DNA from: Candidatus Bathyarchaeota archaeon
GTDB taxonomy: Archaea; Thermoproteota; Bathyarchaeia; Bathyarchaeales; Bathyarchaeaceae
DNA: 64,000 nt
NCBI GenBank assembly: GCA_963697165.1
Contig: CAVOMX010000001.1
Location: 1 to 64,000 of the forward strand
Reading direction: 5' to 3'
A program made the translations under genes and the position numbers. Positions 1-64,000 of this stretch are shown piece after piece. A model generated the notes under the pieces. It made no database searches. It was not told the DNA's origin and was given only the letters and a program-made list of their open reading frames with translations. Each line of letters begins with the position of its first letter. The stretch's first letter is position 1.

Positions 1-73
1 ATTAGCAATAAGTGAAAAGTTCTATAACCGCTGAGTACAGAACCAGACTTCATAGGAAGGATTTTAATTTGAT

Positions 74-106
74 GTGTAAAAAGAAGGGATTTCTGAGGTT
101 AAACAC
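74..106. repeat. Conserved short hairpin-like repeat, copy 1 (copy 2 at 3879-3913)
   Basis: gtgtaaaaagaagggatttctgaggttaaacac versus gtgctaaaaagaagggtttgctgaggctctagcac. Confidence 0.6.
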
Positions 107-217
107 GGGAAATTACGAGAGAGAAAAAATGGAAATTCTAGACGGCAATTGTCATTTTTTTAATCGGTCTTTTTTCCGTATTTACTCCTTTTCAGTCCTT
201 TCATTTTTCAATTTTTT

Positions 218-249
218 ACTCCCAAAAAAAGGGGGAGGGAAAATTTGGT
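218..249 (-). terminator. Pyrimidine/T-rich terminator-like 3' element after PQQ gene 1
   Basis: Minus strand accaaattttccctcccccttttttttgggag directly after the stop; near-identical copy after PQQ gene 2. Confidence 0.6.
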
Positions 250-2816
250 TTATTTTCGTTTTCTGAGTACCAAGTAATGCTGATTGCAGCCTATGACTGC
301 AACAATTGCGACAGCTGCAATGCTATTGCTACTTCTGTACTGATAGAGCATGTTTCAGGTTCTATTTGTCCACCAGGTGATGTTGCTGGACCAACTGCTA
401 GATAGGTTGTTTCAGATGAGTACCAGTAAGAATCACTGATCCAAGGAAAGAGGCCATGATCTTGTATGCGCCTTCATTTGGTGGTGTCCAAACGAAACCA
501 AATGTTCCATCCATGCTGCTTAGTTGTTGTACCGATGTCAACTGTGTCACCATTTTGATCAATGCTAGTTAATAAACTGAAACACCGTTTGGTGTTGGTG
601 GATTATTTATTAGCGTTGCATTTTGTCCATGCAAATAGTCCATCCACATTACTCATGTCTTCATCAGATACTGCAGGAGTGTTTGGTGGACCAGGAGACA
701 TGTCCATTACTGAGCCCTTGAATTAGAGCCTGTGTCCTTTGGCGATGACGTCGTTGGATGCAGTGACAGTTGTTTCTGTTTTGCCTTTTCCAATGCATAT
801 TGAATTCCGTTTTCGTGTCTCTACCAATAATGTAACCGTCAGCGATAGCTGTTGGTTGAATGCCAATTGGTAATTTCCAAATGAATTTTCCGTGTAGCTT
901 CATCAATAGCAATAAGTGCATGGAATCTGGTTCTAGGCATAAGCTGATAAACAGTATCTGTTGAGAAGTATAGTATTCCATCTGCACCAACTGCTTTTCC
1001 ATTGAATGGTTGAGTACCATACATTGATTCATCTTCGTCTCCATAGTAATCACTCTTCCATACTAGTTGATCCATCGTCTAAATTGTATGCATAAACATG
1101 TCCGTCATAGCTGCCAGCATAGAAGATACCATTATGTGTACAGTATGTGTAGGGAGGTGTCATTCCCCAGGGTAATTCACCCATAGGGGCTTTCCAGATT
1201 TCATTACCTGTTTTTACGTCATAAGCGACAAAGCTTTGGGTAGCGCCATCCAATAGTATTAGAGGTCCGCTTGGTCCTCCATCAGGGTCCCTAACACCAA
1301 TGTCGAGTACAGTATTGTTGTTTCTCCATAGAAAAGCACCTGTCGTATAGTCATATCCTTCCATTATTTGCATGGCATTATGAGTTCTAACAATAATTAC
1401 GTTAGCTTCCGGAAATGGCCAAGCGCGAACACCGTAAAAGCCATTGTCGCCCACATTTACTTCGCCTTTGGTTATGTCTAATTCATGGATCTATTACAGA
1501 AATGTTCCAAACGATTCCCGTATTCCAATCATTACCAGTGACTTTACTCATATCCCATTTGATTAAGTATAGGTAATCGATGCCCATTGGTCGTGTATTG
1601 TTGAAACCAGGATTTCCCCATTCCCATATGTTTCCACCTGGAGACTGAGTTATTATAACGTATGGATTAGCGTTTGAGAAGGCTACAGTATCAATATTTG
1701 TTGGTGCGTTTTTGATAGTCTGTAGTAGATCTCCATCAAATGGATCATAACGCTTCCAGCTAGAACCTCGTGATTCCCATAATGACACGGAAATTCCTCC
1801 TTCGTTTGCTTGAGAAGCAGTTTGGAAAAATGGATCTAGGCGATGGGCATGTGTTGGATTACCTTGGGTCGTCCACAATATTTCTCCTGTTCGTAAATCA
1901 ACGCAATCGAAGAATCCTGATTTGCTGCTTTGGTAGATTTTTCCATCTAAAATAATGTTTCCATCTCCTCCGCTGCCACTGTAGGGTAGGCTGCCCCAAA
2001 TTCCACCTGGCAAGCCTCCTTGGCTAACTATGTTTGCCCATAGTATGTGCGGTGAACGGGGTGCGGTGCTGTATTCATTGTATTTAGTTATGTAATTCTG
2101 CACGGGTAATTCGCCCATAGTCCAGTCGCCTGAGATTTGGTACCATTCTCTGTTATCTGTTTGAACAGGATTTTCCCAGTAATTGTTTGGAAGTGGTGAC
2201 CAAGGCCAACCGTTAAGTAGCCTTCATTATCACTTTCTCTTGTTGTACTGTGAAGGTTGTTGCAGATTTTGTGCTGGATGGTTTGTAGTATACGCTTAGT
2301 TTAAGGCTTTGTATATGAAGTATCAGTGGTGTTGTAATCACCTCCAGAAACTTGCTGTAACCGTATATTCACCGACTTGGTAGGGTAATAGTGGAATTGT
2401 AAGTGTCCAACTATTTGGGCTAATCCGGGAATTTCTATGCCAACCGATTTGAGAGTTTCATCAACTGGCTTGAAAGTTGCTTGAAGTTCCATCTGGATGT
2501 TTGATGGTTATTTCAATGTTTCTAAGACCGCCAGGTTAGCTGGTTAGCTAAGCATCTTGTGCATCGTAGGTTGGACCTGTGGACGCAGGATAGGTCATTA
2601 TGTAGATTATTACCTCTTGACCGACTCCAAGATGTGTGGGCTTACACCTACGACTGTTGATGTGTCTCTGTCTGGCATCGGAGTGTATCCTGGTAATGTT
2701 GTCTGTGCAAAAGCAGTAGGTAAAATTGTGATCACACCAGAAATTGTTAAAAGAACTATCGCTATTATCGCAATTATCTTGTTTTTATTGTTTGTATTTT
2801 TAGTCATGTTTTCCAA
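250..2816 (-). CDS. Large secreted, C-terminally membrane-anchored PQQ-like beta-propeller repeat protein, split by multiple frameshifts
   Basis: Consecutive minus-strand fragments (2610-2816 signal peptide, 1483-2118, 1050-1454, 839-1075, 664-1053) carry propeller motifs (VDLRTGEILW, YDVKTGNEIWK, AIADGY). It ends in a TM helix plus LRKRK* (stop 250-252) and is collinear with the paralogue at 4392-7109. Confidence 0.85.
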
Positions 2817-2983
2817 TCCTTTTTAATTATTATTTTTTCGACAAAGCCTAGTTTGTTGAAACTTGTCTTTAAAACAAAGTGTAGGTAAGCCACCAACCAC
2901 AAAATTTTTAGCTATTTTTACCAACTAAAGTCTATGGGGGGATATTTGCTATTTTACGAAAAGAAGATAATGTAATTGCTCTT

Positions 2984-3772
2984 ATGAACGCAGGCTTAAC
3001 CAATATGCAAGCTAGGGTATTCATAACAGTTATTGAATTAGGTCAATCGAGCATTCATAAAATTTCTGAACTTTCAGAAATAGATAGATCAAACATTTAC
3101 AAGACAATTAAAAATCTAGAAGAACTCGAGCTAATTGAAAAAAATATAGGAATTCCAAACCTATACAATGCTGTACCATTACCAATTGCAATTTCCATAT
3201 TAACAAAAAGAAAGAAACTAGAATACACCAAAACTTTGAGAGGTCTTGAACGTTTCGCAAAAGACTCGGATACTTTTAGAAATCCTCCAATGACAGAAAA
3301 AAAAGATTATTTCAAAATATTCCCTGCTGGTTCAGAAATATTTTGTCAAAAATGGGAAAAAACCCTAATAGAGATCAAACACAGTGTCGATTTAATTGCG
3401 ACTGAGAATAGAGAACCAAAAGATCAACCAATATGGGATATTTATGTTGATCTTCTAGAGAAGGGAGTAGAAGTAAGATGGATTATAGATCGATCCAACA
3501 GAAACGATGATGAATTTGCCATGAGAGTCAAGCAGTTTCAACACCTATTTTGTTATTCTACAATAGAAATGAGAATCTGTTATGATTGCATAAAACCATG
3601 GGGAATTAATTGTGATAACGAATTTGTGATAATTTTTCTTGATGATAAACCGCCAATTAAATGTTCCAGAACTTTATGGACAAACAATGAGCCGATTCTG
3701 TTAAATTTCAAAGAACATTTCGAAACAAACTGGAAAAAAGCAATTCCTTACCCGGTCATTATTGAAGAATAA
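2984..3772 (+). CDS. TrmB-family transcriptional regulator
   Basis: N-terminal HTH (GLTNMQARVF...ISELSEIDRSNIYKTIKNLEELELIEK...YNAVP) plus C-terminal effector/PLD-like domain (LLEKGVEVRWI...LWTNN...FETNW). True start may be slightly upstream. Confidence 0.85.
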   Translation: MNAGLTNMQARVFITVIELGQSSIHKISELSEIDRSNIYKTIKNLEELELIEKNIGIPNLYNAVPLPIAISILTKRKKLEYTKTLRGLERFAKDSDTFRNPPMTEKKDYFKIFPAGSEIFCQKWEKTLIEIKHSVDLIATENREPKDQPIWDIYVDLLEKGVEVRWIIDRSNRNDDEFAMRVKQFQHLFCYSTIEMRICYDCIKPWGINCDNEFVIIFLDDKPPIKCSRTLWTNNEPILLNFKEHFETNWKKAIPYPVIIEE

Positions 3773-3878
3773 CAGTATAGTTGATAACTAAGAATGGATG
3801 TCTTCTAAAAATCCCAATTTTTTCAGGCTTTCATAAATTAAATATTTTTTTACAAAAGAGTAGACTAAGGAAGTCTGA

Positions 3879-3913
3879 GTGCTAAAAAGAAGGGTTTGCT
3901 GAGGCTCTAGCAC
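3879..3913. repeat. Conserved short hairpin-like repeat, copy 2
   Basis: Similar to 74-106; closing stem gtgcta/tagcac. Confidence 0.6.
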
Positions 3914-4088
3914 AGTTGTTGATGAGTAAGGTCACATTCAACCTTTTTTCAAGGGGAAAGAATGTGTGCTCCTGTGCTTCCTTTTCAGCCCCTTCTGTCC
4001 TCTTGGTAGTTCCAAAAAAGAGGGAAAATTTTTTGTCGTATTGTCTGAATAAATTTGCACCATTCCAAAGCATTATTCAAGTCTTTTT

Positions 4089-4280
4089 CTATTGTTCCAA
4101 TCTTCTGTCTGCTGAATCGTGCTCACTTTCTATTTCGGAGACTTCTTTTCTGATGACAATTTTTGTTTCTTTCTCTGTAAAGCTCTCTTCTGGTCCGCAA
4201 TAGACGAGTTTAAAATCTGGAACCCTATGATGCCAAACCCCACTCTTACGTTTCCGACCCCCCATCCAAAAACCTCCCAA
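4089..4280 (-). CDS. Small hypothetical protein (possible element remnant)
   Basis: 63-aa ORF with a charged, plausible composition; no recognisable family. Confidence 0.3.
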   Translation of the reverse strand: MGGFWMGGRKRKSGVWHHRVPDFKLVYCGPEESFTEKETKIVIRKEVSEIESEHDSADRRLEQ

Positions 4281-4360
4281 AAAACCAAATCATGCTCATT
4301 ATTCTCCTTTCCACTTTAACCAATCAAACCTCCTTTCAATCCTCAAATTTCTAATCGGTT

Positions 4361-4391
4361 ACTCCCCACAAAAAAGGGGAGGGAAATTGGT
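4361..4391 (-). terminator. Pyrimidine/T-rich terminator-like 3' element after PQQ gene 2
   Basis: Minus strand accaatttccctccccttttttgtggggag after stop 4392-4394; matches 218-249. Confidence 0.6.
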
Positions 4392-7109
4392 TTATTTTCG
4401 TTTCTTTAGTGCCCAGAAGCTAACTGCGCCAATGATGCTGGCTACTGCAACGGCTGCGATGATTGCAACTTCTGTGGTTATCAAAGGTGTTTCAGGTGTC
4501 GGCTCTGGCGAAGGCGAAGGTGATGGTTCAGGCGATGGTGAAGGCTCAGGAGATGGTGATGGCGAAGGTGAAGGCGATGGTGAAGGTGAAGGTGAAGGTG
4601 ATGGTGATGGTTCAGGCTCTATTGTACCTCCGATGAAGGTGCTGGACCTACTGTTACCCAGGTTGTAGCTGATGAGCTTCCATAAGACTCGTCACCTGCA
4701 AAAGAGGCAATGATCTTGTATGTTCCTTCCGCAGTTGGAGTCCACGCATGACCAAAAGTGCCAGAGTAGCCATCTGTTATAACCGTACCAATGTCAATCG
4801 CGGAACCATCTTCATCTATAGCTGTCAATGCCACAGGAACACCAGTTATTACTTCATCACCCTTGATTCCATCGATTGGCATCTGCATATGTAAGTACTC
4901 CATTTGTAAGGTCATCGAGTCTTTGGACACACATGGAGTACCTGGCTGAGCAGGGGACATGTCAAGTACTGTTCCCTTTATTGTGAAGCCAGTTCCTTTT
5001 GGCACGTTAATATCAGGAGCTGTGATTGTGGTAGTGGTTTTGCCCTTGCCATAAACATACATATATCCTGTATATGCATCAGAAATTGCCATGTATCCGT
5101 CAGCAATTGCACCTTGAAATACTCGAGAGCGATCGGATAATCCAGTTAGACCCGTAGTTATATTCCATATTGGCTCGCCTGTATAAACATCTATACAGTG
5201 GAGTTTCCAGCCTCGGGTGATTGGTTGAGGTGCTGTGTGTTCAGCGTTTATTATGTAGAGTTTTCCATCAGCAACTTTACCCGTGGTATGCCATGAGTAT
5301 ATTCCTTCGCCATCTGGTCCGGTATATGGAGTTTCAAATTGGAATGGTGTTTCGTATGTGTACATCCATGCTGTTTCGCCTGTTTCCCAATCAATGGCGT
5401 GAATACCGTCATATTGAGGTGAAATGTACATTCCACCAAATGACATTGCATTATATGTTCCAAAGGTTGCCCATGGCCAAGATGTTGGTTCAGCTGTCCA
5501 TAGGTGATTTCCCGTGTGTAGATCCCAACAACGAACCGTGGCATCAAGGAAGCGAAGGGCTACTTTTCCTTGATCTGCAATTGTCTGGCGACTACTGAAA
5601 AGTCGAATACCGACTCCTGCGTCCTTGCTCCATAAGACTTCGCCAGTTAATAGACTTACAGCTTCGAGATGTTCATCCATTACGTCATCGTTTTGACCAG
5701 GTTTAGTAACGGTAGTTGAGTCAAAAGCTATCATCGACTCGAAATCTTGCGAATCACCTAAGTTACTCCATGGCCACGTTATGTTACTCATTACTTGAAA
5801 TTCAGTTAAGCCAGTTGTAGGACCCCTGCCTACAGTCCAATTGATCAACCGCCGGTTTCCCCCCCCAAGGTTTTGTACGCTCAAAAGGAAGGGATCAGCA
5901 TAAAGTTCTCCTGATGTCAAGGGTGCAATTGAAGCGTTAACAGTCACTGCGCCGGTCCATGGATCATATTTTATGTATTGACCATCTCCGACATACAGAA
6001 GATCGATGCTCATGCTTCCTGCATAAGCTACGTTCCCAGCTACAGCCTCAGCGTCCTGTTCGGTATATGTGATCATTGTAGGTATTCTTTCGCGATAGAC
6101 TGGTCCGAAAATATTTTCGCCTATTTGTGTTCTTGGTGCAATCTGTTCCCAAATTACTTCTCCTGTTCGTATATCATAGCACTGCCATACATGTGTTGGT
6201 GCGCCCGCTACCACTTTATCAAAGTCTTGGTATGCCATTCCATTATAGATGATTCGTGGATAATTATTGAAGGGAATGTAATAATCGGAGAATTGTCCCA
6301 TTGTTCCTCCCACTAGACCTGCACTGGTTCCTTGTTTTTTCCATACTATGTGGGCTGTGTTTGGTGCTTGAACGTAGGGAGTGAAATCATAGTCGCTCAT
6401 GTATCGATTTGTGTCAGCTGGCCATACGTCGCCTCCTCCTACCACTCCTGTTTCAGGGAAGTTTCCTAGAATTGGCCACCATTCTCTGTTCGTTGGATGT
6501 ACTGGTCGTGTCCAGTAGTCTGTTGGGAGTTCGGATGCTGGCCATGATTCGACTATTTCTTCTTGTACCACAAGATCGCGTGGTCCGTCTGAGGCGGGTT
6601 TATAGTAGACCGAATATGTTTCTTCTGTGGTTACGTCAGCATAGCCGAGGCGTCTTCTTGTATAGTTTCCTGCAGGGAAGTATCCTCCAGGGAAGTCAAA
6701 CTTGATTGTCCATGTACCAACTTCGTCGGCGATCCATTCAAACCATGCTGTTGCGTCTCCTTCATAGGAATCCATTGTAACTACATGCTCGTTGACCACT
6801 GGGTTTTGTGATCGTCACTGTGTAATCTGAAAGGTGTTTAAAATTTGCTGTTGATGGGGTAATCCATATGTTAACTAGAAAGATTTGTCCTAGTCCTATT
6901 GTTGTAGGTCTAAAACTTAGGTGTGCAAAGGTATTTTGAGTTATGTCAGGAGTTACGCCAGCAGGTAATGGAATCGATCCTCCGTTAATGTATTGATTAT
7001 CGTATGTTTGGGCATGTGTTGGAGTTATTGTGAATATAGCAGAAACCATTAGAAGAAACACTAGAGTTAATACTGTTATCAATTTTGTTTTGTTTATTGA
7101 AATTTGCAT
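4392..7109 (-). CDS. Large secreted, membrane-anchored PQQ-like beta-propeller repeat protein (about 2 frameshifts)
   Basis: Signal peptide ORF 6762-7109, 726-aa body 4619-6799 with repeated propeller blades (YDIRTGEVIW, WDLHTGNHLW, IDVYTGEPIW, AIADGY), Ig-like tail, then a Pro/Ser linker, TM helix and LKKRK*. Confidence 0.9.
4495..4620 (-). repeat. Low-complexity coding repeat encoding an (SP)n/EPSP linker
   Basis: Tandem ggtgaa/ggcgat/ggtgat hexamers on + strand, read as EPEPSPSPSP...EPTPETP on the minus strand. Confidence 0.85.
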
Positions 7110-7480
7110 ATTTTTTCTCCTTTTTAGTTTTTTCCATCTTTCATTTTTTATTGTTTTTGGGAAAACGATTTAATCTAAAAACTCCTACTCGTTCCCCCAA
7201 GAATATTATGTTGTAGCCAAATTATATTTAACATTAAGTATCAGCCCCTGACTGACAACTTCTGAATCATTAATATCCGTTAAATAAGATTGGGAGAAAC
7301 AAATTTTTTCTCGTGCCTATAAGAAAGTGTTTTAACGGTTAAGATGGAAATGTCGTTTTCTGCAAACTCCTTTTTGTGTTAAAATTCATTAATATGTCCG
7401 ATAGAGAACATATATTAGGATTGATTCACCACTATTAGTGGTAAATACTCTTCAGGTTTGAGGAATCTGGAGGGGCACAT

Positions 7481-7731
7481 TTGGATCTGCGATTACTTAG
7501 AAGAAGAACAGAGATGCTTGATGCTGTTTGTACTGGTCTTCATCCTTCTGCTGTGATTTTTCAGTTGGCTGAGAAGTATGGTGTTTCTGAGAAGGCTTTG
7601 TGGAGTGATTGGTTACGGAGGAAGAAGTGGGTTCCGTTTTTGTTGGAGTTGGAGAAGTTTAGTGATTTTTCGGGGATGGTTGTGGAGAGGTTGAACGGTG
7701 TTCAGAAGGCTGCTTGGAGCATCTACCTAAA
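7481..7731 (+). pseudogene. N-terminal part of an HTH-like hypothetical protein, apparently truncated and joined to an integrase remnant
   Basis: QLAEKYGVSEKALWSDW HTH-like motif; sequence switches into integrase coding at ctacctaaa (7723-7731). Confidence 0.5.
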
Positions 7732-8100
7732 ACCAGCGATTACATATTTAATCCCAACATTTTCACTATGAGAAAAGGCTTCCAGAAACAACGAAAAAGA
7801 AGTGTCAAGACTCTTCAGAATCCCAGATTGAAACAAATACATTTTCATACTTTACGACACTGGAAAGCAACAATGGAGTATCACAAAACCAAAGACATCT
7901 TACACGTTAAACGATTGCTAGGTCATAAAAAGATTGAAAACACCGAGATTTACACGCATCTTATCAATTTTGAAAGTGACGAGTGGAATGTAGCTACTGC
8001 TTCAACTTTGGTTGAAGAAACTAAACTGTTGGAGGCCGGATTTCAGTATGTGCGATATAGTGAAAAAGACGAATTGGCTATATATCGGAAGCGAAAGTAG
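7723..8100 (+). mobile_element. C-terminal fragment of a tyrosine recombinase/site-specific integrase
   Basis: FHTLRHW...LLGHKKIENTEIY retains HxxR, H and catalytic Y. The N-terminal part including the first catalytic Arg is missing. Ends 19 bp before a tRNA. Confidence 0.9.
8079..8085 (+). promoter_or_regulatory. Candidate TATA box for tRNA-Glu, inside the integrase 3' end
   Basis: TATATAT within codons GCT ATA TAT, about 35-40 nt upstream of the mature tRNA 5' end. Confidence 0.4.
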
Positions 8101-8119
8101 GTAGAGTAGTACTATTTGG

Positions 8120-8197
8120 GCTCCGGTAGTATAGTCCGGTTAAGTATGGCGGCCTCTCGAGTCGCCGACCCGGGTTCGAATCCCGGCCGGAGCACCA
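8120..8197 (+). tRNA. tRNA-Glu (anticodon CTC), intronless, CCA encoded
   Basis: Acceptor GCTCCGG/CCGGAGC, anticodon arm GCGGC-CT-CTC-GA-GTCGC, T arm CCGGG-TTCGAAT-CCCGG, terminal ACCA. Confidence 0.97.
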
Positions 8198-8383
8198 TAT
8201 ATTTATTTTCTAACTTTTCAGGAAAAAAGGCTGTTAACAAAGCTAAAAAATAACTAATTTTATCTTGTGTTGAAAAAGACTGTTTTCAACAATCAGCTGT
8301 TATCAGTATCCTAATATGAATGTTGAAACGTTCACGTATGACCGCTTCAACTCGAAAAAACCGGAGTTAAAAAAAGAGATGTT

Positions 8384-8635
8384 TTAGGTTTTGCCTATGT
8401 GGGTTTTAGCTACTATTAATGTAGCGGTTTGAAAGATGTCGGGTAACACTCTTAGTTTATCGGTTAGAAACTCGTTTAGCTGACCTAAAGTTTCGGTGTT
8501 TACTTGGAGTAGGGCATCGTATTCTCCATATGTCATGCTTACTCTTGTGACTTCTTGGAAGAATGCAGCTTTTTTCAGGATATTGTTCTCGGTACCCGGA
8601 TTCAGCGTAACTAACACATATGCTAAGACAGCCAT
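8384..8635 (-). CDS. Lrp/AsnC ligand-binding (RAM) domain protein
   Basis: AYVLVTLNPG...TYGEYDALL...TATLIV stand-alone RAM pattern; start taken at MAVLAY. Confidence 0.85.
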   Translation of the reverse strand: MAVLAYVLVTLNPGTENNILKKAAFFQEVTRVSMTYGEYDALLQVNTETLGQLNEFLTDKLRVLPDIFQTATLIVAKTHIGKT

Positions 8636-8719
8636 CTGAATTCCCCGCTTAACACAAGGCAGCATCGAAGAACATTAACCTTTTGCATAACAACCGCTTA
8701 AAAGGGAACAGACGATAGG

Positions 8720-9709
8720 TTACAGAGATTTAGCCACTAGTTCTTGTGCCAGAGCAGCTGCCCCGATTGCCCCTGCATCGCCGCCCAACGCAGCTTTTAC
8801 AATCTTTAGATTTTCAACAGCAGCCTCTAACGCCATAGTTGGAACAATATCTTTCACTATCGAAATCAACTCAGGAATACCCTCAACAACACCGCCCCCA
8901 AGAACAACAAGACAGGGATTGAAAGCATTAACGATGCTAACCACTCCAGCAGCCAAATATCGACCAGTCTCCTCCACCAACAGCCGAGCCAACAAATCGC
9001 CTTCACGGTAAGCTTGACTAACTGTAACCGCCGTAACTTGATCAACACTACCCGCCAAAGACAACAAACTTCGTCCCTCATGCGACAAAGTTCTAATGGC
9101 CTCTTGGGCACGCTCAGCAATTGCCCAGCCACCCGCATAAGCCTCCAAACAACCCTTGTTTGGGCAGCGGCACTTTCGCCCATCAGAAACAATTGTAATG
9201 TGTCCCAACTCGCCGCCACTGTTTGTGCAACCCGAAAGAACGTTTCCGCCGCTTATCACGCCTCCACCTACACCAGTGCCCACAAAAAGAACAGCCAAAT
9301 CATCTACTCCCATTCCTGAGCCATAACGCCACTCACCCCAAGCCGCTGCACGAACATCATTAGTCACAAACACAGGCAAACCAAACTGTTTCTCCAGCAT
9401 CATCTTTAACGGAACGTTTCGCCAACCCAAATTGGGAGAACCACGCACAACTCCCTCGAGGTCCACTTGGGCGGCTACTCCGATTCCAAGAGCCTCAGCT
9501 TTTAGACCAGTTTCGTTGAGGCACAGGTTTATGCCGGTTGAGATGTCATCAATGACCCTGTTTGGCTCCTTGTCGGGACGTATATGCGACTTGTGGGCGC
9601 ACAAAAGACGACCTGCAGCATCCACTAAAACCACATTAACTTTGGTGCCTCCAAGATCAACACCCAACATAAGATGCTCATCCATCTTTTGAACCACCAT
9701 TTTTCCCAC
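8720..9709 (-). CDS. ROK-family sugar kinase (glucokinase-like)
   Basis: GVDLGGT, NDVRAAAWGE, GTGVGGG, GELGH, CRCPNKGCLE. Confidence 0.92.
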   Translation of the reverse strand: MGKMVVQKMDEHLMLGVDLGGTKVNVVLVDAAGRLLCAHKSHIRPDKEPNRVIDDISTGINLCLNETGLKAEALGIGVAAQVDLEGVVRGSPNLGWRNVPLKMMLEKQFGLPVFVTNDVRAAAWGEWRYGSGMGVDDLAVLFVGTGVGGGVISGGNVLSGCTNSGGELGHITIVSDGRKCRCPNKGCLEAYAGGWAIAERAQEAIRTLSHEGRSLLSLAGSVDQVTAVTVSQAYREGDLLARLLVEETGRYLAAGVVSIVNAFNPCLVVLGGGVVEGIPELISIVKDIVPTMALEAAVENLKIVKAALGGDAGAIGAAALAQELVAKSL

Positions 9710-9920
9710 CTATAAACTACACTTAGCGCACAAAACCTAAACTGCGTAACCTGCTTAAATCAAGTTCAAAGGCTATTGATCCAATAAACGTTAGTAAGAA
9801 AAACAAATTAACTTTTCTACAAAACAAAAGAAACATACAATTCTATAAATCATCAAAAAATACGAATTACGCAATAAACAAAAAATAGAAAGAAAAAAGA
9901 AAAAGGTTTAACTACTTTTT

Positions 9921-11555
9921 TTAGTAGTCTTCAGGCATTCCGCCTGGAGGAGCGCCGCCTCTTGGTTTCGTAGAGGCGATCACGTCGTCGATTCTCAGGA
10001 TCATGGAGGCAACTTCCGCGGCTGACTTCATAGCCTGCTCCTTAACTTTTGATGGCTCAACGACGCCATTCTCGTAGCTGTTAACGATTTTTCCCTTGAA
10101 AACGTCGACGCCCATCAGGTGACCATTCTTCTTGTCGTGAGCTGCCCTCAAACCAACAAGAATGTCTATAGTCTCTAGACCAGCGTTTTCAGCCAAAGTC
10201 TTAGGCACAATCTCCAGTGAATCAGCGAATGCCTCAATAGCGAGTTGCTCCCTGCCGCCAACCTTTGTAGCGAAGGAACGAAGAACCTTTGCGATTTCGC
10301 TTTCTGTTGCGCCTCCTCCGGCAACAATCTTGTTATCTTGGACAACATCAGCAACCACAGACAGAGCATCATTCATTGCCCTGTCAGCCTCGTCAACCAT
10401 TCTTTCTAGACCAGCACGGATGAGAATCGCAACCGACCGGGGTTCTTTGCATTTCTCAACAAAGATCATTTTGTCATCCCCAACTTTACGCTCTTCCACA
10501 ACTCCTGCTTCACCCAAGTCTTCACTCTTCAAGTCGTCCAATTTTGTGATGACATTGCCACCAGTTGCTCTGGCCAGTTTCTCCATGTCTGACTGTTTTA
10601 CTCTTCTTGCAGCCATGATGCCTTCCTTTGCTAGGAAGTGCTGAGCCATATCATCAATACCCTTCTGACAGAAGAGAACTGTTGCGCCTGAAGCTTTAAC
10701 CGTTGTAACCATGTCTTTGAGCATTCTAGTCTCGTTATCCAAAAAGGCCTGCATCTGATTGGGGTCTCGTATCCTAATTTCGGCGGAGAACTCTGTTTTC
10801 TCCACTTCCAGAGGAGAATCAATCAGAGCAATTTTTGCGTTCACAACACGTTTAGGCATCCCCGCGTTAACAATCTCTTTGTCGATAATTATACCCTTGA
10901 TAAGCTCAGTATCAAAGAGACTTTTTCCCTCTTTCTTAACACGTTGAATATTATCAATGTCCGCTATCATTTTATCGCCGCGTTTCTCAGCAATCAGCTT
11001 AACGGCGTCAATAGTGATGTCAGATAGGTGATCCCGAGCATTACCCACTGCCTTGCTTCCCATAGAAGTCATGGAAACTTTTTTGAGTGTTTCGCGGTCA
11101 TCAATATTAACGGTTATCGCCAAATCAGCTAAAGCTTCAACAGCTTTCTCAACAGCTTTTCTGTATCCTTTAACAATAACTGTTGGATGAATATTCTGAT
11201 TCATCAACTCCTCAGCTTTCTGCAAAAGCTCCCCAGCCAAGATTACAGCGGTTGTGGTCCCATCGCCCACCATGTCATCCTGAGTCTTAGCTACTTCCAC
11301 CATCATCTTCGCAGCTGGATGTTGAACATCAATTTCGTCAAGTATTGCTGCACCATCGTTTGTTATGGTTATGTCGCCTAAACCGTCAATAAGCATCTTG
11401 TCCATACCGCGAGGACCAAGAGTGGTTCTCAAAACTTCGGCGATAACTTTGGCAGCCATAATGTTGTTTGTTTGAGCTTCCTTTCCGCGTTTACGGGAAG
11501 TTCCTTCTTTAAGAATTAGGACAGGTTGTCCGCCCTGTGTAGTCAAATATGCCAT
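9921..11555 (-). CDS. ths: Thermosome (group II chaperonin) subunit
   Basis: [37 protein letters not shown]. Confidence 0.97.
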
Positions 11556-11680
11556 ACAAATCATTCCTTTTAATTGAATAAATTCCTAGCTACTGCACTT
11601 TCAACTGCGATATAAAGTTTTTCACTAACAATAAGAGACTTCTGCTGTGCCTCTTTTGGAAAAAAGGGAGATAAGAATGA

Positions 11681-11902
11681 TTATTTTTCCAAAACTTTTC
11701 TCGCGGCTATCTCAATGTCTTCGGCTTTAACGGTTTTTCTTCCAGCATGCATAGCATAATCGATAGATTCTTTAGCTATTTTTACACCGATGGCGTCAAG
11801 TTCTTTTGCCAAAGCTTTCGCAGCTGCCTCGCTTACTCGACTTGCTCCTGCTTTCTTGCAGATTCTGTGCATTGGAGCCACAGATAATTCAGGATGTCTC
11901 AT
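11681..11902 (-). CDS. Archaeal histone (HMfA/HMfB family)
   Basis: ELSVAPMHRICKKAGASRVSEAAAKAL...HAGRKTVKAEDI; start at MRHP with an upstream GGAG. Confidence 0.93.
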   Translation of the reverse strand: MRHPELSVAPMHRICKKAGASRVSEAAAKALAKELDAIGVKIAKESIDYAMHAGRKTVKAEDIEIAARKVLEK

Positions 11903-11940
11903 ACTACACTTCTCCGCAGTCTCTTTTTTCTTTAAGGCAG

Positions 11941-11954
11941 TATTTAAGTTTTTC
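11941..11954 (-). promoter_or_regulatory. BRE/TATA promoter of the histone gene
   Basis: Minus strand GAAAAACTTAAATA about 40 nt upstream of ATG 11902. Confidence 0.55.
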
Positions 11955-12107
11955 ATTCATTTTTAGACCGTTAATTTTCCCCTTTTTTCATTTAAGTCGT
12001 TTTTTTCCGTCTACAAAACAGATAGACAATTGGTGAGAGTTAAGTAACGGAGAGTATATGAATTGTTGGTGACAAGATAACTATCCATTAAACAGGGTGC
12101 TTTTAGG

Positions 12108-14789
12108 ATGGTTACAATAAATCTGGAAAAAATTTTTGAACCGGAAAGCATCGCTGTTATCGGAGCGAGCGACAAGGAAGGCACTGTTGGATATGCTTTA
12201 ATGAAGAACCTCACCGAAGGGGGATACGAAGGAAAAGTTTACCCAGTTAACATTCACAAAACACAAATTTTGGGTTTTAAAACATACCAAAACGTTGCTC
12301 AACTCCCAGAAACTGTTGACTTGGCAGTTATTGCTACGCCAGCTAAAACCGTTCCAGACATGGTGGATCAGTGTGGCAAAGCAGGAATCGTGGGAATAAT
12401 AATTATTTCAGCTGGGTTCAAAGAGGCAGGACCTGAAGGCAAAGAGTTAGAGAACAAAATTGTTGAAACTAAAAGAAAATATAACATGAGAATAGTTGGT
12501 CCAAACTGTTTAGGTGTTATTCGTCCAAGCATCAACCTTAATGCAACTTTTACAAACAAGCTTCCCAAGCAGGGAAACATAGCGTTTATTTCTCAGAGTG
12601 GAGCTTTAGGCTCAGCAATTCTGGATTGGGCAATTCACGAAAAGATTGGTTTTAGCAATTTTGTTTCCGTAGGCTCCATGATTGACGTTGACTTCGGAGA
12701 TTTGATAGACTACTTTGGCACTGATCCCAAAACCAGAAGCATATTAATGTACATTGAAGGAATCACCAACGCCAGAAAATTCATGAGCGCAGCAAGACAC
12801 TTTGCACGAACAAAGCCGATAATTGTTGTGAAGGCAGGAAAATTTGGCGAAACGGCCAAAGCAGTAGCATCTCACACGGGAGCAAAGGCAGGCGAAGATG
12901 TGGCGTATGGCGCAGCGTTTAAGCGTGTTGGAATAGTTCGCGTAGAAGAAATTGGAGACCTCTTCAACTGCGCAGAAGTTTTGGGAGTCCAACCATTGCC
13001 GAGTGGACCAAACCTAGCCATAATCACCAACGCTGGAGGTGCAGGAGTTATGGCTGCGGATGCGCTTATAGCAGGAGGAGGAAAGTTAGCGGAGTTAGAC
13101 CCAAAAACTGTCGAAAAACTCAACAAAGTTTTGCCTCCGCACTGGAGCAAAGCAAATCCAATAGACATTTTGGGAGACGCCAAAACTGACAGATACAAAA
13201 CAGCGATTACTGTATGTCTTGGCGACAAAAACATTGACGGCTTGTTGATAATTTATGCGCCTCAAGGTGTCGCGGATTCTGTTCAAATTGCAAAAAGCGT
13301 TAGCAAGCTTTGTGAAAAGAAAGATTTTGGTAAACCAATTTTGACGTCGTTTATGGGCTATGAAGAGGTAGAAGAAGCAAACAGGGTTCTTAACGAAAAC
13401 AACATTTCAACATATTCTACTCCAGAGCAGGCAATCAAAACATACCTGTACATGAACCAATACAAACGCAACCTCGAACTGCTTTACCAAACACCCGAAG
13501 AATTGCCAGTGGACAGTTCGCCTCCAAAACGTCCCATAACAGTAACAATCAGAGAAGCCGCAAAAGAAAACAGGGAAAACTTAACTGAAATAGAATCAAA
13601 AGGGATTCTGGAAAACTACAAAATTCCAGTCGTCAAAACGTTGACTGCTGAAACTGAAGATGAAACAGTTTTTGTAGCTGCACAGATAGGTTACCCGCTA
13701 GCTTTGAAGATTCTTTCGCCGCAGACTGTCCATAAATATGACGTTGAAGGAGTAGTAATTGACATCAAATCTGATGCTGAGCTTCGAGAAGCGTTTCGTA
13801 AAGTTATGCAGCAAACTAAAGAACAAAAGCCAGATGCACAAATTCTTGGAGTCACAATTCAGAGCATGATCAAAAAACAAGGCCACAAAATGAGGCTAGG
13901 AGCAAAAACTGATTCCCTTTTTGGTCCACTGATACTGTTTGGGATGGACGATGTTGGCATCGAAATTTTTGACGACATCGCGGTAGGTCTTCCACCATTG
14001 AATCAGGCATTGGCTAGAAGAATAATAGAAGAAACACGAGGCTACAAACTGTTAAAGGGCTACAAAAATGTGGCGCCAGCAAATCTTAAGCTGCTAGAAG
14101 AGATAATGGTGCGGTTGTCTCAGTTGCTTGTTGATTTTCCGCAAATAAAAGAAGTCGACATCAACCCACTGTTCATCAACGAAGAAGAGGTGTTAGCTCT
14201 TGATGCAAAAATAGTAATCGACAAGGAGCGGGTTTCAACAAAATTTGAGCCTCACGAACATTTGGTGATAAGCCCTTACCCAAAAAAGTATGAAACCCCG
14301 TGGAAACTGCGGGATGGCAGAAGCGTTCTGTTAAGACCAATAAAGCCTGAAGATGAACATTTGTGGCTTGAGATGTTCCAAAACTTTTCAGAACAGTCCA
14401 TACGCTACAGGTTTTTCCAGATCATCAAAGACACCCCGCATGAAGTTAGGGTTCGTTACTCCAACATCGACTATGACAGAGAAATAGGCATCGTGGCAGA
14501 ACTAAAAGAGGGACGACGCCAAATTTTGGGTGTTGTGAGGCTTATAATTGAGTCGGATGGAAAAACTGGTGAAATGGCGTTTATTGTTGCAGATCCTTGG
14601 CAGGGACTGGGGTTAGGGTCGAAGATGGTAGATTATATGATTGAAATCTGCAAAGACAAGGGACTAGAAACGGTTTACGCCTTCATACTGCCCGACAATC
14701 ACAGGGCAATTAGTCTTTTGAAAAAGATGGGATTCACCATCAAACATATACAAGACGTAGCAAAAGCTACTCTCAATCTGAAGGAATAA
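12108..14789 (+). CDS. Pat/PatZ-type fusion: NDP-forming acyl-CoA synthetase domains plus C-terminal GNAT acetyltransferase
   Basis: IAVIGAS, GPNCLG, SQSGA, SHTG, TNAGGAG, NPIDILG, ATP-grasp DINPL, then LRDGRSVLLRPIKPED...WQGLGLG GNAT. Confidence 0.92.
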   Translation: MVTINLEKIFEPESIAVIGASDKEGTVGYALMKNLTEGGYEGKVYPVNIHKTQILGFKTYQNVAQLPETVDLAVIATPAKTVPDMVDQCGKAGIVGIIIISAGFKEAGPEGKELENKIVETKRKYNMRIVGPNCLGVIRPSINLNATFTNKLPKQGNIAFISQSGALGSAILDWAIHEKIGFSNFVSVGSMIDVDFGDLIDYFGTDPKTRSILMYIEGITNARKFMSAARHFARTKPIIVVKAGKFGETAKAVASHTGAKAGEDVAYGAAFKRVGIVRVEEIGDLFNCAEVLGVQPLPSGPNLAIITNAGGAGVMAADALIAGGGKLAELDPKTVEKLNKVLPPHWSKANPIDILGDAKTDRYKTAITVCLGDKNIDGLLIIYAPQGVADSVQIAKSVSKLCEKKDFGKPILTSFMGYEEVEEANRVLNENNISTYSTPEQAIKTYLYMNQYKRNLELLYQTPEELPVDSSPPKRPITVTIREAAKENRENLTEIESKGILENYKIPVVKTLTAETEDETVFVAAQIGYPLALKILSPQTVHKYDVEGVVIDIKSDAELREAFRKVMQQTKEQKPDAQILGVTIQSMIKKQGHKMRLGAKTDSLFGPLILFGMDDVGIEIFDDIAVGLPPLNQALARRIIEETRGYKLLKGYKNVAPANLKLLEEIMVRLSQLLVDFPQIKEVDINPLFINEEEVLALDAKIVIDKERVSTKFEPHEHLVISPYPKKYETPWKLRDGRSVLLRPIKPEDEHLWLEMFQNFSEQSIRYRFFQIIKDTPHEVRVRYSNIDYDREIGIVAELKEGRRQILGVVRLIIESDGKTGEMAFIVADPWQGLGLGSKMVDYMIEICKDKGLETVYAFILPDNHRAISLLKKMGFTIKHIQDVAKATLNLKE

Positions 14790-14817
14790 AAAAACTGCTG
14801 AGTCGACGATTCAGGGT

Positions 14818-15351
14818 TCAACGTCTCTGTGTCAAAGATTGCAGAACATATTCAAAAATTTCTAGGGTTTCTTTGTTGTAAAGGCAAAAAACCACTTTCT
14901 CTAGGCCTGTTGGTCCTTCTAGATACGCTATTGTTGTTGAAAGCATTATTGTGGCGCAGCGGTCTTTTGGAAAACCAAATATTCCAGTGCTTATAGCAGG
15001 AAAAGTTATGCTCTTCAAATGGTTTTTGTCAGCCAACATTAACGAGTTTAAGGTTGCATCTTTTAGTTTTTCGTCCTCATGGTGGTCCCCAAATATTGGA
15101 CCAACAGCATGAATCACATACGTAGCAGCCAAGTTTCCACCAGTTGTGATTACGGCTCCGCCCACATGGGTACCACACATCTTGTTGCATTCTTCCTGAA
15201 TTTTTGGTCCTCCCCGTCTTCTGATGGCTCCTGCAACTCCGCCGCCCAACTGTAATGAAGCGTTTGCAGCGTTAACTATGGCGTCTGTTGTTTGGTCGGT
15301 TATGTCGCCCTGAATCAGCGCTATGACAGCATTATTAATTCTGAATTTCAT
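14818..15351 (-). CDS. Macrodomain protein (MacroD/YmdB-like O-acetyl-ADP-ribose deacetylase / ADP-ribosylhydrolase)
   Basis: GDIT, IVNAAN, GGGVAGAI, HAVGP, FPAISTGIFGFP. Confidence 0.92.
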   Translation of the reverse strand: MKFRINNAVIALIQGDITDQTTDAIVNAANASLQLGGGVAGAIRRRGGPKIQEECNKMCGTHVGGAVITTGGNLAATYVIHAVGPIFGDHHEDEKLKDATLNSLMLADKNHLKSITFPAISTGIFGFPKDRCATIMLSTTIAYLEGPTGLEKVVFCLYNKETLEIFEYVLQSLTQRR

Positions 15352-15523
15352 GTTTCAGCATCAACAAAGATAGAGTGCGTGGACAGATTAGTTTCTTGCA
15401 GCTAACATATAACAAAATGATAGCTAACAGACTATTGCGTACATTCATAATTATAAGTTATAATAAAAAATGAGGAAAGATGTCGTTCAAGGAAAATTAA
15501 AGTTTTATCGAGGAGCGTATTTT

Positions 15524-15757
15524 CTACTGGACTGACTCTACTTTTTTTACTTCGGGTATGTGTTTTTTGAGGAAGTTTTCAACGCCCCACTGTAGGGTCA
15601 TGGCCGACATTGGGCATCCGCTGCATGAGCCTTTAAGTTTCACTTTTACGATGCCGTTATCGAATCCAACGTATTCTAGGTCTCCGCCGTCAGCCTGCAG
15701 TTGAGGCCTCACTTGTTCAAGAGCTTTTTTCACTCGGGTTTCTATAGGTTCACTCAT
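15524..15757 (-). CDS. NifU C-terminal/Nfu-type Fe-S carrier
   Basis: VRPQLQADGGD...LKGSCSGCPMS. Confidence 0.92.
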   Translation of the reverse strand: MSEPIETRVKKALEQVRPQLQADGGDLEYVGFDNGIVKVKLKGSCSGCPMSAMTLQWGVENFLKKHIPEVKKVESVQ

Positions 15758-15942
15758 CAGATTCACCCTTTAATAATTTAGTTACGAGTCTAGAATATAA
15801 ACGATAATAAAAAAAGTTTTTGATTTTAATAGAATTTTTTTATTGGCACATTTTTTGGTATGTTGTTGAAGAACTACAATTGTGCGGCCACAATTAATCT
15901 CATTAAGAATCTAAATCAAACAACATTTTAGGAGATTACTAG

Positions 15943-16565
15943 ATGAAAGAAAATAAACCAGAAATTCTTGTTCTCTTCTACTCGCTGTATGGTCACACAT
16001 TCAGGATGGCAAAAGCAGTAGTTGAAGGAGTCAAAGAGGCAGGCGGTGAACCAATTCTCAAACAGGCTGCCGAGCTTGTTCCTGAAGAATACTGGAGTGA
16101 AACGGTAAAAGAAAAAAAGAACTGATGAAGGATATTTCTGTCGCCGATTCACGAAACGACCTTAAAGAAATTGACGACATAATCGTGGACACTCCAACTC
16201 GTTTTGGCAACATGTGCACTCAGATGAGAAACTTTTGGAACCAGACAGGAGGCGAACGGCAAACAATACTCTCGTCGGCAAACCCGGGGCAGTTTTCGTA
16301 GGATCCAACACACAGCACGGCGGACAAGAAACCACTATAATCTCAGCTCATCTACCACTTCTGTATCATGGCTGCGTTATAGTTGGTTTGCCTTACACAT
16401 TCAAAGAGCAGACAACAATTGAAGAAATTACGGAGGGGTTCACCATACGGAGCTTCAACTATTGCAGGCCCAATCGGAGAACGCATGCCCACAGTTAACG
16501 AACTGAAAATGGCAAAAGGACTAGGAAAACACCTAACAACAATAGCAAAGAAACTATCAGCCTAA
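15943..16565 (+). pseudogene. wrbA: WrbA-type NAD(P)H:quinone oxidoreductase, frameshifted and apparently decaying
   Basis: [24 protein letters not shown] and GSPYGAST are spread over several frames; conserved GTPTRFG reads DTPTRFG. Confidence 0.75.
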
Positions 16566-16584
16566 AACAAAGAATTGAATCTGC

Positions 16585-17499
16585 TCAAAACTTCAGTGCA
16601 GCAATGGCATTCTTTACTTTGGCAACGGATTTCTCAAAAAGCATCTTAGACTCGGCGGATAGTTTAAGTTCAACAATTCTTTCAACACCATTTTTTCCCA
16701 AAACAACAGGAACACCAATAGAAACAGCAGAGCAACTATATTCTCCTTCGGGGCACGTGGAAACGCTCATCACACGGTTTCTTCCCTTCAGGACAGCGTC
16801 CGCCATCAATGCAATAACTGCGCCGGGAGCGTAAGTGGTAGCGCCCTTAAGCTGTATTACATCAGCACCAGACGTTCTCGTTTTGTTAACGATCTTATTG
16901 ATTCGATTTTTTGACAGCAGGGTAGTGATAGGTATTCCCGAGACACAAGCATACTCGACCAGAGGAACCATAGACTCGCCATGCTCGCCAATAACCAAGC
17001 CGTAAGTATCTTCTCTTGAAACGCCAAGTTCTTGAGCAATATAAGAACGGAAACGAAGCGTGTCAAGAATGTTTCCCATACCGAAAACGTGGTTTGGAGG
17101 CAAACCCGATTCTTTGCGTGCAATAAAGGTCATCACATCAACAGGATTTGTAACAATCATGAGTTTGCAGTCTGGCGCGTAACGTGCAACTTCTTTAACT
17201 ACCGAACGAATGACCTTAGCATTGATGTTCATAAGGTCTATTCGGGTCATACCCGGCTTTCTGCCTAGACCAGCAATAACGATAACAAGCTCAGAGCCCT
17301 CCATTTCTCTAAAGTCGTCGGTTCCCTGAATTGTTCCATCAAACTCGATGGCGGGTGCAGCCTGCATCATATCCAAAGCCTCACCCTTTGCCAAATCCGC
17401 GTTAAGATCAATGAGAACTAGATCACTTATTCGATCTTTCAGGATATCAAAGGCGGCTGTGCTGCCAACTTTTCCAGCACCAACAATAGTTATCATCAA
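16585..17499 (-). CDS. mdh: Malate dehydrogenase (LDH-like)
   Basis: GAGKVG, RKPGMTRIDL, VTNPVD, LDTLRF, GEHG. Confidence 0.92.
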   Translation of the reverse strand: MMITIVGAGKVGSTAAFDILKDRISDLVLIDLNADLAKGEALDMMQAAPAIEFDGTIQGTDDFREMEGSELVIVIAGLGRKPGMTRIDLMNINAKVIRSVVKEVARYAPDCKLMIVTNPVDVMTFIARKESGLPPNHVFGMGNILDTLRFRSYIAQELGVSREDTYGLVIGEHGESMVPLVEYACVSGIPITTLLSKNRINKIVNKTRTSGADVIQLKGATTYAPGAVIALMADAVLKGRNRVMSVSTCPEGEYSCSAVSIGVPVVLGKNGVERIVELKLSAESKMLFEKSVAKVKNAIAALKF

Positions 17500-17668
17500 A
17501 AACCCCCAGAGGATAAGTTGTGTTTCGAGACTAAAGTATTTTTTTGATTGTGTTCAATGAAACTAGAGTATATTCAAGATGTCTCATGCAAATCCAAGGG
17601 GGTTAGCTTTACGGCAAGTTTTGAGAATAAACGTTTTTACTTGATGGCGTCATGCATCTGTTGTTGGG

Positions 17669-18517
17669 TTGGTCTGTTTGAGGATCGGTTTTCATGTCTC
17701 AATTCATGGTTCTATTGATACATCAGTGGACAGAGCAGCAGAATTGGGATGCAACACCTTCCAAATTTTTACGAGAAACCCCAGACAATGGCATTCAGCA
17801 AAACTTGCCCCAGAGACGGCTCAAGTCTTCTCTGATAAAGTGAAGAGGTATGGCATAGAAACTGTTTTTGCTCATATGCCTTACCTTCCGAATTTGGCGT
17901 CTCCCAAAGACGAAGTCTACGAAAAATCCGTGAAGACTCTCATGTCAGAACTTGAAAGATGCAGACAACTAGATATTCCATACTTGGTAACTCATCTGGG
18001 TAGCCACGTTGGAGCAGGCATGCAGACGGGTTTCACACGATTAATCAACGGCCTCAACCAAGGTCTCAACAGTGCAGACGGAGACGTCATGCTTCTACTC
18101 GAAAACACAGCAGGAACAAAGAACAGCATGGGAAGCTCCTTCGAGGACATCCAGCACATAATCGAACAAATAGCTCATCCAGAACTTGTTGGAGTGTGCT
18201 TTGATACTAGCCACGCCTTTGCTGCGGGGTATGACCTCAGAACTCAGGTAACTGTGGAAACAACAATCAAAAAGATTGATGATGTAATCGGTTTTGATAG
18301 GATTAAACTTGTTCACCTTAATGACTCGAAGGGAGACTTGAACTCCCGCATAGACCGCCACGAACACATAGGCATGGGAAAGATTGGGGAAGAAGGATTC
18401 AGAAACTTGTTAGTAAGCAGGCTGGGCAAGTTGCCTCTGATAATGGAAACGCCTAAAGATGCTAGACGCAGCGACGTTGGCAATCTAGAGAAAGTGAAAG
18501 AATTGGCTGTTGCGTAG
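17669..18517 (+). CDS. nfo: Endonuclease IV (AP endonuclease)
   Basis: GFHVS, HMPYLPNLAS, LENTAG, DTSHAFAAG, HLNDSK, DRHEHIG, METP. Confidence 0.95.
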   Translation: MVCLRIGFHVSIHGSIDTSVDRAAELGCNTFQIFTRNPRQWHSAKLAPETAQVFSDKVKRYGIETVFAHMPYLPNLASPKDEVYEKSVKTLMSELERCRQLDIPYLVTHLGSHVGAGMQTGFTRLINGLNQGLNSADGDVMLLLENTAGTKNSMGSSFEDIQHIIEQIAHPELVGVCFDTSHAFAAGYDLRTQVTVETTIKKIDDVIGFDRIKLVHLNDSKGDLNSRIDRHEHIGMGKIGEEGFRNLLVSRLGKLPLIMETPKDARRSDVGNLEKVKELAVA

Positions 18518-19663
18518 TTATGTTCGTTGTTCGATTGGAACAACCTTTTTTCCAAATTCGCCAGTATATTTTGATGTTGGACGAATAAGAACTGCATCTA
18601 CATACTGCTCCAGCACATGAGCAACCCATCCGGTTACTCTGCTACAAGCAAAGAATGACGTGAAAAATTCTCGGGGAAAGCCCAAGGCATGCATGACTAA
18701 TGCCGCATAAAAGTCCACATTAGGAAAAATTCCCTTCTTGTCAAGGACAGTCAGCTCAATCTTTTTGCATTTATTGTAGATAGGCAAAGTGTCTTTCTGA
18801 TAGCACAGCCTTTCAGCTATCACTCTAAGATGTTTTGACCGTGGGTCCTCGGCGTTATAAACACGGTGACCAAAACCCATGATTTTCTTTTTGTCATCCA
18901 GCATGCTCTGTATATATTGTTCTACTTCATCGAGGCTGTTTATTTCATAGAGCATACTCATCACCTTTTCGCTAGCTCCACCATGAAGCGACCCCTTGAG
19001 TGTCCCAACTGCAGAAGTCACAGTAGAGTATAGGTCTGAACCAGTTCCGGCGGTCACGCGAGCAGCAAAAGTAGAAGCATTAAGTCCGTGATCCGCATGC
19101 AGTATCATATAGCGTTCCATGGCGTTTTTTTCTTGTTGATCTACTGGTCTTCCTTGGAACATGTAAAGAATGTTTTCAGCAAAACTGAATTCTTTAACTG
19201 GAGCAACGGCATCCTGTTTTGTGCGGGTTCTATAAATAAACGAAATTATTGTAGGAAGTTTAGCTATTATCCGAATGGCGCGTCGTTTGTTTGCAGCATC
19301 TGAAGTATCATCTGGTTCTGGGTCAAATTCTCCAAGATGAGAAATTTCGGTGCGCAAAATTTCCATTGGATGGCAAGCAGTTGAAGCAGTTTGTATTCGT
19401 TGTACAACTTGTTTAGGTAATCGCATGCCAGAGAAAAGATCTGATTTAAGGTTACTTAGTTCGGTTTGTGTAGGCAACTTGTTGTTTAGCAAAAGGTAAA
19501 CTACTTCTTCATATGTTGTTTGATCCACCAAATCGTCGATATTATAGCCTGAATAATAAAGTGCACCAAGTGGATCTACAAAACTTATTCGCGTTGTAGC
19601 GGCCGTAACACCCCTAAGTCCTCTGATTACAACTCGTTCATGGTTTTCATCTGTCATGCTCAT
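18518..19663 (-). CDS. Citrate synthase / 2-methylcitrate synthase family
   Basis: GLRGV, HADHGLNASTF, LHGGA, GFGHRVY, DPR, NVDFY. Confidence 0.92.
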   Translation of the reverse strand: MSMTDENHERVVIRGLRGVTAATTRISFVDPLGALYYSGYNIDDLVDQTTYEEVVYLLLNNKLPTQTELSNLKSDLFSGMRLPKQVVQRIQTASTACHPMEILRTEISHLGEFDPEPDDTSDAANKRRAIRIIAKLPTIISFIYRTRTKQDAVAPVKEFSFAENILYMFQGRPVDQQEKNAMERYMILHADHGLNASTFAARVTAGTGSDLYSTVTSAVGTLKGSLHGGASEKVMSMLYEINSLDEVEQYIQSMLDDKKKIMGFGHRVYNAEDPRSKHLRVIAERLCYQKDTLPIYNKCKKIELTVLDKKGIFPNVDFYAALVMHALGFPREFFTSFFACSRVTGWVAHVLEQYVDAVLIRPTSKYTGEFGKKVVPIEQRT

Positions 19664-19839
19664 CAGCTAAGTTCTCAGATATTCTTTGACAAAATTTCGT
19701 GTACAACTAGATTAAGGTTTTCTCCAAATAACACTAACGTTAATGCATTAACAATACGCGCCAAAACAGAACCCTACACATTATGCCATCAAGTTCCCTA
19801 AAAAAGGGGAAAAGTATTAGCCTGCAATGGTTAACTCAT

Positions 19840-20049
19840 ATGAACGAGGATAGGCAGTTGCAGATTAGAACAGTTGCAGCAATTATTGTTTGGGTTGTAG
19901 TTGCGTTACTCTTGCTGAATAGGGTCTTAAGGTCCCAATGGGTGTTGCCGATATCAATTGCTTTGACGATAATTGCAATTCTAGTTTACTTTAGTCCACG
20001 TCTAAGGAAAGAAAAAAAATCATACACAAAAGAGGCTGAATTAGCCTAA
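19840..20049 (+). CDS. Small two-TM hypothetical protein
   Basis: Two hydrophobic segments and a basic tail. Confidence 0.5.
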   Translation: MNEDRQLQIRTVAAIIVWVVVALLLLNRVLRSQWVLPISIALTIIAILVYFSPRLRKEKKSYTKEAELA

Positions 20050-20256
20050 ATCATAACATTCACAGGCTCCAGGTTAGGAGGACAACAAATACCGCAACAG
20101 ATTACAGACATGGTATCGACTATGTCAGCGGCTCTACTCGGGGGTGGATTACCAGACACAATCAATTCCAGCGGAAACACAGTGATAAGCTGTGGTTTAG
20201 GAATTGGTCCATACCTGTTTATCGTTGCGCCTGCAATAAAGATCATTGCGGAGTAG
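20050..20256 (+). pseudogene. Startless remnant of a membrane protein C-terminus
   Basis: Open + frame ...QQITDMVSTMSAALLGG...ISCGLGIGPYLFIVAPAIKIIAE* with a terminal TM helix. Confidence 0.35.
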
Positions 20257-20331
20257 TACTTAGACAAATCAAAGTTCCAGAAACAGAGAAAATAAAAACG
20301 GTTGAAAACCAAAAAAATCTGGTTTTCTTTT

Positions 20332-20634
20332 TTAGCAAATCATTAGGGGAATGTTGCTTTCGCTAGTTATATGCAGGGCTTTGTCGACTTCGTTGAAGTA
20401 TTTAACTACTGTTCTTCCTTTTTCTGTGATGGCGTATCGAACTTTTGTCTGGTTTCTTCTCTTAACTGTAACCTGTTCCTCGATTAGATTCTGTTCAATC
20501 ATAAAATCCAAGTTCTGCTTTAGGACGCTACAGTTAACATTTGCCTTATACATGACGTGAGTTAATTTCATTGGCCCATTCTGCACCATAACCTTGAGGA
20601 TATCGATATACATTTCCATTTTCGATCTTCGCAT
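20332..20634 (-). CDS. Winged-helix transcriptional regulator (ArnR1/HVO_A0261-like)
   Basis: MRRSKMEMYIDIL...KLTHVMYKANVNCSVL...YAITEKG. Confidence 0.85.
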   Translation of the reverse strand: MRRSKMEMYIDILKVMVQNGPMKLTHVMYKANVNCSVLKQNLDFMIEQNLIEEQVTVKRRNQTKVRYAITEKGRTVVKYFNEVDKALHITSESNIPLMIC

Positions 20635-21137
20635 ATTTGATTAAACCTCTAACATTAGACTATTGGCACGTAAAGAAGCAAATTTTTCAGTTTTTGAATG
20701 TCTAAAAATCATGCCTCTCCTTTTACGTGAGTAGTCAGTTACTTACAACAGTTTTGCCTAAAAGGTTTGTTAAGTCTATAAGATATACCAACATGTTATG
20801 TTTCTTGATGTTTCACAGTCTTTTCCTGAACAAGAGGGGCAATGCTTAAAGAAAAATGTGTAAGAACATAAGCAAAAAATTGCCACAAAAACAGCAAAAC
20901 ACTCACGGTTTAGTTTCATTGCACATTTAATTGTTTGCGCAGAAACACGCTTTCTCATCAGAAAGCCCATAAATATTGTAGTAGAAATATTGTAAAAAGT
21001 CAGCTAGACTTGCTGCGTTAACAGAGAAATAGTATTCAACGTTCCATCAGCGGGAGGTTAGACACCAGATTACATTCAAAGATGTGCACAAATGGTTTAT
21101 GTGATATCCCATTGTCTGTTTTTCAAGTGAAACCCTG

Positions 21138-22379
21138 TTGGCGATTCTAGCTAGGCTAAAAGATGAATTCTCGTTCATAAAAGGTAACATACTAATAAAT
21201 ACAGTTTCACTGACGCTAATCCTAATTGCAGCAGCCATACCTTACACATACTACCCCAAATACATTGAAGGCTTAGGAGGCGACGCATATATTTTAGGCA
21301 TCATCAGCCTTGTTTCTAACATTGCTCTGGCACTAGTCCAATTTCCTGGAGGCTACCTTGCAGACAGACACGGACGAAGAACGCTAATATACACCATGAC
21401 TTTCGCATTTTCGGTAACCTACTTTTTGTTCGCAATAGCCCCCAACTGGCAATTCTTTATGATAGTCTCTGTAATCCAAAGCACATTTCTCATATATCGG
21501 CCAGCCCTTCAAGCTCTCGTATCTGATTCATCACCTCCAGAAAAAAGGGGATTAAGTTTTTCTATCATCAACCTTCTTCACTACGTTTCATTTCCTTCAC
21601 CACTAATTGCTGGTATATTACTGGTCAACTTTGGGTTAGTTCCAGCAATGAGAATAGCTTACATGGCATTAACAGGGGCATTCTTTGTAGCCGCCATTTT
21701 GAGGATGAGATTCAAAGAAACAGTAGAGAAAACCAAAGAAGGAATCTCCGTAACTGAAACATTCAAAAATTTTCCCACATCAGTAATGGAAAGCATGAGG
21801 ACACTGAAAAACTCCTCTCGCGCAACGTTATCTTTGGTTACAACTTTTGCAATCTATAACTTTGCTTGGTTCACATGTTCGGTATACATGATTCTCTACG
21901 CAACAGACCCAGACATATTGAATATTGGAGATTTCAATTGGGCATTATTAATGACATGGTATTCGATAGTTAACATGATATCGGCTTTGCCTTGTGGCAA
22001 AATTATTGACAAGTTCGGACGAAAGAAGCCTCTTATTGTAGCTTGGTTACTTTTCATACCTGCAATGATTGGTTTTGTTTATGGAACTTTCATAATCCTT
22101 GCAGCATGTTACCTATTGTTAGGTGTTGCATTAATTCTGACAAACACGGCATATCCAGCATTACTTGCAGACCTTGTAGCCCGCGATAAGCGTGGAAAAA
22201 TTATAGGAAGCACAAACTTCTTTTTCATTATCCTAAATGGGTTAGGTGGATTCGCTGGCGGTTACATGTACACGTATGTGTCTCCTGCTCTGCCTTTTTT
22301 TCTCGCGGCAGTCCTGTTTGTTCCATGTATAGTTATAACAATCTTCAAAGTGCACGAGCCAACCAACAGAGAAGTATAG
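21138..22379 (+). CDS. MFS transporter
   Basis: About 12 TM segments, with motif A in both halves (GGYLADRHGRR, GKIIDKFGRK). Confidence 0.93.
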   Translation: MAILARLKDEFSFIKGNILINTVSLTLILIAAAIPYTYYPKYIEGLGGDAYILGIISLVSNIALALVQFPGGYLADRHGRRTLIYTMTFAFSVTYFLFAIAPNWQFFMIVSVIQSTFLIYRPALQALVSDSSPPEKRGLSFSIINLLHYVSFPSPLIAGILLVNFGLVPAMRIAYMALTGAFFVAAILRMRFKETVEKTKEGISVTETFKNFPTSVMESMRTLKNSSRATLSLVTTFAIYNFAWFTCSVYMILYATDPDILNIGDFNWALLMTWYSIVNMISALPCGKIIDKFGRKKPLIVAWLLFIPAMIGFVYGTFIILAACYLLLGVALILTNTAYPALLADLVARDKRGKIIGSTNFFFIILNGLGGFAGGYMYTYVSPALPFFLAAVLFVPCIVITIFKVHEPTNREV

Positions 22380-22420
22380 AGCTCTTCACGTACAATTACG
22401 GCTTATTCCTAACCCAGTAT

Positions 22421-23153
22421 CTACAAGAAACCTGTGGATTTTAGTTCATCAACAGTTACTTTTCCATTATGTAACACAGTGGCGACCAATGCACCAGAAA
22501 CCCCTAGGCTTCTTAGATCCTCCAGTTCGTAGAGGCTTTTTATTCCTCCGCCAACCAGCAAGTCAACTCCGGTCTGTTCAAGAATGGTTCTAATGAGACT
22601 CAAGTTGATTCCATGTTCAGTTCCCACACGGTCTAAATCCAAGAGAATAATCTGGCGAACACCAACGCCTGCAAGTTTTTTTCCAAACGAAACGGCTTCC
22701 ATTGAAGCGATAGCCTCTGAGTCACTAAGCAATTTTCCTTTTTTCTGGTCTATGCTTACTACAATCTTATCTTCGCCAAAGGTGCCTACGGCTTGGCTCA
22801 CAAAATCTAAACTTTTCAAAGTTTCAGAGCCTATCACAATCTTTGACACATTGGTCTTGAACACATTTTTCTGCTTTGGTGATGTCTGATATTCCGGCAT
22901 CGACCATCAAATCAAGACAGGTTGTTGTCATAATCTTGCTGTATACACTGAAATTAGCTGATTTGCCTAGTATTGCATCCAAGTCTGCCAGATACAAGCT
23001 GCTAAAGCCCAACGACTCAAAGGCGGCGGCAATTTCCAGCGGGTCAGTAGACTTGCATAGAAGGCTTTTTAATGGCTGGTAATGTCTTCTTTCGCCTCGT
23101 ATGCCATGAACTGCAATACCATTTAAAACGTCAATTACGGGAATAATTTTCAT
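22421..23153 (-). CDS. HisA/HisF-related TIM-barrel protein of C1-cofactor gene clusters (one frameshift)
   Basis: MKIIPVIDVLNG, LYLADLDAI, MVDAG, IVIGSETL, LDLDRVGT, GGGI, GALVATVLH; frame change near 22870. Confidence 0.8.
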
Positions 23154-23196
23154 TATGGTTCACTGTATAACAAAGGAGATAATGCGGGGGTAAAGT

Positions 23197-24417
23197 TTGA
23201 ATCTTTTGATATTTGAGTATGTTTCCGGAGGCGGATACTCCAATCAGAAACTTTCAAGCAGCATCCTCAGTGAAGCATATGGCATGTTACGAAGCTTAAT
23301 CTCAGACTGCAAAGCCGCAGGAGATAACGTTACAACCTTGATGGATTCAAGACTAATGGCGTTTAATCCGCCAAACGAAGCAGACAAAATAGTCCTTGTA
23401 TCTTCTACATACGAAGTTGATGAGAAACTAAAGGAGATTTCAAGTTTGGTTGACGCCGTTTACGTTATCGCCCCAGAGTCAGGTCAAGTGCTAGAAAAAC
23501 TGCTGGAAACCATTGAAGCTTCTGGCGGAACATCACTCAACTGCGAAATCGACGCCATAAAACGGGTTTCAAACAAGATTACAGCTCACAGGAGATTAGA
23601 GCAAACTGGCTTGAAGGTTCCAGAAACAGTTCTGTTAGACATTCACACAAAAACAGAAAAGATTAGACATTTAGTCAAAGAGTTGGGATACCCTCTAGTC
23701 TTTAAGCCATTAGATGGTTCAAGCTGTGGCGGCTTGAGCCTTGTAAAAGATGAAAACAAAATAGCTGGCGCAGTCAAGAAAATATCGCAAGAGTCGATGA
23801 GCAGCCAGTTTATTGCTCAAAAACTAATCAAGGGAAAGGCTGCCAGCGCATGTGTAATCTCGACAGGAAACAAAACCGTGGCTGTCACATTGAACAGTCA
23901 ACGGGTTACTTTGGCGCCACCCGATAAGGAATCCACATATGATGGCGGAGAAGTTCCATTCAATCACCACCTAGAAAAAGAGGCAATGAAGGCTGCAGAA
24001 ATGGCTGTTGAAGCGGTGAGTGGACTGAAGGGTTATGTTGGTGTAGACATGATACTAACAGAGGAGAAACCTGTCGTGATTGAAGTAAACCCGCGGCTTA
24101 CAACATCATATATTGGCTTGAAGAGAATCGCAAACTTCAACACAGCAGAAGCAATAGCCGATGCGGTAATTAGGCGAAAGCTGCCAACAAACTTGCAAAC
24201 TAAAGGTTACACGTTCTTCTCCAAAGTAGAGGTTCCCTCATGCCTTCATGTTGTCGCTGAAACATACAAACTAAAAGATGTTGTGTCCCCCCCATTTCCG
24301 ACCGAAGAAAAGACAGCTTATGCTCTAATTGCCTCAGTCTCAAGCAGTCCTACGGGTGCTCAATCAGCTTTTTATCGAACAAAAAAACGTCTTCTATCGC
24401 TCTACAGAGGTGATTGA
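23197..24417 (+). CDS. mfnD: ATP-grasp protein, tyramine--L-glutamate ligase-like (methanofuran biosynthesis)
   Basis: LIFEYVSGGG, VIAPES, VFKPLDG, GYVGVD, IEVNPRLTTSY, plus mfn context. Confidence 0.8.
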   Translation: MNLLIFEYVSGGGYSNQKLSSSILSEAYGMLRSLISDCKAAGDNVTTLMDSRLMAFNPPNEADKIVLVSSTYEVDEKLKEISSLVDAVYVIAPESGQVLEKLLETIEASGGTSLNCEIDAIKRVSNKITAHRRLEQTGLKVPETVLLDIHTKTEKIRHLVKELGYPLVFKPLDGSSCGGLSLVKDENKIAGAVKKISQESMSSQFIAQKLIKGKAASACVISTGNKTVAVTLNSQRVTLAPPDKESTYDGGEVPFNHHLEKEAMKAAEMAVEAVSGLKGYVGVDMILTEEKPVVIEVNPRLTTSYIGLKRIANFNTAEAIADAVIRRKLPTNLQTKGYTFFSKVEVPSCLHVVAETYKLKDVVSPPFPTEEKTAYALIASVSSSPTGAQSAFYRTKKRLLSLYRGD

Positions 24418-24419
24418 GT

Positions 24420-25498
24420 TTGGTAAACGGTTCTTGGCTTAGACATAGGAGGAGCAAACACCAAAGCAACTTTGCTAATTACCCAAAACGCTACAACCAA
24501 AAAACTTAGAACGTTACTAGAGTATTTTCCGATATGGAAAGATGGAAAGAATCAGCTTCCAAAAGTTCTAGAGAAACTGAAGAAAAAACTTACGAACTCG
24601 ACTGTGCTGGATGGAGTTGGGGTTACGATAACTGCCGAGCTGTCAGATGCTTACATGACAAAAAAAGAGGGAATACATCACGTTTTAGATTGTGTATGCC
24701 AAGTTTTTGGTGAGGTGCCACTTTTTGTTCTTGACGTGGAAGCTAACCTATTATCAGTTGAAGAAGCACACAGAGAACCGATTAGGGTAGCATCTGCAAA
24801 CTGGGCTGCAACAGGATGGATAACAAAGCAATCAATCAAAAACTGTATTGTTGTAGATGTCGGAAGCACCACAACAAGCATCATCCCAATCGTTAACGGA
24901 AAGATAGCTGCCAAGGGCAGAACAGACCTTGAGAAGCTTCAGAATGGAGAACTTGTTTACTCTGGATCTTTGCGAACAAACGTTGCCACAATCGTCAACT
25001 TCATCCCAGTTCGAGATATGATGACACGGGTTTCCTCAGAGTTGTTCTCGCAGTCAGGCGATGTCCACCTGCTTCTAGGCAACATAAACGAAGAAGAGTA
25101 TACTTCTGAGACCTGTGATGATCGCGGAAAAACAAGAAGGGAAGCAGCAGCTAGGTTAGCGCGAGTAGTCTGCACCGACACAGACATGCTAACAGAACAG
25201 GAGATAATGGATGTGGCAAAATTTGTTTACGCCAAGCAAGTTGAGCAGATTGCGTGTGGCTTAAAGCAGGTAAGTGAAAGAATTAAGCCTGAACTCAGAA
25301 AAAAGACGGCTGTGGTTACGGGGCTTGGAAGAAACTTTCTTGCAAGAAAAGCTGCAGAAAAGGTGGGATTTGAGGATATTGTTGATATGCAGGAGTCTGC
25401 TGGGTGTTGACGCGGCTGTTGTGTCGCCTTCGGTTGGCGTGGCGTTTATGGTCGCAGGTATTTTGGAGGGAAAAACAGTAAAATGGAAGCGGTCCTGA
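24420..25498 (+). CDS. mfnF: Hydantoinase-A-family methanofuran precursor synthase (frameshifts near both ends)
   Basis: LGLDIGGANTK, TAELSD, ASANW, DVGSTTTSIIP, RTDLEKL, GELVYSG, ARLARVVC. Confidence 0.85.
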
Positions 25499-26149
25499 AG
25501 GTTGGCGGAAGCTTAGCAGAAGAGCCCACCAGCTTAGTTAGCTTATGTAGAATGTTAAGCGTTCTAGCAAAAGCTCACAGGATAGTTGTTGTGCCTGGTG
25601 GCGGAGAATTCGCCGACACAGTAAGAAGACTACGACAGAACGTATGGTTTCTCAAAGAGAGTTGCCCATCAAATGGCAATACTAGCAATGGACCAATACG
25701 GACTACTTCTTTCTGATTTTGCCCCAGACTCTTACGTCTCTTACAATCAAGAAGAAATCAGCAGCTCAGTCAAGGGGAAGTTGCCGATTTTTTTGCCATC
25801 AAAGCACATGTTTCATGAAGACCCTCTGGAACACTCATGGAATGTAACCTCGGACACTATAGCCGCTCATATTGCCAGCGTATTACATGCAGAAAAACTA
25901 ATTCTAGTAACTGACGTGGACGGAATATTCTCAAAGGACCCCAAACAAAACTGGGATGCCAAATTTATTAAAGAATTGTCTGCAAAAGAACTGCTTGGCT
26001 CGAACATGAGAACAAGCGTCGACAAGACATTACCAAAGATGCTTCTGCAGACAAAACTAGATTGCTACGTCGTTAACGGCAGACAACCAGAAAGAATTGG
26101 ACAGCTTCTGGAAAACAAAAAGACCGTTTGCACACACATCACAGTTTAA
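25483..26149 (+). CDS. mfnE: Amino-acid-kinase-family [5-(aminomethyl)furan-3-yl]methyl phosphate kinase (frameshifted)
   Basis: VLKVGGSL, VVPGGGEFAD, MAILAMDQYG, HSWNVTSD, TDVDG. Confidence 0.85.
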
Positions 26150-26159
26150 CAGAGCTAAT

Positions 26160-26877
26160 TCACAATTTGGCGAGCTCATTAACAAACGCCATAACTTTCT
26201 CTTTTTCAAGTTTGCCAGCTAATCGGTCTTTTTTGGTGCAAACTGCTCCTCTAACCCCAAGGATATCTGCACCTAAACTGTATATTCTTGGAATGTCTGG
26301 GGTATCTAAAGAGCCTGCGAGGGCAGCCAGCAGATTACAGTCGTGAGCTTGAGTAACAAAATCTCTCAATTGCTCATCTGTGAGGAAACTGAACAAGTTA
26401 TCTTTCATATTCTTATTTTTTACATCAATCAGCACGCCATCAGCTTCCGCCTTATGGGCGATCATGGGAAGTTCCAGAGGACTTACGCATCCAACAGTAT
26501 CTAAAGTCTGCATATCCAGAAGCTATAGCTTTCAAGCCACTGTCATACTCTTTCACCGCTTTAACAACTTCAGTCATAAGCTTCGTTGCTTCTTCAGAGG
26601 TTTTCACGCCAAAAAGCCCAACTTTAACATAGTCAACTCCGGAAACGGCGGCGCCCAAAGCTGCAAGAGAAGCGGTTCCAGGCAGATTAGGTAAATCTCC
26701 TATTGTTGCGCTTACTTCAAGATTTTTTGGTGCAACCTCCCTAACTTGCCGTATTACTCGAGGAAAATTGGCTCCCAAAGAGCCTTCTTTTGGGTTTTTA
26801 ACGTCCAGTATATTGGCGCCTCCTCTGATGCTCTCCAAGGCTTCTGTTTTGTCTACGACACTAACTAGAAGTTTCAA
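26160..26877 (-). CDS. mfnB: (5-formylfuran-3-yl)methyl phosphate synthase (one frameshift)
   Basis: MKLLVSV, DVKNPKEGSLGANFP, SATIGD, DYVKVG, ALAGSL, GVRGAVC. Confidence 0.9.
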
Positions 26878-27104
26878 TGGAATTCACCCGTTTGACTTTC
26901 TTCAGGTAATTAACTCTTATATGCTTTGAGTTTTTAAAAAGAGCCACTAACAGTTTAGCCATACACTTGCTACGGTTCTTATGCACATAATATACTGGTT
27001 TTTGTCATGGATGAACGCATGTTAAGAGAAAACTTAAACTTTCAAAAAACAAGATTATGTGATTATGAAGAACAAAAAGTTGAGGCCAGAACACCAAAGA
27101 CAAG

Positions 27105-27638
27105 ATGGAGGTGGCGATACTTGGCGGCGGATGCTTCTGGTGTATAGAAGCCGCCTTCGAGGAGATACGGGGAGTCTTAAATGTTGAATCAGGTTACTCT
27201 GGCGGAACAACATCGTCGCCAACTTATGAGCAGGTATGCACAGGAACTACAGGACACGCAGAAGTTGTTCAAGTCACATTTGATCCAGAAATTATCTCAT
27301 TCAAAGAGATACTGGAAATTTTTTTCACTGCCCATGACCCAACAACACTAAATAGACAAGGAGCAGACGTGGGCAGCCAGTACCGATCAGCCATCTTCTA
27401 TCAGAATGAGAAACAGAAAGAAACTGCAGAACAGGTTATCAAAGAGCTTGAAGCCGCAAAAGTCTGGGACGCTCCAATAGTAACAAAGGTTGAGCTGTTC
27501 AAAAGCTTCTACAAAGCAGAAGATTACCATAAACGATACTTCGGTCGCCATCCCGATGCTTCATACTGCAGGATAGTTATTGCCCCAAAAATTGCCAAGC
27601 TCAGAAAAAAATATCGTGAAAAACTGAAGAAACAGTAA
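27105..27638 (+). CDS. msrA: Peptide-methionine (S)-S-oxide reductase
   Basis: GGGCFWC, TGHAEVV, HDPTT, QYRS, AEDYH. Confidence 0.95.
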
Positions 27639-27679
27639 CGTCTGTATCTGTTGATGTATGTAAACGCCCATTCGAATAT

Positions 27680-27961
27680 CTAACTTCTTTGGAACATCAC
27701 GATTAACCGTTCTATAATAGAGAGGAACAGGGACAAGATGGGCGCGATTGGTCCAAGTCCTTTCACCATGTCTTTGAAGTTGTGCACATCCGCTTTGGTT
27801 ATGGCACCCATCAGCGGAGCAGCGACCACATATGATGAGAGAAAGATTACGTCTCCAATAATTACGCCTATGGCTGACACGATTGATGAGACGATTAAAA
27901 CCCAAAAGATGTTGAATACGTCCATGGTTGAAACCTTAGCAATACTTTTTGCTTTACTCAA
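27680..27961 (-). pseudogene. Internally deleted oligosaccharide flippase-like gene (N- and C-termini fused)
   Basis: MSKAKSIAKVSTMDVFNIFWVLIVSSIVSAIGVII resembles flippase starts and YVVAAPLMGAITKADVHNFKDMVKGLGPIAPIL resembles their C-termini; only 93 aa. Family match is from recall. Confidence 0.55.
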
Positions 27962-28079
27962 CGAAACGCGTTCTCCTAAACGGGAGTTTTTACTATCATA
28001 CACGTATACTAATAAATTGGTTATCTGAACAGGTTAAACTGAACATGTGTTTTTCTATTTAGGAGAAGGAAAACAAATT

Positions 28080-28412
28080 ATGATTACAGAGAAAAAGTGT
28101 AAAGTGGTTGCCTATTTTAGCATAGTTCCTGTGGGGCAGGAATCGACAAGCATAGGAAGTTATGTGGCGGCTGCAATAGCGGAAATGAATAGAGTAGAAG
28201 GCTTGATTTGTGAAGTTACTCCTATGGGAACAGTTATGGAGGCAGACAATTTAGAGGTCATCTTGGAGGCGGTGAAGGCTGCCCACGAAGCCATAGCAGG
28301 TAAGGGGATCATGCGGGTTGAGTCTACTCTACTAATTGATGATAGAAGGGACAAGCCGCGAACTATGAAAGACAAGGTTAACACTGTCAAAAAGTACATG
28401 AAACAAGTTTGA
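28080..28412 (+). CDS. MTH1187-family thiamine-binding protein
   Basis: FSIVPVG...SIGSYVA...TPMGTVME...IDDRRDK. Confidence 0.9.
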   Translation: MITEKKCKVVAYFSIVPVGQESTSIGSYVAAAIAEMNRVEGLICEVTPMGTVMEADNLEVILEAVKAAHEAIAGKGIMRVESTLLIDDRRDKPRTMKDKVNTVKKYMKQV

Positions 28413-28496
28413 ATTGTCTTGTATAAAAGAAAAGAGAAGAACAGGCTAAGGTATTCTGACTGGATTGCCTCCGCGTGAAAACATGGACACTAGAAG

Positions 28497-28775
28497 CTAA
28501 TCTGGTTCAGAAGTATCCAGCTCAAACGAAGAAAAACCTGTCAGACGGATTTGGCTTCCACATGCGTTGCATTGAATCAACAGTTCCTCCAGACTATCGT
28601 TGCTAACTTTCTCCTCGATGATAGTGTAAACATCCTCTGTTTCGTCTTCGGGAGAAAGTGTAACTCCGCAGGTTGGGCATGGAAAATCGCCGTTTCCATC
28701 AATTTTAGTTAAATCCAGTTCTCTTACTAGCATTTGCTTAGTTTGTTTCACTTTCTGAGCAACCGCTTTAGACAA
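28497..28775 (-). CDS. Small zinc-ribbon protein
   Basis: CPTC...CNAC pairs. Confidence 0.75.
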   Translation of the reverse strand: MSKAVAQKVKQTKQMLVRELDLTKIDGNGDFPCPTCGVTLSPEDETEDVYTIIEEKVSNDSLEELLIQCNACGSQIRLTGFSSFELDTSEPD

Positions 28776-29064
28776 TTCTTATCCCTCACTGATTAGAGGA
28801 AGTGAAAGATGTATTACTACCTTATTAACATGCAGCAAATACACACATATATCCCTGACAACATTGTTTTTTCGCTAACATCACAGATTTTTACAGCCTT
28901 TTTGTTAAAACAACTTCTTCGTGTTTGTCATCATATCTAATAAACTTGTAACCTTAATTGAGAAGTTGATCTTCTTGTCTTTGCTCTCTTTGTTATGTAT
29001 TCTTTTTTTCTAAAGACTCGACAAGAAATTAATCGAACGCTCTGCATAAAACGAAAAAAGATGA

Positions 29065-30018
29065 TTAGTCACAGGCGATGTTTTTTTCTATTGCTTCAAT
29101 AGTTGTTTTATACGTTTGGTATATTGCTTGGGCTGCAGCAGCTATTTCCGTTTTCTCTCTCTTAGAAAGATTATCGTATGTAGAGCAGCCAATTGAAGTT
29201 CCCAACCGAAGAGGAACACTAAGAAAGACAGGTTCAGGCAGCTCACTAAATTTCACCGGCGAGGCGATAGGCAAAACCTCGTTCGTGTTTCTAACTATAG
29301 CTCTCACGATGTCTCTAAATGAGGCTGCTGGCCCAAATTCGGTGCCTCCAATATTGTCTACGATAAGTTTGGAGACAGATTTTACGTAATCTTCAATTTC
29401 CTCTTTGGATAGGGACTTACCTGTGGATTCTAAATATTCCTGTAGAGCCAAATCATTGATTTTTACGGTTGACCACAGAACGATTGCGTCTGTGCCGTGT
29501 TCTCCACCTACCCAACCTTCGATTCTAGATACTGGAACGTTTAGTGATTTGGCTAATCCAGATCTGAAACGTAAAGTTTCAAGATTAGTTCCGGTGCTAA
29601 TCACAAAGTCGGCTTTGGAATATTTTTTGCAGACCATTGCCATGGCGTCAACGGGGTTTGTTATCACAACATATTTTGCTTCAGGATTATTTGAAATTGT
29701 AGATTCCGCAATATGCTTAACTATTTCTCCATTTTGAACCGCCAAATCTCGTCTGCTCATCGTGACACCCGGGATTCTTGGCTTTCCAGCAGACACCAAG
29801 ATAATCTCAGCTCCGTCTACATCTTCATCTCTTGCACATGCAATAATCTCAAGATCTAACCTTAGACTTGCGCTAACGTGTTTCAGTTCCTCGGCGAAGG
29901 CTTCTGCCAGACCCGGTTTAGTGTCACAAACAGTTATAGTGTCCGCCAGTTCTGCACACATTATTGTGAAGGCAGTAGGTCGTCCTACTCGTCCTGTTCC
30001 TATTTGGGCTATGTGCAA
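29065..30018 (-). CDS. Divergent lactate/malate dehydrogenase family protein
   Basis: GTGRVG, AGKPRIPG, ITNPVD, LETLRF, GEHG. Confidence 0.85.
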   Translation of the reverse strand: MHIAQIGTGRVGRPTAFTIMCAELADTITVCDTKPGLAEAFAEELKHVSASLRLDLEIIACARDEDVDGAEIILVSAGKPRIPGVTMSRRDLAVQNGEIVKHIAESTISNNPEAKYVVITNPVDAMAMVCKKYSKADFVISTGTNLETLRFRSGLAKSLNVPVSRIEGWVGGEHGTDAIVLWSTVKINDLALQEYLESTGKSLSKEEIEDYVKSVSKLIVDNIGGTEFGPAASFRDIVRAIVRNTNEVLPIASPVKFSELPEPVFLSVPLRLGTSIGCSTYDNLSKREKTEIAAAAQAIYQTYKTTIEAIEKNIACD

Positions 30019-30054
30019 AGCATATTTCCTCTCAAGATCTTAACGAAGAGTCTT

Positions 30055-30911
30055 TTAGATGTGTCCTTTTTCGATCAGGTATTTACGAAGAGCCTCTTGC
30101 CATGTTGGCGTTTCTATGCCATATTGAGGCAGCGTTATGCTTTTTAGTGCAGAAAACATTGGTCTTTTTGCTTTAACATTTAGTTGTTCTGTTTTTGTTG
30201 GTGTTAAGTTAGGAGTTTGACCTGTGAATTGGAATATTTGTTCGGCAAATTGATACCATGAACAGTAGCCTTTGTTTGTGGCGTGATAAATTCCGTAGGG
30301 GAGTTGCTTTTCAACAATTTTCTTTATGGCCAGGAGCTGCGTCTATAGTGTATGTGGGGCTCATCCACATGTCGTCGATAATAGTGAGGGATTCGTTTTT
30401 CTTTGCTTTGGCTATCATTGTTTCCACGAAGTTTCCTCCTTTGCCGCTTGCTCCTGCTTTTCCGAATACGCTTGCTATTCTCATGATGTAGTGTTTTGGG
30501 TTTTGTTTTGTGAAGTGCTCGGCGGCAAGTTTAGAGATTCCATAAGTGTTGATGGGGGCAGGAATGTCTTCTTCAGTGTATGGTTCTTTCTTGGAGCCAT
30601 CAAAAACATAGTCTGTGCTTATGTATACTGTTGTGGCGTCTATTTCTTTGGTTATCATGGCGATGTTTCTTGCGCCTAAAGCGTTTACAGAAAAGGTTTT
30701 GAGGGGTTCTTCTTCACATTGGTCTGTTTTATGGAAAGCAGCAGTGTTTATGACGACATCTGGTCGATGTTCCTTCAGAATCATGAAGACTGTCATAGTC
30801 TGATACTTCGATGTCCTTGTGTGTGAGACCTATGACCTTGTGTCCATTTTCTAATGTTTTTATTAGGTCTGTGCCAAGTTGGCCAGTTGCTCCTATAATT
30901 GCTATTTTCAT
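30055..30911 (-). CDS. rfbD: dTDP-4-dehydrorhamnose reductase (frameshifted)
   Basis: GATGQLG, ISTDYVFDG, YGISK, SPTYT; C-terminus ...WQEALRKYLIEKGHI* at 30055. Confidence 0.9.
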
Positions 30912-31925
30912 AAAATTACTCCGTTGAGTTCTGTGTCTTTAATGAACTGTTGCATCTCTAGAATATGCTTGTACCACTTGACGGTTATCATTCGTGGATC
31001 GTCTGGATTTAGTCTTCCTTCTTTGAGAGCATCGAATACGTTTTTTGCTCCCTTTTTGATTGAGGTTTGTGGCTTGAAGTTTAGTGTGTCTTTGATTTTG
31101 TTGAAGCTTACTCTGTAGCTTCGGGTATCGCAATCTCCATACCACTCATAGTTGAAAGAAAGATCGCATGCTTCTGCTACCAGTTTGGCTAAGTCAAAGA
31201 TTTGTATGTTCTGTTCGTCACTGCCTACGTTAAAGATTTGACCATTGACTAGTTCTGGTTCTGATTCTAAAACTTTAATAAAAGCGTTTGAAGTGTCTCT
31301 TACATTGACGAACGGGCGCCACTGTTTTCCATTTCGCATTATTGGGATTTTGCCGTTTCGGTAGTAACCTAAAACCATTCCGTTTATGGCTAAGTCAAAC
31401 CTCATCCGATAGGAAAAACCGTAAACTGTAGCCTGTCTTAGAACTGTTGCAGAGAAATTCTTGTTGGGCAAGAGGTAAGATTTCTTTTTCAGCCATCATG
31501 CTAGCTTTTGCATAGGTCGTTAAAGGGTTTAGACTTGATTCTTCGTTTATGATTCCTTCTTGGAACCCGTAAACACTGCATGTGCTAGCGAAAACATATT
31601 TTTTGACGCCATGTTTTTTTGCCAGATTTGCTACTCTAACTCGTCCTTTGTGGTTTATTTGCAAGGTTTTTTCTTGGTCAAGTTCACCGCAGGGATCATT
31701 AGAAAGAGCGGCTAAATCAAAGACAGCGTCTATTCCCTTCAAGATTTCTGGATTGAAAAAGCGTATATCGTCCTTGACGAGGGTTATTTTGTCAGCTATG
31801 TCTTTTAATGAATCAGTTCCGAAGAACAACCTGTCAAGGACAGTTACGTCGTAACCCTTCTCTAAAAGTATTCTAGACATAACAGAGCCGATGTATCCGG
31901 CTCCACCAGTAACCAAAACATTCAC
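30908..31925 (-). CDS. Extended SDR NAD-dependent epimerase/dehydratase (one frameshift)
   Basis: VTGGAGYIG, LAALSNDP, STCSVYG, LRQATVYG...RMRFDL, WRPF. Confidence 0.88.
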
Positions 31926-31938
31926 GGTTTATCACATT

Positions 31939-32454
31939 CTATTTGTGGGGTGGCATGAACCAGTCCCATGGTTTGCCTACACGAGGATCATTTTTGTTTC
32001 CGTTTATTTCTGTGGGGACTATGGTTTGGTCATTCCATGATCTGCGAAGTTCATCAGGCTCCTTGTAGTCATAGAGTCTGTTAACAAAATATACTAGCAG
32101 CGATGGTTCGTTGCTGACTGTTTTTGTTCCATGCAAATATTTGCCGGGTATTCTCACGACCGTAGGTTTTTTGTCGCTGGCGATTACTTCAGCCATTTTT
32201 CCTGTTTCTTCGTCGTAAGCGCAGATTTTCATTGCTCCTTTCACTACAAGAAAGTGGTCTATTTGCCCTCTAGTGTGCTTGTGCCATGCTCTGACGATGT
32301 TGGGGTAGCTGTAGCTGAGGTTTATCTGTGTTACCTGTTCGTCTTCAAGGAATTCTTTCCAGTCCGCTCTTAGGGCTTCGCTGAAGAAACCTCTTTCGTC
32401 GGGTAAAATGTTTATTTCATATGTTTTTACTCCCTTAAGGGCATATTCTTTCAT
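31939..32454 (-). CDS. rfbC: dTDP-4-dehydrorhamnose 3,5-epimerase family (cupin)
   Basis: DERGFFSE, VRAWHKH, HG. Confidence 0.88.
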   Translation of the reverse strand: MKEYALKGVKTYEINILPDERGFFSEALRADWKEFLEDEQVTQINLSYSYPNIVRAWHKHTRGQIDHFLVVKGAMKICAYDEETGKMAEVIASDKKPTVVRIPGKYLHGTKTVSNEPSLLVYFVNRLYDYKEPDELRRSWNDQTIVPTEINGNKNDPRVGKPWDWFMPPHK

Positions 32455-33521
32455 ATTTCAACCTCCGAGTAGTCGCCTACATGAAGTTTTAAGCATCCGT
32501 TCCTCTGGTTTCTGGTTACTTTGGCGTTTTTTCCGATCAAGCTTTCTTCCAGCCTATCGACACCAGTTATCTGTGCATTCTCTAATATTACACTGTATTC
32601 GATGGCACTATCAATAATTTTTGCTCCATTACCTATGCTTGTGTATGGACCAATGAAAGAGTTTTCTATAATGCAGCATTCTCCAATTACGCATGGTCCT
32701 CTAATGGTGGAGTTAACTACTTTTGCGTTGTCTTGAATTGTGACTCTTCCTTCAATTTTGCTTTCTTGGACTGTCCCTTTGATTTCTTGTTTTGTGTATT
32801 CATCTAGGACTTTTGCGTTAGCTGCTAGTATATCATCCTTTTTTCCAGTGTCAAGCCACCAAGTGTTCAGGGTCTCCGCTTTTACGTTGAATCCCATGTT
32901 TATCATTTCTTGTAATGCGTCTGTGATTTCAAGTTCGCCTCTCCATGAGGGCTTGATTTGGTTTATGGCTTTGAAAATGTTTTTTGAAAATATGTAGGTG
33001 CCGACTATGGCAAGATTTGATGAGTGATCTTTTGGTTTTTCTACCAATTTTATGATGTTGGCTTTTTCGTCTAGTGTTGCTACGCCAAACTTTGTAGGAT
33101 CTTCTACTGGTTTTAGGAGGATTAGGGCATCCATCTTTTCTTTTTTGAATTTTTGTACATAAGTTGATAGTCCTTGGCCTTGTAGGTTGTCACCTAGGCA
33201 CATTATGAAATCTTCTTCTCCGAGAAAGGTTTTTGCAGTTTTAACAGCGTGAGATAACCCTAATGGTTCTTGGGGAATATAGGTGACATTAAAGTTCCAG
33301 TCTTTTCCGTCTTTGATGTATTCTTTTACATAGTGTCCGGTTTCAGGAGCTATTATTATACCAATTTGGGTTATGCCAGTTTCGGCTACTTGGTCCAGAA
33401 CATAACCAAGAACAGGTTTGTTGGCTAGAGGAATAAGTTGTTTAGCTAAAGTGAAAGTTAATGGACGAAGTCTGGTTCCTCTGCCACCACTCAAAATTAA
33501 AGCTTTCACGGTTGGCACCAA
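32451..33521 (-). CDS. rfbA: Glucose-1-phosphate thymidylyltransferase (long form with LbH tail)
   Basis: LSGGRGTRLRPLT, KQLIP, LGDN, EKP, RGELEITDA, WLDTG. Confidence 0.92.
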   Translation of the reverse strand: MVPTVKALILSGGRGTRLRPLTFTLAKQLIPLANKPVLGYVLDQVAETGITQIGIIIAPETGHYVKEYIKDGKDWNFNVTYIPQEPLGLSHAVKTAKTFLGEEDFIMCLGDNLQGQGLSTYVQKFKKEKMDALILLKPVEDPTKFGVATLDEKANIIKLVEKPKDHSSNLAIVGTYIFSKNIFKAINQIKPSWRGELEITDALQEMINMGFNVKAETLNTWWLDTGKKDDILAANAKVLDEYTKQEIKGTVQESKIEGRVTIQDNAKVVNSTIRGPCVIGECCIIENSFIGPYTSIGNGAKIIDSAIEYSVILENAQITGVDRLEESLIGKNAKVTRNQRNGCLKLHVGDYSEVEI

Positions 33522-34006
33522 TAGAATATGTTATTTCTTGCGGGTTAGAATTAAAGTTTTGTTGAATTATGTATGAATTGTTAGAGGGTTTACTTTGGGT
33601 TAAGTTATTACCTCGAATCCCTACATTTTTTTGTTAGTGTTTGATATCTCAGGTTTTGGAATATTGTTCTAGTTGGAGTTTTATTTGTAGGTTAATTTGC
33701 CATACTGACAGATAAGAAGGGAGTGAATGATTTTTAGTTATTGTTATTTTATTGGTGATATAATTAAGTTGGGTTTTTTGTATTGAAGGGGGTGTCCTGG
33801 GTTTGCTTTAGCAGATTCAGGCGATGGGTTTGGAATTGTCGGTTGATGAATAAAATTGAAAAGAATCTTGCAAAGAAATAGGGGTAGATGTACGGGGTGA
33901 TGGATTTTTTTTACATTAGTCTGTGGAGGTGTAATCGGATACGGTAAATGGTTAGGGGTTGTTTTGTAGTAGTTATTGTTTTTGTATTTTTTGTTTCTTT
34001 GAGTGT

Positions 34007-34357
34007 TCAATCTGGAGTTATGTCGCAGGCTTGTTTTATGTTCGTTTCCAGCTTGCTGAATACGTTCTTTTGGGTAAAACGACTGAATAGTTGTTGACTT
34101 AATAGGGTTACTGTTCCTGATAGTATTAAGACTGCTGTTGTTGGAAGTATTGCGGTAACGTAGACATTTTTCCACCATTGGAGGGCTCCTTCATAGCGCC
34201 AAACTTCTTCTATGCTCAAGTTTTGGGTAGTGAGCATTATTTCGTTGCTTTTGAGTTCTATGATTGAGTAAATCCAGATGCTTAAGGCTGAAATAATAAG
34301 TAATAATCCAATCCATACAGTTAGATTGAGTTTTTTGTGGTTTTTTATCCTGTTCAT
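34007..34357 (-). CDS. Small two-TM hypothetical protein
   Basis: Two hydrophobic helices flanking YEGALQWW. Confidence 0.6.
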   Translation of the reverse strand: MNRIKNHKKLNLTVWIGLLLIISALSIWIYSIIELKSNEIMLTTQNLSIEEVWRYEGALQWWKNVYVTAILPTTAVLILSGTVTLLSQQLFSRFTQKNVFSKLETNIKQACDITPD

Positions 34358-34870
34358 ATGTTCTACCCCGATTTTAATTGTATTATATATTTTGACTTAA
34401 TATATCCATTATTTTTTCCTGGACATTATATCGAAATTCGAAATATGCTGTTAAAAAATACAAAACCTGAAACAGTTTTGATGGTTGCCCAATTGGATTT
34501 TTTAATTTTGGATAAAACGAAGAGTGGTTGTGAGTATAGAAGATGGGGTCTTCGTGAATTGTTTGTTTTTGAATCTGAGAATTTAATTTATTGAGACGAA
34601 TTCAGAATGGTCGTAAGGGAGTTGGATGACGTCTGATTGGTTCTGATGGTTCATACTTGTTGGAGGGATCTAAGGGATTTAATGGGTTTAGGGGCTGATT
34701 GAATTCTAGAGCTTGTGTGTTCATGGGTCTTTCACCGTATTTTAGTGTCTACTAATATTCGCGGTCATTTAGTTCCATGGATTTGGGGATATTTGTTGAT
34801 GGAGAATAAATAAAGTTAGTCACATCTAGACTGATAAACTGGTTGAATTGAAAAAGCTAAAGAACGTTTT

Positions 34871-35461
34871 TTAGTTGTGTCCACTTCTTGAAATGAATTT
34901 TGTTATGTAGCCAATTAGTTGGTGAGAAGCATTTAGTGCAGCATTTAGGTCATTGTCTGAAACCATCTTGGCGTCTATGAATAGTTTACCTTGAGAGAAA
35001 ACTGCTGAGATTATTGTTCTCCCATCCTCAGTAATCCATTTTAGAGTTACATCCTCGTTTTTCATAGAACAGCCTAGCCAACGGAGTACGCCAAACCATT
35101 TACCCTTAAGATTAGAGATAATGTTTTTGATTGGAACTTCGGGTGGTAAAAAAGTTTGTAGTAATCGTAGAGTGGTATTTTTAGAATGGGAGGATTTTGG
35201 TTTCAGTAATTTTTTGGCCTTTGATGTTAGAGTATAACCGTTTTCAACTTTCTTGAGGATTTCCTGATCTGCTAGTCTATAGAGAATTCTGGAAAGTGTT
35301 TCTTGATGAATTTTTAGTCTTCTTTTTAGTCCTTCAAATGTGAAGTTGGTTAGATCCTCTTCATTTATTACGTGTAGAAGGTTGATGTCGCCTTCTTTGA
35401 GGCTCAAGTCAGAGATGTTGTCCCAATCTTTGTCCATGATTAAATCTCTCATAAAATCCAA
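34871..35461 (-). CDS. Winged-helix domain hypothetical protein
   Basis: FTFEGLKRRLKIHQETLSRILYRL...GYTLT HTH plus a C-terminal domain. Confidence 0.7.
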   Translation of the reverse strand: MDFMRDLIMDKDWDNISDLSLKEGDINLLHVINEEDLTNFTFEGLKRRLKIHQETLSRILYRLADQEILKKVENGYTLTSKAKKLLKPKSSHSKNTTLRLLQTFLPPEVPIKNIISNLKGKWFGVLRWLGCSMKNEDVTLKWITEDGRTIISAVFSQGKLFIDAKMVSDNDLNAALNASHQLIGYITKFISRSGHN

Positions 35462-35632
35462 AACATCGGCTCCTTTTTAATCTTACCATTTAGTAATATA
35501 TCTTATGGTCATCATCACTAGTGCACTAAAAATCGGTTATTAGTTGGTCCTTTAGTCGCATGCATTTATTAACGTTTAATAAGCAACAACAGGATTTCGC
35601 CAAATTGATATTATACTTGCAACTAATACTCC

Positions 35633-36841
35633 ATGAGCATGGAGCTGATACATTTGAAATATCGCAAGATGGGTTCTTTAGAGTGGAAGGTTTCAGCTCT
35701 AGGGTTCGGTTGTATGAGGTTACCCTCTAGAAGAATCAACAAACTAAGGGCTAAAACCGAGGAGTCCATCGAGATAATCCGCTATGGAATCGACCAGGGC
35801 ATTAACTACATTGACACAGCATGGCCATATCATCTTGGCGATAGCGAAAAAATCATCGGAAAAGCCCTAAAGGATGGCTATCGAGAACGAGTACACTTGG
35901 TTACCAAGTTACCAATGTTTATGGTTCGTGACGCCAAACATTTTGACAAGTACTTAAAATCTCAGATGAAACGATTGCAAACAGACTATTTAGATGGTTA
36001 TTTATTTCATGCATTGAATGAGGGACAATTCGAAAAAGTAAAAAAGCTTGGACTAATTGATAAAATGGAAGAAGCAAAAAACGAGGGTTTTATTCGCAGC
36101 ATCGGTTTTTCTTTTCACGACACTTTACCCGTTTTCAAAGAAATAATTGACTTTTTCCCATGGGACATTACACAAATCCAGTACAATTACGTTGATACAT
36201 GCGTTCAAGCAACAACAGAGGGACTGTCCTATGCACATAGCAAAGGCATTGCGGTAGTTGTCATGGAACCCTTAAAGGGTGGAACATTAGCTAACCCTCC
36301 AAAGGAAGTTTTGAAGATAGTCCGTTCAGCAGAAGAAAGGAGATCTCCAGTTGATTGGGCTCTTCAGTTCTTGTGGAATAAGGCTGAAATCTCAGTTGTA
36401 CTTAGCGGAATGGGTTCCAAGAAGATGGTACAAGAAAATTGTGCAAGTGCTGACCGTTCTGGAGTCAATTCTTTGTCGCTCAAAGAGCAGATGATAATTC
36501 AAGAACTTTCGGAAATATATAGAAAAAGCATTGTTGTTCCCTGCACAGCATGTGGATATTGCATGCCTTGTCCTGAGGGCGTTAATATTCCTCAAAATTT
36601 TGCTTGTCTGAACAATGTTTCTCTAGAAACGAGTTTCTTTCGACGGATGCTAGCAAGAAGAGCTTACAGAAAATTACGGACCTCAAGGAAGAAAGTGGAC
36701 TTTAACAATCCTAATGGGAACGCGATAATTTGCAATAAATGTCGTAGGTGCGTGGAGAAATGCCCCCAAAAGATTGACATTCCAGAAGAACTTGAAAAAG
36801 TGAAACAAGCTTTGGAAAAGAGAAAGGCTTTGTTTTGGTAG
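35633..36841 (+). CDS. Aldo/keto reductase with C-terminal 4Fe-4S dicluster domain
   Basis: LGFGCMRLP, DTAWPYH, GFSFH, MEPLKGG, CTACGYCMPCP, CNKCRRCVEKCP. Confidence 0.93.
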   Translation: MSMELIHLKYRKMGSLEWKVSALGFGCMRLPSRRINKLRAKTEESIEIIRYGIDQGINYIDTAWPYHLGDSEKIIGKALKDGYRERVHLVTKLPMFMVRDAKHFDKYLKSQMKRLQTDYLDGYLFHALNEGQFEKVKKLGLIDKMEEAKNEGFIRSIGFSFHDTLPVFKEIIDFFPWDITQIQYNYVDTCVQATTEGLSYAHSKGIAVVVMEPLKGGTLANPPKEVLKIVRSAEERRSPVDWALQFLWNKAEISVVLSGMGSKKMVQENCASADRSGVNSLSLKEQMIIQELSEIYRKSIVVPCTACGYCMPCPEGVNIPQNFACLNNVSLETSFFRRMLARRAYRKLRTSRKKVDFNNPNGNAIICNKCRRCVEKCPQKIDIPEELEKVKQALEKRKALFW

Positions 36842-37019
36842 TTTTTAATAAGAATTGAGAAATATCGAGTGCGGGCAAGTGGTTTTTTGTTGGTTGTTTT
36901 AGGTTTATTGATGATAAAACGGTTGTATTGACATGTTCACTTAATTAGTGAATTAATAGAATAATACGAAGAGACTACTTGAGGAATTATTCTCGTTAGT
37001 TTTTGTTTTTTGGATACGA

Positions 37020-37124
37020 GTTAAATTTGAATTTGGATTTTGATGAAATTTTCAGGTTGTGAGGTGACAGTTTAAGGTTAGTTTGTTTCGGATGTTGTTG
37101 AGTCAGACTATTTTTTGGGTTCGG
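37020..37124. repeat. Dispersed non-coding repeat family B, copy 1 (copy 2 at 56911-57010)
   Basis: ...ggtgacagtttaagg...tttgtttcggatgttgttgagtcagactattttttgggttcgg versus ...ggtggcagtataagg...tttgtttctgatggtggtaagtcagactgttttttgggtttgg. Confidence 0.7.
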
Positions 37125-37208
37125 CTGCCTACCATCCTGATAAGCATGGTTTATTAAGACACAATATTTAATACTGTGTTGTGAATTCTATAATATGGCG
37201 ATCTCAGG

Positions 37209-37454
37209 TTGCAAGAGAATTTGAAAGCCCGTAGAAATCCAATTTTGCGCAAAATAATTACTATAGTTTTTCTGCCAATTTTTATCTTCATCTGGATGAC
37301 AGGTTGGATATTAATCCAAATTGAACCTCAAGCAGAACCTGCAGAAATCAGTCAGACTTTGCGAACTAATATCAGATTTGAAGCACAAAATAACGAATCC
37401 AAAGCACCCGATGAAGATTCAAGGGTAAACAATGAACCTCAAATTATTACCTAA
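37209..37454 (+). CDS. Small single-TM hypothetical protein
   Basis: One TM helix (IITIVFLPIFIFIWMTGWIL) and an acidic tail. Confidence 0.55.
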   Translation: MQENLKARRNPILRKIITIVFLPIFIFIWMTGWILIQIEPQAEPAEISQTLRTNIRFEAQNNESKAPDEDSRVNNEPQIIT

Positions 37455-37569
37455 CATTTGTGGAGAATGCACTTTCAGTTTAGCCATTTATTAGCTAGTT
37501 TTTTGTTTTGTTTTCTTAGACATATGTTTATCAAAATCAATTGCAGGAACTGTTTCTATTGCATATGCA

Positions 37570-38397
37570 TTATTTGGCGTAGGCCTCGACGAGGTCACGT
37601 GCAGTGATGATTCCCACCAGTTCACCATCTTGGGTGATAGGAAGTCGCTTTATGTGGTTCGTCGACATGGTGGCAGCTGCCCTGTGTATACTTGTTCCTG
37701 AGGGGATAGTAATAAGTGGCGATGACGATGCTTTTCCCACTTTGGTTATTAATGATTCTCCTTTAGCCAGGAAGTTTGTGAGAAGGTCACGTTCAGTGAA
37801 TATACTCATATGGGGTTTGTCTTTGCTGGTGATTATGAGGCTGCCAATCCTTTTCTCACCCATCACCTTTGCTATAGTGGCTATGGGGGTTTTCTCGTCA
37901 GCGGTTATGACCTGCTCAGTCATAAAGTCATCAACCTTAAGCTGTGTTTCGGATACATCAGGTAGACTCCGAATCAGGTCTGACGCAGTTATTATTCCAA
38001 CAAGATCTCCGCAGCTAAAGACGGCAAGCCTCCCTTTCGTTTTGGTCATCATCTGTGCTGCTTCTTTTATCTCGGCAACTGAGCATATTTTGGTGAGAGG
38101 GTATGACATAACTTCCTCAACCATCATCTCACTTGGTGTCCTTCCAAGTGCTAGAACATTGCTCAGCAAGTCTCTTTCGGTGACTATTCCCACTGGTGTA
38201 TCATAATTCTTGGCGATCAAGCTTCCTATGTGCCTTTCACCCATGATCTTAGCAACATCCTCCATTGTAGCATAGATTGTAGTGGTGACAACATCTCGGC
38301 TCATAATAGCCTCTACCAGTCGATGTTTCTTATACTCATTATATGCTCGATCAATGACACTTGGGAACTCTTTTGTCAAATCTTTGATGTTTTTCAC
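37570..38397 (-). CDS. Four-CBS-domain protein, paralogue 1
   Basis: Repeated GIVTERDL / GIITASDL / IFTERDL / GIITARDL; GTG start after a GGGGGA RBS. Confidence 0.9.
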   Translation of the reverse strand: MKNIKDLTKEFPSVIDRAYNEYKKHRLVEAIMSRDVVTTTIYATMEDVAKIMGERHIGSLIAKNYDTPVGIVTERDLLSNVLALGRTPSEMMVEEVMSYPLTKICSVAEIKEAAQMMTKTKGRLAVFSCGDLVGIITASDLIRSLPDVSETQLKVDDFMTEQVITADEKTPIATIAKVMGEKRIGSLIITSKDKPHMSIFTERDLLTNFLAKGESLITKVGKASSSPLITIPSGTSIHRAAATMSTNHIKRLPITQDGELVGIITARDLVEAYAK

Positions 38398-38898
38398 AAA
38401 ATCCCCCCAAATGTATATGTGAATAGTTAGATTAATCATTTTGGTTAATTCTTGCACTATTTTAATAAGATGAGGTACCCCCTCTGGATTTGTAATCTTT
38501 TCAAAAATTATTTCTAGTAGATTATGAAATCTTATCCCAGATGCTTTAAGTAACTACTTTTAATGTCCCTCAGTATTCTTTTACAAAATCTAATCAATAG
38601 ACTTTTGAAAAACTCTTTCACTACTCTGGAGAATTTCTAAGCAATGCGCACGAAGTTGATCTAATGGATAGAGATCATTTAGTTAACAGGAAGAAGAAAA
38701 CGAAAGGTAGGACAAAAAATTTCAGGCTCTTACATTCATGCGGTAAATCATGTGAATTGGGGAACCAATGTATCTAGTAAAATCCTAGCGACATTCCCCT
38801 CATTTTTATTCTAAAAATGTTTTCACTAATAAATTCAATCTATAAATTTCCAAATAGTATAAATTTATGGCAAATAGTATTGTAATGGGGAATCTTCT

Positions 38899-39198
38899 AT
38901 GGATGATTCACAAATTAGAGCAATGGTCTCTTATGTTGTTAAATATTTTAACAAAAAATGTCCTGAAAATTTAGAAACTATGATTCATCTGATAGGACAT
39001 GATGAGAGATATCGTAGAAGGGTGGAAGAAATAACTGAGGCCATACTTGATCACCATGATGAACTTTTTGTGGCTTGCAGTAGCGGGAAAAAAATCGAAG
39101 AATTAGCCCCAAAATATGCAGAACAATGTGAAGAAATAAGAAAGAAAATGAGAGAATTAGTCGAAAAATATATTTCCGCAGATTCAAAATCAAGTTAA
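38899..39198 (+). CDS. Hypothetical helical protein
   Basis: 99-aa ORF with ATG and an upstream GGGG RBS-like element. Confidence 0.55.
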   Translation: MDDSQIRAMVSYVVKYFNKKCPENLETMIHLIGHDERYRRRVEEITEAILDHHDELFVACSSGKKIEELAPKYAEQCEEIRKKMRELVEKYISADSKSS

Positions 39199-39489
39199 AG
39201 TCTATGAGAATTATTGCCATTTAACTTGCAGAAATGATTTTCAAACCCTTTCTTTTACTTCCTGTTTACATTCTTCGCCTATTTTTTTACTGATGAACTA
39301 AAATAACATATACAGATTGAGCGATTTGGGTCAGGGGGCTAAATTGTAAATTCTCATTCCCAAGCATTAATGTTTAACTTCTATCTTCAGATCTTTTGTT
39401 GGAGAATTTTGAATAACATCTAGGTTAATTTAATTTATCCATAAATGCATATACTTTATTTACCAATAAAAGGTTAGTAAGGAAGGGAG

Positions 39490-40362
39490 ATGAAGACTTT
39501 TACAGATTTAGGTACCCGCGATATTGTACATAAACACAATAACTGCAATATTACTCAGCACCGAGAGACAGAAGAGATTATGATCGTTAATGTTGTTACA
39601 ATAACTCCTGAGACTACACTATATGAGGCTGCCAAAATAATGGGCGAAAAACACATTGGAAGTTTGATAGTAATGAAGTATAACACAGCAGTGGGCATAA
39701 TAACTGAAAGAGATATGCTGCGCGAAGTTGTGGATAAAGGAATTGCTTTGGAGAAAGATTGGTTAGTTGGTGGAGTGAGTATAAAAGAAGTAAAAGTTGA
39801 GAAAATCATGTCCTATCCTCTTATATCGATATCCCTAAAATCAAAATTAAAAGAAGCTGCTCAAATCATGATTGAAAAGAAAATTCGGCGACTGGCAGTC
39901 ATTGAATCGGGAAAAGTTGTGGGCATTATAACTGCCTCAGATCTTATTCGACGTCTCCTGGAGAAACCCAAAACGATGCAAGTATGGTTTGAAGTTGACT
40001 ACTTTATGAGTAAAAGTGTCATAACTGCTGATGAGGAAACATCTGTAGAAGACGTAGCAAACATAATGGGTAAGAACAGTATTGGTAGTGTCATAATTAC
40101 TCGTAATGGAGAGCCTATGGGAATCTTCACTGAAAGGGATCTGCTTACCAAGTTCTTGGCAAAAGATCGGTCGTTGAAGATAGAAGTAGGAAAAGTGTGC
40201 TCATCACCTCTAATTACTGTACCTATGAGGACCAGCGTCCAAGATGTTGCTGAAATAATGATTTCAAAACATATTAAGAGGTTGCCAGTTACCAAAGATT
40301 CCAAATTAGTGGGTGTAATTTCAGCGCGTGACTTGGTTGAGGCGTATGCTCGAATAAAATAA
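39490..40362 (+). CDS. Four-CBS-domain protein, paralogue 2
   Basis: Same CBS pattern; strongly similar to 37570-38397. Confidence 0.9.
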   Translation: MKTFTDLGTRDIVHKHNNCNITQHRETEEIMIVNVVTITPETTLYEAAKIMGEKHIGSLIVMKYNTAVGIITERDMLREVVDKGIALEKDWLVGGVSIKEVKVEKIMSYPLISISLKSKLKEAAQIMIEKKIRRLAVIESGKVVGIITASDLIRRLLEKPKTMQVWFEVDYFMSKSVITADEETSVEDVANIMGKNSIGSVIITRNGEPMGIFTERDLLTKFLAKDRSLKIEVGKVCSSPLITVPMRTSVQDVAEIMISKHIKRLPVTKDSKLVGVISARDLVEAYARIK

Positions 40363-40438
40363 GCTACCTAACATTTGAATTAGTTAATAAAACGATGATT
40401 ATTCACTTAATATGTTAACCATTATTATATCAAATATG

Positions 40439-41392
40439 TTATTTTCTATATTTGCTTAGAATTTTTAAGAACTCTTCTGCCGTGGTAGATGGTTTTTGCA
40501 TATCTAACACGATTTTTTCCTTTTTTCTTTTTTGCACAGCTAATGTTCTTTTATTGGTTGCTTTAATTGATAATTCCTTTTTCAAAGTATTGAACGAAGT
40601 CAATTTCCTTAAAGCTGTAAGCCAAGCTGCTGCTTCGATATCCTCGTGAAATATCCAATCCCTGCTCACGCATATGGCTTCTTTTGGGCATACTTTTTGG
40701 CATGCTGAACAAAAGATACAGAAATCAGGATAAAGAACAGCTTTTTCGTTTTCCAATCGAATAGCACTGGTAGGGCATATATCCATACATACTACACAAT
40801 CTTTGGGACACAGAGTTTTATTCAATTCAACCTTGCCTTGAAACGGTTTTTTTACATGTAATGCGCCAAAAGGGCACATCAATTCACACCGTTTGCAGTA
40901 AATACATTTATTTTTATCAATCTCCACTTCAAGAATTTCAGGTGTTTCCCCATTTTCTGAGATTTTGGTTGTGACTTTAATGGCTTCTGTTGGGCACTCT
41001 TTTTGACAGACTAGCTCACATGTTGAATCGCACTTCTCTTTGAATAAACGTATTTCTTTAATTAACCTTGGAAAGGCTTCATTTTTTACAATTGTAGAAA
41101 TCGAATCTCCGTCAATTTCCATGCTTAAGGCATTCAGAGGACATATAACTGCACATTCTCCACATAGATTACAAGACTTTTTATCAAAATCGATTGACGG
41201 CTTTTTTACTAAATGCCCTTCAACAATCACTTCAGGAATTTCCTGAATAGCTTGCTTTGGACAAATTAAGGAACACAGACCACAACCATTACACAAGTCC
41301 TTGTTCAATGAAAGGCGATAATTTCGGGTAAGAAACTTTCTCTCAAGAGTAATATTGTCCCTATTTTGAAAACTGCGTATTTTTCCCCTCAA
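40439..41392 (-). CDS. Polyferredoxin (FwdF/FmdF-like)
   Basis: Six CxxCxxCxxxCP-type 4Fe-4S motifs. Confidence 0.85.
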   Translation of the reverse strand: MRGKIRSFQNRDNITLERKFLTRNYRLSLNKDLCNGCGLCSLICPKQAIQEIPEVIVEGHLVKKPSIDFDKKSCNLCGECAVICPLNALSMEIDGDSISTIVKNEAFPRLIKEIRLFKEKCDSTCELVCQKECPTEAIKVTTKISENGETPEILEVEIDKNKCIYCKRCELMCPFGALHVKKPFQGKVELNKTLCPKDCVVCMDICPTSAIRLENEKAVLYPDFCIFCSACQKVCPKEAICVSRDWIFHEDIEAAAWLTALRKLTSFNTLKKELSIKATNKRTLAVQKRKKEKIVLDMQKPSTTAEEFLKILSKYRK

Positions 41393-41407
41393 TTTAATTC
41401 ACCAAAA

Positions 41408-43885
41408 TTAATTCAAAACACTCTTTGATGTCAATTCCGTATTTTTAATAGTGGTTACTTCTCGGCAATTTTTTTGAGTCAACTTTTCAATAGTTTTTTC
41501 AATTTCATCTTTTGTAACCGAATCCACAATTTTTTGAATTTCATTAATTGTTGAAGCAAACTTCTGTCCTTCAGCTGCACTTATCCAGGCTAGATGAAGC
41601 CGATTTTTGTCCAAACCTAATCTTTCCATTTTTTTCCACAATTTTTCGACCCGCCTCTTAGTCTGGTAATTTGCATTTATGTAATGGCAATCATTCAAAT
41701 GACAACCAGCTACCAATACAGTTGCAGCTCCTCTAGCAAAAGCTCTTTCAACAAACTTTGTAGATATCCTTCCTGAACACATAGTTCGGATTATTCGAAC
41801 ACTAGGAGGATATTGCATTCTGCTAACCCCCGCGAAGTCAGCTCCTGCATAGGAACACCAGTTGCAACAAAATGCTATTATCTTCTTTTCGGCATTTTCC
41901 TCAGTTGCAGCATCTATTTGCACGTTTAATTGATGATCCGTAAAGTGTCTCATTTCAATGGCACCAAATGGGCACTCAGCACCACAGGTTCCACATCCAG
42001 AACAAGCAGCTTCGGCAACGGTAGATTCTTTGTTAACCTTGTCGACTGAAATTGCATTATATGGGCACACCCTTTCACACAAACCACATCCGGTACATTT
42101 TTCCGGAGACATAATGGGAGTGATAGCTTCAACAGTAACACTACCTTTAGCCATTAGAATACTTGCCCGAGCTGCAGCAGCACTCGCTTGAGTTACGCTA
42201 TCTTTGATGTCTTTAGGAGCTTCTGCACAACCAGCCAAAAAGACCCCCCCTGTTGGGGTGTCTACAGGCCTAAGTTTTGGATGAGCTTCCATGAAGAATC
42301 CATCAGAAGTCTTGGATAATCTTAAAAGTCGTTGAACTTCACTGCTATCATCTCTAGGTCTAAGACCAACAGAAAGAACGACCATCTCAGCGTCGATTTT
42401 ATATTTTCTATTTTCAAGAGTGTTTTCTCCTTTAAGCAGTAAGTTATTTGTTTTTTTATCCTCAATAATCTCGGCTGGCAGTCCACGAATAAAGATAGCC
42501 CCTACTTCTTTTGCTCTTCGATAAAGGTCCTCAAACCCTTTTCCAAATGAACGTATATCGATGTAAAAAACATAGATTCTGACCTCTGGCCAATGCTCCT
42601 TAATGAGTAAGGCATCTTTTATAGTGTTCATACAACACACATTGCTGCAGTAAGGGTTACCATCTTTTTCAGATCGAGAACCGATGCATTGAATAAATGC
42701 AACGGATTTTGGAATGTTCAAATCACTAGGTCTTACCAAACGACCGCCTGTAGGTCCTCCGGCATTAATTAAACGCTCAAACTCCATCGAAGTTACTATG
42801 TTTGGAAACCGCAAGTAACCATATTTCGTTATAGACACCGGATCAAAAACATCCAAACCAGTTGCTACAATAATTGTTCCTACATCCAGTTCAATTTCTT
42901 CACCTTTATCCGTGAAATCTATTGCTGCAGGGCCACATACTTCTTTACATTTTGCACAAGTATTATCTTCAAGACCTATGCATGATTTCTCGTCAATAAG
43001 ATATTTAGCTGGAACGCTTTGAGCAAAAGGAATGTAAATAGATTTTCGCCAAGTTAAACCTGTTTCAAATTCATTTGGGACTTCGATTGGACATACATTA
43101 GCGCAATCACCACAAGCAGTACAGTCTTTTGTAACATATCTTGGTTTTTTCTTAACTTTGACTTTGAAGTTTCCAATGTAACCAGCAACTTCTGTAACCT
43201 CACTATTTGCCAACAATTCAATTTTAGGGTGTTTGCCTACATCAGACATCTTTGGTGCAAGAATACAAATGGAACAATCCATAGTGGGGAATGTTTTATC
43301 AATCTGAGCCATTTTCCCTCCGATACTAGGGCTCTTCTCTACAAGGTAAACTTGATATCCGGTGTCAGCCAGATCAAGAGCTGCCTGAATACCAGCAACA
43401 CCTCCACCAATAACCAACGCTTTTTTTGTAACTGGAACAACAGCTTCTTCTTGAGGTTCCAAAAAAGTAACCCTTGCCACTGCCATCCGAACTAAATCCT
43501 TAGCTTTTTCTGTTGCTTTTTCAGGCTCGTAAAGATGCACCCAACTACAATGTTCCCTTATGTTTGCCATTTCAAACAAGTACTTGTTTAGTCCAGCTTC
43601 TTCGCAGGTCCTTCTAAAAGTCGGTTCATGAAGTCGAGGAGTACAAGACGCAACAACAACTCTATTCAGATTTTGTTCGATAATATCTTTCTTAATTGTT
43701 TCTTGTCCAGGGTCAGAACATGTGTACAAATTATGTTTCGCCAATTTGACCTGAGGAAGAGTAGCAGCATATTTTGCTACTGCCTCACAATCTACAGACC
43801 CTGCAATATTTTTTCCACAATGGCAAACATATACTCCTATACGAATTTCTTCATCTGGTTTAGATCTGAATTCTAAGTATTCCAT
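41408..43885 (-). CDS. hdrA: Heterodisulfide reductase subunit A fused to an MvhD-like 2Fe-2S domain
   Basis: GVYVCHCG, ANIREHCSWVH, GGGVAG, DKTFPTMDCSIC, QCIGSR, CSNVCCM, HPKLRP, then AFCCNWCSYAGAD...CSGR...GCHLNDCHY. Confidence 0.95.
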   Translation of the reverse strand: MEYLEFRSKPDEEIRIGVYVCHCGKNIAGSVDCEAVAKYAATLPQVKLAKHNLYTCSDPGQETIKKDIIEQNLNRVVVASCTPRLHEPTFRRTCEEAGLNKYLFEMANIREHCSWVHLYEPEKATEKAKDLVRMAVARVTFLEPQEEAVVPVTKKALVIGGGVAGIQAALDLADTGYQVYLVEKSPSIGGKMAQIDKTFPTMDCSICILAPKMSDVGKHPKIELLANSEVTEVAGYIGNFKVKVKKKPRYVTKDCTACGDCANVCPIEVPNEFETGLTWRKSIYIPFAQSVPAKYLIDEKSCIGLEDNTCAKCKEVCGPAAIDFTDKGEEIELDVGTIIVATGLDVFDPVSITKYGYLRFPNIVTSMEFERLINAGGPTGGRLVRPSDLNIPKSVAFIQCIGSRSEKDGNPYCSNVCCMNTIKDALLIKEHWPEVRIYVFYIDIRSFGKGFEDLYRRAKEVGAIFIRGLPAEIIEDKKTNNLLLKGENTLENRKYKIDAEMVVLSVGLRPRDDSSEVQRLLRLSKTSDGFFMEAHPKLRPVDTPTGGVFLAGCAEAPKDIKDSVTQASAAAARASILMAKGSVTVEAITPIMSPEKCTGCGLCERVCPYNAISVDKVNKESTVAEAACSGCGTCGAECPFGAIEMRHFTDHQLNVQIDAATEENAEKKIIAFCCNWCSYAGADFAGVSRMQYPPSVRIIRTMCSGRISTKFVERAFARGAATVLVAGCHLNDCHYINANYQTKRRVEKLWKKMERLGLDKNRLHLAWISAAEGQKFASTINEIQKIVDSVTKDEIEKTIEKLTQKNCREVTTIKNTELTSKSVLN

Positions 43886-45357
43886 ACTCTCACTTCCTCA
43901 GAATTTTTGTCTGATTTTTCAGGTTTATTTCTTAAATAACTGTCAATGGATTTTGCAGCTTGTTTTCCAGCTGCGATAGCCTCCATAATTGATGCTGACC
44001 CAGATATTGCGTCTCCACCAGCGAAAATACCACATGAACTTGTCTTTAATGACAATGGATCCACTGATATTGTACTTTTTTCACTAATTTCAACTGTTTT
44101 CGGAAGAAAGACCGTATTTGGAGATTGACCTATTGCAATTATTATTGTTTCAGCTTCTATTACAAATTCAGAATCTTTAATTGGAATTGGTCGCTTCCTA
44201 CCAGTATCATCGATTTCACCCAAATCCATTCTCACACATTCAATACCAGTTACCTTACCTTTTTCACCTATAATCCGATTTGGAGCTACTAGAAATTCAA
44301 TTTTAATGCCAGCTTCTTTTGCCTCTTTGATTTCCCATAGACCTGCAGGCATATCATCCTCAGATCTTCGATATAAAATAATGACATCTTTTGCTCCAAG
44401 TCTCAAAGCGGTTATAGCAGAGTCAATCGCAACATTACCTCCACCAATTACTGCAACTTTATCAGTAACTTTTGCTTTTTTGGAATTCGCTTTTTCTAGA
44501 AAATCAAGAGCATAAACAATTCCATCCAGTTTATCACCCTGAATTTTGAGAATACGCTCATGATGACTACCTGTGGCTATAAATACTGCATCAAATTCTT
44601 TGACAAGCTTTTTGAAATCAAGATTTTTGCCAATTACCATATTTGTTTTAAATTCAATTCCATAATCTTTTATCATATCAATATCAAAATTAATTGATTT
44701 CCTAGGAAGACGATATTCTGGAATACATCTTCTCAACATTCCACCTGGCGATGCCGAAGCCTCAAAAACTGTAACCGAGTACCCTTTTATAGCTAGATCT
44801 TTGGCTGCTGAAAGACCGGCTGGACCGGATCCGATTATGGCAACTTTATTTTGGTTTGCGGTAGCAAAGTATCGTTTCTTCTTTTTTACAAATTCGTCTG
44901 TGAGAGAAGCATATTGAATAGCATTTTTTACAATTTGTTTATTTTTAATAACCCTTTCTGGATGAAAACAAACATGACATGTTGAAGCCAAAAGAGGAAT
45001 TTTTTCTTCGAGTATGCTCAAAGCTTTGTAGAATCCTTCAAGATAACCGACTTCAACAGCTAACCTTCTTACGGTTTGAAAAATTTCGGGAAGGTTGAGG
45101 TTTTGAGGGCATCGTCTATAACATCGATAACACCATGCACAAAGCCATAATTCTGGTGATTTCAGGATTTTTTTATCGCTTATAGAAAGGTTATGAAGTA
45201 ATACTCTCGGATTATAATATTCTGGAACTAATTCTGCAACTGGACAACTGGCAGTGCAAATACCGCACTCAAAACATAACTTCAGTTTTTCAAAATCTAA
45301 GATATTATCAAGAGCTTTGTCCAGGTTTATTTCTTCACTCTTTTTTAATATGCTCAA
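43873..45357 (-). CDS. HdrC-like 2x[4Fe-4S] domain fused to a GltD/NfnB-like FAD/NADPH oxidoreductase
   Basis: CFECGICTASCP and LWLCAWCYRCYRRCP; GSGPAG, IPEYRLP, GGGNVAID...YRRS, FAGGD. Confidence 0.88.
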   Translation of the reverse strand: MSILKKSEEINLDKALDNILDFEKLKLCFECGICTASCPVAELVPEYYNPRVLLHNLSISDKKILKSPELWLCAWCYRCYRRCPQNLNLPEIFQTVRRLAVEVGYLEGFYKALSILEEKIPLLASTCHVCFHPERVIKNKQIVKNAIQYASLTDEFVKKKKRYFATANQNKVAIIGSGPAGLSAAKDLAIKGYSVTVFEASASPGGMLRRCIPEYRLPRKSINFDIDMIKDYGIEFKTNMVIGKNLDFKKLVKEFDAVFIATGSHHERILKIQGDKLDGIVYALDFLEKANSKKAKVTDKVAVIGGGNVAIDSAITALRLGAKDVIILYRRSEDDMPAGLWEIKEAKEAGIKIEFLVAPNRIIGEKGKVTGIECVRMDLGEIDDTGRKRPIPIKDSEFVIEAETIIIAIGQSPNTVFLPKTVEISEKSTISVDPLSLKTSSCGIFAGGDAISGSASIMEAIAAGKQAAKSIDSYLRNKPEKSDKNSEEVRVWNT

Positions 45358-46237
45358 TCAACTCCCAATATTTTGCTAAACTTTCCAAAAGTCCATTATT
45401 CCTTGAAACAAAATTGTCATGGTGAGTTAGCATGTATTCTTCAACAAGTCGAATAGCTTCTTCTAACCATTCTAACGTTTTTTCAATCTTTTCTTTACTT
45501 CCAGTTGGAACCATTGTAGAAAGGTGCTTTTTTACAAACATGCCATAGACGAGAATTTCTATTGGATTGGTTTCAGCGAATGCATCAAAGAGAAGGTTTA
45601 ATGATTTTTTTATGGCTTTGTTTTGGTTAACTTCCTGAATTAAACCATTAACCTCTTTCTCTGTTTGGTTTTCCGTTTTTTTCTGTTGTTTATTATCACT
45701 CTGGAGTTTTTTGGTTTTATTGACGGTATTTTCTGATAGCCCAAAAGTTTCTTTGATAAGTATTTTTTCTGTAGCTTTCAGAATGTTCTTATCTAGTTCT
45801 TTCCTTGTTACCAAGCTTAATGCTTCTTCTGGGCACCATTCGATACATTGGGGTTCGCCGTCACAAAGATCACAAATTAATACTGTTTCTCTTTCTGGAT
45901 GCAAAGAAATTGCACCGTGAGGACAAACTTCCATACATACTCCACAACAATCGCATTGATTTTCATCTACAATTATTACTCCTGTTTTTTCAGATTGAAC
46001 AAGACATTTTTGAGGACAAGCAATAACACACGGCGCGTTTTTGCATAATCTACAGGTCATAGCCAAGTTAACAATTCTATACATTCGAAGAATCTTTATT
46101 CTGGAACAACGTGAATTATATTGATTTTCGCGCTTAATTGCACAAATAAGTTCGCAGGTTCCACATCCGGTGCATTTTTCTAGATCAGCAGCGATAAATT
46201 TTTTCTCTGAAATAGAAGTTTGATTCAATTGTTGCAT
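45335..46237 (-). CDS. 4x[4Fe-4S] HydN/DmsB-like electron-transfer protein with a C-terminal extension
   Basis: CTGCGTCELIC, CRLCKNAPCVIACP, CDCCGVCMEVCP, CDLCDGEPQCIEWCP. Confidence 0.88.
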   Translation of the reverse strand: MQQLNQTSISEKKFIAADLEKCTGCGTCELICAIKRENQYNSRCSRIKILRMYRIVNLAMTCRLCKNAPCVIACPQKCLVQSEKTGVIIVDENQCDCCGVCMEVCPHGAISLHPERETVLICDLCDGEPQCIEWCPEEALSLVTRKELDKNILKATEKILIKETFGLSENTVNKTKKLQSDNKQQKKTENQTEKEVNGLIQEVNQNKAIKKSLNLLFDAFAETNPIEILVYGMFVKKHLSTMVPTGSKEKIEKTLEWLEEAIRLVEEYMLTHHDNFVSRNNGLLESLAKYWELIEHIKKE

Positions 46238-46982
46238 TTCTTTGTTACCCTCTAAAAAGCATCTAAATTTCCGTAGTGGCTGGCCGAGATCTTTTTTGGG
46301 ATTTATTTACAGAAAGATTGACTTTCACAATGTTTTTGTGGATTTCTTTCTCGTTTGCTAATTTTAATCTCAAATATGGACAAAAGTTAAGGTGATCGGG
46401 AAAAACGTGATGACTAGAACCAAAGGGTTTTTTCAAAAGATTCATGCTTTTCACTTCAATCTAACGTTTAGTATACGTTATGCATCAAGGTAAACCTTGA
46501 TATCAAATTTTTAGAATAATTGGTTCTCTAGTTACATTTAATGTTACTTTAATCAATGGAATTCAATCATTATTTTTTAAAAAAAATATTGGTCACTTTA
46601 ATTGTAACTTGAATCTAAATCTAAGGGATAAAATACGCAAAATATTTCTTTTTAATTTTTAAAATTCTTAGTGGTGTTCCCTGCTGGTTTGGTAATTTAC
46701 GGTGCGCGGCTTTATTTTGATCCACCCAAAATCATCTAGGTAAAAACCAACCATTTAGGCGGGGAAACGACTTTCCCAAATAAACCTATTCGCAGGTGAA
46801 ATGGAGCTATATGCACAAGAGTATGTTAACGGTTGGGAAATCTTGGTTAGTGGTGTAACCCAAACACAAAGCTAATTCACACTAAAGTGTTCGAACCACC
46901 TCTCTTATTTGTGTGCTCCTTGTAAGCATACAAAGAATTTTATGTCCGTAACCGATTATTCTTATTTTGGGGGGTTGATGAT

Positions 46983-47468
46983 TTGAAAAATATTAAAATT
47001 AGGGTTTTAAGTGAGAGCGATCTTGATGCAGTAGTCGAAATCGACAAGAAGGTATTTGGAAAAGAAAGGCGAGAATTCTGGAAAAGAAAAATCGCATATT
47101 CCGATATTTATCCGCGTCCTGCTCTGGTAGCCGAGGTTGAAGGGAAAGTTGTTGGATTTATATTAGGATTTGTAAGTGGTTGGGAATTCGGAGTTCCCGA
47201 TTCCGTTGGATGGATAGACACAGTGGGAGTCGATCCGGTTTACCAACGAAAAGGGATTGGCAGATTATTATTTAACGAGTTAATTGAAGTTTTCAAAAGA
47301 AGTGGACTTGAGAAAATGCCTGACCAAAAAGAAAGCAAATCAAAGATAGAAGGTGTAAATGTTGTTTACACTTTGGTGAGCTGGGATCGCTGGGATTTGG
47401 TACCATTCTATCATGCTATGGGATTCAAAAAAGGCAATATGCTGAATCTAGAATTAAAAATAAGATAA
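46983..47468 (+). CDS. GNAT N-acetyltransferase
   Basis: LVAEVEGKVVGF, GVDPVYQRKGIG, FYHAMGF. Confidence 0.9.
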   Translation: MKNIKIRVLSESDLDAVVEIDKKVFGKERREFWKRKIAYSDIYPRPALVAEVEGKVVGFILGFVSGWEFGVPDSVGWIDTVGVDPVYQRKGIGRLLFNELIEVFKRSGLEKMPDQKESKSKIEGVNVVYTLVSWDRWDLVPFYHAMGFKKGNMLNLELKIR

Positions 47469-47590
47469 GAGAATTATTGACCAAGTAGGGTTTTACTAAC
47501 ATACACCCTTTTAGCCAAAATCCGTGAGCTCTGGACACAAAGCATAATATTAAATAAGTACTAAATAGAACCGATTTATGGGGTTACATT

Positions 47591-48148
47591 TTGACCATTA
47601 TTGCATTGTTTGTTGGTGGTCTAGTTGCTACAATAGTCGTTATTGTTATTCTGCTATTCTTCTATTATCATAATCGAATAAGAATACTGTATAATCGGAT
47701 TGAAGAGGCATGGGCTCAAATTGATGTCCAACTTAAAAAACGCTACGATATGGTTCCAAATCTAGTTGAAACTGTAAAAGGCTATGCCAAGCACGAAAAG
47801 GAAATCTTTGAAAAAGTTGCTGAGGCTCGCCAAGGAATGATAAACGGTAGCAGAGACGAACGAATGGAATCTTCCAATCAACTCACCAACACACTAAAAT
47901 CATTATTTGCAATAGCAGAGAACTATCCAATTCTAAAAGCAAATGAAAACTTTAAACTTTTACAAGAACAACTAGAAGGCATCGAGAACAAAATCGCTTA
48001 CGCTCGTCAATACTACAATAGTTCCGTTCTAAGCTACAACAATATCATAACCACAATTCCAGGCAGCTGGTTCGCAGGAAACAGAACAAAACACGAATTT
48101 CTAACAATTCCTGAAGAAGAACGAAGCCCTGTAAAAGTGAAATTCTAA
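47591..48148 (+). CDS. lemA: LemA family protein
   Basis: AWAQIDVQLKKRYD, AENYP.LKANENF, IAYARQYYN. Confidence 0.95.
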   Translation: MTIIALFVGGLVATIVVIVILLFFYYHNRIRILYNRIEEAWAQIDVQLKKRYDMVPNLVETVKGYAKHEKEIFEKVAEARQGMINGSRDERMESSNQLTNTLKSLFAIAENYPILKANENFKLLQEQLEGIENKIAYARQYYNSSVLSYNNIITTIPGSWFAGNRTKHEFLTIPEEERSPVKVKF

Positions 48149-49044
48149 TGGCTAAAACCAGTTATAGAGACGAAATAGCCAAGAACAAACTATCATCTAT
48201 AATACTCGTAATAATCGTCTCCCTGATCCTCTTTTTTTTAATATATTTCATAATAATTTTTTTAATACCTGAACTTCTTCTTATTGCCCTCCCACTTTCA
48301 GCGTTTTTCATTCTATTATACACCTACAGCTCCTACAGGTTCGGTGATAGCGTAGTTCTCTCAACCACAAATGCTAAACCCGCTCAAGCAAGAGACTACC
48401 AATATCTTCTAGACACCGTTGAAGGCCTAAGCATCGCTTCAGCTATTCCACCACCAAAAGCATATGTAATTGAAAGTGAGGACTTGAACGCCTTTGCCAC
48501 AGGACGAAATCCAGAAAATGCAAGCATAGCAGTTACTACGGGACTTGTCAGGTCCTTGAATAGACAAGAACTTGAAGGTGTAATCAGTCACGAAATAGCA
48601 CACATAAAAAACCGAGACATCCTATTCATGACCCTTGTTGCAGTTTTAGTGGGTCTTGCCGCCATTGTAAGCCATTTAATTTTACGCTCACTCTGGTTTG
48701 GAGCCCAAAGAGATCGAAGAGACAGAGGTGGCATCATGATCGTCTTGCTCATAGTTGGAATAATTTTGGCTATTTTTGCTCCAATAGCTACTCGACTCGT
48801 ACAATATGCCGTATCTAGAAAGCGCGAATATTTAGCAGATGCATCAGGGGCGGGTTTAACCCGGTACCCTGAAGGATTAGCTTCTGCCCTTGAAAAAATA
48901 GCTAGCAAAAACCAGGGACGAATAAACGTAAGCGAAGCTGTAAGCCACCTATTTTTCGTAGACCCTAAAAAAAGTTCATTAGATAGCCTATTCGCCACCC
49001 ACCCTCCAATAAACGAAAGAATAAAACGATTAAGAAAAATGTGA
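48148..49044 (+). CDS. htpX: M48 membrane zinc protease HtpX
   Basis: NAFATGRNP, HEIAH, SRKREYLAD, THPP. Confidence 0.95.
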   Translation: MAKTSYRDEIAKNKLSSIILVIIVSLILFFLIYFIIIFLIPELLLIALPLSAFFILLYTYSSYRFGDSVVLSTTNAKPAQARDYQYLLDTVEGLSIASAIPPPKAYVIESEDLNAFATGRNPENASIAVTTGLVRSLNRQELEGVISHEIAHIKNRDILFMTLVAVLVGLAAIVSHLILRSLWFGAQRDRRDRGGIMIVLLIVGIILAIFAPIATRLVQYAVSRKREYLADASGAGLTRYPEGLASALEKIASKNQGRINVSEAVSHLFFVDPKKSSLDSLFATHPPINERIKRLRKM

Positions 49045-49058
49045 TTGGCCTTTCCTTG

Positions 49059-49484
49059 CTATTTAACATCGACGTTGACTTCGATTCCTTTTCTGATGCT
49101 TTGAGTTACAGTGCAGTAGTCTTCAAAAATCGTTAAACAACGGTGAATTTGGGGTTTGTCTTCTTCTTTCACTTTTAGATTTATTTGTACATCGATGCTT
49201 CTAATTCTTAATTTTCCGTTTTCATTACGAAATAGGTTTGTTTTAATTGTTGTTTCAAGGTTTTTGATGGTAATTCTTGCTTTTTTTAGACAATAAATTA
49301 GGCTTGAACTCATACAATGTCCAACGGCAGCGGATAGTAGTCTGGTTGGGTTTGGTCCGGAACCTTCACCTTCAGGTTTTGTTTCATCTACTAAGAAAGT
49401 AGGAATGTATTCATCATCTGATGTTACATTGAATTTGTAGCCATCTATGAGATGCAATTTTGTAACAATACTCTTCTCTGACAT
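49059..49484 (-). CDS. OsmC family protein
   Basis: GPNPTRLLSAAVGHC...YCTVTQSI. Confidence 0.88.
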   Translation of the reverse strand: MSEKSIVTKLHLIDGYKFNVTSDDEYIPTFLVDETKPEGEGSGPNPTRLLSAAVGHCMSSSLIYCLKKARITIKNLETTIKTNLFRNENGKLRIRSIDVQINLKVKEEDKPQIHRCLTIFEDYCTVTQSIRKGIEVNVDVK

Positions 49485-49570
49485 TTGGGCACCGCTATAA
49501 AACTATAAAATACAGTTATTTTTGCATTATCTCGATGCGAGAACATTAAACCTACTAAGAGTCTATCAGC

Positions 49571-49702
49571 TTAACCCAATGAGTAGGAATCTAGATATGA
49601 AATATCTAAAAAATTTTGAATGTTTATGAAGAGTATATTTTGGATTGACTCTAAGTGGAACTTGTATTGGGTTGTAATTGTTATATTTGGGCGAGATGTC
49701 CT
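49571..49702. repeat. Inverted-repeat element family A copy plus adjoining conserved segment
   Basis: tctagatatg...ttttgaatgtttatgaagagtata then ttgactct...ggaacttgtattgggttgtaattgttatatttggg, matching 54702-54830. Confidence 0.75.
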
Positions 49703-49743
49703 AAAATTTTCCAAGAACAAAGGGAAAAATTTCAGGTTCTATT

Positions 49744-50331
49744 CTAAGTTTGCAGTTTTTTTGGTCGTTTCGATGTTTGCCTATAAAGATGCCATAATAG
49801 AAAATATGTTATTGAGAGGGCAATAGGTGCAATTATTATCCAAAGGGAAGAAAATAATGAAGCAAAATTAATTGCAAAATGAAGCCCCACTGCGATAAGA
49901 TAGAAAATCAATGATCTTTTTGTTCCGATGCCATAAGCTGTTATCGATGTTTGATGCATAAAAAAAATTTGGGTAACCTTATGGATATCGATTGCTTTAA
50001 TACAAATACGTATAGGATGAATTCGGTTAAGCCAAATCCTATTCCTACAATAAAACCTAATGAAAATTTTGATTTTGTCGTTTCGCCGTGACGATAGAAT
50101 AGAGGGAAGGCTTTTGCGAACTACTCGACAAAAGGTGTGAAGATGAAAATAGAACAGATTTCAGCGCATAGTATTGGCAGAGCTAGACAAAGAGAATCTG
50201 TAAATGTCCCCACAAATAGGGTAGAAGGGTAACGCTTGTTATTATTCCAGAGAGGAAGAAAAATAGTTTTTCCTGTATGCTAGGAATATGGACAAAAAAA
50301 CAGAACTTTTATTTTTTTCTGAGGTTCGCAT
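49744..50331 (-). pseudogene. PrsW-family intramembrane protease pseudogene
   Basis: TPFVE*FAKAFPLFYRHG (conserved EExxK broken by TAG), GIGFGLTEF, AVGLHFAIN; several frameshifts. Confidence 0.8.
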
Positions 50332-50531
50332 TGTAGATGGAACAATGCTATTTTGAAATAAAAACCCTTTAGCATGAAATATTCCAAATTCACTTAACAG
50401 TATGCTCTATTTCACGTTGGGTTAAATTTTAACTCCAAACCCAAACAAGATAAGTGTGAGAGCAAGAATTTTAGGAAGTATATCGGATATCGAAATATAG
50501 TATAAATACATTTTTGATTATGTAATAGTTG

Positions 50532-50583
50532 TGGATGCGTGCATTTTTATTTCCTCAAGTGAGTTCACAAACTAATTTTGTGC
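50532..50583. repeat. Dispersed repeat family C, copy 1 (copy 2 at 54873-54925)
   Basis: tggat..gtgcatttttatttcct...agttcac...ctaatttt..tgc in both. Confidence 0.7.
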
Positions 50584-50791
50584 GCATTCACTCCAATCTC
50601 CGGATTATCTTTAGGTACGCAAATTCAAATCAAAACTGATTTTCTGCTTAACAAACACAACTTTAACAATTCGATAAAGACGCTACGAAAAAACCACTCG
50701 AACAAGAAGAGAAAGATTTTGTGAAGTCTTGAAGTGTGAATCTGATCAGCTGATTATTAGTTTAGCGAATAAGTTACTAAATCTAGAATGA

Positions 50792-50850
50792 TAGACTCCG
50801 TGAAGTCTAGATGTGTATTTTGTTAATATTTTGAATGTTTACAGAGTCAA
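50792..50850. repeat. Inverted-repeat element family A copy (MITE-like)
   Basis: tagactccgtgaagtctagatgtg...atattttgaatgtttacagagtcaa. Confidence 0.7.
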
Positions 50851-50947
50851 GGACGCTAGGGGTCTTAGCGCTTTGAGTATTTCTTTTAAGTTTTTGTTGT
50901 ACTTCAATTACTAGGTATAATGTAAATAACGATGCCAGAACCTTGGA

Positions 50948-51406
50948 GTGTGTTTGTTATTGTGGAAAGAAGATGAAACGGAATTTGATTACAGGCTAAG
51001 GGGAAAAGCTTGGAAAGTTTATTGGTTACTCTTAAGAACTGGTCGTGAAATGAGTGTTCGAGAAATTGAGAAAGTTTTGCATTTTAGCAGCCCTAGTATA
51101 GCGCATCATCATCTTGAACAGTTATGTCAGTTAGGTTTAGTTGAAAAACAAAAAGTTGGAGGAAATTACAGATTAGTTAGTGAAGTAAAAATTGGTGTCC
51201 TTAGACATTTTGTCAAGTTGGGAAGGCTAATGTTTCCAAGGTATTTTTTTTATGCAGTTTTCTCTTCAGCATTCTATATAGCATATCTAATATTATTAAC
51301 AAAGAACATCACAACGGAAAGCCTGTTCATAATCTCTTTTGGAGCAATAGTATCGATAATATTTTGGTATGAGGCACTTAGATTTTGGCGTCTAAAACCT
51401 TTCTAG
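50948..51406 (+). CDS. Membrane-anchored winged-HTH regulator (HTH plus 2 TM)
   Basis: MSVREIEKVLHFSSPSIAHHHLEQL...GLVEK...Y, then two TM helices. Confidence 0.8.
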   Translation: MCLLLWKEDETEFDYRLRGKAWKVYWLLLRTGREMSVREIEKVLHFSSPSIAHHHLEQLCQLGLVEKQKVGGNYRLVSEVKIGVLRHFVKLGRLMFPRYFFYAVFSSAFYIAYLILLTKNITTESLFIISFGAIVSIIFWYEALRFWRLKPF

Positions 51407-51489
51407 GGTCTTGTTCTAATTTCTAAAACAAATTGTTCCAAACATGGGGATAATATATCTATGATACTCATTTAATCATTTGTTTCAAT

Positions 51490-51879
51490 TTGCAAAGAGA
51501 AATCAAGAGGAAGACAATAACTTATGGTATAGGAGCACTCTTCTTAGCTTGATTATTAACAAGTGTAGTCTACAATTATGGTGTTCAAAATAGTGTTCCA
51601 CTAGAACCAGCTGCGCTTCCAGTTTCAGTAAACTACTACCAAACGCTGGTTCCTGGAACATTTTGGCAGGGAGCATATATCTTTGATGTATCATTGGATC
51701 AAGGATTCACACTAGAAGGCAACATCACCCATCGAAATCTATCAGACCAGTTTGATGGTGGCCTAGAAGTTAGGAGAATACTTTACATTGGCAATGTGTT
51801 TTATACAGTTTCGGACAAGCTAGTGAAAATGAACAATATAGATTGCTTGGACTTTATTGACCAAGTAAAGCTTTCCTAA
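51490..51879 (+). pseudogene. Internally deleted secreted beta-propeller-domain gene (COG4880/Beta_propel-like)
   Basis: One frame: MQREIKRKTITYGIGALFLA*LLTS... joined to FWQGAYIFDVSLDQGFTLEGNITH...RRILYIGNVFYTVS; TGA at 51550-51552. Confidence 0.65.
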
Positions 51880-52017
51880 TCAAAATTTTTTTTACTCCTA
51901 ATTTAATAATGCATCTAATAGTGAATTTTTCCTACAAATCCGATAATATAAATTGATTATATTTTTCTTATGATCCTACTTGTTTGTGAATGAGAAACCG
52001 ACAAGAATGTAAAAACT

Positions 52018-52059
52018 TGTAATAGATGTGAAGCTTACTGTAATAGATGTGAAGCTTAC
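52018..52059. repeat. Perfect 21-bp tandem duplication
   Basis: tgtaatagatgtgaagcttac x2. Confidence 0.9.
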
Positions 52060-52551
52060 AAACGGATTAACTCCCTAGTAAATTAAGGTCTATAACTTCA
52101 TTAAAGAAGTGAGAAAATGATTTAGACTTAACCTTCAGAACATAAACTTGACCTTTTTGAACATTGGTTAATTGAGCCAAATTATTGATGGAAAATATTC
52201 TGTAGGGTATTTCAATTTTGATAATATGTTATTGCTGGAAATAAAGGGTATATTTCTTTCCATAGTTTAAGTTAGACAGGGTTTTAGAAGATTTAAGGAA
52301 GTTTCAGTAGGCACACCGAGATTTGGTGGTGTATGATGAAACATACGAGAGAGGAAAGAATTCGATGAAACTAGATTATTAATCAAAAAGGGTTTTCTTT
52401 GAGAAGACTAATGACTATATATTATGATGCTTTACGAAGATGCATGTATTACTTCCATTTTTAGATATAGTATTAATAGAGATACAATTAGTCTACAGTA
52501 ACAATGTTGAAATATTTTCGAGGTGCGCTTTTTTATGACTGATGTGATATT

Positions 52552-52944
52552 TTGGAAAAAAAAGATAAAGACAGATTTGTTAGGCACTCGTCAGGTAATG
52601 ATAAAGAATTTACTATTTTTGATGCCTTGCTAGAAAGTTTGGTTAAAAAAGAAGGAAAAGAATCTGCATTTTGTCGTTTGAAACGGCAACTTCGTTCGCC
52701 ATGGAATATTGCTACTTTATCACTGATATTATTGGGATGGGCAACGTTAACTTGGGTTGGACAAATAATTTGGACTGACGTAAGTCTTTATGGAAAGGAT
52801 ATGGTCACCATTCTTTTAGGCTCACGGGTAGGTGAAAACATCAGTTTAGGCGTAGATATTAGAGTAATCTATTATTTAATAATCGGATCAATGTTGTTGT
52901 TTTCGAGTTTAACAATCAAATTAATAAAACGCAGATTTAATTAA
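52552..52944 (+). CDS. Hypothetical membrane protein
   Basis: 130 aa with two TM segments. Confidence 0.55.
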   Translation: MEKKDKDRFVRHSSGNDKEFTIFDALLESLVKKEGKESAFCRLKRQLRSPWNIATLSLILLGWATLTWVGQIIWTDVSLYGKDMVTILLGSRVGENISLGVDIRVIYYLIIGSMLLFSSLTIKLIKRRFN

Positions 52945-52948
52945 AAAT

Positions 52949-53118
52949 TAGCACTCTTCGTGTAATCGAAGAGGTCTTGTTTGTTTGTTCACATTTAATT
53001 GGTTTCTAGGTAATTGAAGTTATTATGAAGAGTCTTTGACCTATTTGTGAGGAATAATATTTTTCGTTACAAATGGGTCGAAAGTTTATTATTAGATTTG
53101 ATGGTTTACGAAGAGTCC
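52949..53118. repeat. Tandem family-A-type inverted-repeat elements
   Basis: tagcactcttcgtg...tattatgaagagtct then ttgacc...tttacgaagagtcc, between convergent gene ends. Confidence 0.6.
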
Positions 53119-53129
53119 GTAGTTAGAGT

Positions 53130-54320
53130 CTAATGAGGATGTGTATCAGATTGCGAGTCTTGAAAAGTCTCCATTTTTGGAGTTTCGTTTCCTCGAGTTG
53201 CGAAACTCACGATGAGAAGAATAATTAAAGAGAAAAGCACTATTGCCCCCATCATCAACCATTGAGAGGAAATGATTATGATTTTAGATATGTTGCTATC
53301 TGAGCCAATGTAATCAGCATCTCCTGACCAGTTGGCTCTTATAGAATATATTCCTCCAGGTGGAGAATTCCATGTGTGAAAAAAATGTCCATCAGAGTTG
53401 GTTTCAACGATTGCAAGTTTGTTTAGTTCAGAACCATATGAACTTATGTATAATGTGATATTTTCTCCGGCCAAAGAGGGAGACAGGGATCCCATGATCT
53501 GAATGTCGTTTTTGGCAATTGCGAATTCTGTTGAGACGGTCAAGAATAAGGAGGAATATTTAGGTGAATTATAGCTTGATGAAACTTGATTGGGAGATCT
53601 AATTTCATCAAGTTCATCTAATGGGATTATTCGTGCTGTTGCTCCTTTAATTATGTCTGGGCACTCACCTACGCGCCATCCATTTTCAAAATTTCCAGTG
53701 CACTCAGCTATGAAGTAGCGTTTTTCTTCATGTGTAAAATAGGAGATTTCGGTTCTTGTGTCCTTTGGTGTTTGGGGTAGGTTTACTCCTACGGTCATGT
53801 GTTCTTGTTCTTCGAATAATAATAAAGTTACATCTAGTCCGCCTGCTTTCATTATTGAGGCTGCTAGAAAGGAGAATAGATCGCAATCTCCTTCATTTTC
53901 TGATATGGTTTCAATTGGATATTTTTGGGGAATGCTTTCTTGGTATGGAATTTGGTGTGTGATCATGAGTACTCCATTAGCGAAATCTTCGGGGTTGTTA
54001 TAGATTGACCATAGGTCTTTTGCTATTGGTTCTAGAGGCGATGGGGTTACAAATTTTGCCAAATCATAGTTGTTATATAATTGGTGGTTTTTGGTTTGGT
54101 AATATTGGTAGAGGGTTTGAGTTACGGATATTGTTAGTTGATATGTTTTGGAGCCGTCGGGTTGGTTTTGTAGGATAAATGTTTGTTCGCTTGTTTGTGC
54201 TAGGCATGTGTTTGAAAGAAGTAAGATCAGAATGAGAAGTATTGATATAGTAAGTAACTTTTGATTTAGTGCTAGTGATGAGAATCGCTTAATTGTTCTT
54301 TTTGTAAGAAAATGTGGCAT
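53130..54320 (-). CDS. Secreted transglutaminase-like protein with Ig-like domain and C-terminal TM anchor
   Basis: Signal peptide, QIPY...YPIETI..EGDCD...EHMTVGV...YFIAECT...WRVGECP, Ig-like YSIRANWSGD, TM. Confidence 0.75.
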   Translation of the reverse strand: MPHFLTKRTIKRFSSLALNQKLLTISILLILILLLSNTCLAQTSEQTFILQNQPDGSKTYQLTISVTQTLYQYYQTKNHQLYNNYDLAKFVTPSPLEPIAKDLWSIYNNPEDFANGVLMITHQIPYQESIPQKYPIETISENEGDCDLFSFLAASIMKAGGLDVTLLLFEEQEHMTVGVNLPQTPKDTRTEISYFTHEEKRYFIAECTGNFENGWRVGECPDIIKGATARIIPLDELDEIRSPNQVSSSYNSPKYSSLFLTVSTEFAIAKNDIQIMGSLSPSLAGENITLYISSYGSELNKLAIVETNSDGHFFHTWNSPPGGIYSIRANWSGDADYIGSDSNISKIIIISSQWLMMGAIVLFSLIILLIVSFATRGNETPKMETFQDSQSDTHPH

Positions 54321-54701
54321 TGATCATCAGATATATTGACGATAAATGATGTATTAAATATTATGTCACATGAAACTTGATATATAGTTAAGTTGTCTGC
54401 ACGTTATCCAAAAACGTAACATGTCAAGTAAAATGATGAAGCAATAAAAAAGCTGTAGAAAAAATCGTAGAAAAGTATGAAAATGGAACAGAGAAGTTGA
54501 CTTGTGAGGAAGTCAAACCTAAAAGGACCGTTGTTAAAATAAATTTATGACATGGAGCAAGGCAACCCTATTGGCTAATAAATTATTAATAAGGAGACCA
54601 TTCGCAAATGACTAGTTTAGAAGCGTATATTGAAAGGTAAATTTTCGCACATTTAGAAAGAGCTGGAAAAGTTATTGGAGTGCATACTAGATTCCAAGTA
54701 T

Positions 54702-54830
54702 TCACTCTTCGTAAATTCTAGATATGTGAATCTTGATAATATTTTGAAGGTGTACAAAGAGGTTAGGTTATGATTAACTATTTTTGGAACTTATGTTGGG
54801 TTGTAATTGTTAAATTTGGGTCACAGGTCC
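54702..54830. repeat. Inverted-repeat element family A copy plus adjoining conserved segment
   Basis: cactcttcgtaaattctagatatg...atattttgaaggtgtacaaagaggtta then ttaact...ggaacttatgttgggttgtaattgttaaatttggg. Confidence 0.75.
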
Positions 54831-54872
54831 TTTATGATAAGTTTTCTTGGTCTATTTATGATGTCTAAATAC

Positions 54873-54925
54873 TGGATTTGTGCATTTTTATTTCCTTTAT
54901 TTAAGTTCACGAGCTAATTTTTTGC
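54873..54925. repeat. Dispersed repeat family C, copy 2
   Basis: Matches 50532-50583. Confidence 0.7.
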
Positions 54926-55151
54926 ATATCCAAATTAGAATATAAAGATTGATTGCAATTTTTTTTTCTTGATTACTATTTCTTTGATTGTGGGTCCGTT
55001 GTTTTTTTGTGGTTTCTGATCAGGTCATTAGTAATGGTTGTGTTGATGATTTTTTTCCGTGTGGTGGTGATTAGAATCGCTTTTTTTGGTAGGTTTTTGG
55101 ATATGTTTTTGAGGTTGTTTGGTAGATTATTTATTTGGAAGGATAGGGGTT

Positions 55152-55664
55152 ATGAATGTTTTTGAGGCGATTAGGAAGAGAAGTAGTGTACGCAATTTTT
55201 TGGATAAATCAATAGAAGAGGAGGTTTTGATGTCTGTTTTGGAGGCGGGTAGGGTTGCGCCTTCTGCGAAAAATCGTCAGGAGTGGAGGTTTATTGTTGT
55301 TAAGGATTCGGAGCTTAGGAAGAGAATTGGTGAGGCGGCTAATGGGCAGAGTTTTGTTGGAAAAGCGCCTGTAGTTATTGTTGCGTGTGCTGTTACTGAT
55401 GGGTATGTTATGAGTTGTGGGCAACCAAGTTATCCTATAGATGTAGCTATTGCTTTAGATCATATTTCTTTGGCTGCTGTAGAATGTGGTTTAGGTACTT
55501 GCTGGATTGGAGCCTTCAATGAAGCGAAGGTTAAGGATATTTTGGGAATTCCAAAAGATGTCAGGGTTGTGGAGTTAATGCCAATTGGCTATCCAGCCCT
55601 TCAGACCATGAAAGAGAAAAATCGACTACACATAAGCAAAATTGTGCAACGCGATCATTGGTAA
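55152..55664 (+). CDS. Nitroreductase family protein
   Basis: RSSVRNF, APSAKNRQEWRFIVV, GLGTCWIG, PIGYP. Confidence 0.93.
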   Translation: MNVFEAIRKRSSVRNFLDKSIEEEVLMSVLEAGRVAPSAKNRQEWRFIVVKDSELRKRIGEAANGQSFVGKAPVVIVACAVTDGYVMSCGQPSYPIDVAIALDHISLAAVECGLGTCWIGAFNEAKVKDILGIPKDVRVVELMPIGYPALQTMKEKNRLHISKIVQRDHW

Positions 55665-55742
55665 AAAAAGAGAGCTGATCTATTTTTCAAATTCATAACT
55701 CTTTTACTTTTAGCAGAAAGATTAGTTAATTAGTGGAGTAAT

Positions 55743-56273
55743 ATGCAGATATTGGGATTATTACTAATTCTAATAAGCGTGGGTTCCATCGCAGTCCCAG
55801 TCGTAGGGGTAGTGATAATTTACTCAGATGATTTGAGTCAATTAATTATTCCTTCAGAATTAGAAGAAGTATTATCAGAAACCATGAACACCGATGAATC
55901 CTTAGAACTCCCGGTTTATGTTAGTTCATCATATGATATATCCTCCCGGACTGTTCAAGCAATTTTCAAGTTTACAAATCCCTTCGAGTTTATTATTACA
56001 TTAAACTTTTTATCTTCAGATCTCGAATGCACTGGTCATCAATTCTCACTTGGAAGTGCTTCTCTTAACAATGAAGTGCAGATAAATGGTGGAGCAACAG
56101 AGGACATCATCATAAATTTCGTGTGGACCGAAGCTGCTGAAGACCACTTTTTAGATGAACATGCAGATGAATCAACCATTGAAATACAACTGATGAACAT
56201 GCAATTAGACGTTAGCGGAATTAGTATCGGAGTACCTGAAGAAGTAATATTAGATCTGCCTCTACCGCAATAG
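55743..56273 (+). CDS. Membrane-anchored hypothetical protein (LEA/WHy-like fold possible)
   Basis: N-terminal TM and a beta-rich FTNPF domain. Confidence 0.65.
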   Translation: MQILGLLLILISVGSIAVPVVGVVIIYSDDLSQLIIPSELEEVLSETMNTDESLELPVYVSSSYDISSRTVQAIFKFTNPFEFIITLNFLSSDLECTGHQFSLGSASLNNEVQINGGATEDIIINFVWTEAAEDHFLDEHADESTIEIQLMNMQLDVSGISIGVPEEVILDLPLPQ

Positions 56274-56285
56274 GAAGGTGAAAAG

Positions 56286-56846
56286 ATGGGGACAAAAATA
56301 AATTGGTTTGGTCTTGCAGGTGGAATAACGACAGTTGCAGTAGTCATCATTTCAATCTTTGTTCCATGGTGGCAGCTAATAGTTGGAAACAATCTTGTTA
56401 TAACAAGCGCGTCTCCTGTAAATACGTCCTTCAACTTTGTAGGTAATCATTTTAGTATTCCATTGATATTGGCGCTAAATATTGCTAGCTTTGTTTCATT
56501 AACTGCTGGTGGGATAGCAATGCTGATCTACTCTGTAAAACCTGATAAATCTTATTCTAAGCGACTTCTTGGGTTTTCTTATAAAAAGCCATTGTATTCT
56601 GTGCTGCTTTTTGTTGTTGGCTTGTTTTTGACTGCCTTTCTTGTTAAATCATTGTTTAGTTTTGATGTCCCATTGATTGGTTCAACAATATCTACGCTGC
56701 CGTCAGACATGACGTCCGGGTTAGTAATCAGAGTTCTAATGTTGGCAGAGTTTCAATGGCCCTTCTATATGGCAGCAATAGCAACAGGGCTTTGCATAGC
56801 TGCAAGATTCTATCAAAATAAATTAGTCCCAACAGAGCCTCTATAG
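56286..56846 (+). CDS. Four-TM hypothetical membrane protein
   Basis: PWWQL motif and four hydrophobic segments; operon-like with the upstream gene. Confidence 0.7.
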   Translation: MGTKINWFGLAGGITTVAVVIISIFVPWWQLIVGNNLVITSASPVNTSFNFVGNHFSIPLILALNIASFVSLTAGGIAMLIYSVKPDKSYSKRLLGFSYKKPLYSVLLFVVGLFLTAFLVKSLFSFDVPLIGSTISTLPSDMTSGLVIRVLMLAEFQWPFYMAAIATGLCIAARFYQNKLVPTEPL

Positions 56847-56910
56847 TATAGAAGCATGCAAATATGGGCGCGAGCATAGGCTCTTATTGGTACTGTTTTT
56901 GCTTTCAAGT

Positions 56911-57010
56911 GTTAAATTTTGTTTTCGATGATGTTTTTGGGATTATGCGGTGGCAGTATAAGGCTTCTTTGTTTCTGATGGTGGTAAGTCAGACTGTTTT
57001 TTGGGTTTGG
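56911..57010. repeat. Dispersed non-coding repeat family B, copy 2
   Basis: Matches 37020-37124. Confidence 0.7.
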
Positions 57011-57298
57011 GTTTTTTGATATATGTAATTTTTTGGAGTATGGTTAATATTTAATCGTATGATACAGTATAAAATGTGGTATTACGATGTTACCTAATAA
57101 AGTTAAGAAGGAAAATGGGAAAGGAAAACTGGTTAGATGGGATCCGATCACTGTTAGATTAGAAGAGAAAAAATTGATAACGTAATTCTATTTGTTCTAT
57201 TTGTTTGTTTTTTGATTATTGATGATTGAATTTCTTTTAGGGCTTTATTCGTTGAACAATTATTTTTGATTTTTTGAGCTGATTTTCACCAAAATCCT

Positions 57299-57559
57299 AT
57301 GAAGTTGACACAAATTGGTCATGCGGTTGAACTGTACAATTCCTTTCTAGTAGGGCATCTGGGCTTTCTTTATGATCGTGACCTCGTAGGAGAACAATAC
57401 TTGGGCGAGGATGAAAAGGATTATTTTGTGACTAATAGGGGTTTATCCGTGCTTAAGGTAATGGGTCCGTTAGTTAGAGAGGCACAAAGGATTGAAGGGC
57501 ACAACTTGGAAAGAATTTCAAGTGCTCTTTCAGGAGTAACTCCAGTTCTGGAAAAGTAG
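57299..57559 (+). CDS. Winged-helix regulator fragment or small protein
   Basis: PMKLTQI...HLGFLYDRDLV...YFVTNRG resembles 20332-20634; N-terminus appears degraded. Confidence 0.55.
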   Translation: MKLTQIGHAVELYNSFLVGHLGFLYDRDLVGEQYLGEDEKDYFVTNRGLSVLKVMGPLVREAQRIEGHNLERISSALSGVTPVLEK

Positions 57560-57860
57560 AAGAAAAAAACCAATATGGAAGCTCTCCAATTTCATAAAAG
57601 AGAAAAGACCAAAATGGAATCTTTCTGATTTCATAAAAATCGAGATAGAAAAAATAGAAGAATAGGAAATCCAGAAATCTATTCTGCAATTTGTTCTAGT
57701 GATTTTTTGTTTAGTTTGTTGAATATTTGGGTTAGTGTTTGAGTTAGACCCAAAAGATCTCAGAGAAATACGTTCATATGTTCAGAAAAGTTATGAACGA
57801 GCAATAACTTCTGGGAATTAGCTCCAAACATTCAAAAAAGGGGAGACGAAAAAAGATAGC

Positions 57861-58067
57861 CTATTGTTCTAACACTTGCCGTAGAATCTCTTGTATATTG
57901 AAATAAACGTCAAAACAGCATTTGCAATCAACGGGAAACCCATGGCAATAGTCCCATGACCTGCATAGAGCCTTGGCGAAGGCACACCAATCTTCCTTAC
58001 CTGCCTTTTTGATTAAATGTTGTCTAGCACGTCTTTTCCATGATTCCCGAAATTTACGATAGACCAT
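57861..58067 (-). CDS. Small Cys-rich hypothetical protein
   Basis: ATG with upstream GGAG; several Cys residues. Confidence 0.4.
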   Translation of the reverse strand: MVYRKFRESWKRRARQHLIKKAGKEDWCAFAKALCRSWDYCHGFPVDCKCCFDVYFNIQEILRQVLEQ

Positions 58068-58635
58068 ATTTCACTCCACTATTTCGCTTATCTTGGTCAG
58101 CTCATTTTGTAATTTGTTGCCTGTTCTCTCTCCTCAAAGTCTTTTTCAAGATTAAGTTTTATCTATCGATCCTATGATGTTGCTGTGTCTTTGCCAATGT
58201 CCGGTCTATTTTTCTGATTAAGCGCCAATGCCAAATCCAATGTCTAAACCTTCGATACCAGAAGATAAATGGTGTTTCTAAGACAAAAAGGACAATAATA
58301 GTGAAAAAGATTGGGAGAATAAATGCAATTGTTATCATGTAATCTCCATCGCAACAAAAGATGATTGCCCCCTTAAAAACAACTTTTCGAGTTAAACAAT
58401 AATTGAAAAATGGTTATATTTCATTTTTCTTAATATATTAATTCCTTAACCTCACACGGAACACATATTTCGCCCATAAGTGTGGCTAGTTTTTCGCGAA
58501 TGTATTCTCCTTAGAAATTTTATTGGATCGAAATAGAGATTAAAAAAGTTGTGCTAAGATTTTGAAAAAATGATACCTTTCAAGGTTGGGTAGATACTAA
58601 AATCGTTAATGAAAGATGCAAAGAGACGGGACGGG

Positions 58636-58727
58636 TGGACTCTTCTTGGAATCATAGATGTAATATTTTTATTATTTTTTGAGAGTTTATGAAGAGTCTA
58701 GTGGGGGGGATTGATTCTTCGTGGAAG
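58636..58727. repeat. Inverted-repeat element family A copy plus start of the adjoining unit
   Basis: tggactcttc...gagtttatgaagagtcta then gtggggggga ttgattcttcgtggaag. Confidence 0.7.
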
Positions 58728-59812
58728 CTTAAAGATGCATGATTTTTGGTTTAGTCTTAGACGCATCCGCCACAGTTTACGCATCCGCCCATGATTCCTC
58801 TGCACCATATTGGAAGATAATCTCTTTTGTATGGTTCAGTTGGTTGTTGTGGATATTTTGGTTTTTTGGGGGATTGAATTTTTGGCATCTTACATTCCTA
58901 TGCACCATAATGTTTTAGGTAATGCTAGAACTTATCACCTAGAATTATTGACTAAAATAGATGTTGGTTACAAAATAAGTTACTAAAAAATTTGCGCATT
59001 TGGATGCTCAGGGAGGACTGAAACTCTGCCAGAGTTCTCAATCGCTGCTAGAGCGCCCAAGAAGCCACTAAAAGGCTCAAACGCTTTTCGAAGAATTCAA
59101 AGCTCATCAAACAGCTTAGAATACTGTGCCTCAAGGTTTCCTTTAATTGATTATGCTTTCGCATGTTTATGAGCACTCTCTCAACCAAACCATCAACATG
59201 CTAACACTTGTTTTCCCCGTTATTTCTGAGAGGATCTAATTGACATGAAATATCAGCAACTGTTCAATTGTTCACGCATTCTTCTATGAGTAAAAAATAA
59301 GTTTGGGTTTGGTGTAAAAAATTAACCCTTATGCCTAACCCATTCAATTATTTGGTTTACTCTCGCAAAAAAGAAGCAAATGGAATATTATCCAGGATGA
59401 ATCTATTTTGTAGTCAACTGTGAAGGCAATGTAGCCAACTAACTCGGTGTCATGGGCGCCATCAGACAGAGCTTGCACAGTCACCAGTTAATTAATTTGA
59501 ATCTTAAATCCCATATTAATTACATTAGCGATTCTGAGGCCAGGAGTTTTAGATCTTTGAAGGATTTATACCATTAGACTGAGGAAAAATTGGCTTCCTG
59601 CTAGAAATGGAGTTGGAAATTTTTCTTGAGTAAAGTGCTTGTGTTTCCTGGATTTAGTTCTGAAGGACTAGTTACGCCTAATTTTATTAATCGGGTTTGA
59701 ACTAAATTACCCAATAAATTACCCAGTTTAATCCCCTCCATTCTCCTTTTTCATAAAAACAGGATTGTAATCACTACGATTTACAAAAAAGGAAAAAAGG
59801 TGGGGTTGTGGT

Positions 59813-62093
59813 TTAGGGTTTTGGCTGCAGTGCAAATGCCTTAGGCACAGCGTGTTTGTCTAGGTACCAAAGGGTTGTCCAGCCGTCAGTTGCCAGCGCG
59901 TACACCCAAAGGTTTTCTCCAAAAGCCGCGGTGCCGTCTGGGCAGGTTCCCACCAAACTACTCACAGGTATCTGCTTCGTGTAGACACTTGCGGGGTTAC
60001 GTATGTAGCCGTTAACTGGCGTGCTCTTGACAAGCGGAAGAGATGTCCAAGCCACACCTGGATTGTTTGGAGCACAAGCAGTGTTTACGTATCCGGTGCT
60101 TCCCTTCACTGTAGTAAATCTGAAGCGGGCAAAGTTACTCGGATGAGCTGCTTTGAAACTTATCAATGCTTTGGCGGGCAGGGGAACATTCGAGTAGCGT
60201 ATGAAGCCACAGGTTCCCACGGTTTCCCATGTTCCAGGTGCTACTCCGCTAACCTTGATCGGGTAAATTTCTGCTTCGCAAGGGTTGTTGTCCACATGCA
60301 GCACAAGCCGGAAAGCAACAATTTTGCCTCCTGGAGCTTCCCGAATCACTCTATCCTCCATGTCTGGTGCAATAACAGGATCATGGGGGACTGTTCGCGT
60401 TGGCACTACCACAGCGCCGAAGGGAGCATCACCAATCGGAGTCTTCAGCAGTATGCCCTCGTCAGTGAGGTTCACTCTGGTGACAGTATGGGTAACGCTG
60501 TTGTATCTGAATAGTTCCAGCTTAAGCTCGTACTTGCCAGCTGCCTCTTTGGGGTCGCCTTCTTCTAGTAGATGTGAAAGTAAGAAAGCGCTAGCAGTAT
60601 TTTCTCTTGCGTTCAGCTGTGGCGCCCAAGCTGCTGAGACTGCACCTGGATTAGAAGGGGGATTCTTTGGCTGAAATTTGAACAGAGCAGCTCCAGGTAT
60701 CACAGGGTCGGGACCAAGCATGAAAGGTTTGAATACAAGGGTACCATCAGGCCATACCTCGCCGTAGTGCCTAATAACTCGATGGTCTAATGTATGCCAA
60801 ACATCAGCCACTAGAGTGCCATCAGCCTTCTTGATGTGACGATAGGACCAGCGATAATGCGTTATGCCACTTCCAACGATGCCATCGCCAAACCAGACAG
60901 TCGGTTCCAAGCTACCGCCGAAAGGTTCACCTGTCTCCGTTAATCCTTCTTCTGCGCCGGCCGTCACACTTTTAATTTCTTTGGTGCTTACGTAATGGCC
61001 TACTGTCAGAACAGCCACCTGCTTTCCAGGGATGCTTGATGGTTCGGATAGGACCATGGAACCCGAGGGTCAGTGATTGGGATAACGACTTCGGTGTCGC
61101 AAACATAGTTCCAGTGGGTGCTGGCAAATAATCGAGGGATGATAAACTGTCGTCCATGCACTACCAATTTGATATTCCACCCAGAAGTAGAGATCAGGAT
61201 GATCACCTGCACACAAATACCACACGTCAGCGTTAAACTGCCCTTTCTTATCTGTCAGGACAACCGCAACTTCGTCGCACCTTACAAAGAACGGCCAGAT
61301 CCAACGCCAAAGACACAGATACGGTCGAAGCAGTTGGACGTTAGCTATCAGCGTCTCCCTCACCTTTTCCGCCGAAGTAGCTAAAAGCAAAGTCTTCGTC
61401 GCTGGCGGGTATTGAAAGTTTCTTTGAAACTGTTACTCGTCTTGCAACAACATTGAGAATAGGGGTCTTTAATTCAACGGGTAGGTCCATCTTCACCCGT
61501 GCAATATTTTCAGGTGAAATGTCAATCAAACCTTTGGCAAACGGGATTGGCTCAGGCGGCTGGGGAATAGGTTTTCCAATTGCTTTTATAAGTTCGTCAC
61601 GCAAACGGAAGACTTCCAGCTTTGGTAAGCGCTTGAGAAGCAGCCAGATAGGGTCAACTTCACATATATGCACACGTGCCAAGTAAACGGGCCATTCCTG
61701 GGTGGTTGTTCCCAGTTTGACTTTTTTCACGACTTTTCCTTTAACTTTGCATTTACACCATAACCAGTACTTCCATAAGATCTTTGGGATAGGCAGTAAC
61801 TCATACTTGAGGGTCCTAGGACTAAACCTCCATTCAGGCAGGTAAGCTTTCCGACGCTGAACTTGATCAAAGTTCGGTTTTTCCTCCTTTATTCCTTCAG
61901 GTGGTGATGGTCCAATTACTATTCGTGCCTTTTTGGCTTGTTTAGTGGTCAGTTCAAGAGAGGCTTGGTTTCTCTTTACGTCAGTTGAAGCTATGACTTC
62001 GCCTTTTTCGTCAAAAGCATACAACTTAAGAGAAATTGGTTTTTCTGGTGTTCCCTCGAACTTAACATTAAAATATATTATTCTTTGGCTCAT
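59813..62093 (-). CDS. Large (about 750 aa) hypothetical protein, frameshifted, GC-richer than its flanks
   Basis: Overlapping minus ORFs 61341-62093, 61070-61390, 61006-61212 and 59813-61057 form a continuous protein; T-rich terminator-like tract at about 59785-59805. Confidence 0.75.
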
Positions 62094-62689
62094 TCAAAAA
62101 TCCCCCATAATATCGTTGTGGATAAAGTGTTAATAAACTTTTAGTTTTGATGTAAAATTTTAACTTTTTATAGTATTCCCTAACCGTTTGGAACTTTACA
62201 TAGGTAATTTTGTTGTTGACTAGCTTTTTACCTAGGTAATTTTGGGTGGAACAAAAAGAGGAAAAAAATACTAAATTATGGGAGTGTTGAGAAAAATATC
62301 TCCACACGTATATGATGCAATTTCCATCCCCACCTCAAAAGTTGATCTTTGACAATCTTGGTTAGTTAAATATACATTTACCATTATTATGAATGCTAAA
62401 TTACATTACTATTCCTTGCTTATTTTTTAGTCATGTAAAATGTTGTTTTCCAAAATCATTTTCAATCAAAGCATTTGAGTGACAAATAACGTAACTAAAG
62501 TATCCAAAAAAGCAACATAGCGTTACAACAAAAGACAGATTGACAAGCAATTAATCCAAAGTCTAACCAAATACTTAGTCCGAGCCAGACAAGCAAAGCT
62601 CTTTGTGGAATTCTAGAGGAATTGTCTTTGATAATTTTTTGAAAAATAAGAGGGGGTTATTAATTAGAATTTGTTAGAAGGTATATGGT

Positions 62690-64000
62690 ATGGTAAAAGA
62701 GAAGGTTCTTCTGACCGGCGCTTCAGGTTCGATGGGAAATGCTGCTTTTCTTGAATTACTGAAACGAAAAGATAGATACGATGTTGTCTTGTTGGTTAGG
62801 CCTTCCAAGAAAAATAGGAAATATTTTTACAGAATATTTAGGAGCCAAAAGTTCAGTTTCTTCTCATAAAGGCGTTAGTGAGTGTGATGGACTAAAAATT
62901 GTGTGGGGAGATTTGATTAATGCGGATGATGTTTTGAGGGCTGTTGATGGTTGTGATTTTGTTCTTCATCCGGCTGCTTTGATATCTCCTGCAGCAGATC
63001 ATGATCCGTGGATGGCTAAGAAGGTGAACTTGGATGGAACAAAAAATATTATCGATGCAATTAAAAAGCAGCCAAACAAGGGTGATGGCATCAAGTTTGT
63101 TTATGTGGGTTCTGTGGCTGAGTATGGAGATAGGTTGCCTCCGGTTCATCAGAATTAGAGTTGGTGATCCGTTAATTCCTAGTGTTTATGATTTTTATGC
63201 TACAACAAAGATTGCGGCAGAGAGGGCGGTTATTGAGTCGGGTCTGAAGTATTGGGTTTCGATTCGCCAAACATATATTGGTATTCCAAAAGCGTTTAGT
63301 TTGCTTGATTCTATTATGTTTCATCAGCCTTTAGATCAGCATGTGGAGTTGATTACAGACAAGGATGCTGGATATGGGCTTGTTAGATGTTTAGATGCTT
63401 CTGAAGGTTTCTGGGGAAATATTTACAATATGAGTGGGGGTCCTTCGTGTCGATTTGTTTATCAAGAGTATCTTGAGAATATGATGAATTTGTTGGGAAT
63501 GGGTGATTATAGAAAGATTATGGATAGGAATTGGTTTTGTTTGCGGAATTTTCATGGAGGATGGTTTGAAGACGGTTACATTCTTAATGATTTTCTTGAT
63601 CATTGGCGAAGTAATCTTGATGACCATTATAAACAAGTTAAGGAGACTAAGTATTGGTATTCATATTTTGCGAGGATTATTCCAAAATTTTTGGTTAAGA
63701 AGTTTATGAAGAAAATGGTTATCTGCAAAAAATGGTCCGCTTAGTTGGATTGAATCAAACAATGAAGGGAGGATTAAGGCGTTTTTTGGTTCAAAGACAA
63801 AAATGGGAAGAAATACCCTCTTGGGAAGTTGATTCAACTGAATTTTATGCTGAAGGATATTTGTTGGATCATGGTTTTGATGAAAATAAGCCAGAAAATG
63901 AACTAAATTTGGAGGACCTAAAGAAAGCAGCTAGATTTAGGGGAGGAGAATGTCTCTCTGAAAGGTTTGTGGATATGAAAACAAAACGTTAAATGGAAAT
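62690..64000 (+). CDS. NAD(P)-dependent epimerase/dehydratase-family oxidoreductase (frameshifted, probably runs off the window)
   Basis: MVKEKVLLTGASGSMG, WGDL, LHPAALISP, GSVAEYG, YATTK, FRGGECLS. Confidence 0.85.

Follow-up and report, generated by a model that had tools for sequence, protein, structure and literature searches.

We propose that a four-gene operon of a Bathyarchaeia genome encodes an HdrB-independent, NADP(H)-coupled HdrA module that bifurcates or confurcates electrons and feeds ferredoxin-type partners, a reading to which we assign a probability of roughly 0.55. Through this operon, NADPH is probably connected to electrons of very low potential. Our proposal is built on the domain make-up of the encoded proteins, the conservation of one gene pair (B and C below) that is the core of the module, cofactor motifs that are intact, and neighbours of the pair that depend on ferredoxin. 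Because B and C of relatives precede genes for 2-oxoacid:ferredoxin oxidoreductase or Fwd, the general role of the module would be to connect the pool of NADP(H) with chemistry at the ferredoxin level.

Organization of the operon

The window, which is the whole 64,000-nt stretch of DNA that was analysed, had been described previously from its letters only. That sequence-only reading recognized a tightly coupled operon encoding a 4x[4Fe-4S] HydN/DmsB-like protein, an HdrC-like domain fused to a GltD/NfnB-like FAD/NADPH module, an HdrA-MvhD fusion and a six-cluster FwdF-like polyferredoxin (genes A to D), and these assignments withstood our profile, PDB and fold comparisons (Table 1). With ORF starts set at the first ATG, GTG or TTG, all four ORFs overlap or abut: the overlap is 23 nt between A and B and 13 nt between B and C, and D lies 15 nt from C. 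The window was also said to contain no hdrB, hydrogenase or Fdh catalytic subunit, which was borne out. The genome yielded two CCG-domain matches in all, both within a single 373-aa frame of contig C12, and of the other 59 ORFs of the window with at least 90 aa, none matched a hydrogenase or Fdh catalytic subunit (E≤1e-10). Thus, the operon is not an HdrABC-type cluster with its own two-CCG-domain hdrB. The mfn-like genes at 23197-26877, which had been thought to fit the operon, are genuine but not linked to it, lying about 14 kb away.

Table 1. Genes of the operon and domains of their products, with the matches that identify them.
Feature	Coordinates	Strand	Length	Assignment	Basis
Gene A	45335..46237	minus	300 aa, intact ORF	HydN/DmsB-type ferredoxin	Fer4_11 8.3e-9; four Cys motifs
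Gene B	43873..45357	minus	494 aa, intact ORF	NfnB/GltD-like FAD/NADPH flavoprotein, HdrC-type N-terminal domain	profile and structure matches
B residues 25-113	45019..45285	minus		HdrC-like alpha-helical ferredoxin domain	two CxxCxxCxxxC motifs
B residues 166-480	43918..44862	minus		FAD domain (GSGPAG 176-181) and NADPH domain (GGGNVA 305-310, YRRS 329-332)	Pyr_redox_2 1e-35
Gene C	41408..43885	minus	825 aa, intact ORF	HdrA-MvhD fusion, HdrA2 type	NF040770 1262 bits, cut-off 1100
C residues 12-660	41906..43852	minus		complete HdrA	end-to-end alignment with solved HdrA 5odc_A
C residues 666-795	41501..41890	minus		MvhD ([2Fe-2S]) domain	PF02662 1.1e-48
Gene D	40439..41392	minus	317 aa, intact ORF	FwdF-like polyferredoxin, six Cys motifs	NF042909 FwdF 1.5e-52

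Domain structure of the four proteins

Gene C encodes a fusion of the HdrA2 type (NCBIfam NF040770), termed 'type Ia' in PMC12054007. Residues 12-660 aligned with residues 2-649 of 5odc_A (1.6e-252) and residues 666-795 with residues 5-134 of 5odc_D (6.8e-46), while the MvhD/FlpD domain itself was placed at residues 669-787 (1.1e-48). The HdrA part consists of an N-terminal cluster domain, a thioredoxin-reductase-like FAD domain, an inserted ferredoxin domain and a C-terminal ferredoxin domain. Across 26 homologues that share 70-82% identity, every cluster cysteine is invariant, and so is the GGGVAG motif of the FAD domain. Hence C combines a score above the curated cut-off with all of the HdrA domains, cysteines and FAD motif, as well as a C-terminal MvhD domain.

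The product of gene B is a hybrid. Residues 25-113 matched HdrC (TIGR03290, 3e-20; 5odc_C, 3.7e-17), and residues ~79-489 matched the GltD/NfnB families (PRK12771, 5.7e-103). As in HdrC, two CxxCxxCxxxC motifs (C28/31/34/38 and C73/76/79/83) lie in an alpha-helical ferredoxin fold, and all eight cysteines are invariant among 27 homologues. When the PDB was searched with a profile of the N-terminal domain, HdrC chains were the only significant matches (9.5e-24 to 2.9e-17) and no NfnB, GltD or DPD chain was found at E≤0.01. A fold search with a model of this domain ranked HdrC chains 1-7 and NfnB 49 (E 4.3), and within the same genome the domain matched HdrC at E 2e-20 and NfnB at 0.052. PF14691, the usual two-cluster N-terminal domain of NfnB and GltD, gave no match in B at E≤0.01 and is carried by only 1 of the 120 B homologues listed. 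Full HdrC identity (TIGR03290/NF041779) was nonetheless rejected for B, which scored 72.7 bits where 160 are required, since the match is limited to profile positions 2-88 of 144 and the part of HdrC reaching towards HdrB is missing.

The remainder of B contains FAD and NADPH domains with the GxGxxA and YRR motifs of NfnB/GltD (TIGR01316, PRK12771). GGGNVA and YRRS are invariant or nearly so among the 27 homologues (alignment A1), and Thermotoga maritima NfnB (4ylf_B, 6.3e-81) has GAGNTA and YRRT at the matching positions. The best folds for an AF2 model of B (pLDDT 86.4) were NfnI/NfnB-like chains (5jca_L, 1.8e-40, TM 0.67). Canonical NfnB/GltD membership was rejected on the basis of sub-threshold scores (319 bits against 471.75; 345.4 against 516) and the missing PF14691 match. 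Because a separate canonical NfnA/NfnB pair is present on contig C22, B is a paralogue in its own right rather than the housekeeping Nfn. The N-terminal domain of B occurs in 729 clustered homologues, all with generic names such as 'FAD-dependent oxidoreductase' or 'glutamate synthase beta-like'. As a result of this generic annotation, metabolic reconstructions miss B or fold C into Mvh-Hdr, as the available part of PMC11697101 illustrates.

The flavin and NADPH domains of B most resemble NfnB-like modules from enzymes proven to bifurcate (9bov_A, 5.5e-88; 4ylf_B; 5jca_L, 7e-78), a likeness that extends to the fold. Bifurcation could therefore take place at the NfnB-type flavin of B, as in NfnSL. 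One electron would pass through the HdrC-like clusters to HdrA and the other to a [2Fe-2S] cluster, possibly that of MvhD replacing NfnS, which would yield an Nfn-like enzyme on an HdrA scaffold or an enzyme with two bifurcating flavins. We consider this very unlikely, as the usual N-terminal domain of NfnB is replaced in B and no NfnA/NfnS-like partner lies next to it. The NfnA-like gene adjoins the canonical NfnB gene on C22, and the operon was accordingly rejected as an NfnSL-type complex.

Inspection of the translation of gene A revealed that its cysteine motifs (C22/25/28/32, C62/65/70/74, C95/98/101/105 and C122/125/131/135) all fall within residues 22-135. A scored 36 bits against Fer4_11 (cut-off 26.2) and also matched N-terminal HydN/DmsB/AegA families. 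Matches to the N-termini of PadI (2.6e-24) and AegA (6.6e-21) and to HydN (1.7e-13) were each under their own cut-off, as was every score against the NCBIfam equivalogs. The C-terminal ~150 aa (residues ~150-300) matched no known family, and an atlas search gave no usable match. Gene D encodes six CP-terminated cysteine motifs. Its best family was FwdF, yet with 178.8 bits against a cut-off of 375. FwdF (5t5i_F, 1.8e-42) and FmdF (7bkb_K, 7.8e-37) were the best solved chains, followed by MvhB at 1.1e-22. D was not accepted as a bona fide FwdF, given this score, its six motifs in place of eight clusters, and the location of the fwd genes on contig C17.

Conservation of the B-C pair and its neighbours

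The synteny survey of the HdrC-GltD fusion that the sequence-only reading had proposed was carried out on public loci. Of 57 loci in which B is full-length, 56 have C directly after it (C is complete in 49 and cut at a contig end in 7), with gaps of -71 to +17 nt. Thus B really is genetically locked to HdrA-MvhD. One close homologue of B (L011, 81% identical) is solitary, with no HdrA within 4.9 kb. Full-length B is patchily distributed: it turned up in 17 of the 251 Bathyarchaeia genomes sampled and, within the genus of the analysed genome, in 2 of 6 other genomes. One locus (L071) has an HdrA-NfnB fusion-type gene of 906 aa.

Where the B-C pair is complete (49 loci), the neighbours are KorDABG-like genes for 2-oxoacid:ferredoxin oxidoreductase in 41, fwd genes in 2 and polyferredoxin genes in 6, not counting the window. 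None of these loci has hdrB between or directly after B and C; Kor, fwd or polyferredoxin genes are found instead. The gene order in L036 and L061 is mtd-ftr-B-C-fwdDB-fwdA, and in L067 fwd genes adjoin a truncated B. D follows C in six loci (L012-L017), and a homologue of A is upstream of B in L013-L015 only, such that A is present in 4 of 7 polyferredoxin-type loci when the window is counted. A and D are confined to one small clade. A link to formylmethanofuran dehydrogenase is seen in L036, L061 and L067, whereas most relatives adjoin 2-oxoacid:ferredoxin oxidoreductase. In the genome itself the fwdD-B-A-C-mch cluster is on C17, away from the operon, and no polyferredoxin gene was found by this cluster within the 9 kb read. 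In methanogens, according to the available part of PMC13518236, polyferredoxins bind the ferredoxin domain of HdrA and feed Fwd.

All of the neighbours are ferredoxin-dependent enzymes that need electron transfer to or from pyridine nucleotide, and the operon encodes no third-substrate module. One could explain this without bifurcation if the four proteins were a plain wire, i.e. a dedicated ferredoxin:NADP+ oxidoreductase in which the HdrA flavin is only a one-/two-electron converter. The succession of A and B also recalls the domain order of Escherichia coli AegA/YgfT, HydN-like and then GltD-like. However, C retains every feature of bifurcating HdrA, including the inserted ferredoxin and MvhD domains (70-82% identity), which would be costly for a wire, and NfnAB is already present in the genome. 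For these reasons a plain wire seems quite unlikely to us.

Docking of B on HdrA and the location of hdrB

Complex models of C(1-800) with B(1-170) gave ipSAE values of 0.69, 0.70 and 0.72, whereas the best of three controls gave 0.00. The ipSAE mark is attained by 116 of 157 solved complexes and by 2 of 215 mismatched pairs. Contact agreement between runs was 100% and partner pLDDT was at least 69. The modelled interface comprises residues 354, 400, 404-408, 442-443, 468-472 and 485-495 of C and residues 27-37, 41-52 and 82-86 of B, with the first cluster motif of B facing the conserved C400/C413/C417/C418 region of HdrA. We take this to be the site used by HdrC. The HdrC-like domain of B may thus bind HdrA, as the sequence-only reading supposed, although the result (0.70 versus 0.00) speaks for likeness and possibly for memory, because HdrA-HdrC complexes are already solved and the model may draw on them.

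The suggested genome search for hdrB and fwd located fwdDBAC on C17 and hdrB on C12, beside a second hdrA-mvhD-hdrC and mvhAG; there is no other hdrB. Full-length HdrB-like genes (at least 280 bits) were found in 14 of the 16 other B-bearing genomes. The term 'HdrB-less' is therefore correct for the operon but not for the genome, and HdrB independence rests on the docking model and the logic of the fusion.

These hdrB genes would be accounted for if the enzyme were HdrB-dependent. C would pair with HdrB(/HdrC) of C12, as Methanosarcina acetivorans HdrA2 does with HdrB2C2, and B would be an NADPH input replacing hydrogenase, Fdh or F420H2, with NADPH being bifurcated to disulfide and to ferredoxin or polyferredoxin. 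The NADH-dependent FlxABCD-HdrABC system is said to be a parallel, and in M. acetivorans the hdrB2C2 genes presumably sit apart from hdrA2. Precedents are the HdrA2B2C2 complex and hdrA2-polyferredoxin operon of M. acetivorans (available part of PMC5296606) and a Bathy-6 model that, in the accessible text of PMC11697101, treats an MvhD/HdrA fusion beside 'MvhB' and HdrCB genes elsewhere as one system. Conversely, the sole hdrB of the genome adjoins its own hdrA-mvhD-hdrC, and B is without the HdrC part that extends towards HdrB (positions 2-88 of 144). Moreover, the N-terminal domain of B is itself HdrC-like and was modelled on HdrA at the conserved cluster motif, which would exclude a second HdrC if this is the site that HdrC occupies. 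HdrB dependence is thus improbable in our estimation.

Proposed mechanism

To our knowledge, the characterised forms of HdrA all end in HdrB and a disulfide. In the HdrB-independent reading that we prefer, B and C would form the core of a soluble HdrA complex in which the methanogen branch from HdrA through HdrC and HdrB to heterodisulfide is replaced by a branch from the HdrC-type domain through the NfnB-like FAD to NADP(H). The HdrC-like domain of B would dock at the HdrC position on HdrA, and its two [4Fe-4S] clusters would therefore connect the flavin of HdrA with that of B. The HdrA flavin would bifurcate or confurcate between the NADP(H) branch, at about -320 mV, and a second branch of low potential that would exit through the ferredoxin domain inserted in HdrA to polyferredoxin D. 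D resembles FwdF and FmdF, the wires that carry low-potential electrons from HdrA to formylmethanofuran dehydrogenase in methanogens. A third, mid-potential partner would enter at the MvhD domain fused to HdrA. The operon itself contains no gene for a mid-potential donor; candidates are the MvhAG hydrogenase of the genome or, alternatively, ferredoxin A, which might serve either the MvhD entry or the B side.

NADP+ has a potential of -320 mV. For CoM-S-S-CoB, an E0' of -281 mV is given in the available part of PMC13518236. As the two values are near each other, the swap of branches would be energetically modest. However, with NADP+ serving as the 'high-potential' acceptor, bifurcation has little driving force.

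Only four scaffolds for flavin-based electron bifurcation are known, and HdrA is among them (PMC12318220). A more far-reaching possibility, which we find rather doubtful, is that B-C(-D) represents a fifth kind of bifurcating enzyme, an HdrA/NfnB hybrid in which two flavins, both potentially bifurcating, are arranged in series. NADPH and H2, or another mid-potential donor at MvhD, would charge the polyferredoxin to about -500 mV and so power the reduction of CO2 by formylmethanofuran dehydrogenase or the reductive synthesis of 2-oxoacids in non-methanogenic archaea with no heterodisulfide, and Hdr machinery would be uncoupled from methanogenesis.

Bathyarchaeia are among the most abundant archaea of anoxic sediments. 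If correct, the HdrB-independent reading would provide a testable enzyme to explain how, in the absence of methanogenesis, these archaea keep ferredoxin, NAD(P)H and the H4MPT Wood-Ljungdahl branch in balance. HdrA would have a partner that trades the disulfide branch for NADP(H) and plugs into Fwd, 2-oxoacid oxidoreductases or polyferredoxin, and the HdrC docking site on HdrA would be reusable for other redox modules.

Comparison with known systems

Relative to HdrABC-MvhAGD of methanogens (PDB 5ODC), C is end-to-end like HdrA plus MvhD, and the N-terminal domain of B is HdrC-like in sequence and fold. Here, however, HdrA is fused to MvhD, neither HdrB nor hydrogenase is encoded in the operon, and the B domain is without the C-terminal part of HdrC and runs on into the FAD/NADPH module. 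M. acetivorans HdrA2B2C2 (available part of PMC5296606) likewise has an HdrA-MvhD fusion with a polyferredoxin gene directly after it, and there HdrB2C2 together with F420H2 or ferredoxin reduces CoM-S-S-CoB. In our operon the gene coupled translationally upstream instead encodes an NfnB-like NADPH protein that has an HdrC-type domain, and neither McrA nor FdhA was found in the genome (81% complete).

Hdr-Fwd/Fmd super-assemblies contain FwdF, FmdF or VhuB (PDB 7BKB, 9SFI; available part of PMC13518236). D is FwdF/FmdF-like, and in L036 and L061 B-C is followed by fwdDB-fwdA. On the other hand, D contains six motifs, not eight clusters, scores below the cut-off and is not beside fwd in its genome, and, as far as can be judged, the Bathyarchaeia organism is no methanogen.

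NfnSL/NfnAB and the NfnB-like modules of NfnABC/StnABC share the FAD/NADPH domains and motifs of B, whereas the two-cluster domain of B is HdrC-type and its neighbour is HdrA, not NfnA/S. HdrA also occurs with a GltD/NfnB-type pyridine-nucleotide module in the Type III HdrA and HdrA-NfnB fusions of ANME-1 and Bathyarchaeota, for which NAD(P)H was proposed as substrate (PMC12054007, PMC9012536). There the GltD module is inserted in the HdrA ferredoxin domain, whereas B forms a subunit of its own with a docking domain of the HdrC type, which would place it on the other, HdrC side of HdrA.

The four genes and their surroundings

The window belongs to a genome bin from Bathyarchaeia of 1.99 Mb in 25 contigs that is 81% complete. 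The sequence-only reading had described a four-gene operon at 40439..46237, and this region indeed holds four intact minus-strand ORFs, genes A to D, in which A overlaps B by 23 nt and B overlaps C by 13 nt, while C and D are separated by a 15 nt spacer. Translation and family profiles gave four HydN/DmsB-type cysteine motifs in A, whereas neither family profiles nor an atlas search gave a usable match for its C-terminal half of ~150 residues. Gene C exceeds the cut-off of the NCBI HdrA2 model (1262 versus 1100 bits); its residues 12-660 align end to end with the solved HdrA 5odc_A (1.6e-252), and residues 666-795 align with MvhD 5odc_D (6.8e-46). The cluster cysteines and FAD motif of C are invariant across 26 homologues of 70-82% identity. 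Gene D carries six CP-terminated cysteine motifs and is closest to FwdF/FmdF (1.8e-42 to 7.8e-37), with MvhB behind (1.1e-22). The observation made from the sequence is confirmed.

Coordinates of the features described, in the window unless a contig is named
Feature	Location	Strand	Remark
Gene A	45335-46237	-	intact ORF, HydN-like ferredoxin
Gene B	43873-45357	-	intact ORF, HdrC-NfnB-like protein
Gene C	41408-43885	-	intact ORF, HdrA-MvhD fusion
Gene D	40439-41392	-	intact ORF, FwdF-like polyferredoxin
RNA-library matches on C	41567-41717; 42040-42268		run X20
RNA-library match upstream of A	46361-46513		run X20
CBS-domain paralogues	37570-38457; 39490-40362	one on each	four CBS domains each
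ORFs upstream of recombinase fragment	2984-7109		no family match
Recombinase fragment	7714-8194		128 aa, XerA/integron-type tyrosine recombinase
tRNA gene	8120-8194		adjoins recombinase fragment
Acetate-CoA ligase	12108-14789		893 aa, ADP-forming, alpha and beta fused
Split genes	window 26160-26877, 22421-23153; L010 (stretch of C12) 2535-3989, 4164-6806; C22:73793-74396; C11:169118-169704		adjacent or overlapping ORFs
MvhD-like protein and NfnA/NfnB pair	L075 (C22, 65500-73000) 1316-4788		MvhD-like protein is 338 aa
nuoE-like, nuoF-like, HoxU/NuoG-FrhB fusion	L077 (C17, 46500-53500) 45-3894		644-aa nuoF-like, 477-aa fusion

Metatranscriptome run X20 contained two short contigs that match C; these are RNA-library contigs and not proof of transcription or co-transcription. 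The 745-nt spacer upstream of A was matched by a 151-nt estuary contig of the same run, with two differing letters and a 2-nt gap, which as an RNA-library contig is likewise not proof of transcription. A second RNA run gave no match. Rfam had no match at the matched part of the spacer, and its scan of the whole window returned one tRNA and nothing else.

Just downstream of D, the two CBS paralogues lie on either side of a 99-aa ORF; adenine-nucleotide sensing on behalf of the operon is a conceivable role for them. Elsewhere in the window, the recombinase fragment, the adjoining tRNA gene and the family-less ORFs may together be what is left of an element that had integrated. Residues 731-876 of the acetate-CoA ligase form a C-terminal Pat-type acetyltransferase-like domain.

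Gene B joins an HdrC-like domain to an NfnB-like module

Ordinary NfnB and GltD have an N-terminal two-cluster helical domain of their own and are about as long as B. We therefore tested whether the claim of an HdrC-like domain fused to a GltD/NfnB-like FAD/NADPH domain was a misreading of a plain NfnB/GltD protein. Pfam, own-genome, PDB-profile and fold tests ruled this out. In Pfam, the N-terminus of B matched Fer4_8 and did not match PF14691, the domain of the NfnB/GltD family. HdrC models matched residues 26-113 (3e-20), and residues 1-165 matched the HdrC domain of the same genome at 2e-20 versus 0.052 for its canonical NfnB. The domain's profile, built from 27 homologues, had significant PDB matches to HdrC chains only (9.5e-24 to 2.9e-17), with no NfnB, GltD or DPD chain at E<=0.01. 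When the modeled domain (pLDDT 83.5) was used in a fold search, HdrC chains took ranks 1-7, followed by SdhB-type domains; NfnB was at rank 49 (E 4.3). The eight cysteines of the two motifs in B's domain are invariant among homologues. As B covers only positions 2-88 of the 144 in the HdrC profile, it is without the C-terminal part of HdrC. By sequence and modeled fold, the HdrC assignment is not a misreading.

From about residue 166 on, B is NfnB-like. The model of the whole protein (pLDDT 86.4) has NfnI as its best fold match, and the GGGNVA and YRRS motifs are conserved, the aligned positions in T. maritima NfnB reading GAGNTA and YRRT. The best solved relatives, 9bov_A (5.5e-88), 4ylf_B (6.3e-81) and 5jca_L (7e-78), are NfnB-like modules of bifurcating enzymes. 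Bifurcation at B's own Nfn-type flavin could be read from these relatives; we consider it highly unlikely.

We modeled C(1-800) with B(1-170), using a separate alignment for each. Three runs gave ipSAE values of 0.69, 0.70 and 0.72, compared with 0.00 for the best of three controls, a result that indicates likeness and possibly recall rather than proof of binding because HdrA-HdrC complexes are already solved. Of 157 solved complexes, 116 attain this docking mark, as do 2 of 215 mismatched pairs. Contacts agreed at 100% among the runs, and partner pLDDT was at least 69. The predicted interface comprises residues 27-37, 41-52 and 82-86 of B, which cover its first cluster motif and the last part of its second, and residues 354, 400, 404-408, 442-443, 468-472 and 485-495 of C. 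The latter fall around the conserved motif C400/C413/C417/C418, whose cluster is the one facing HdrC in the 5ODC work. The proposed docking of the fused domain on HdrA thus agrees with the model score, although the score may reflect recall.

B and C form the conserved unit

We fetched 62 related loci, 56 of which have Bathyarchae* titles. B is full length in 57, cut by a contig end in three, and one locus has Ns inside the B-C pair. Among the 57, a full-length C directly follows B in 49 (gaps of -71 to +17 nt) and a C that runs off the contig end follows in a further seven. The conserved unit is therefore B-C, with C after B in 56 of 57 loci. The one exception, a single-cell genome contig (L011) with B at 835-2334, holds the closest public homologue (81% identical); no HdrA was found within 4.9 kb, the downstream genes being an MFS transporter and unknown genes. 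Two loci were rejected: L071, which encodes a 906-aa HdrA-NfnB fusion, as an additional B-C example, and L070 as a 'mini' form of the pair, since its stretch holds Ns and thus an assembly gap.

The genes around the pair vary. Four genes (delta, alpha, beta, gamma) for a 2-oxoacid:ferredoxin oxidoreductase lie downstream of C in 41 loci, most of which also have a divergently oriented 2,4-diaminopentanoate dehydrogenase gene on the upstream side. Two loci titled Thermococci and Hadarchaeota (L036, L061) have the order mtd-ftr-B-C-fwdDB-fwdA, and in L067 a truncated B adjoins fwdDB, a small D-like ferredoxin and fwdA. A D-like polyferredoxin follows C in the window and six other loci (L012-L017); A is upstream of B only in the window and L013-L015, four of these seven.

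B's N-terminal domain occurs at similar length in 729 proteins (90% clustering) with merely generic names such as 'FAD-dependent oxidoreductase' or 'glutamate synthase beta-like'. Of 251 evenly sampled Bathyarchaeia genomes, 28 matched this domain at E<=1e-28: 17, including the genome of the window, through open frames of at least 476 aa, one through a 243-aa frame close to a contig end, and ten, all of one family (G080, G135, G156, G162, G177, G192, G201, G216, G222, G237), through free-standing frames of 162-206 aa. The latter are 45-51% identical to the HdrC-like domain of B and may represent the docking domain in an unfused state. Since B was also found in only two of six further genomes sampled from the genus of the window's genome, the module is patchy and accessory.

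hdrB and related genes elsewhere in the genome

Searches of the genome located hdrB, fwd and AOR genes. The hdrB gene is on contig C12 (343.1 bits, cut-off 345.15), in the order mvhG, mvhA, hdrA in several frames, a joined HdrA-C-terminus/MvhD/HdrC protein and hdrB. Among 16 further genomes with B, full-length HdrB-like matches of at least 280 bits occur in 14; one of the remaining two has a fragmented copy and the other, 78% complete, only a 29-bit match. Thus 'HdrB-less' holds for the operon but not for the genome, and we rejected a genome-level lack of HdrB as support, since both this genome and most others with B contain hdrB. An enzyme that depends on HdrB and receives NADPH electrons through B is compatible with this hdrB; we regard it as unlikely.

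The start of contig C17 has fwdD-B-A-C-mch, with no polyferredoxin within the 9 kb read there. A canonical NfnA/NfnB pair is on C22; the protein with ferredoxin and MvhD-like domains directly upstream resembles the C-terminal third of HdrA2. There are two FrhB-like genes, one a HoxU-like fusion after nuoE and nuoF and the other beside Nuo/Fpo membrane subunits. The former row on C17, in which the fusion carries a HoxU/NuoG N-terminal domain, may encode an oxidoreductase that is soluble and connects NAD(H) with F420. Searches of the genome turned up no McrA, CofH or FdhA, which at 81% completeness is no proof of absence.

Both AOR genes are split, as are those for MfnB, a HisA/F-related protein, MvhA and a second HdrA. 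In mvhA, the frame changes by one base and ends in TAG, with no Sec codon. Because several genes are split alike, the splits resemble indel errors of assembly or sequencing. Genes A-D are not among them.

A proposed HdrA enzyme linking NADP(H) and ferredoxin

In solved complexes HdrA has three ports: a mid-potential input at MvhD, a high-potential output through HdrC to HdrB, and a low-potential output at the inserted ferredoxin domain. In methanogens, according to one study, FwdF/FmdF/VhuB polyferredoxins wire this inserted domain straight to formylmethanofuran dehydrogenase (PMC13518236). In the operon, the HdrC port of C appears to be occupied by the domain of B that leads to the NADPH flavin, and the FwdF-like polyferredoxin D comes after C. 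The MvhD domain is fused onto C, with no gene for a partner close by.

The simplest model is an HdrA enzyme that works without HdrB and is linked to NADP(H) and to ferredoxin or polyferredoxin; we assign it a probability of roughly 0.55. Bifurcation itself, its direction and the third substrate are inferred. The interpretation as an NADP(H)-linked HdrA module is supported in part, by the B-C pairing and domain make-up, but not by the presence of hdrB in the genome. The textbook potential of NADP+ is -320 mV. That of the heterodisulfide is given as -281 mV (PMC13518236), so close that exchanging one for the other would be energetically modest and leave a small driving force for bifurcation. A plain ferredoxin:NADP+ wire is an alternative that we think improbable.

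Comparison with known systems

In the literature searched, we found no account of an HdrC-GltD/NfnB protein or its pairing with HdrA-MvhD. A Bathy-6 model has 'MvhD/hdrA' beside 'MvhB', with no GltD-like neighbor mentioned in its figure legend (PMC11697101). An hdrA2-polyferredoxin operon is already known (PMC5296606), and ANME-1 and Bathyarchaeota are known to have an HdrA into which a GltD/NfnB domain is inserted (PMC12054007, PMC9012536).
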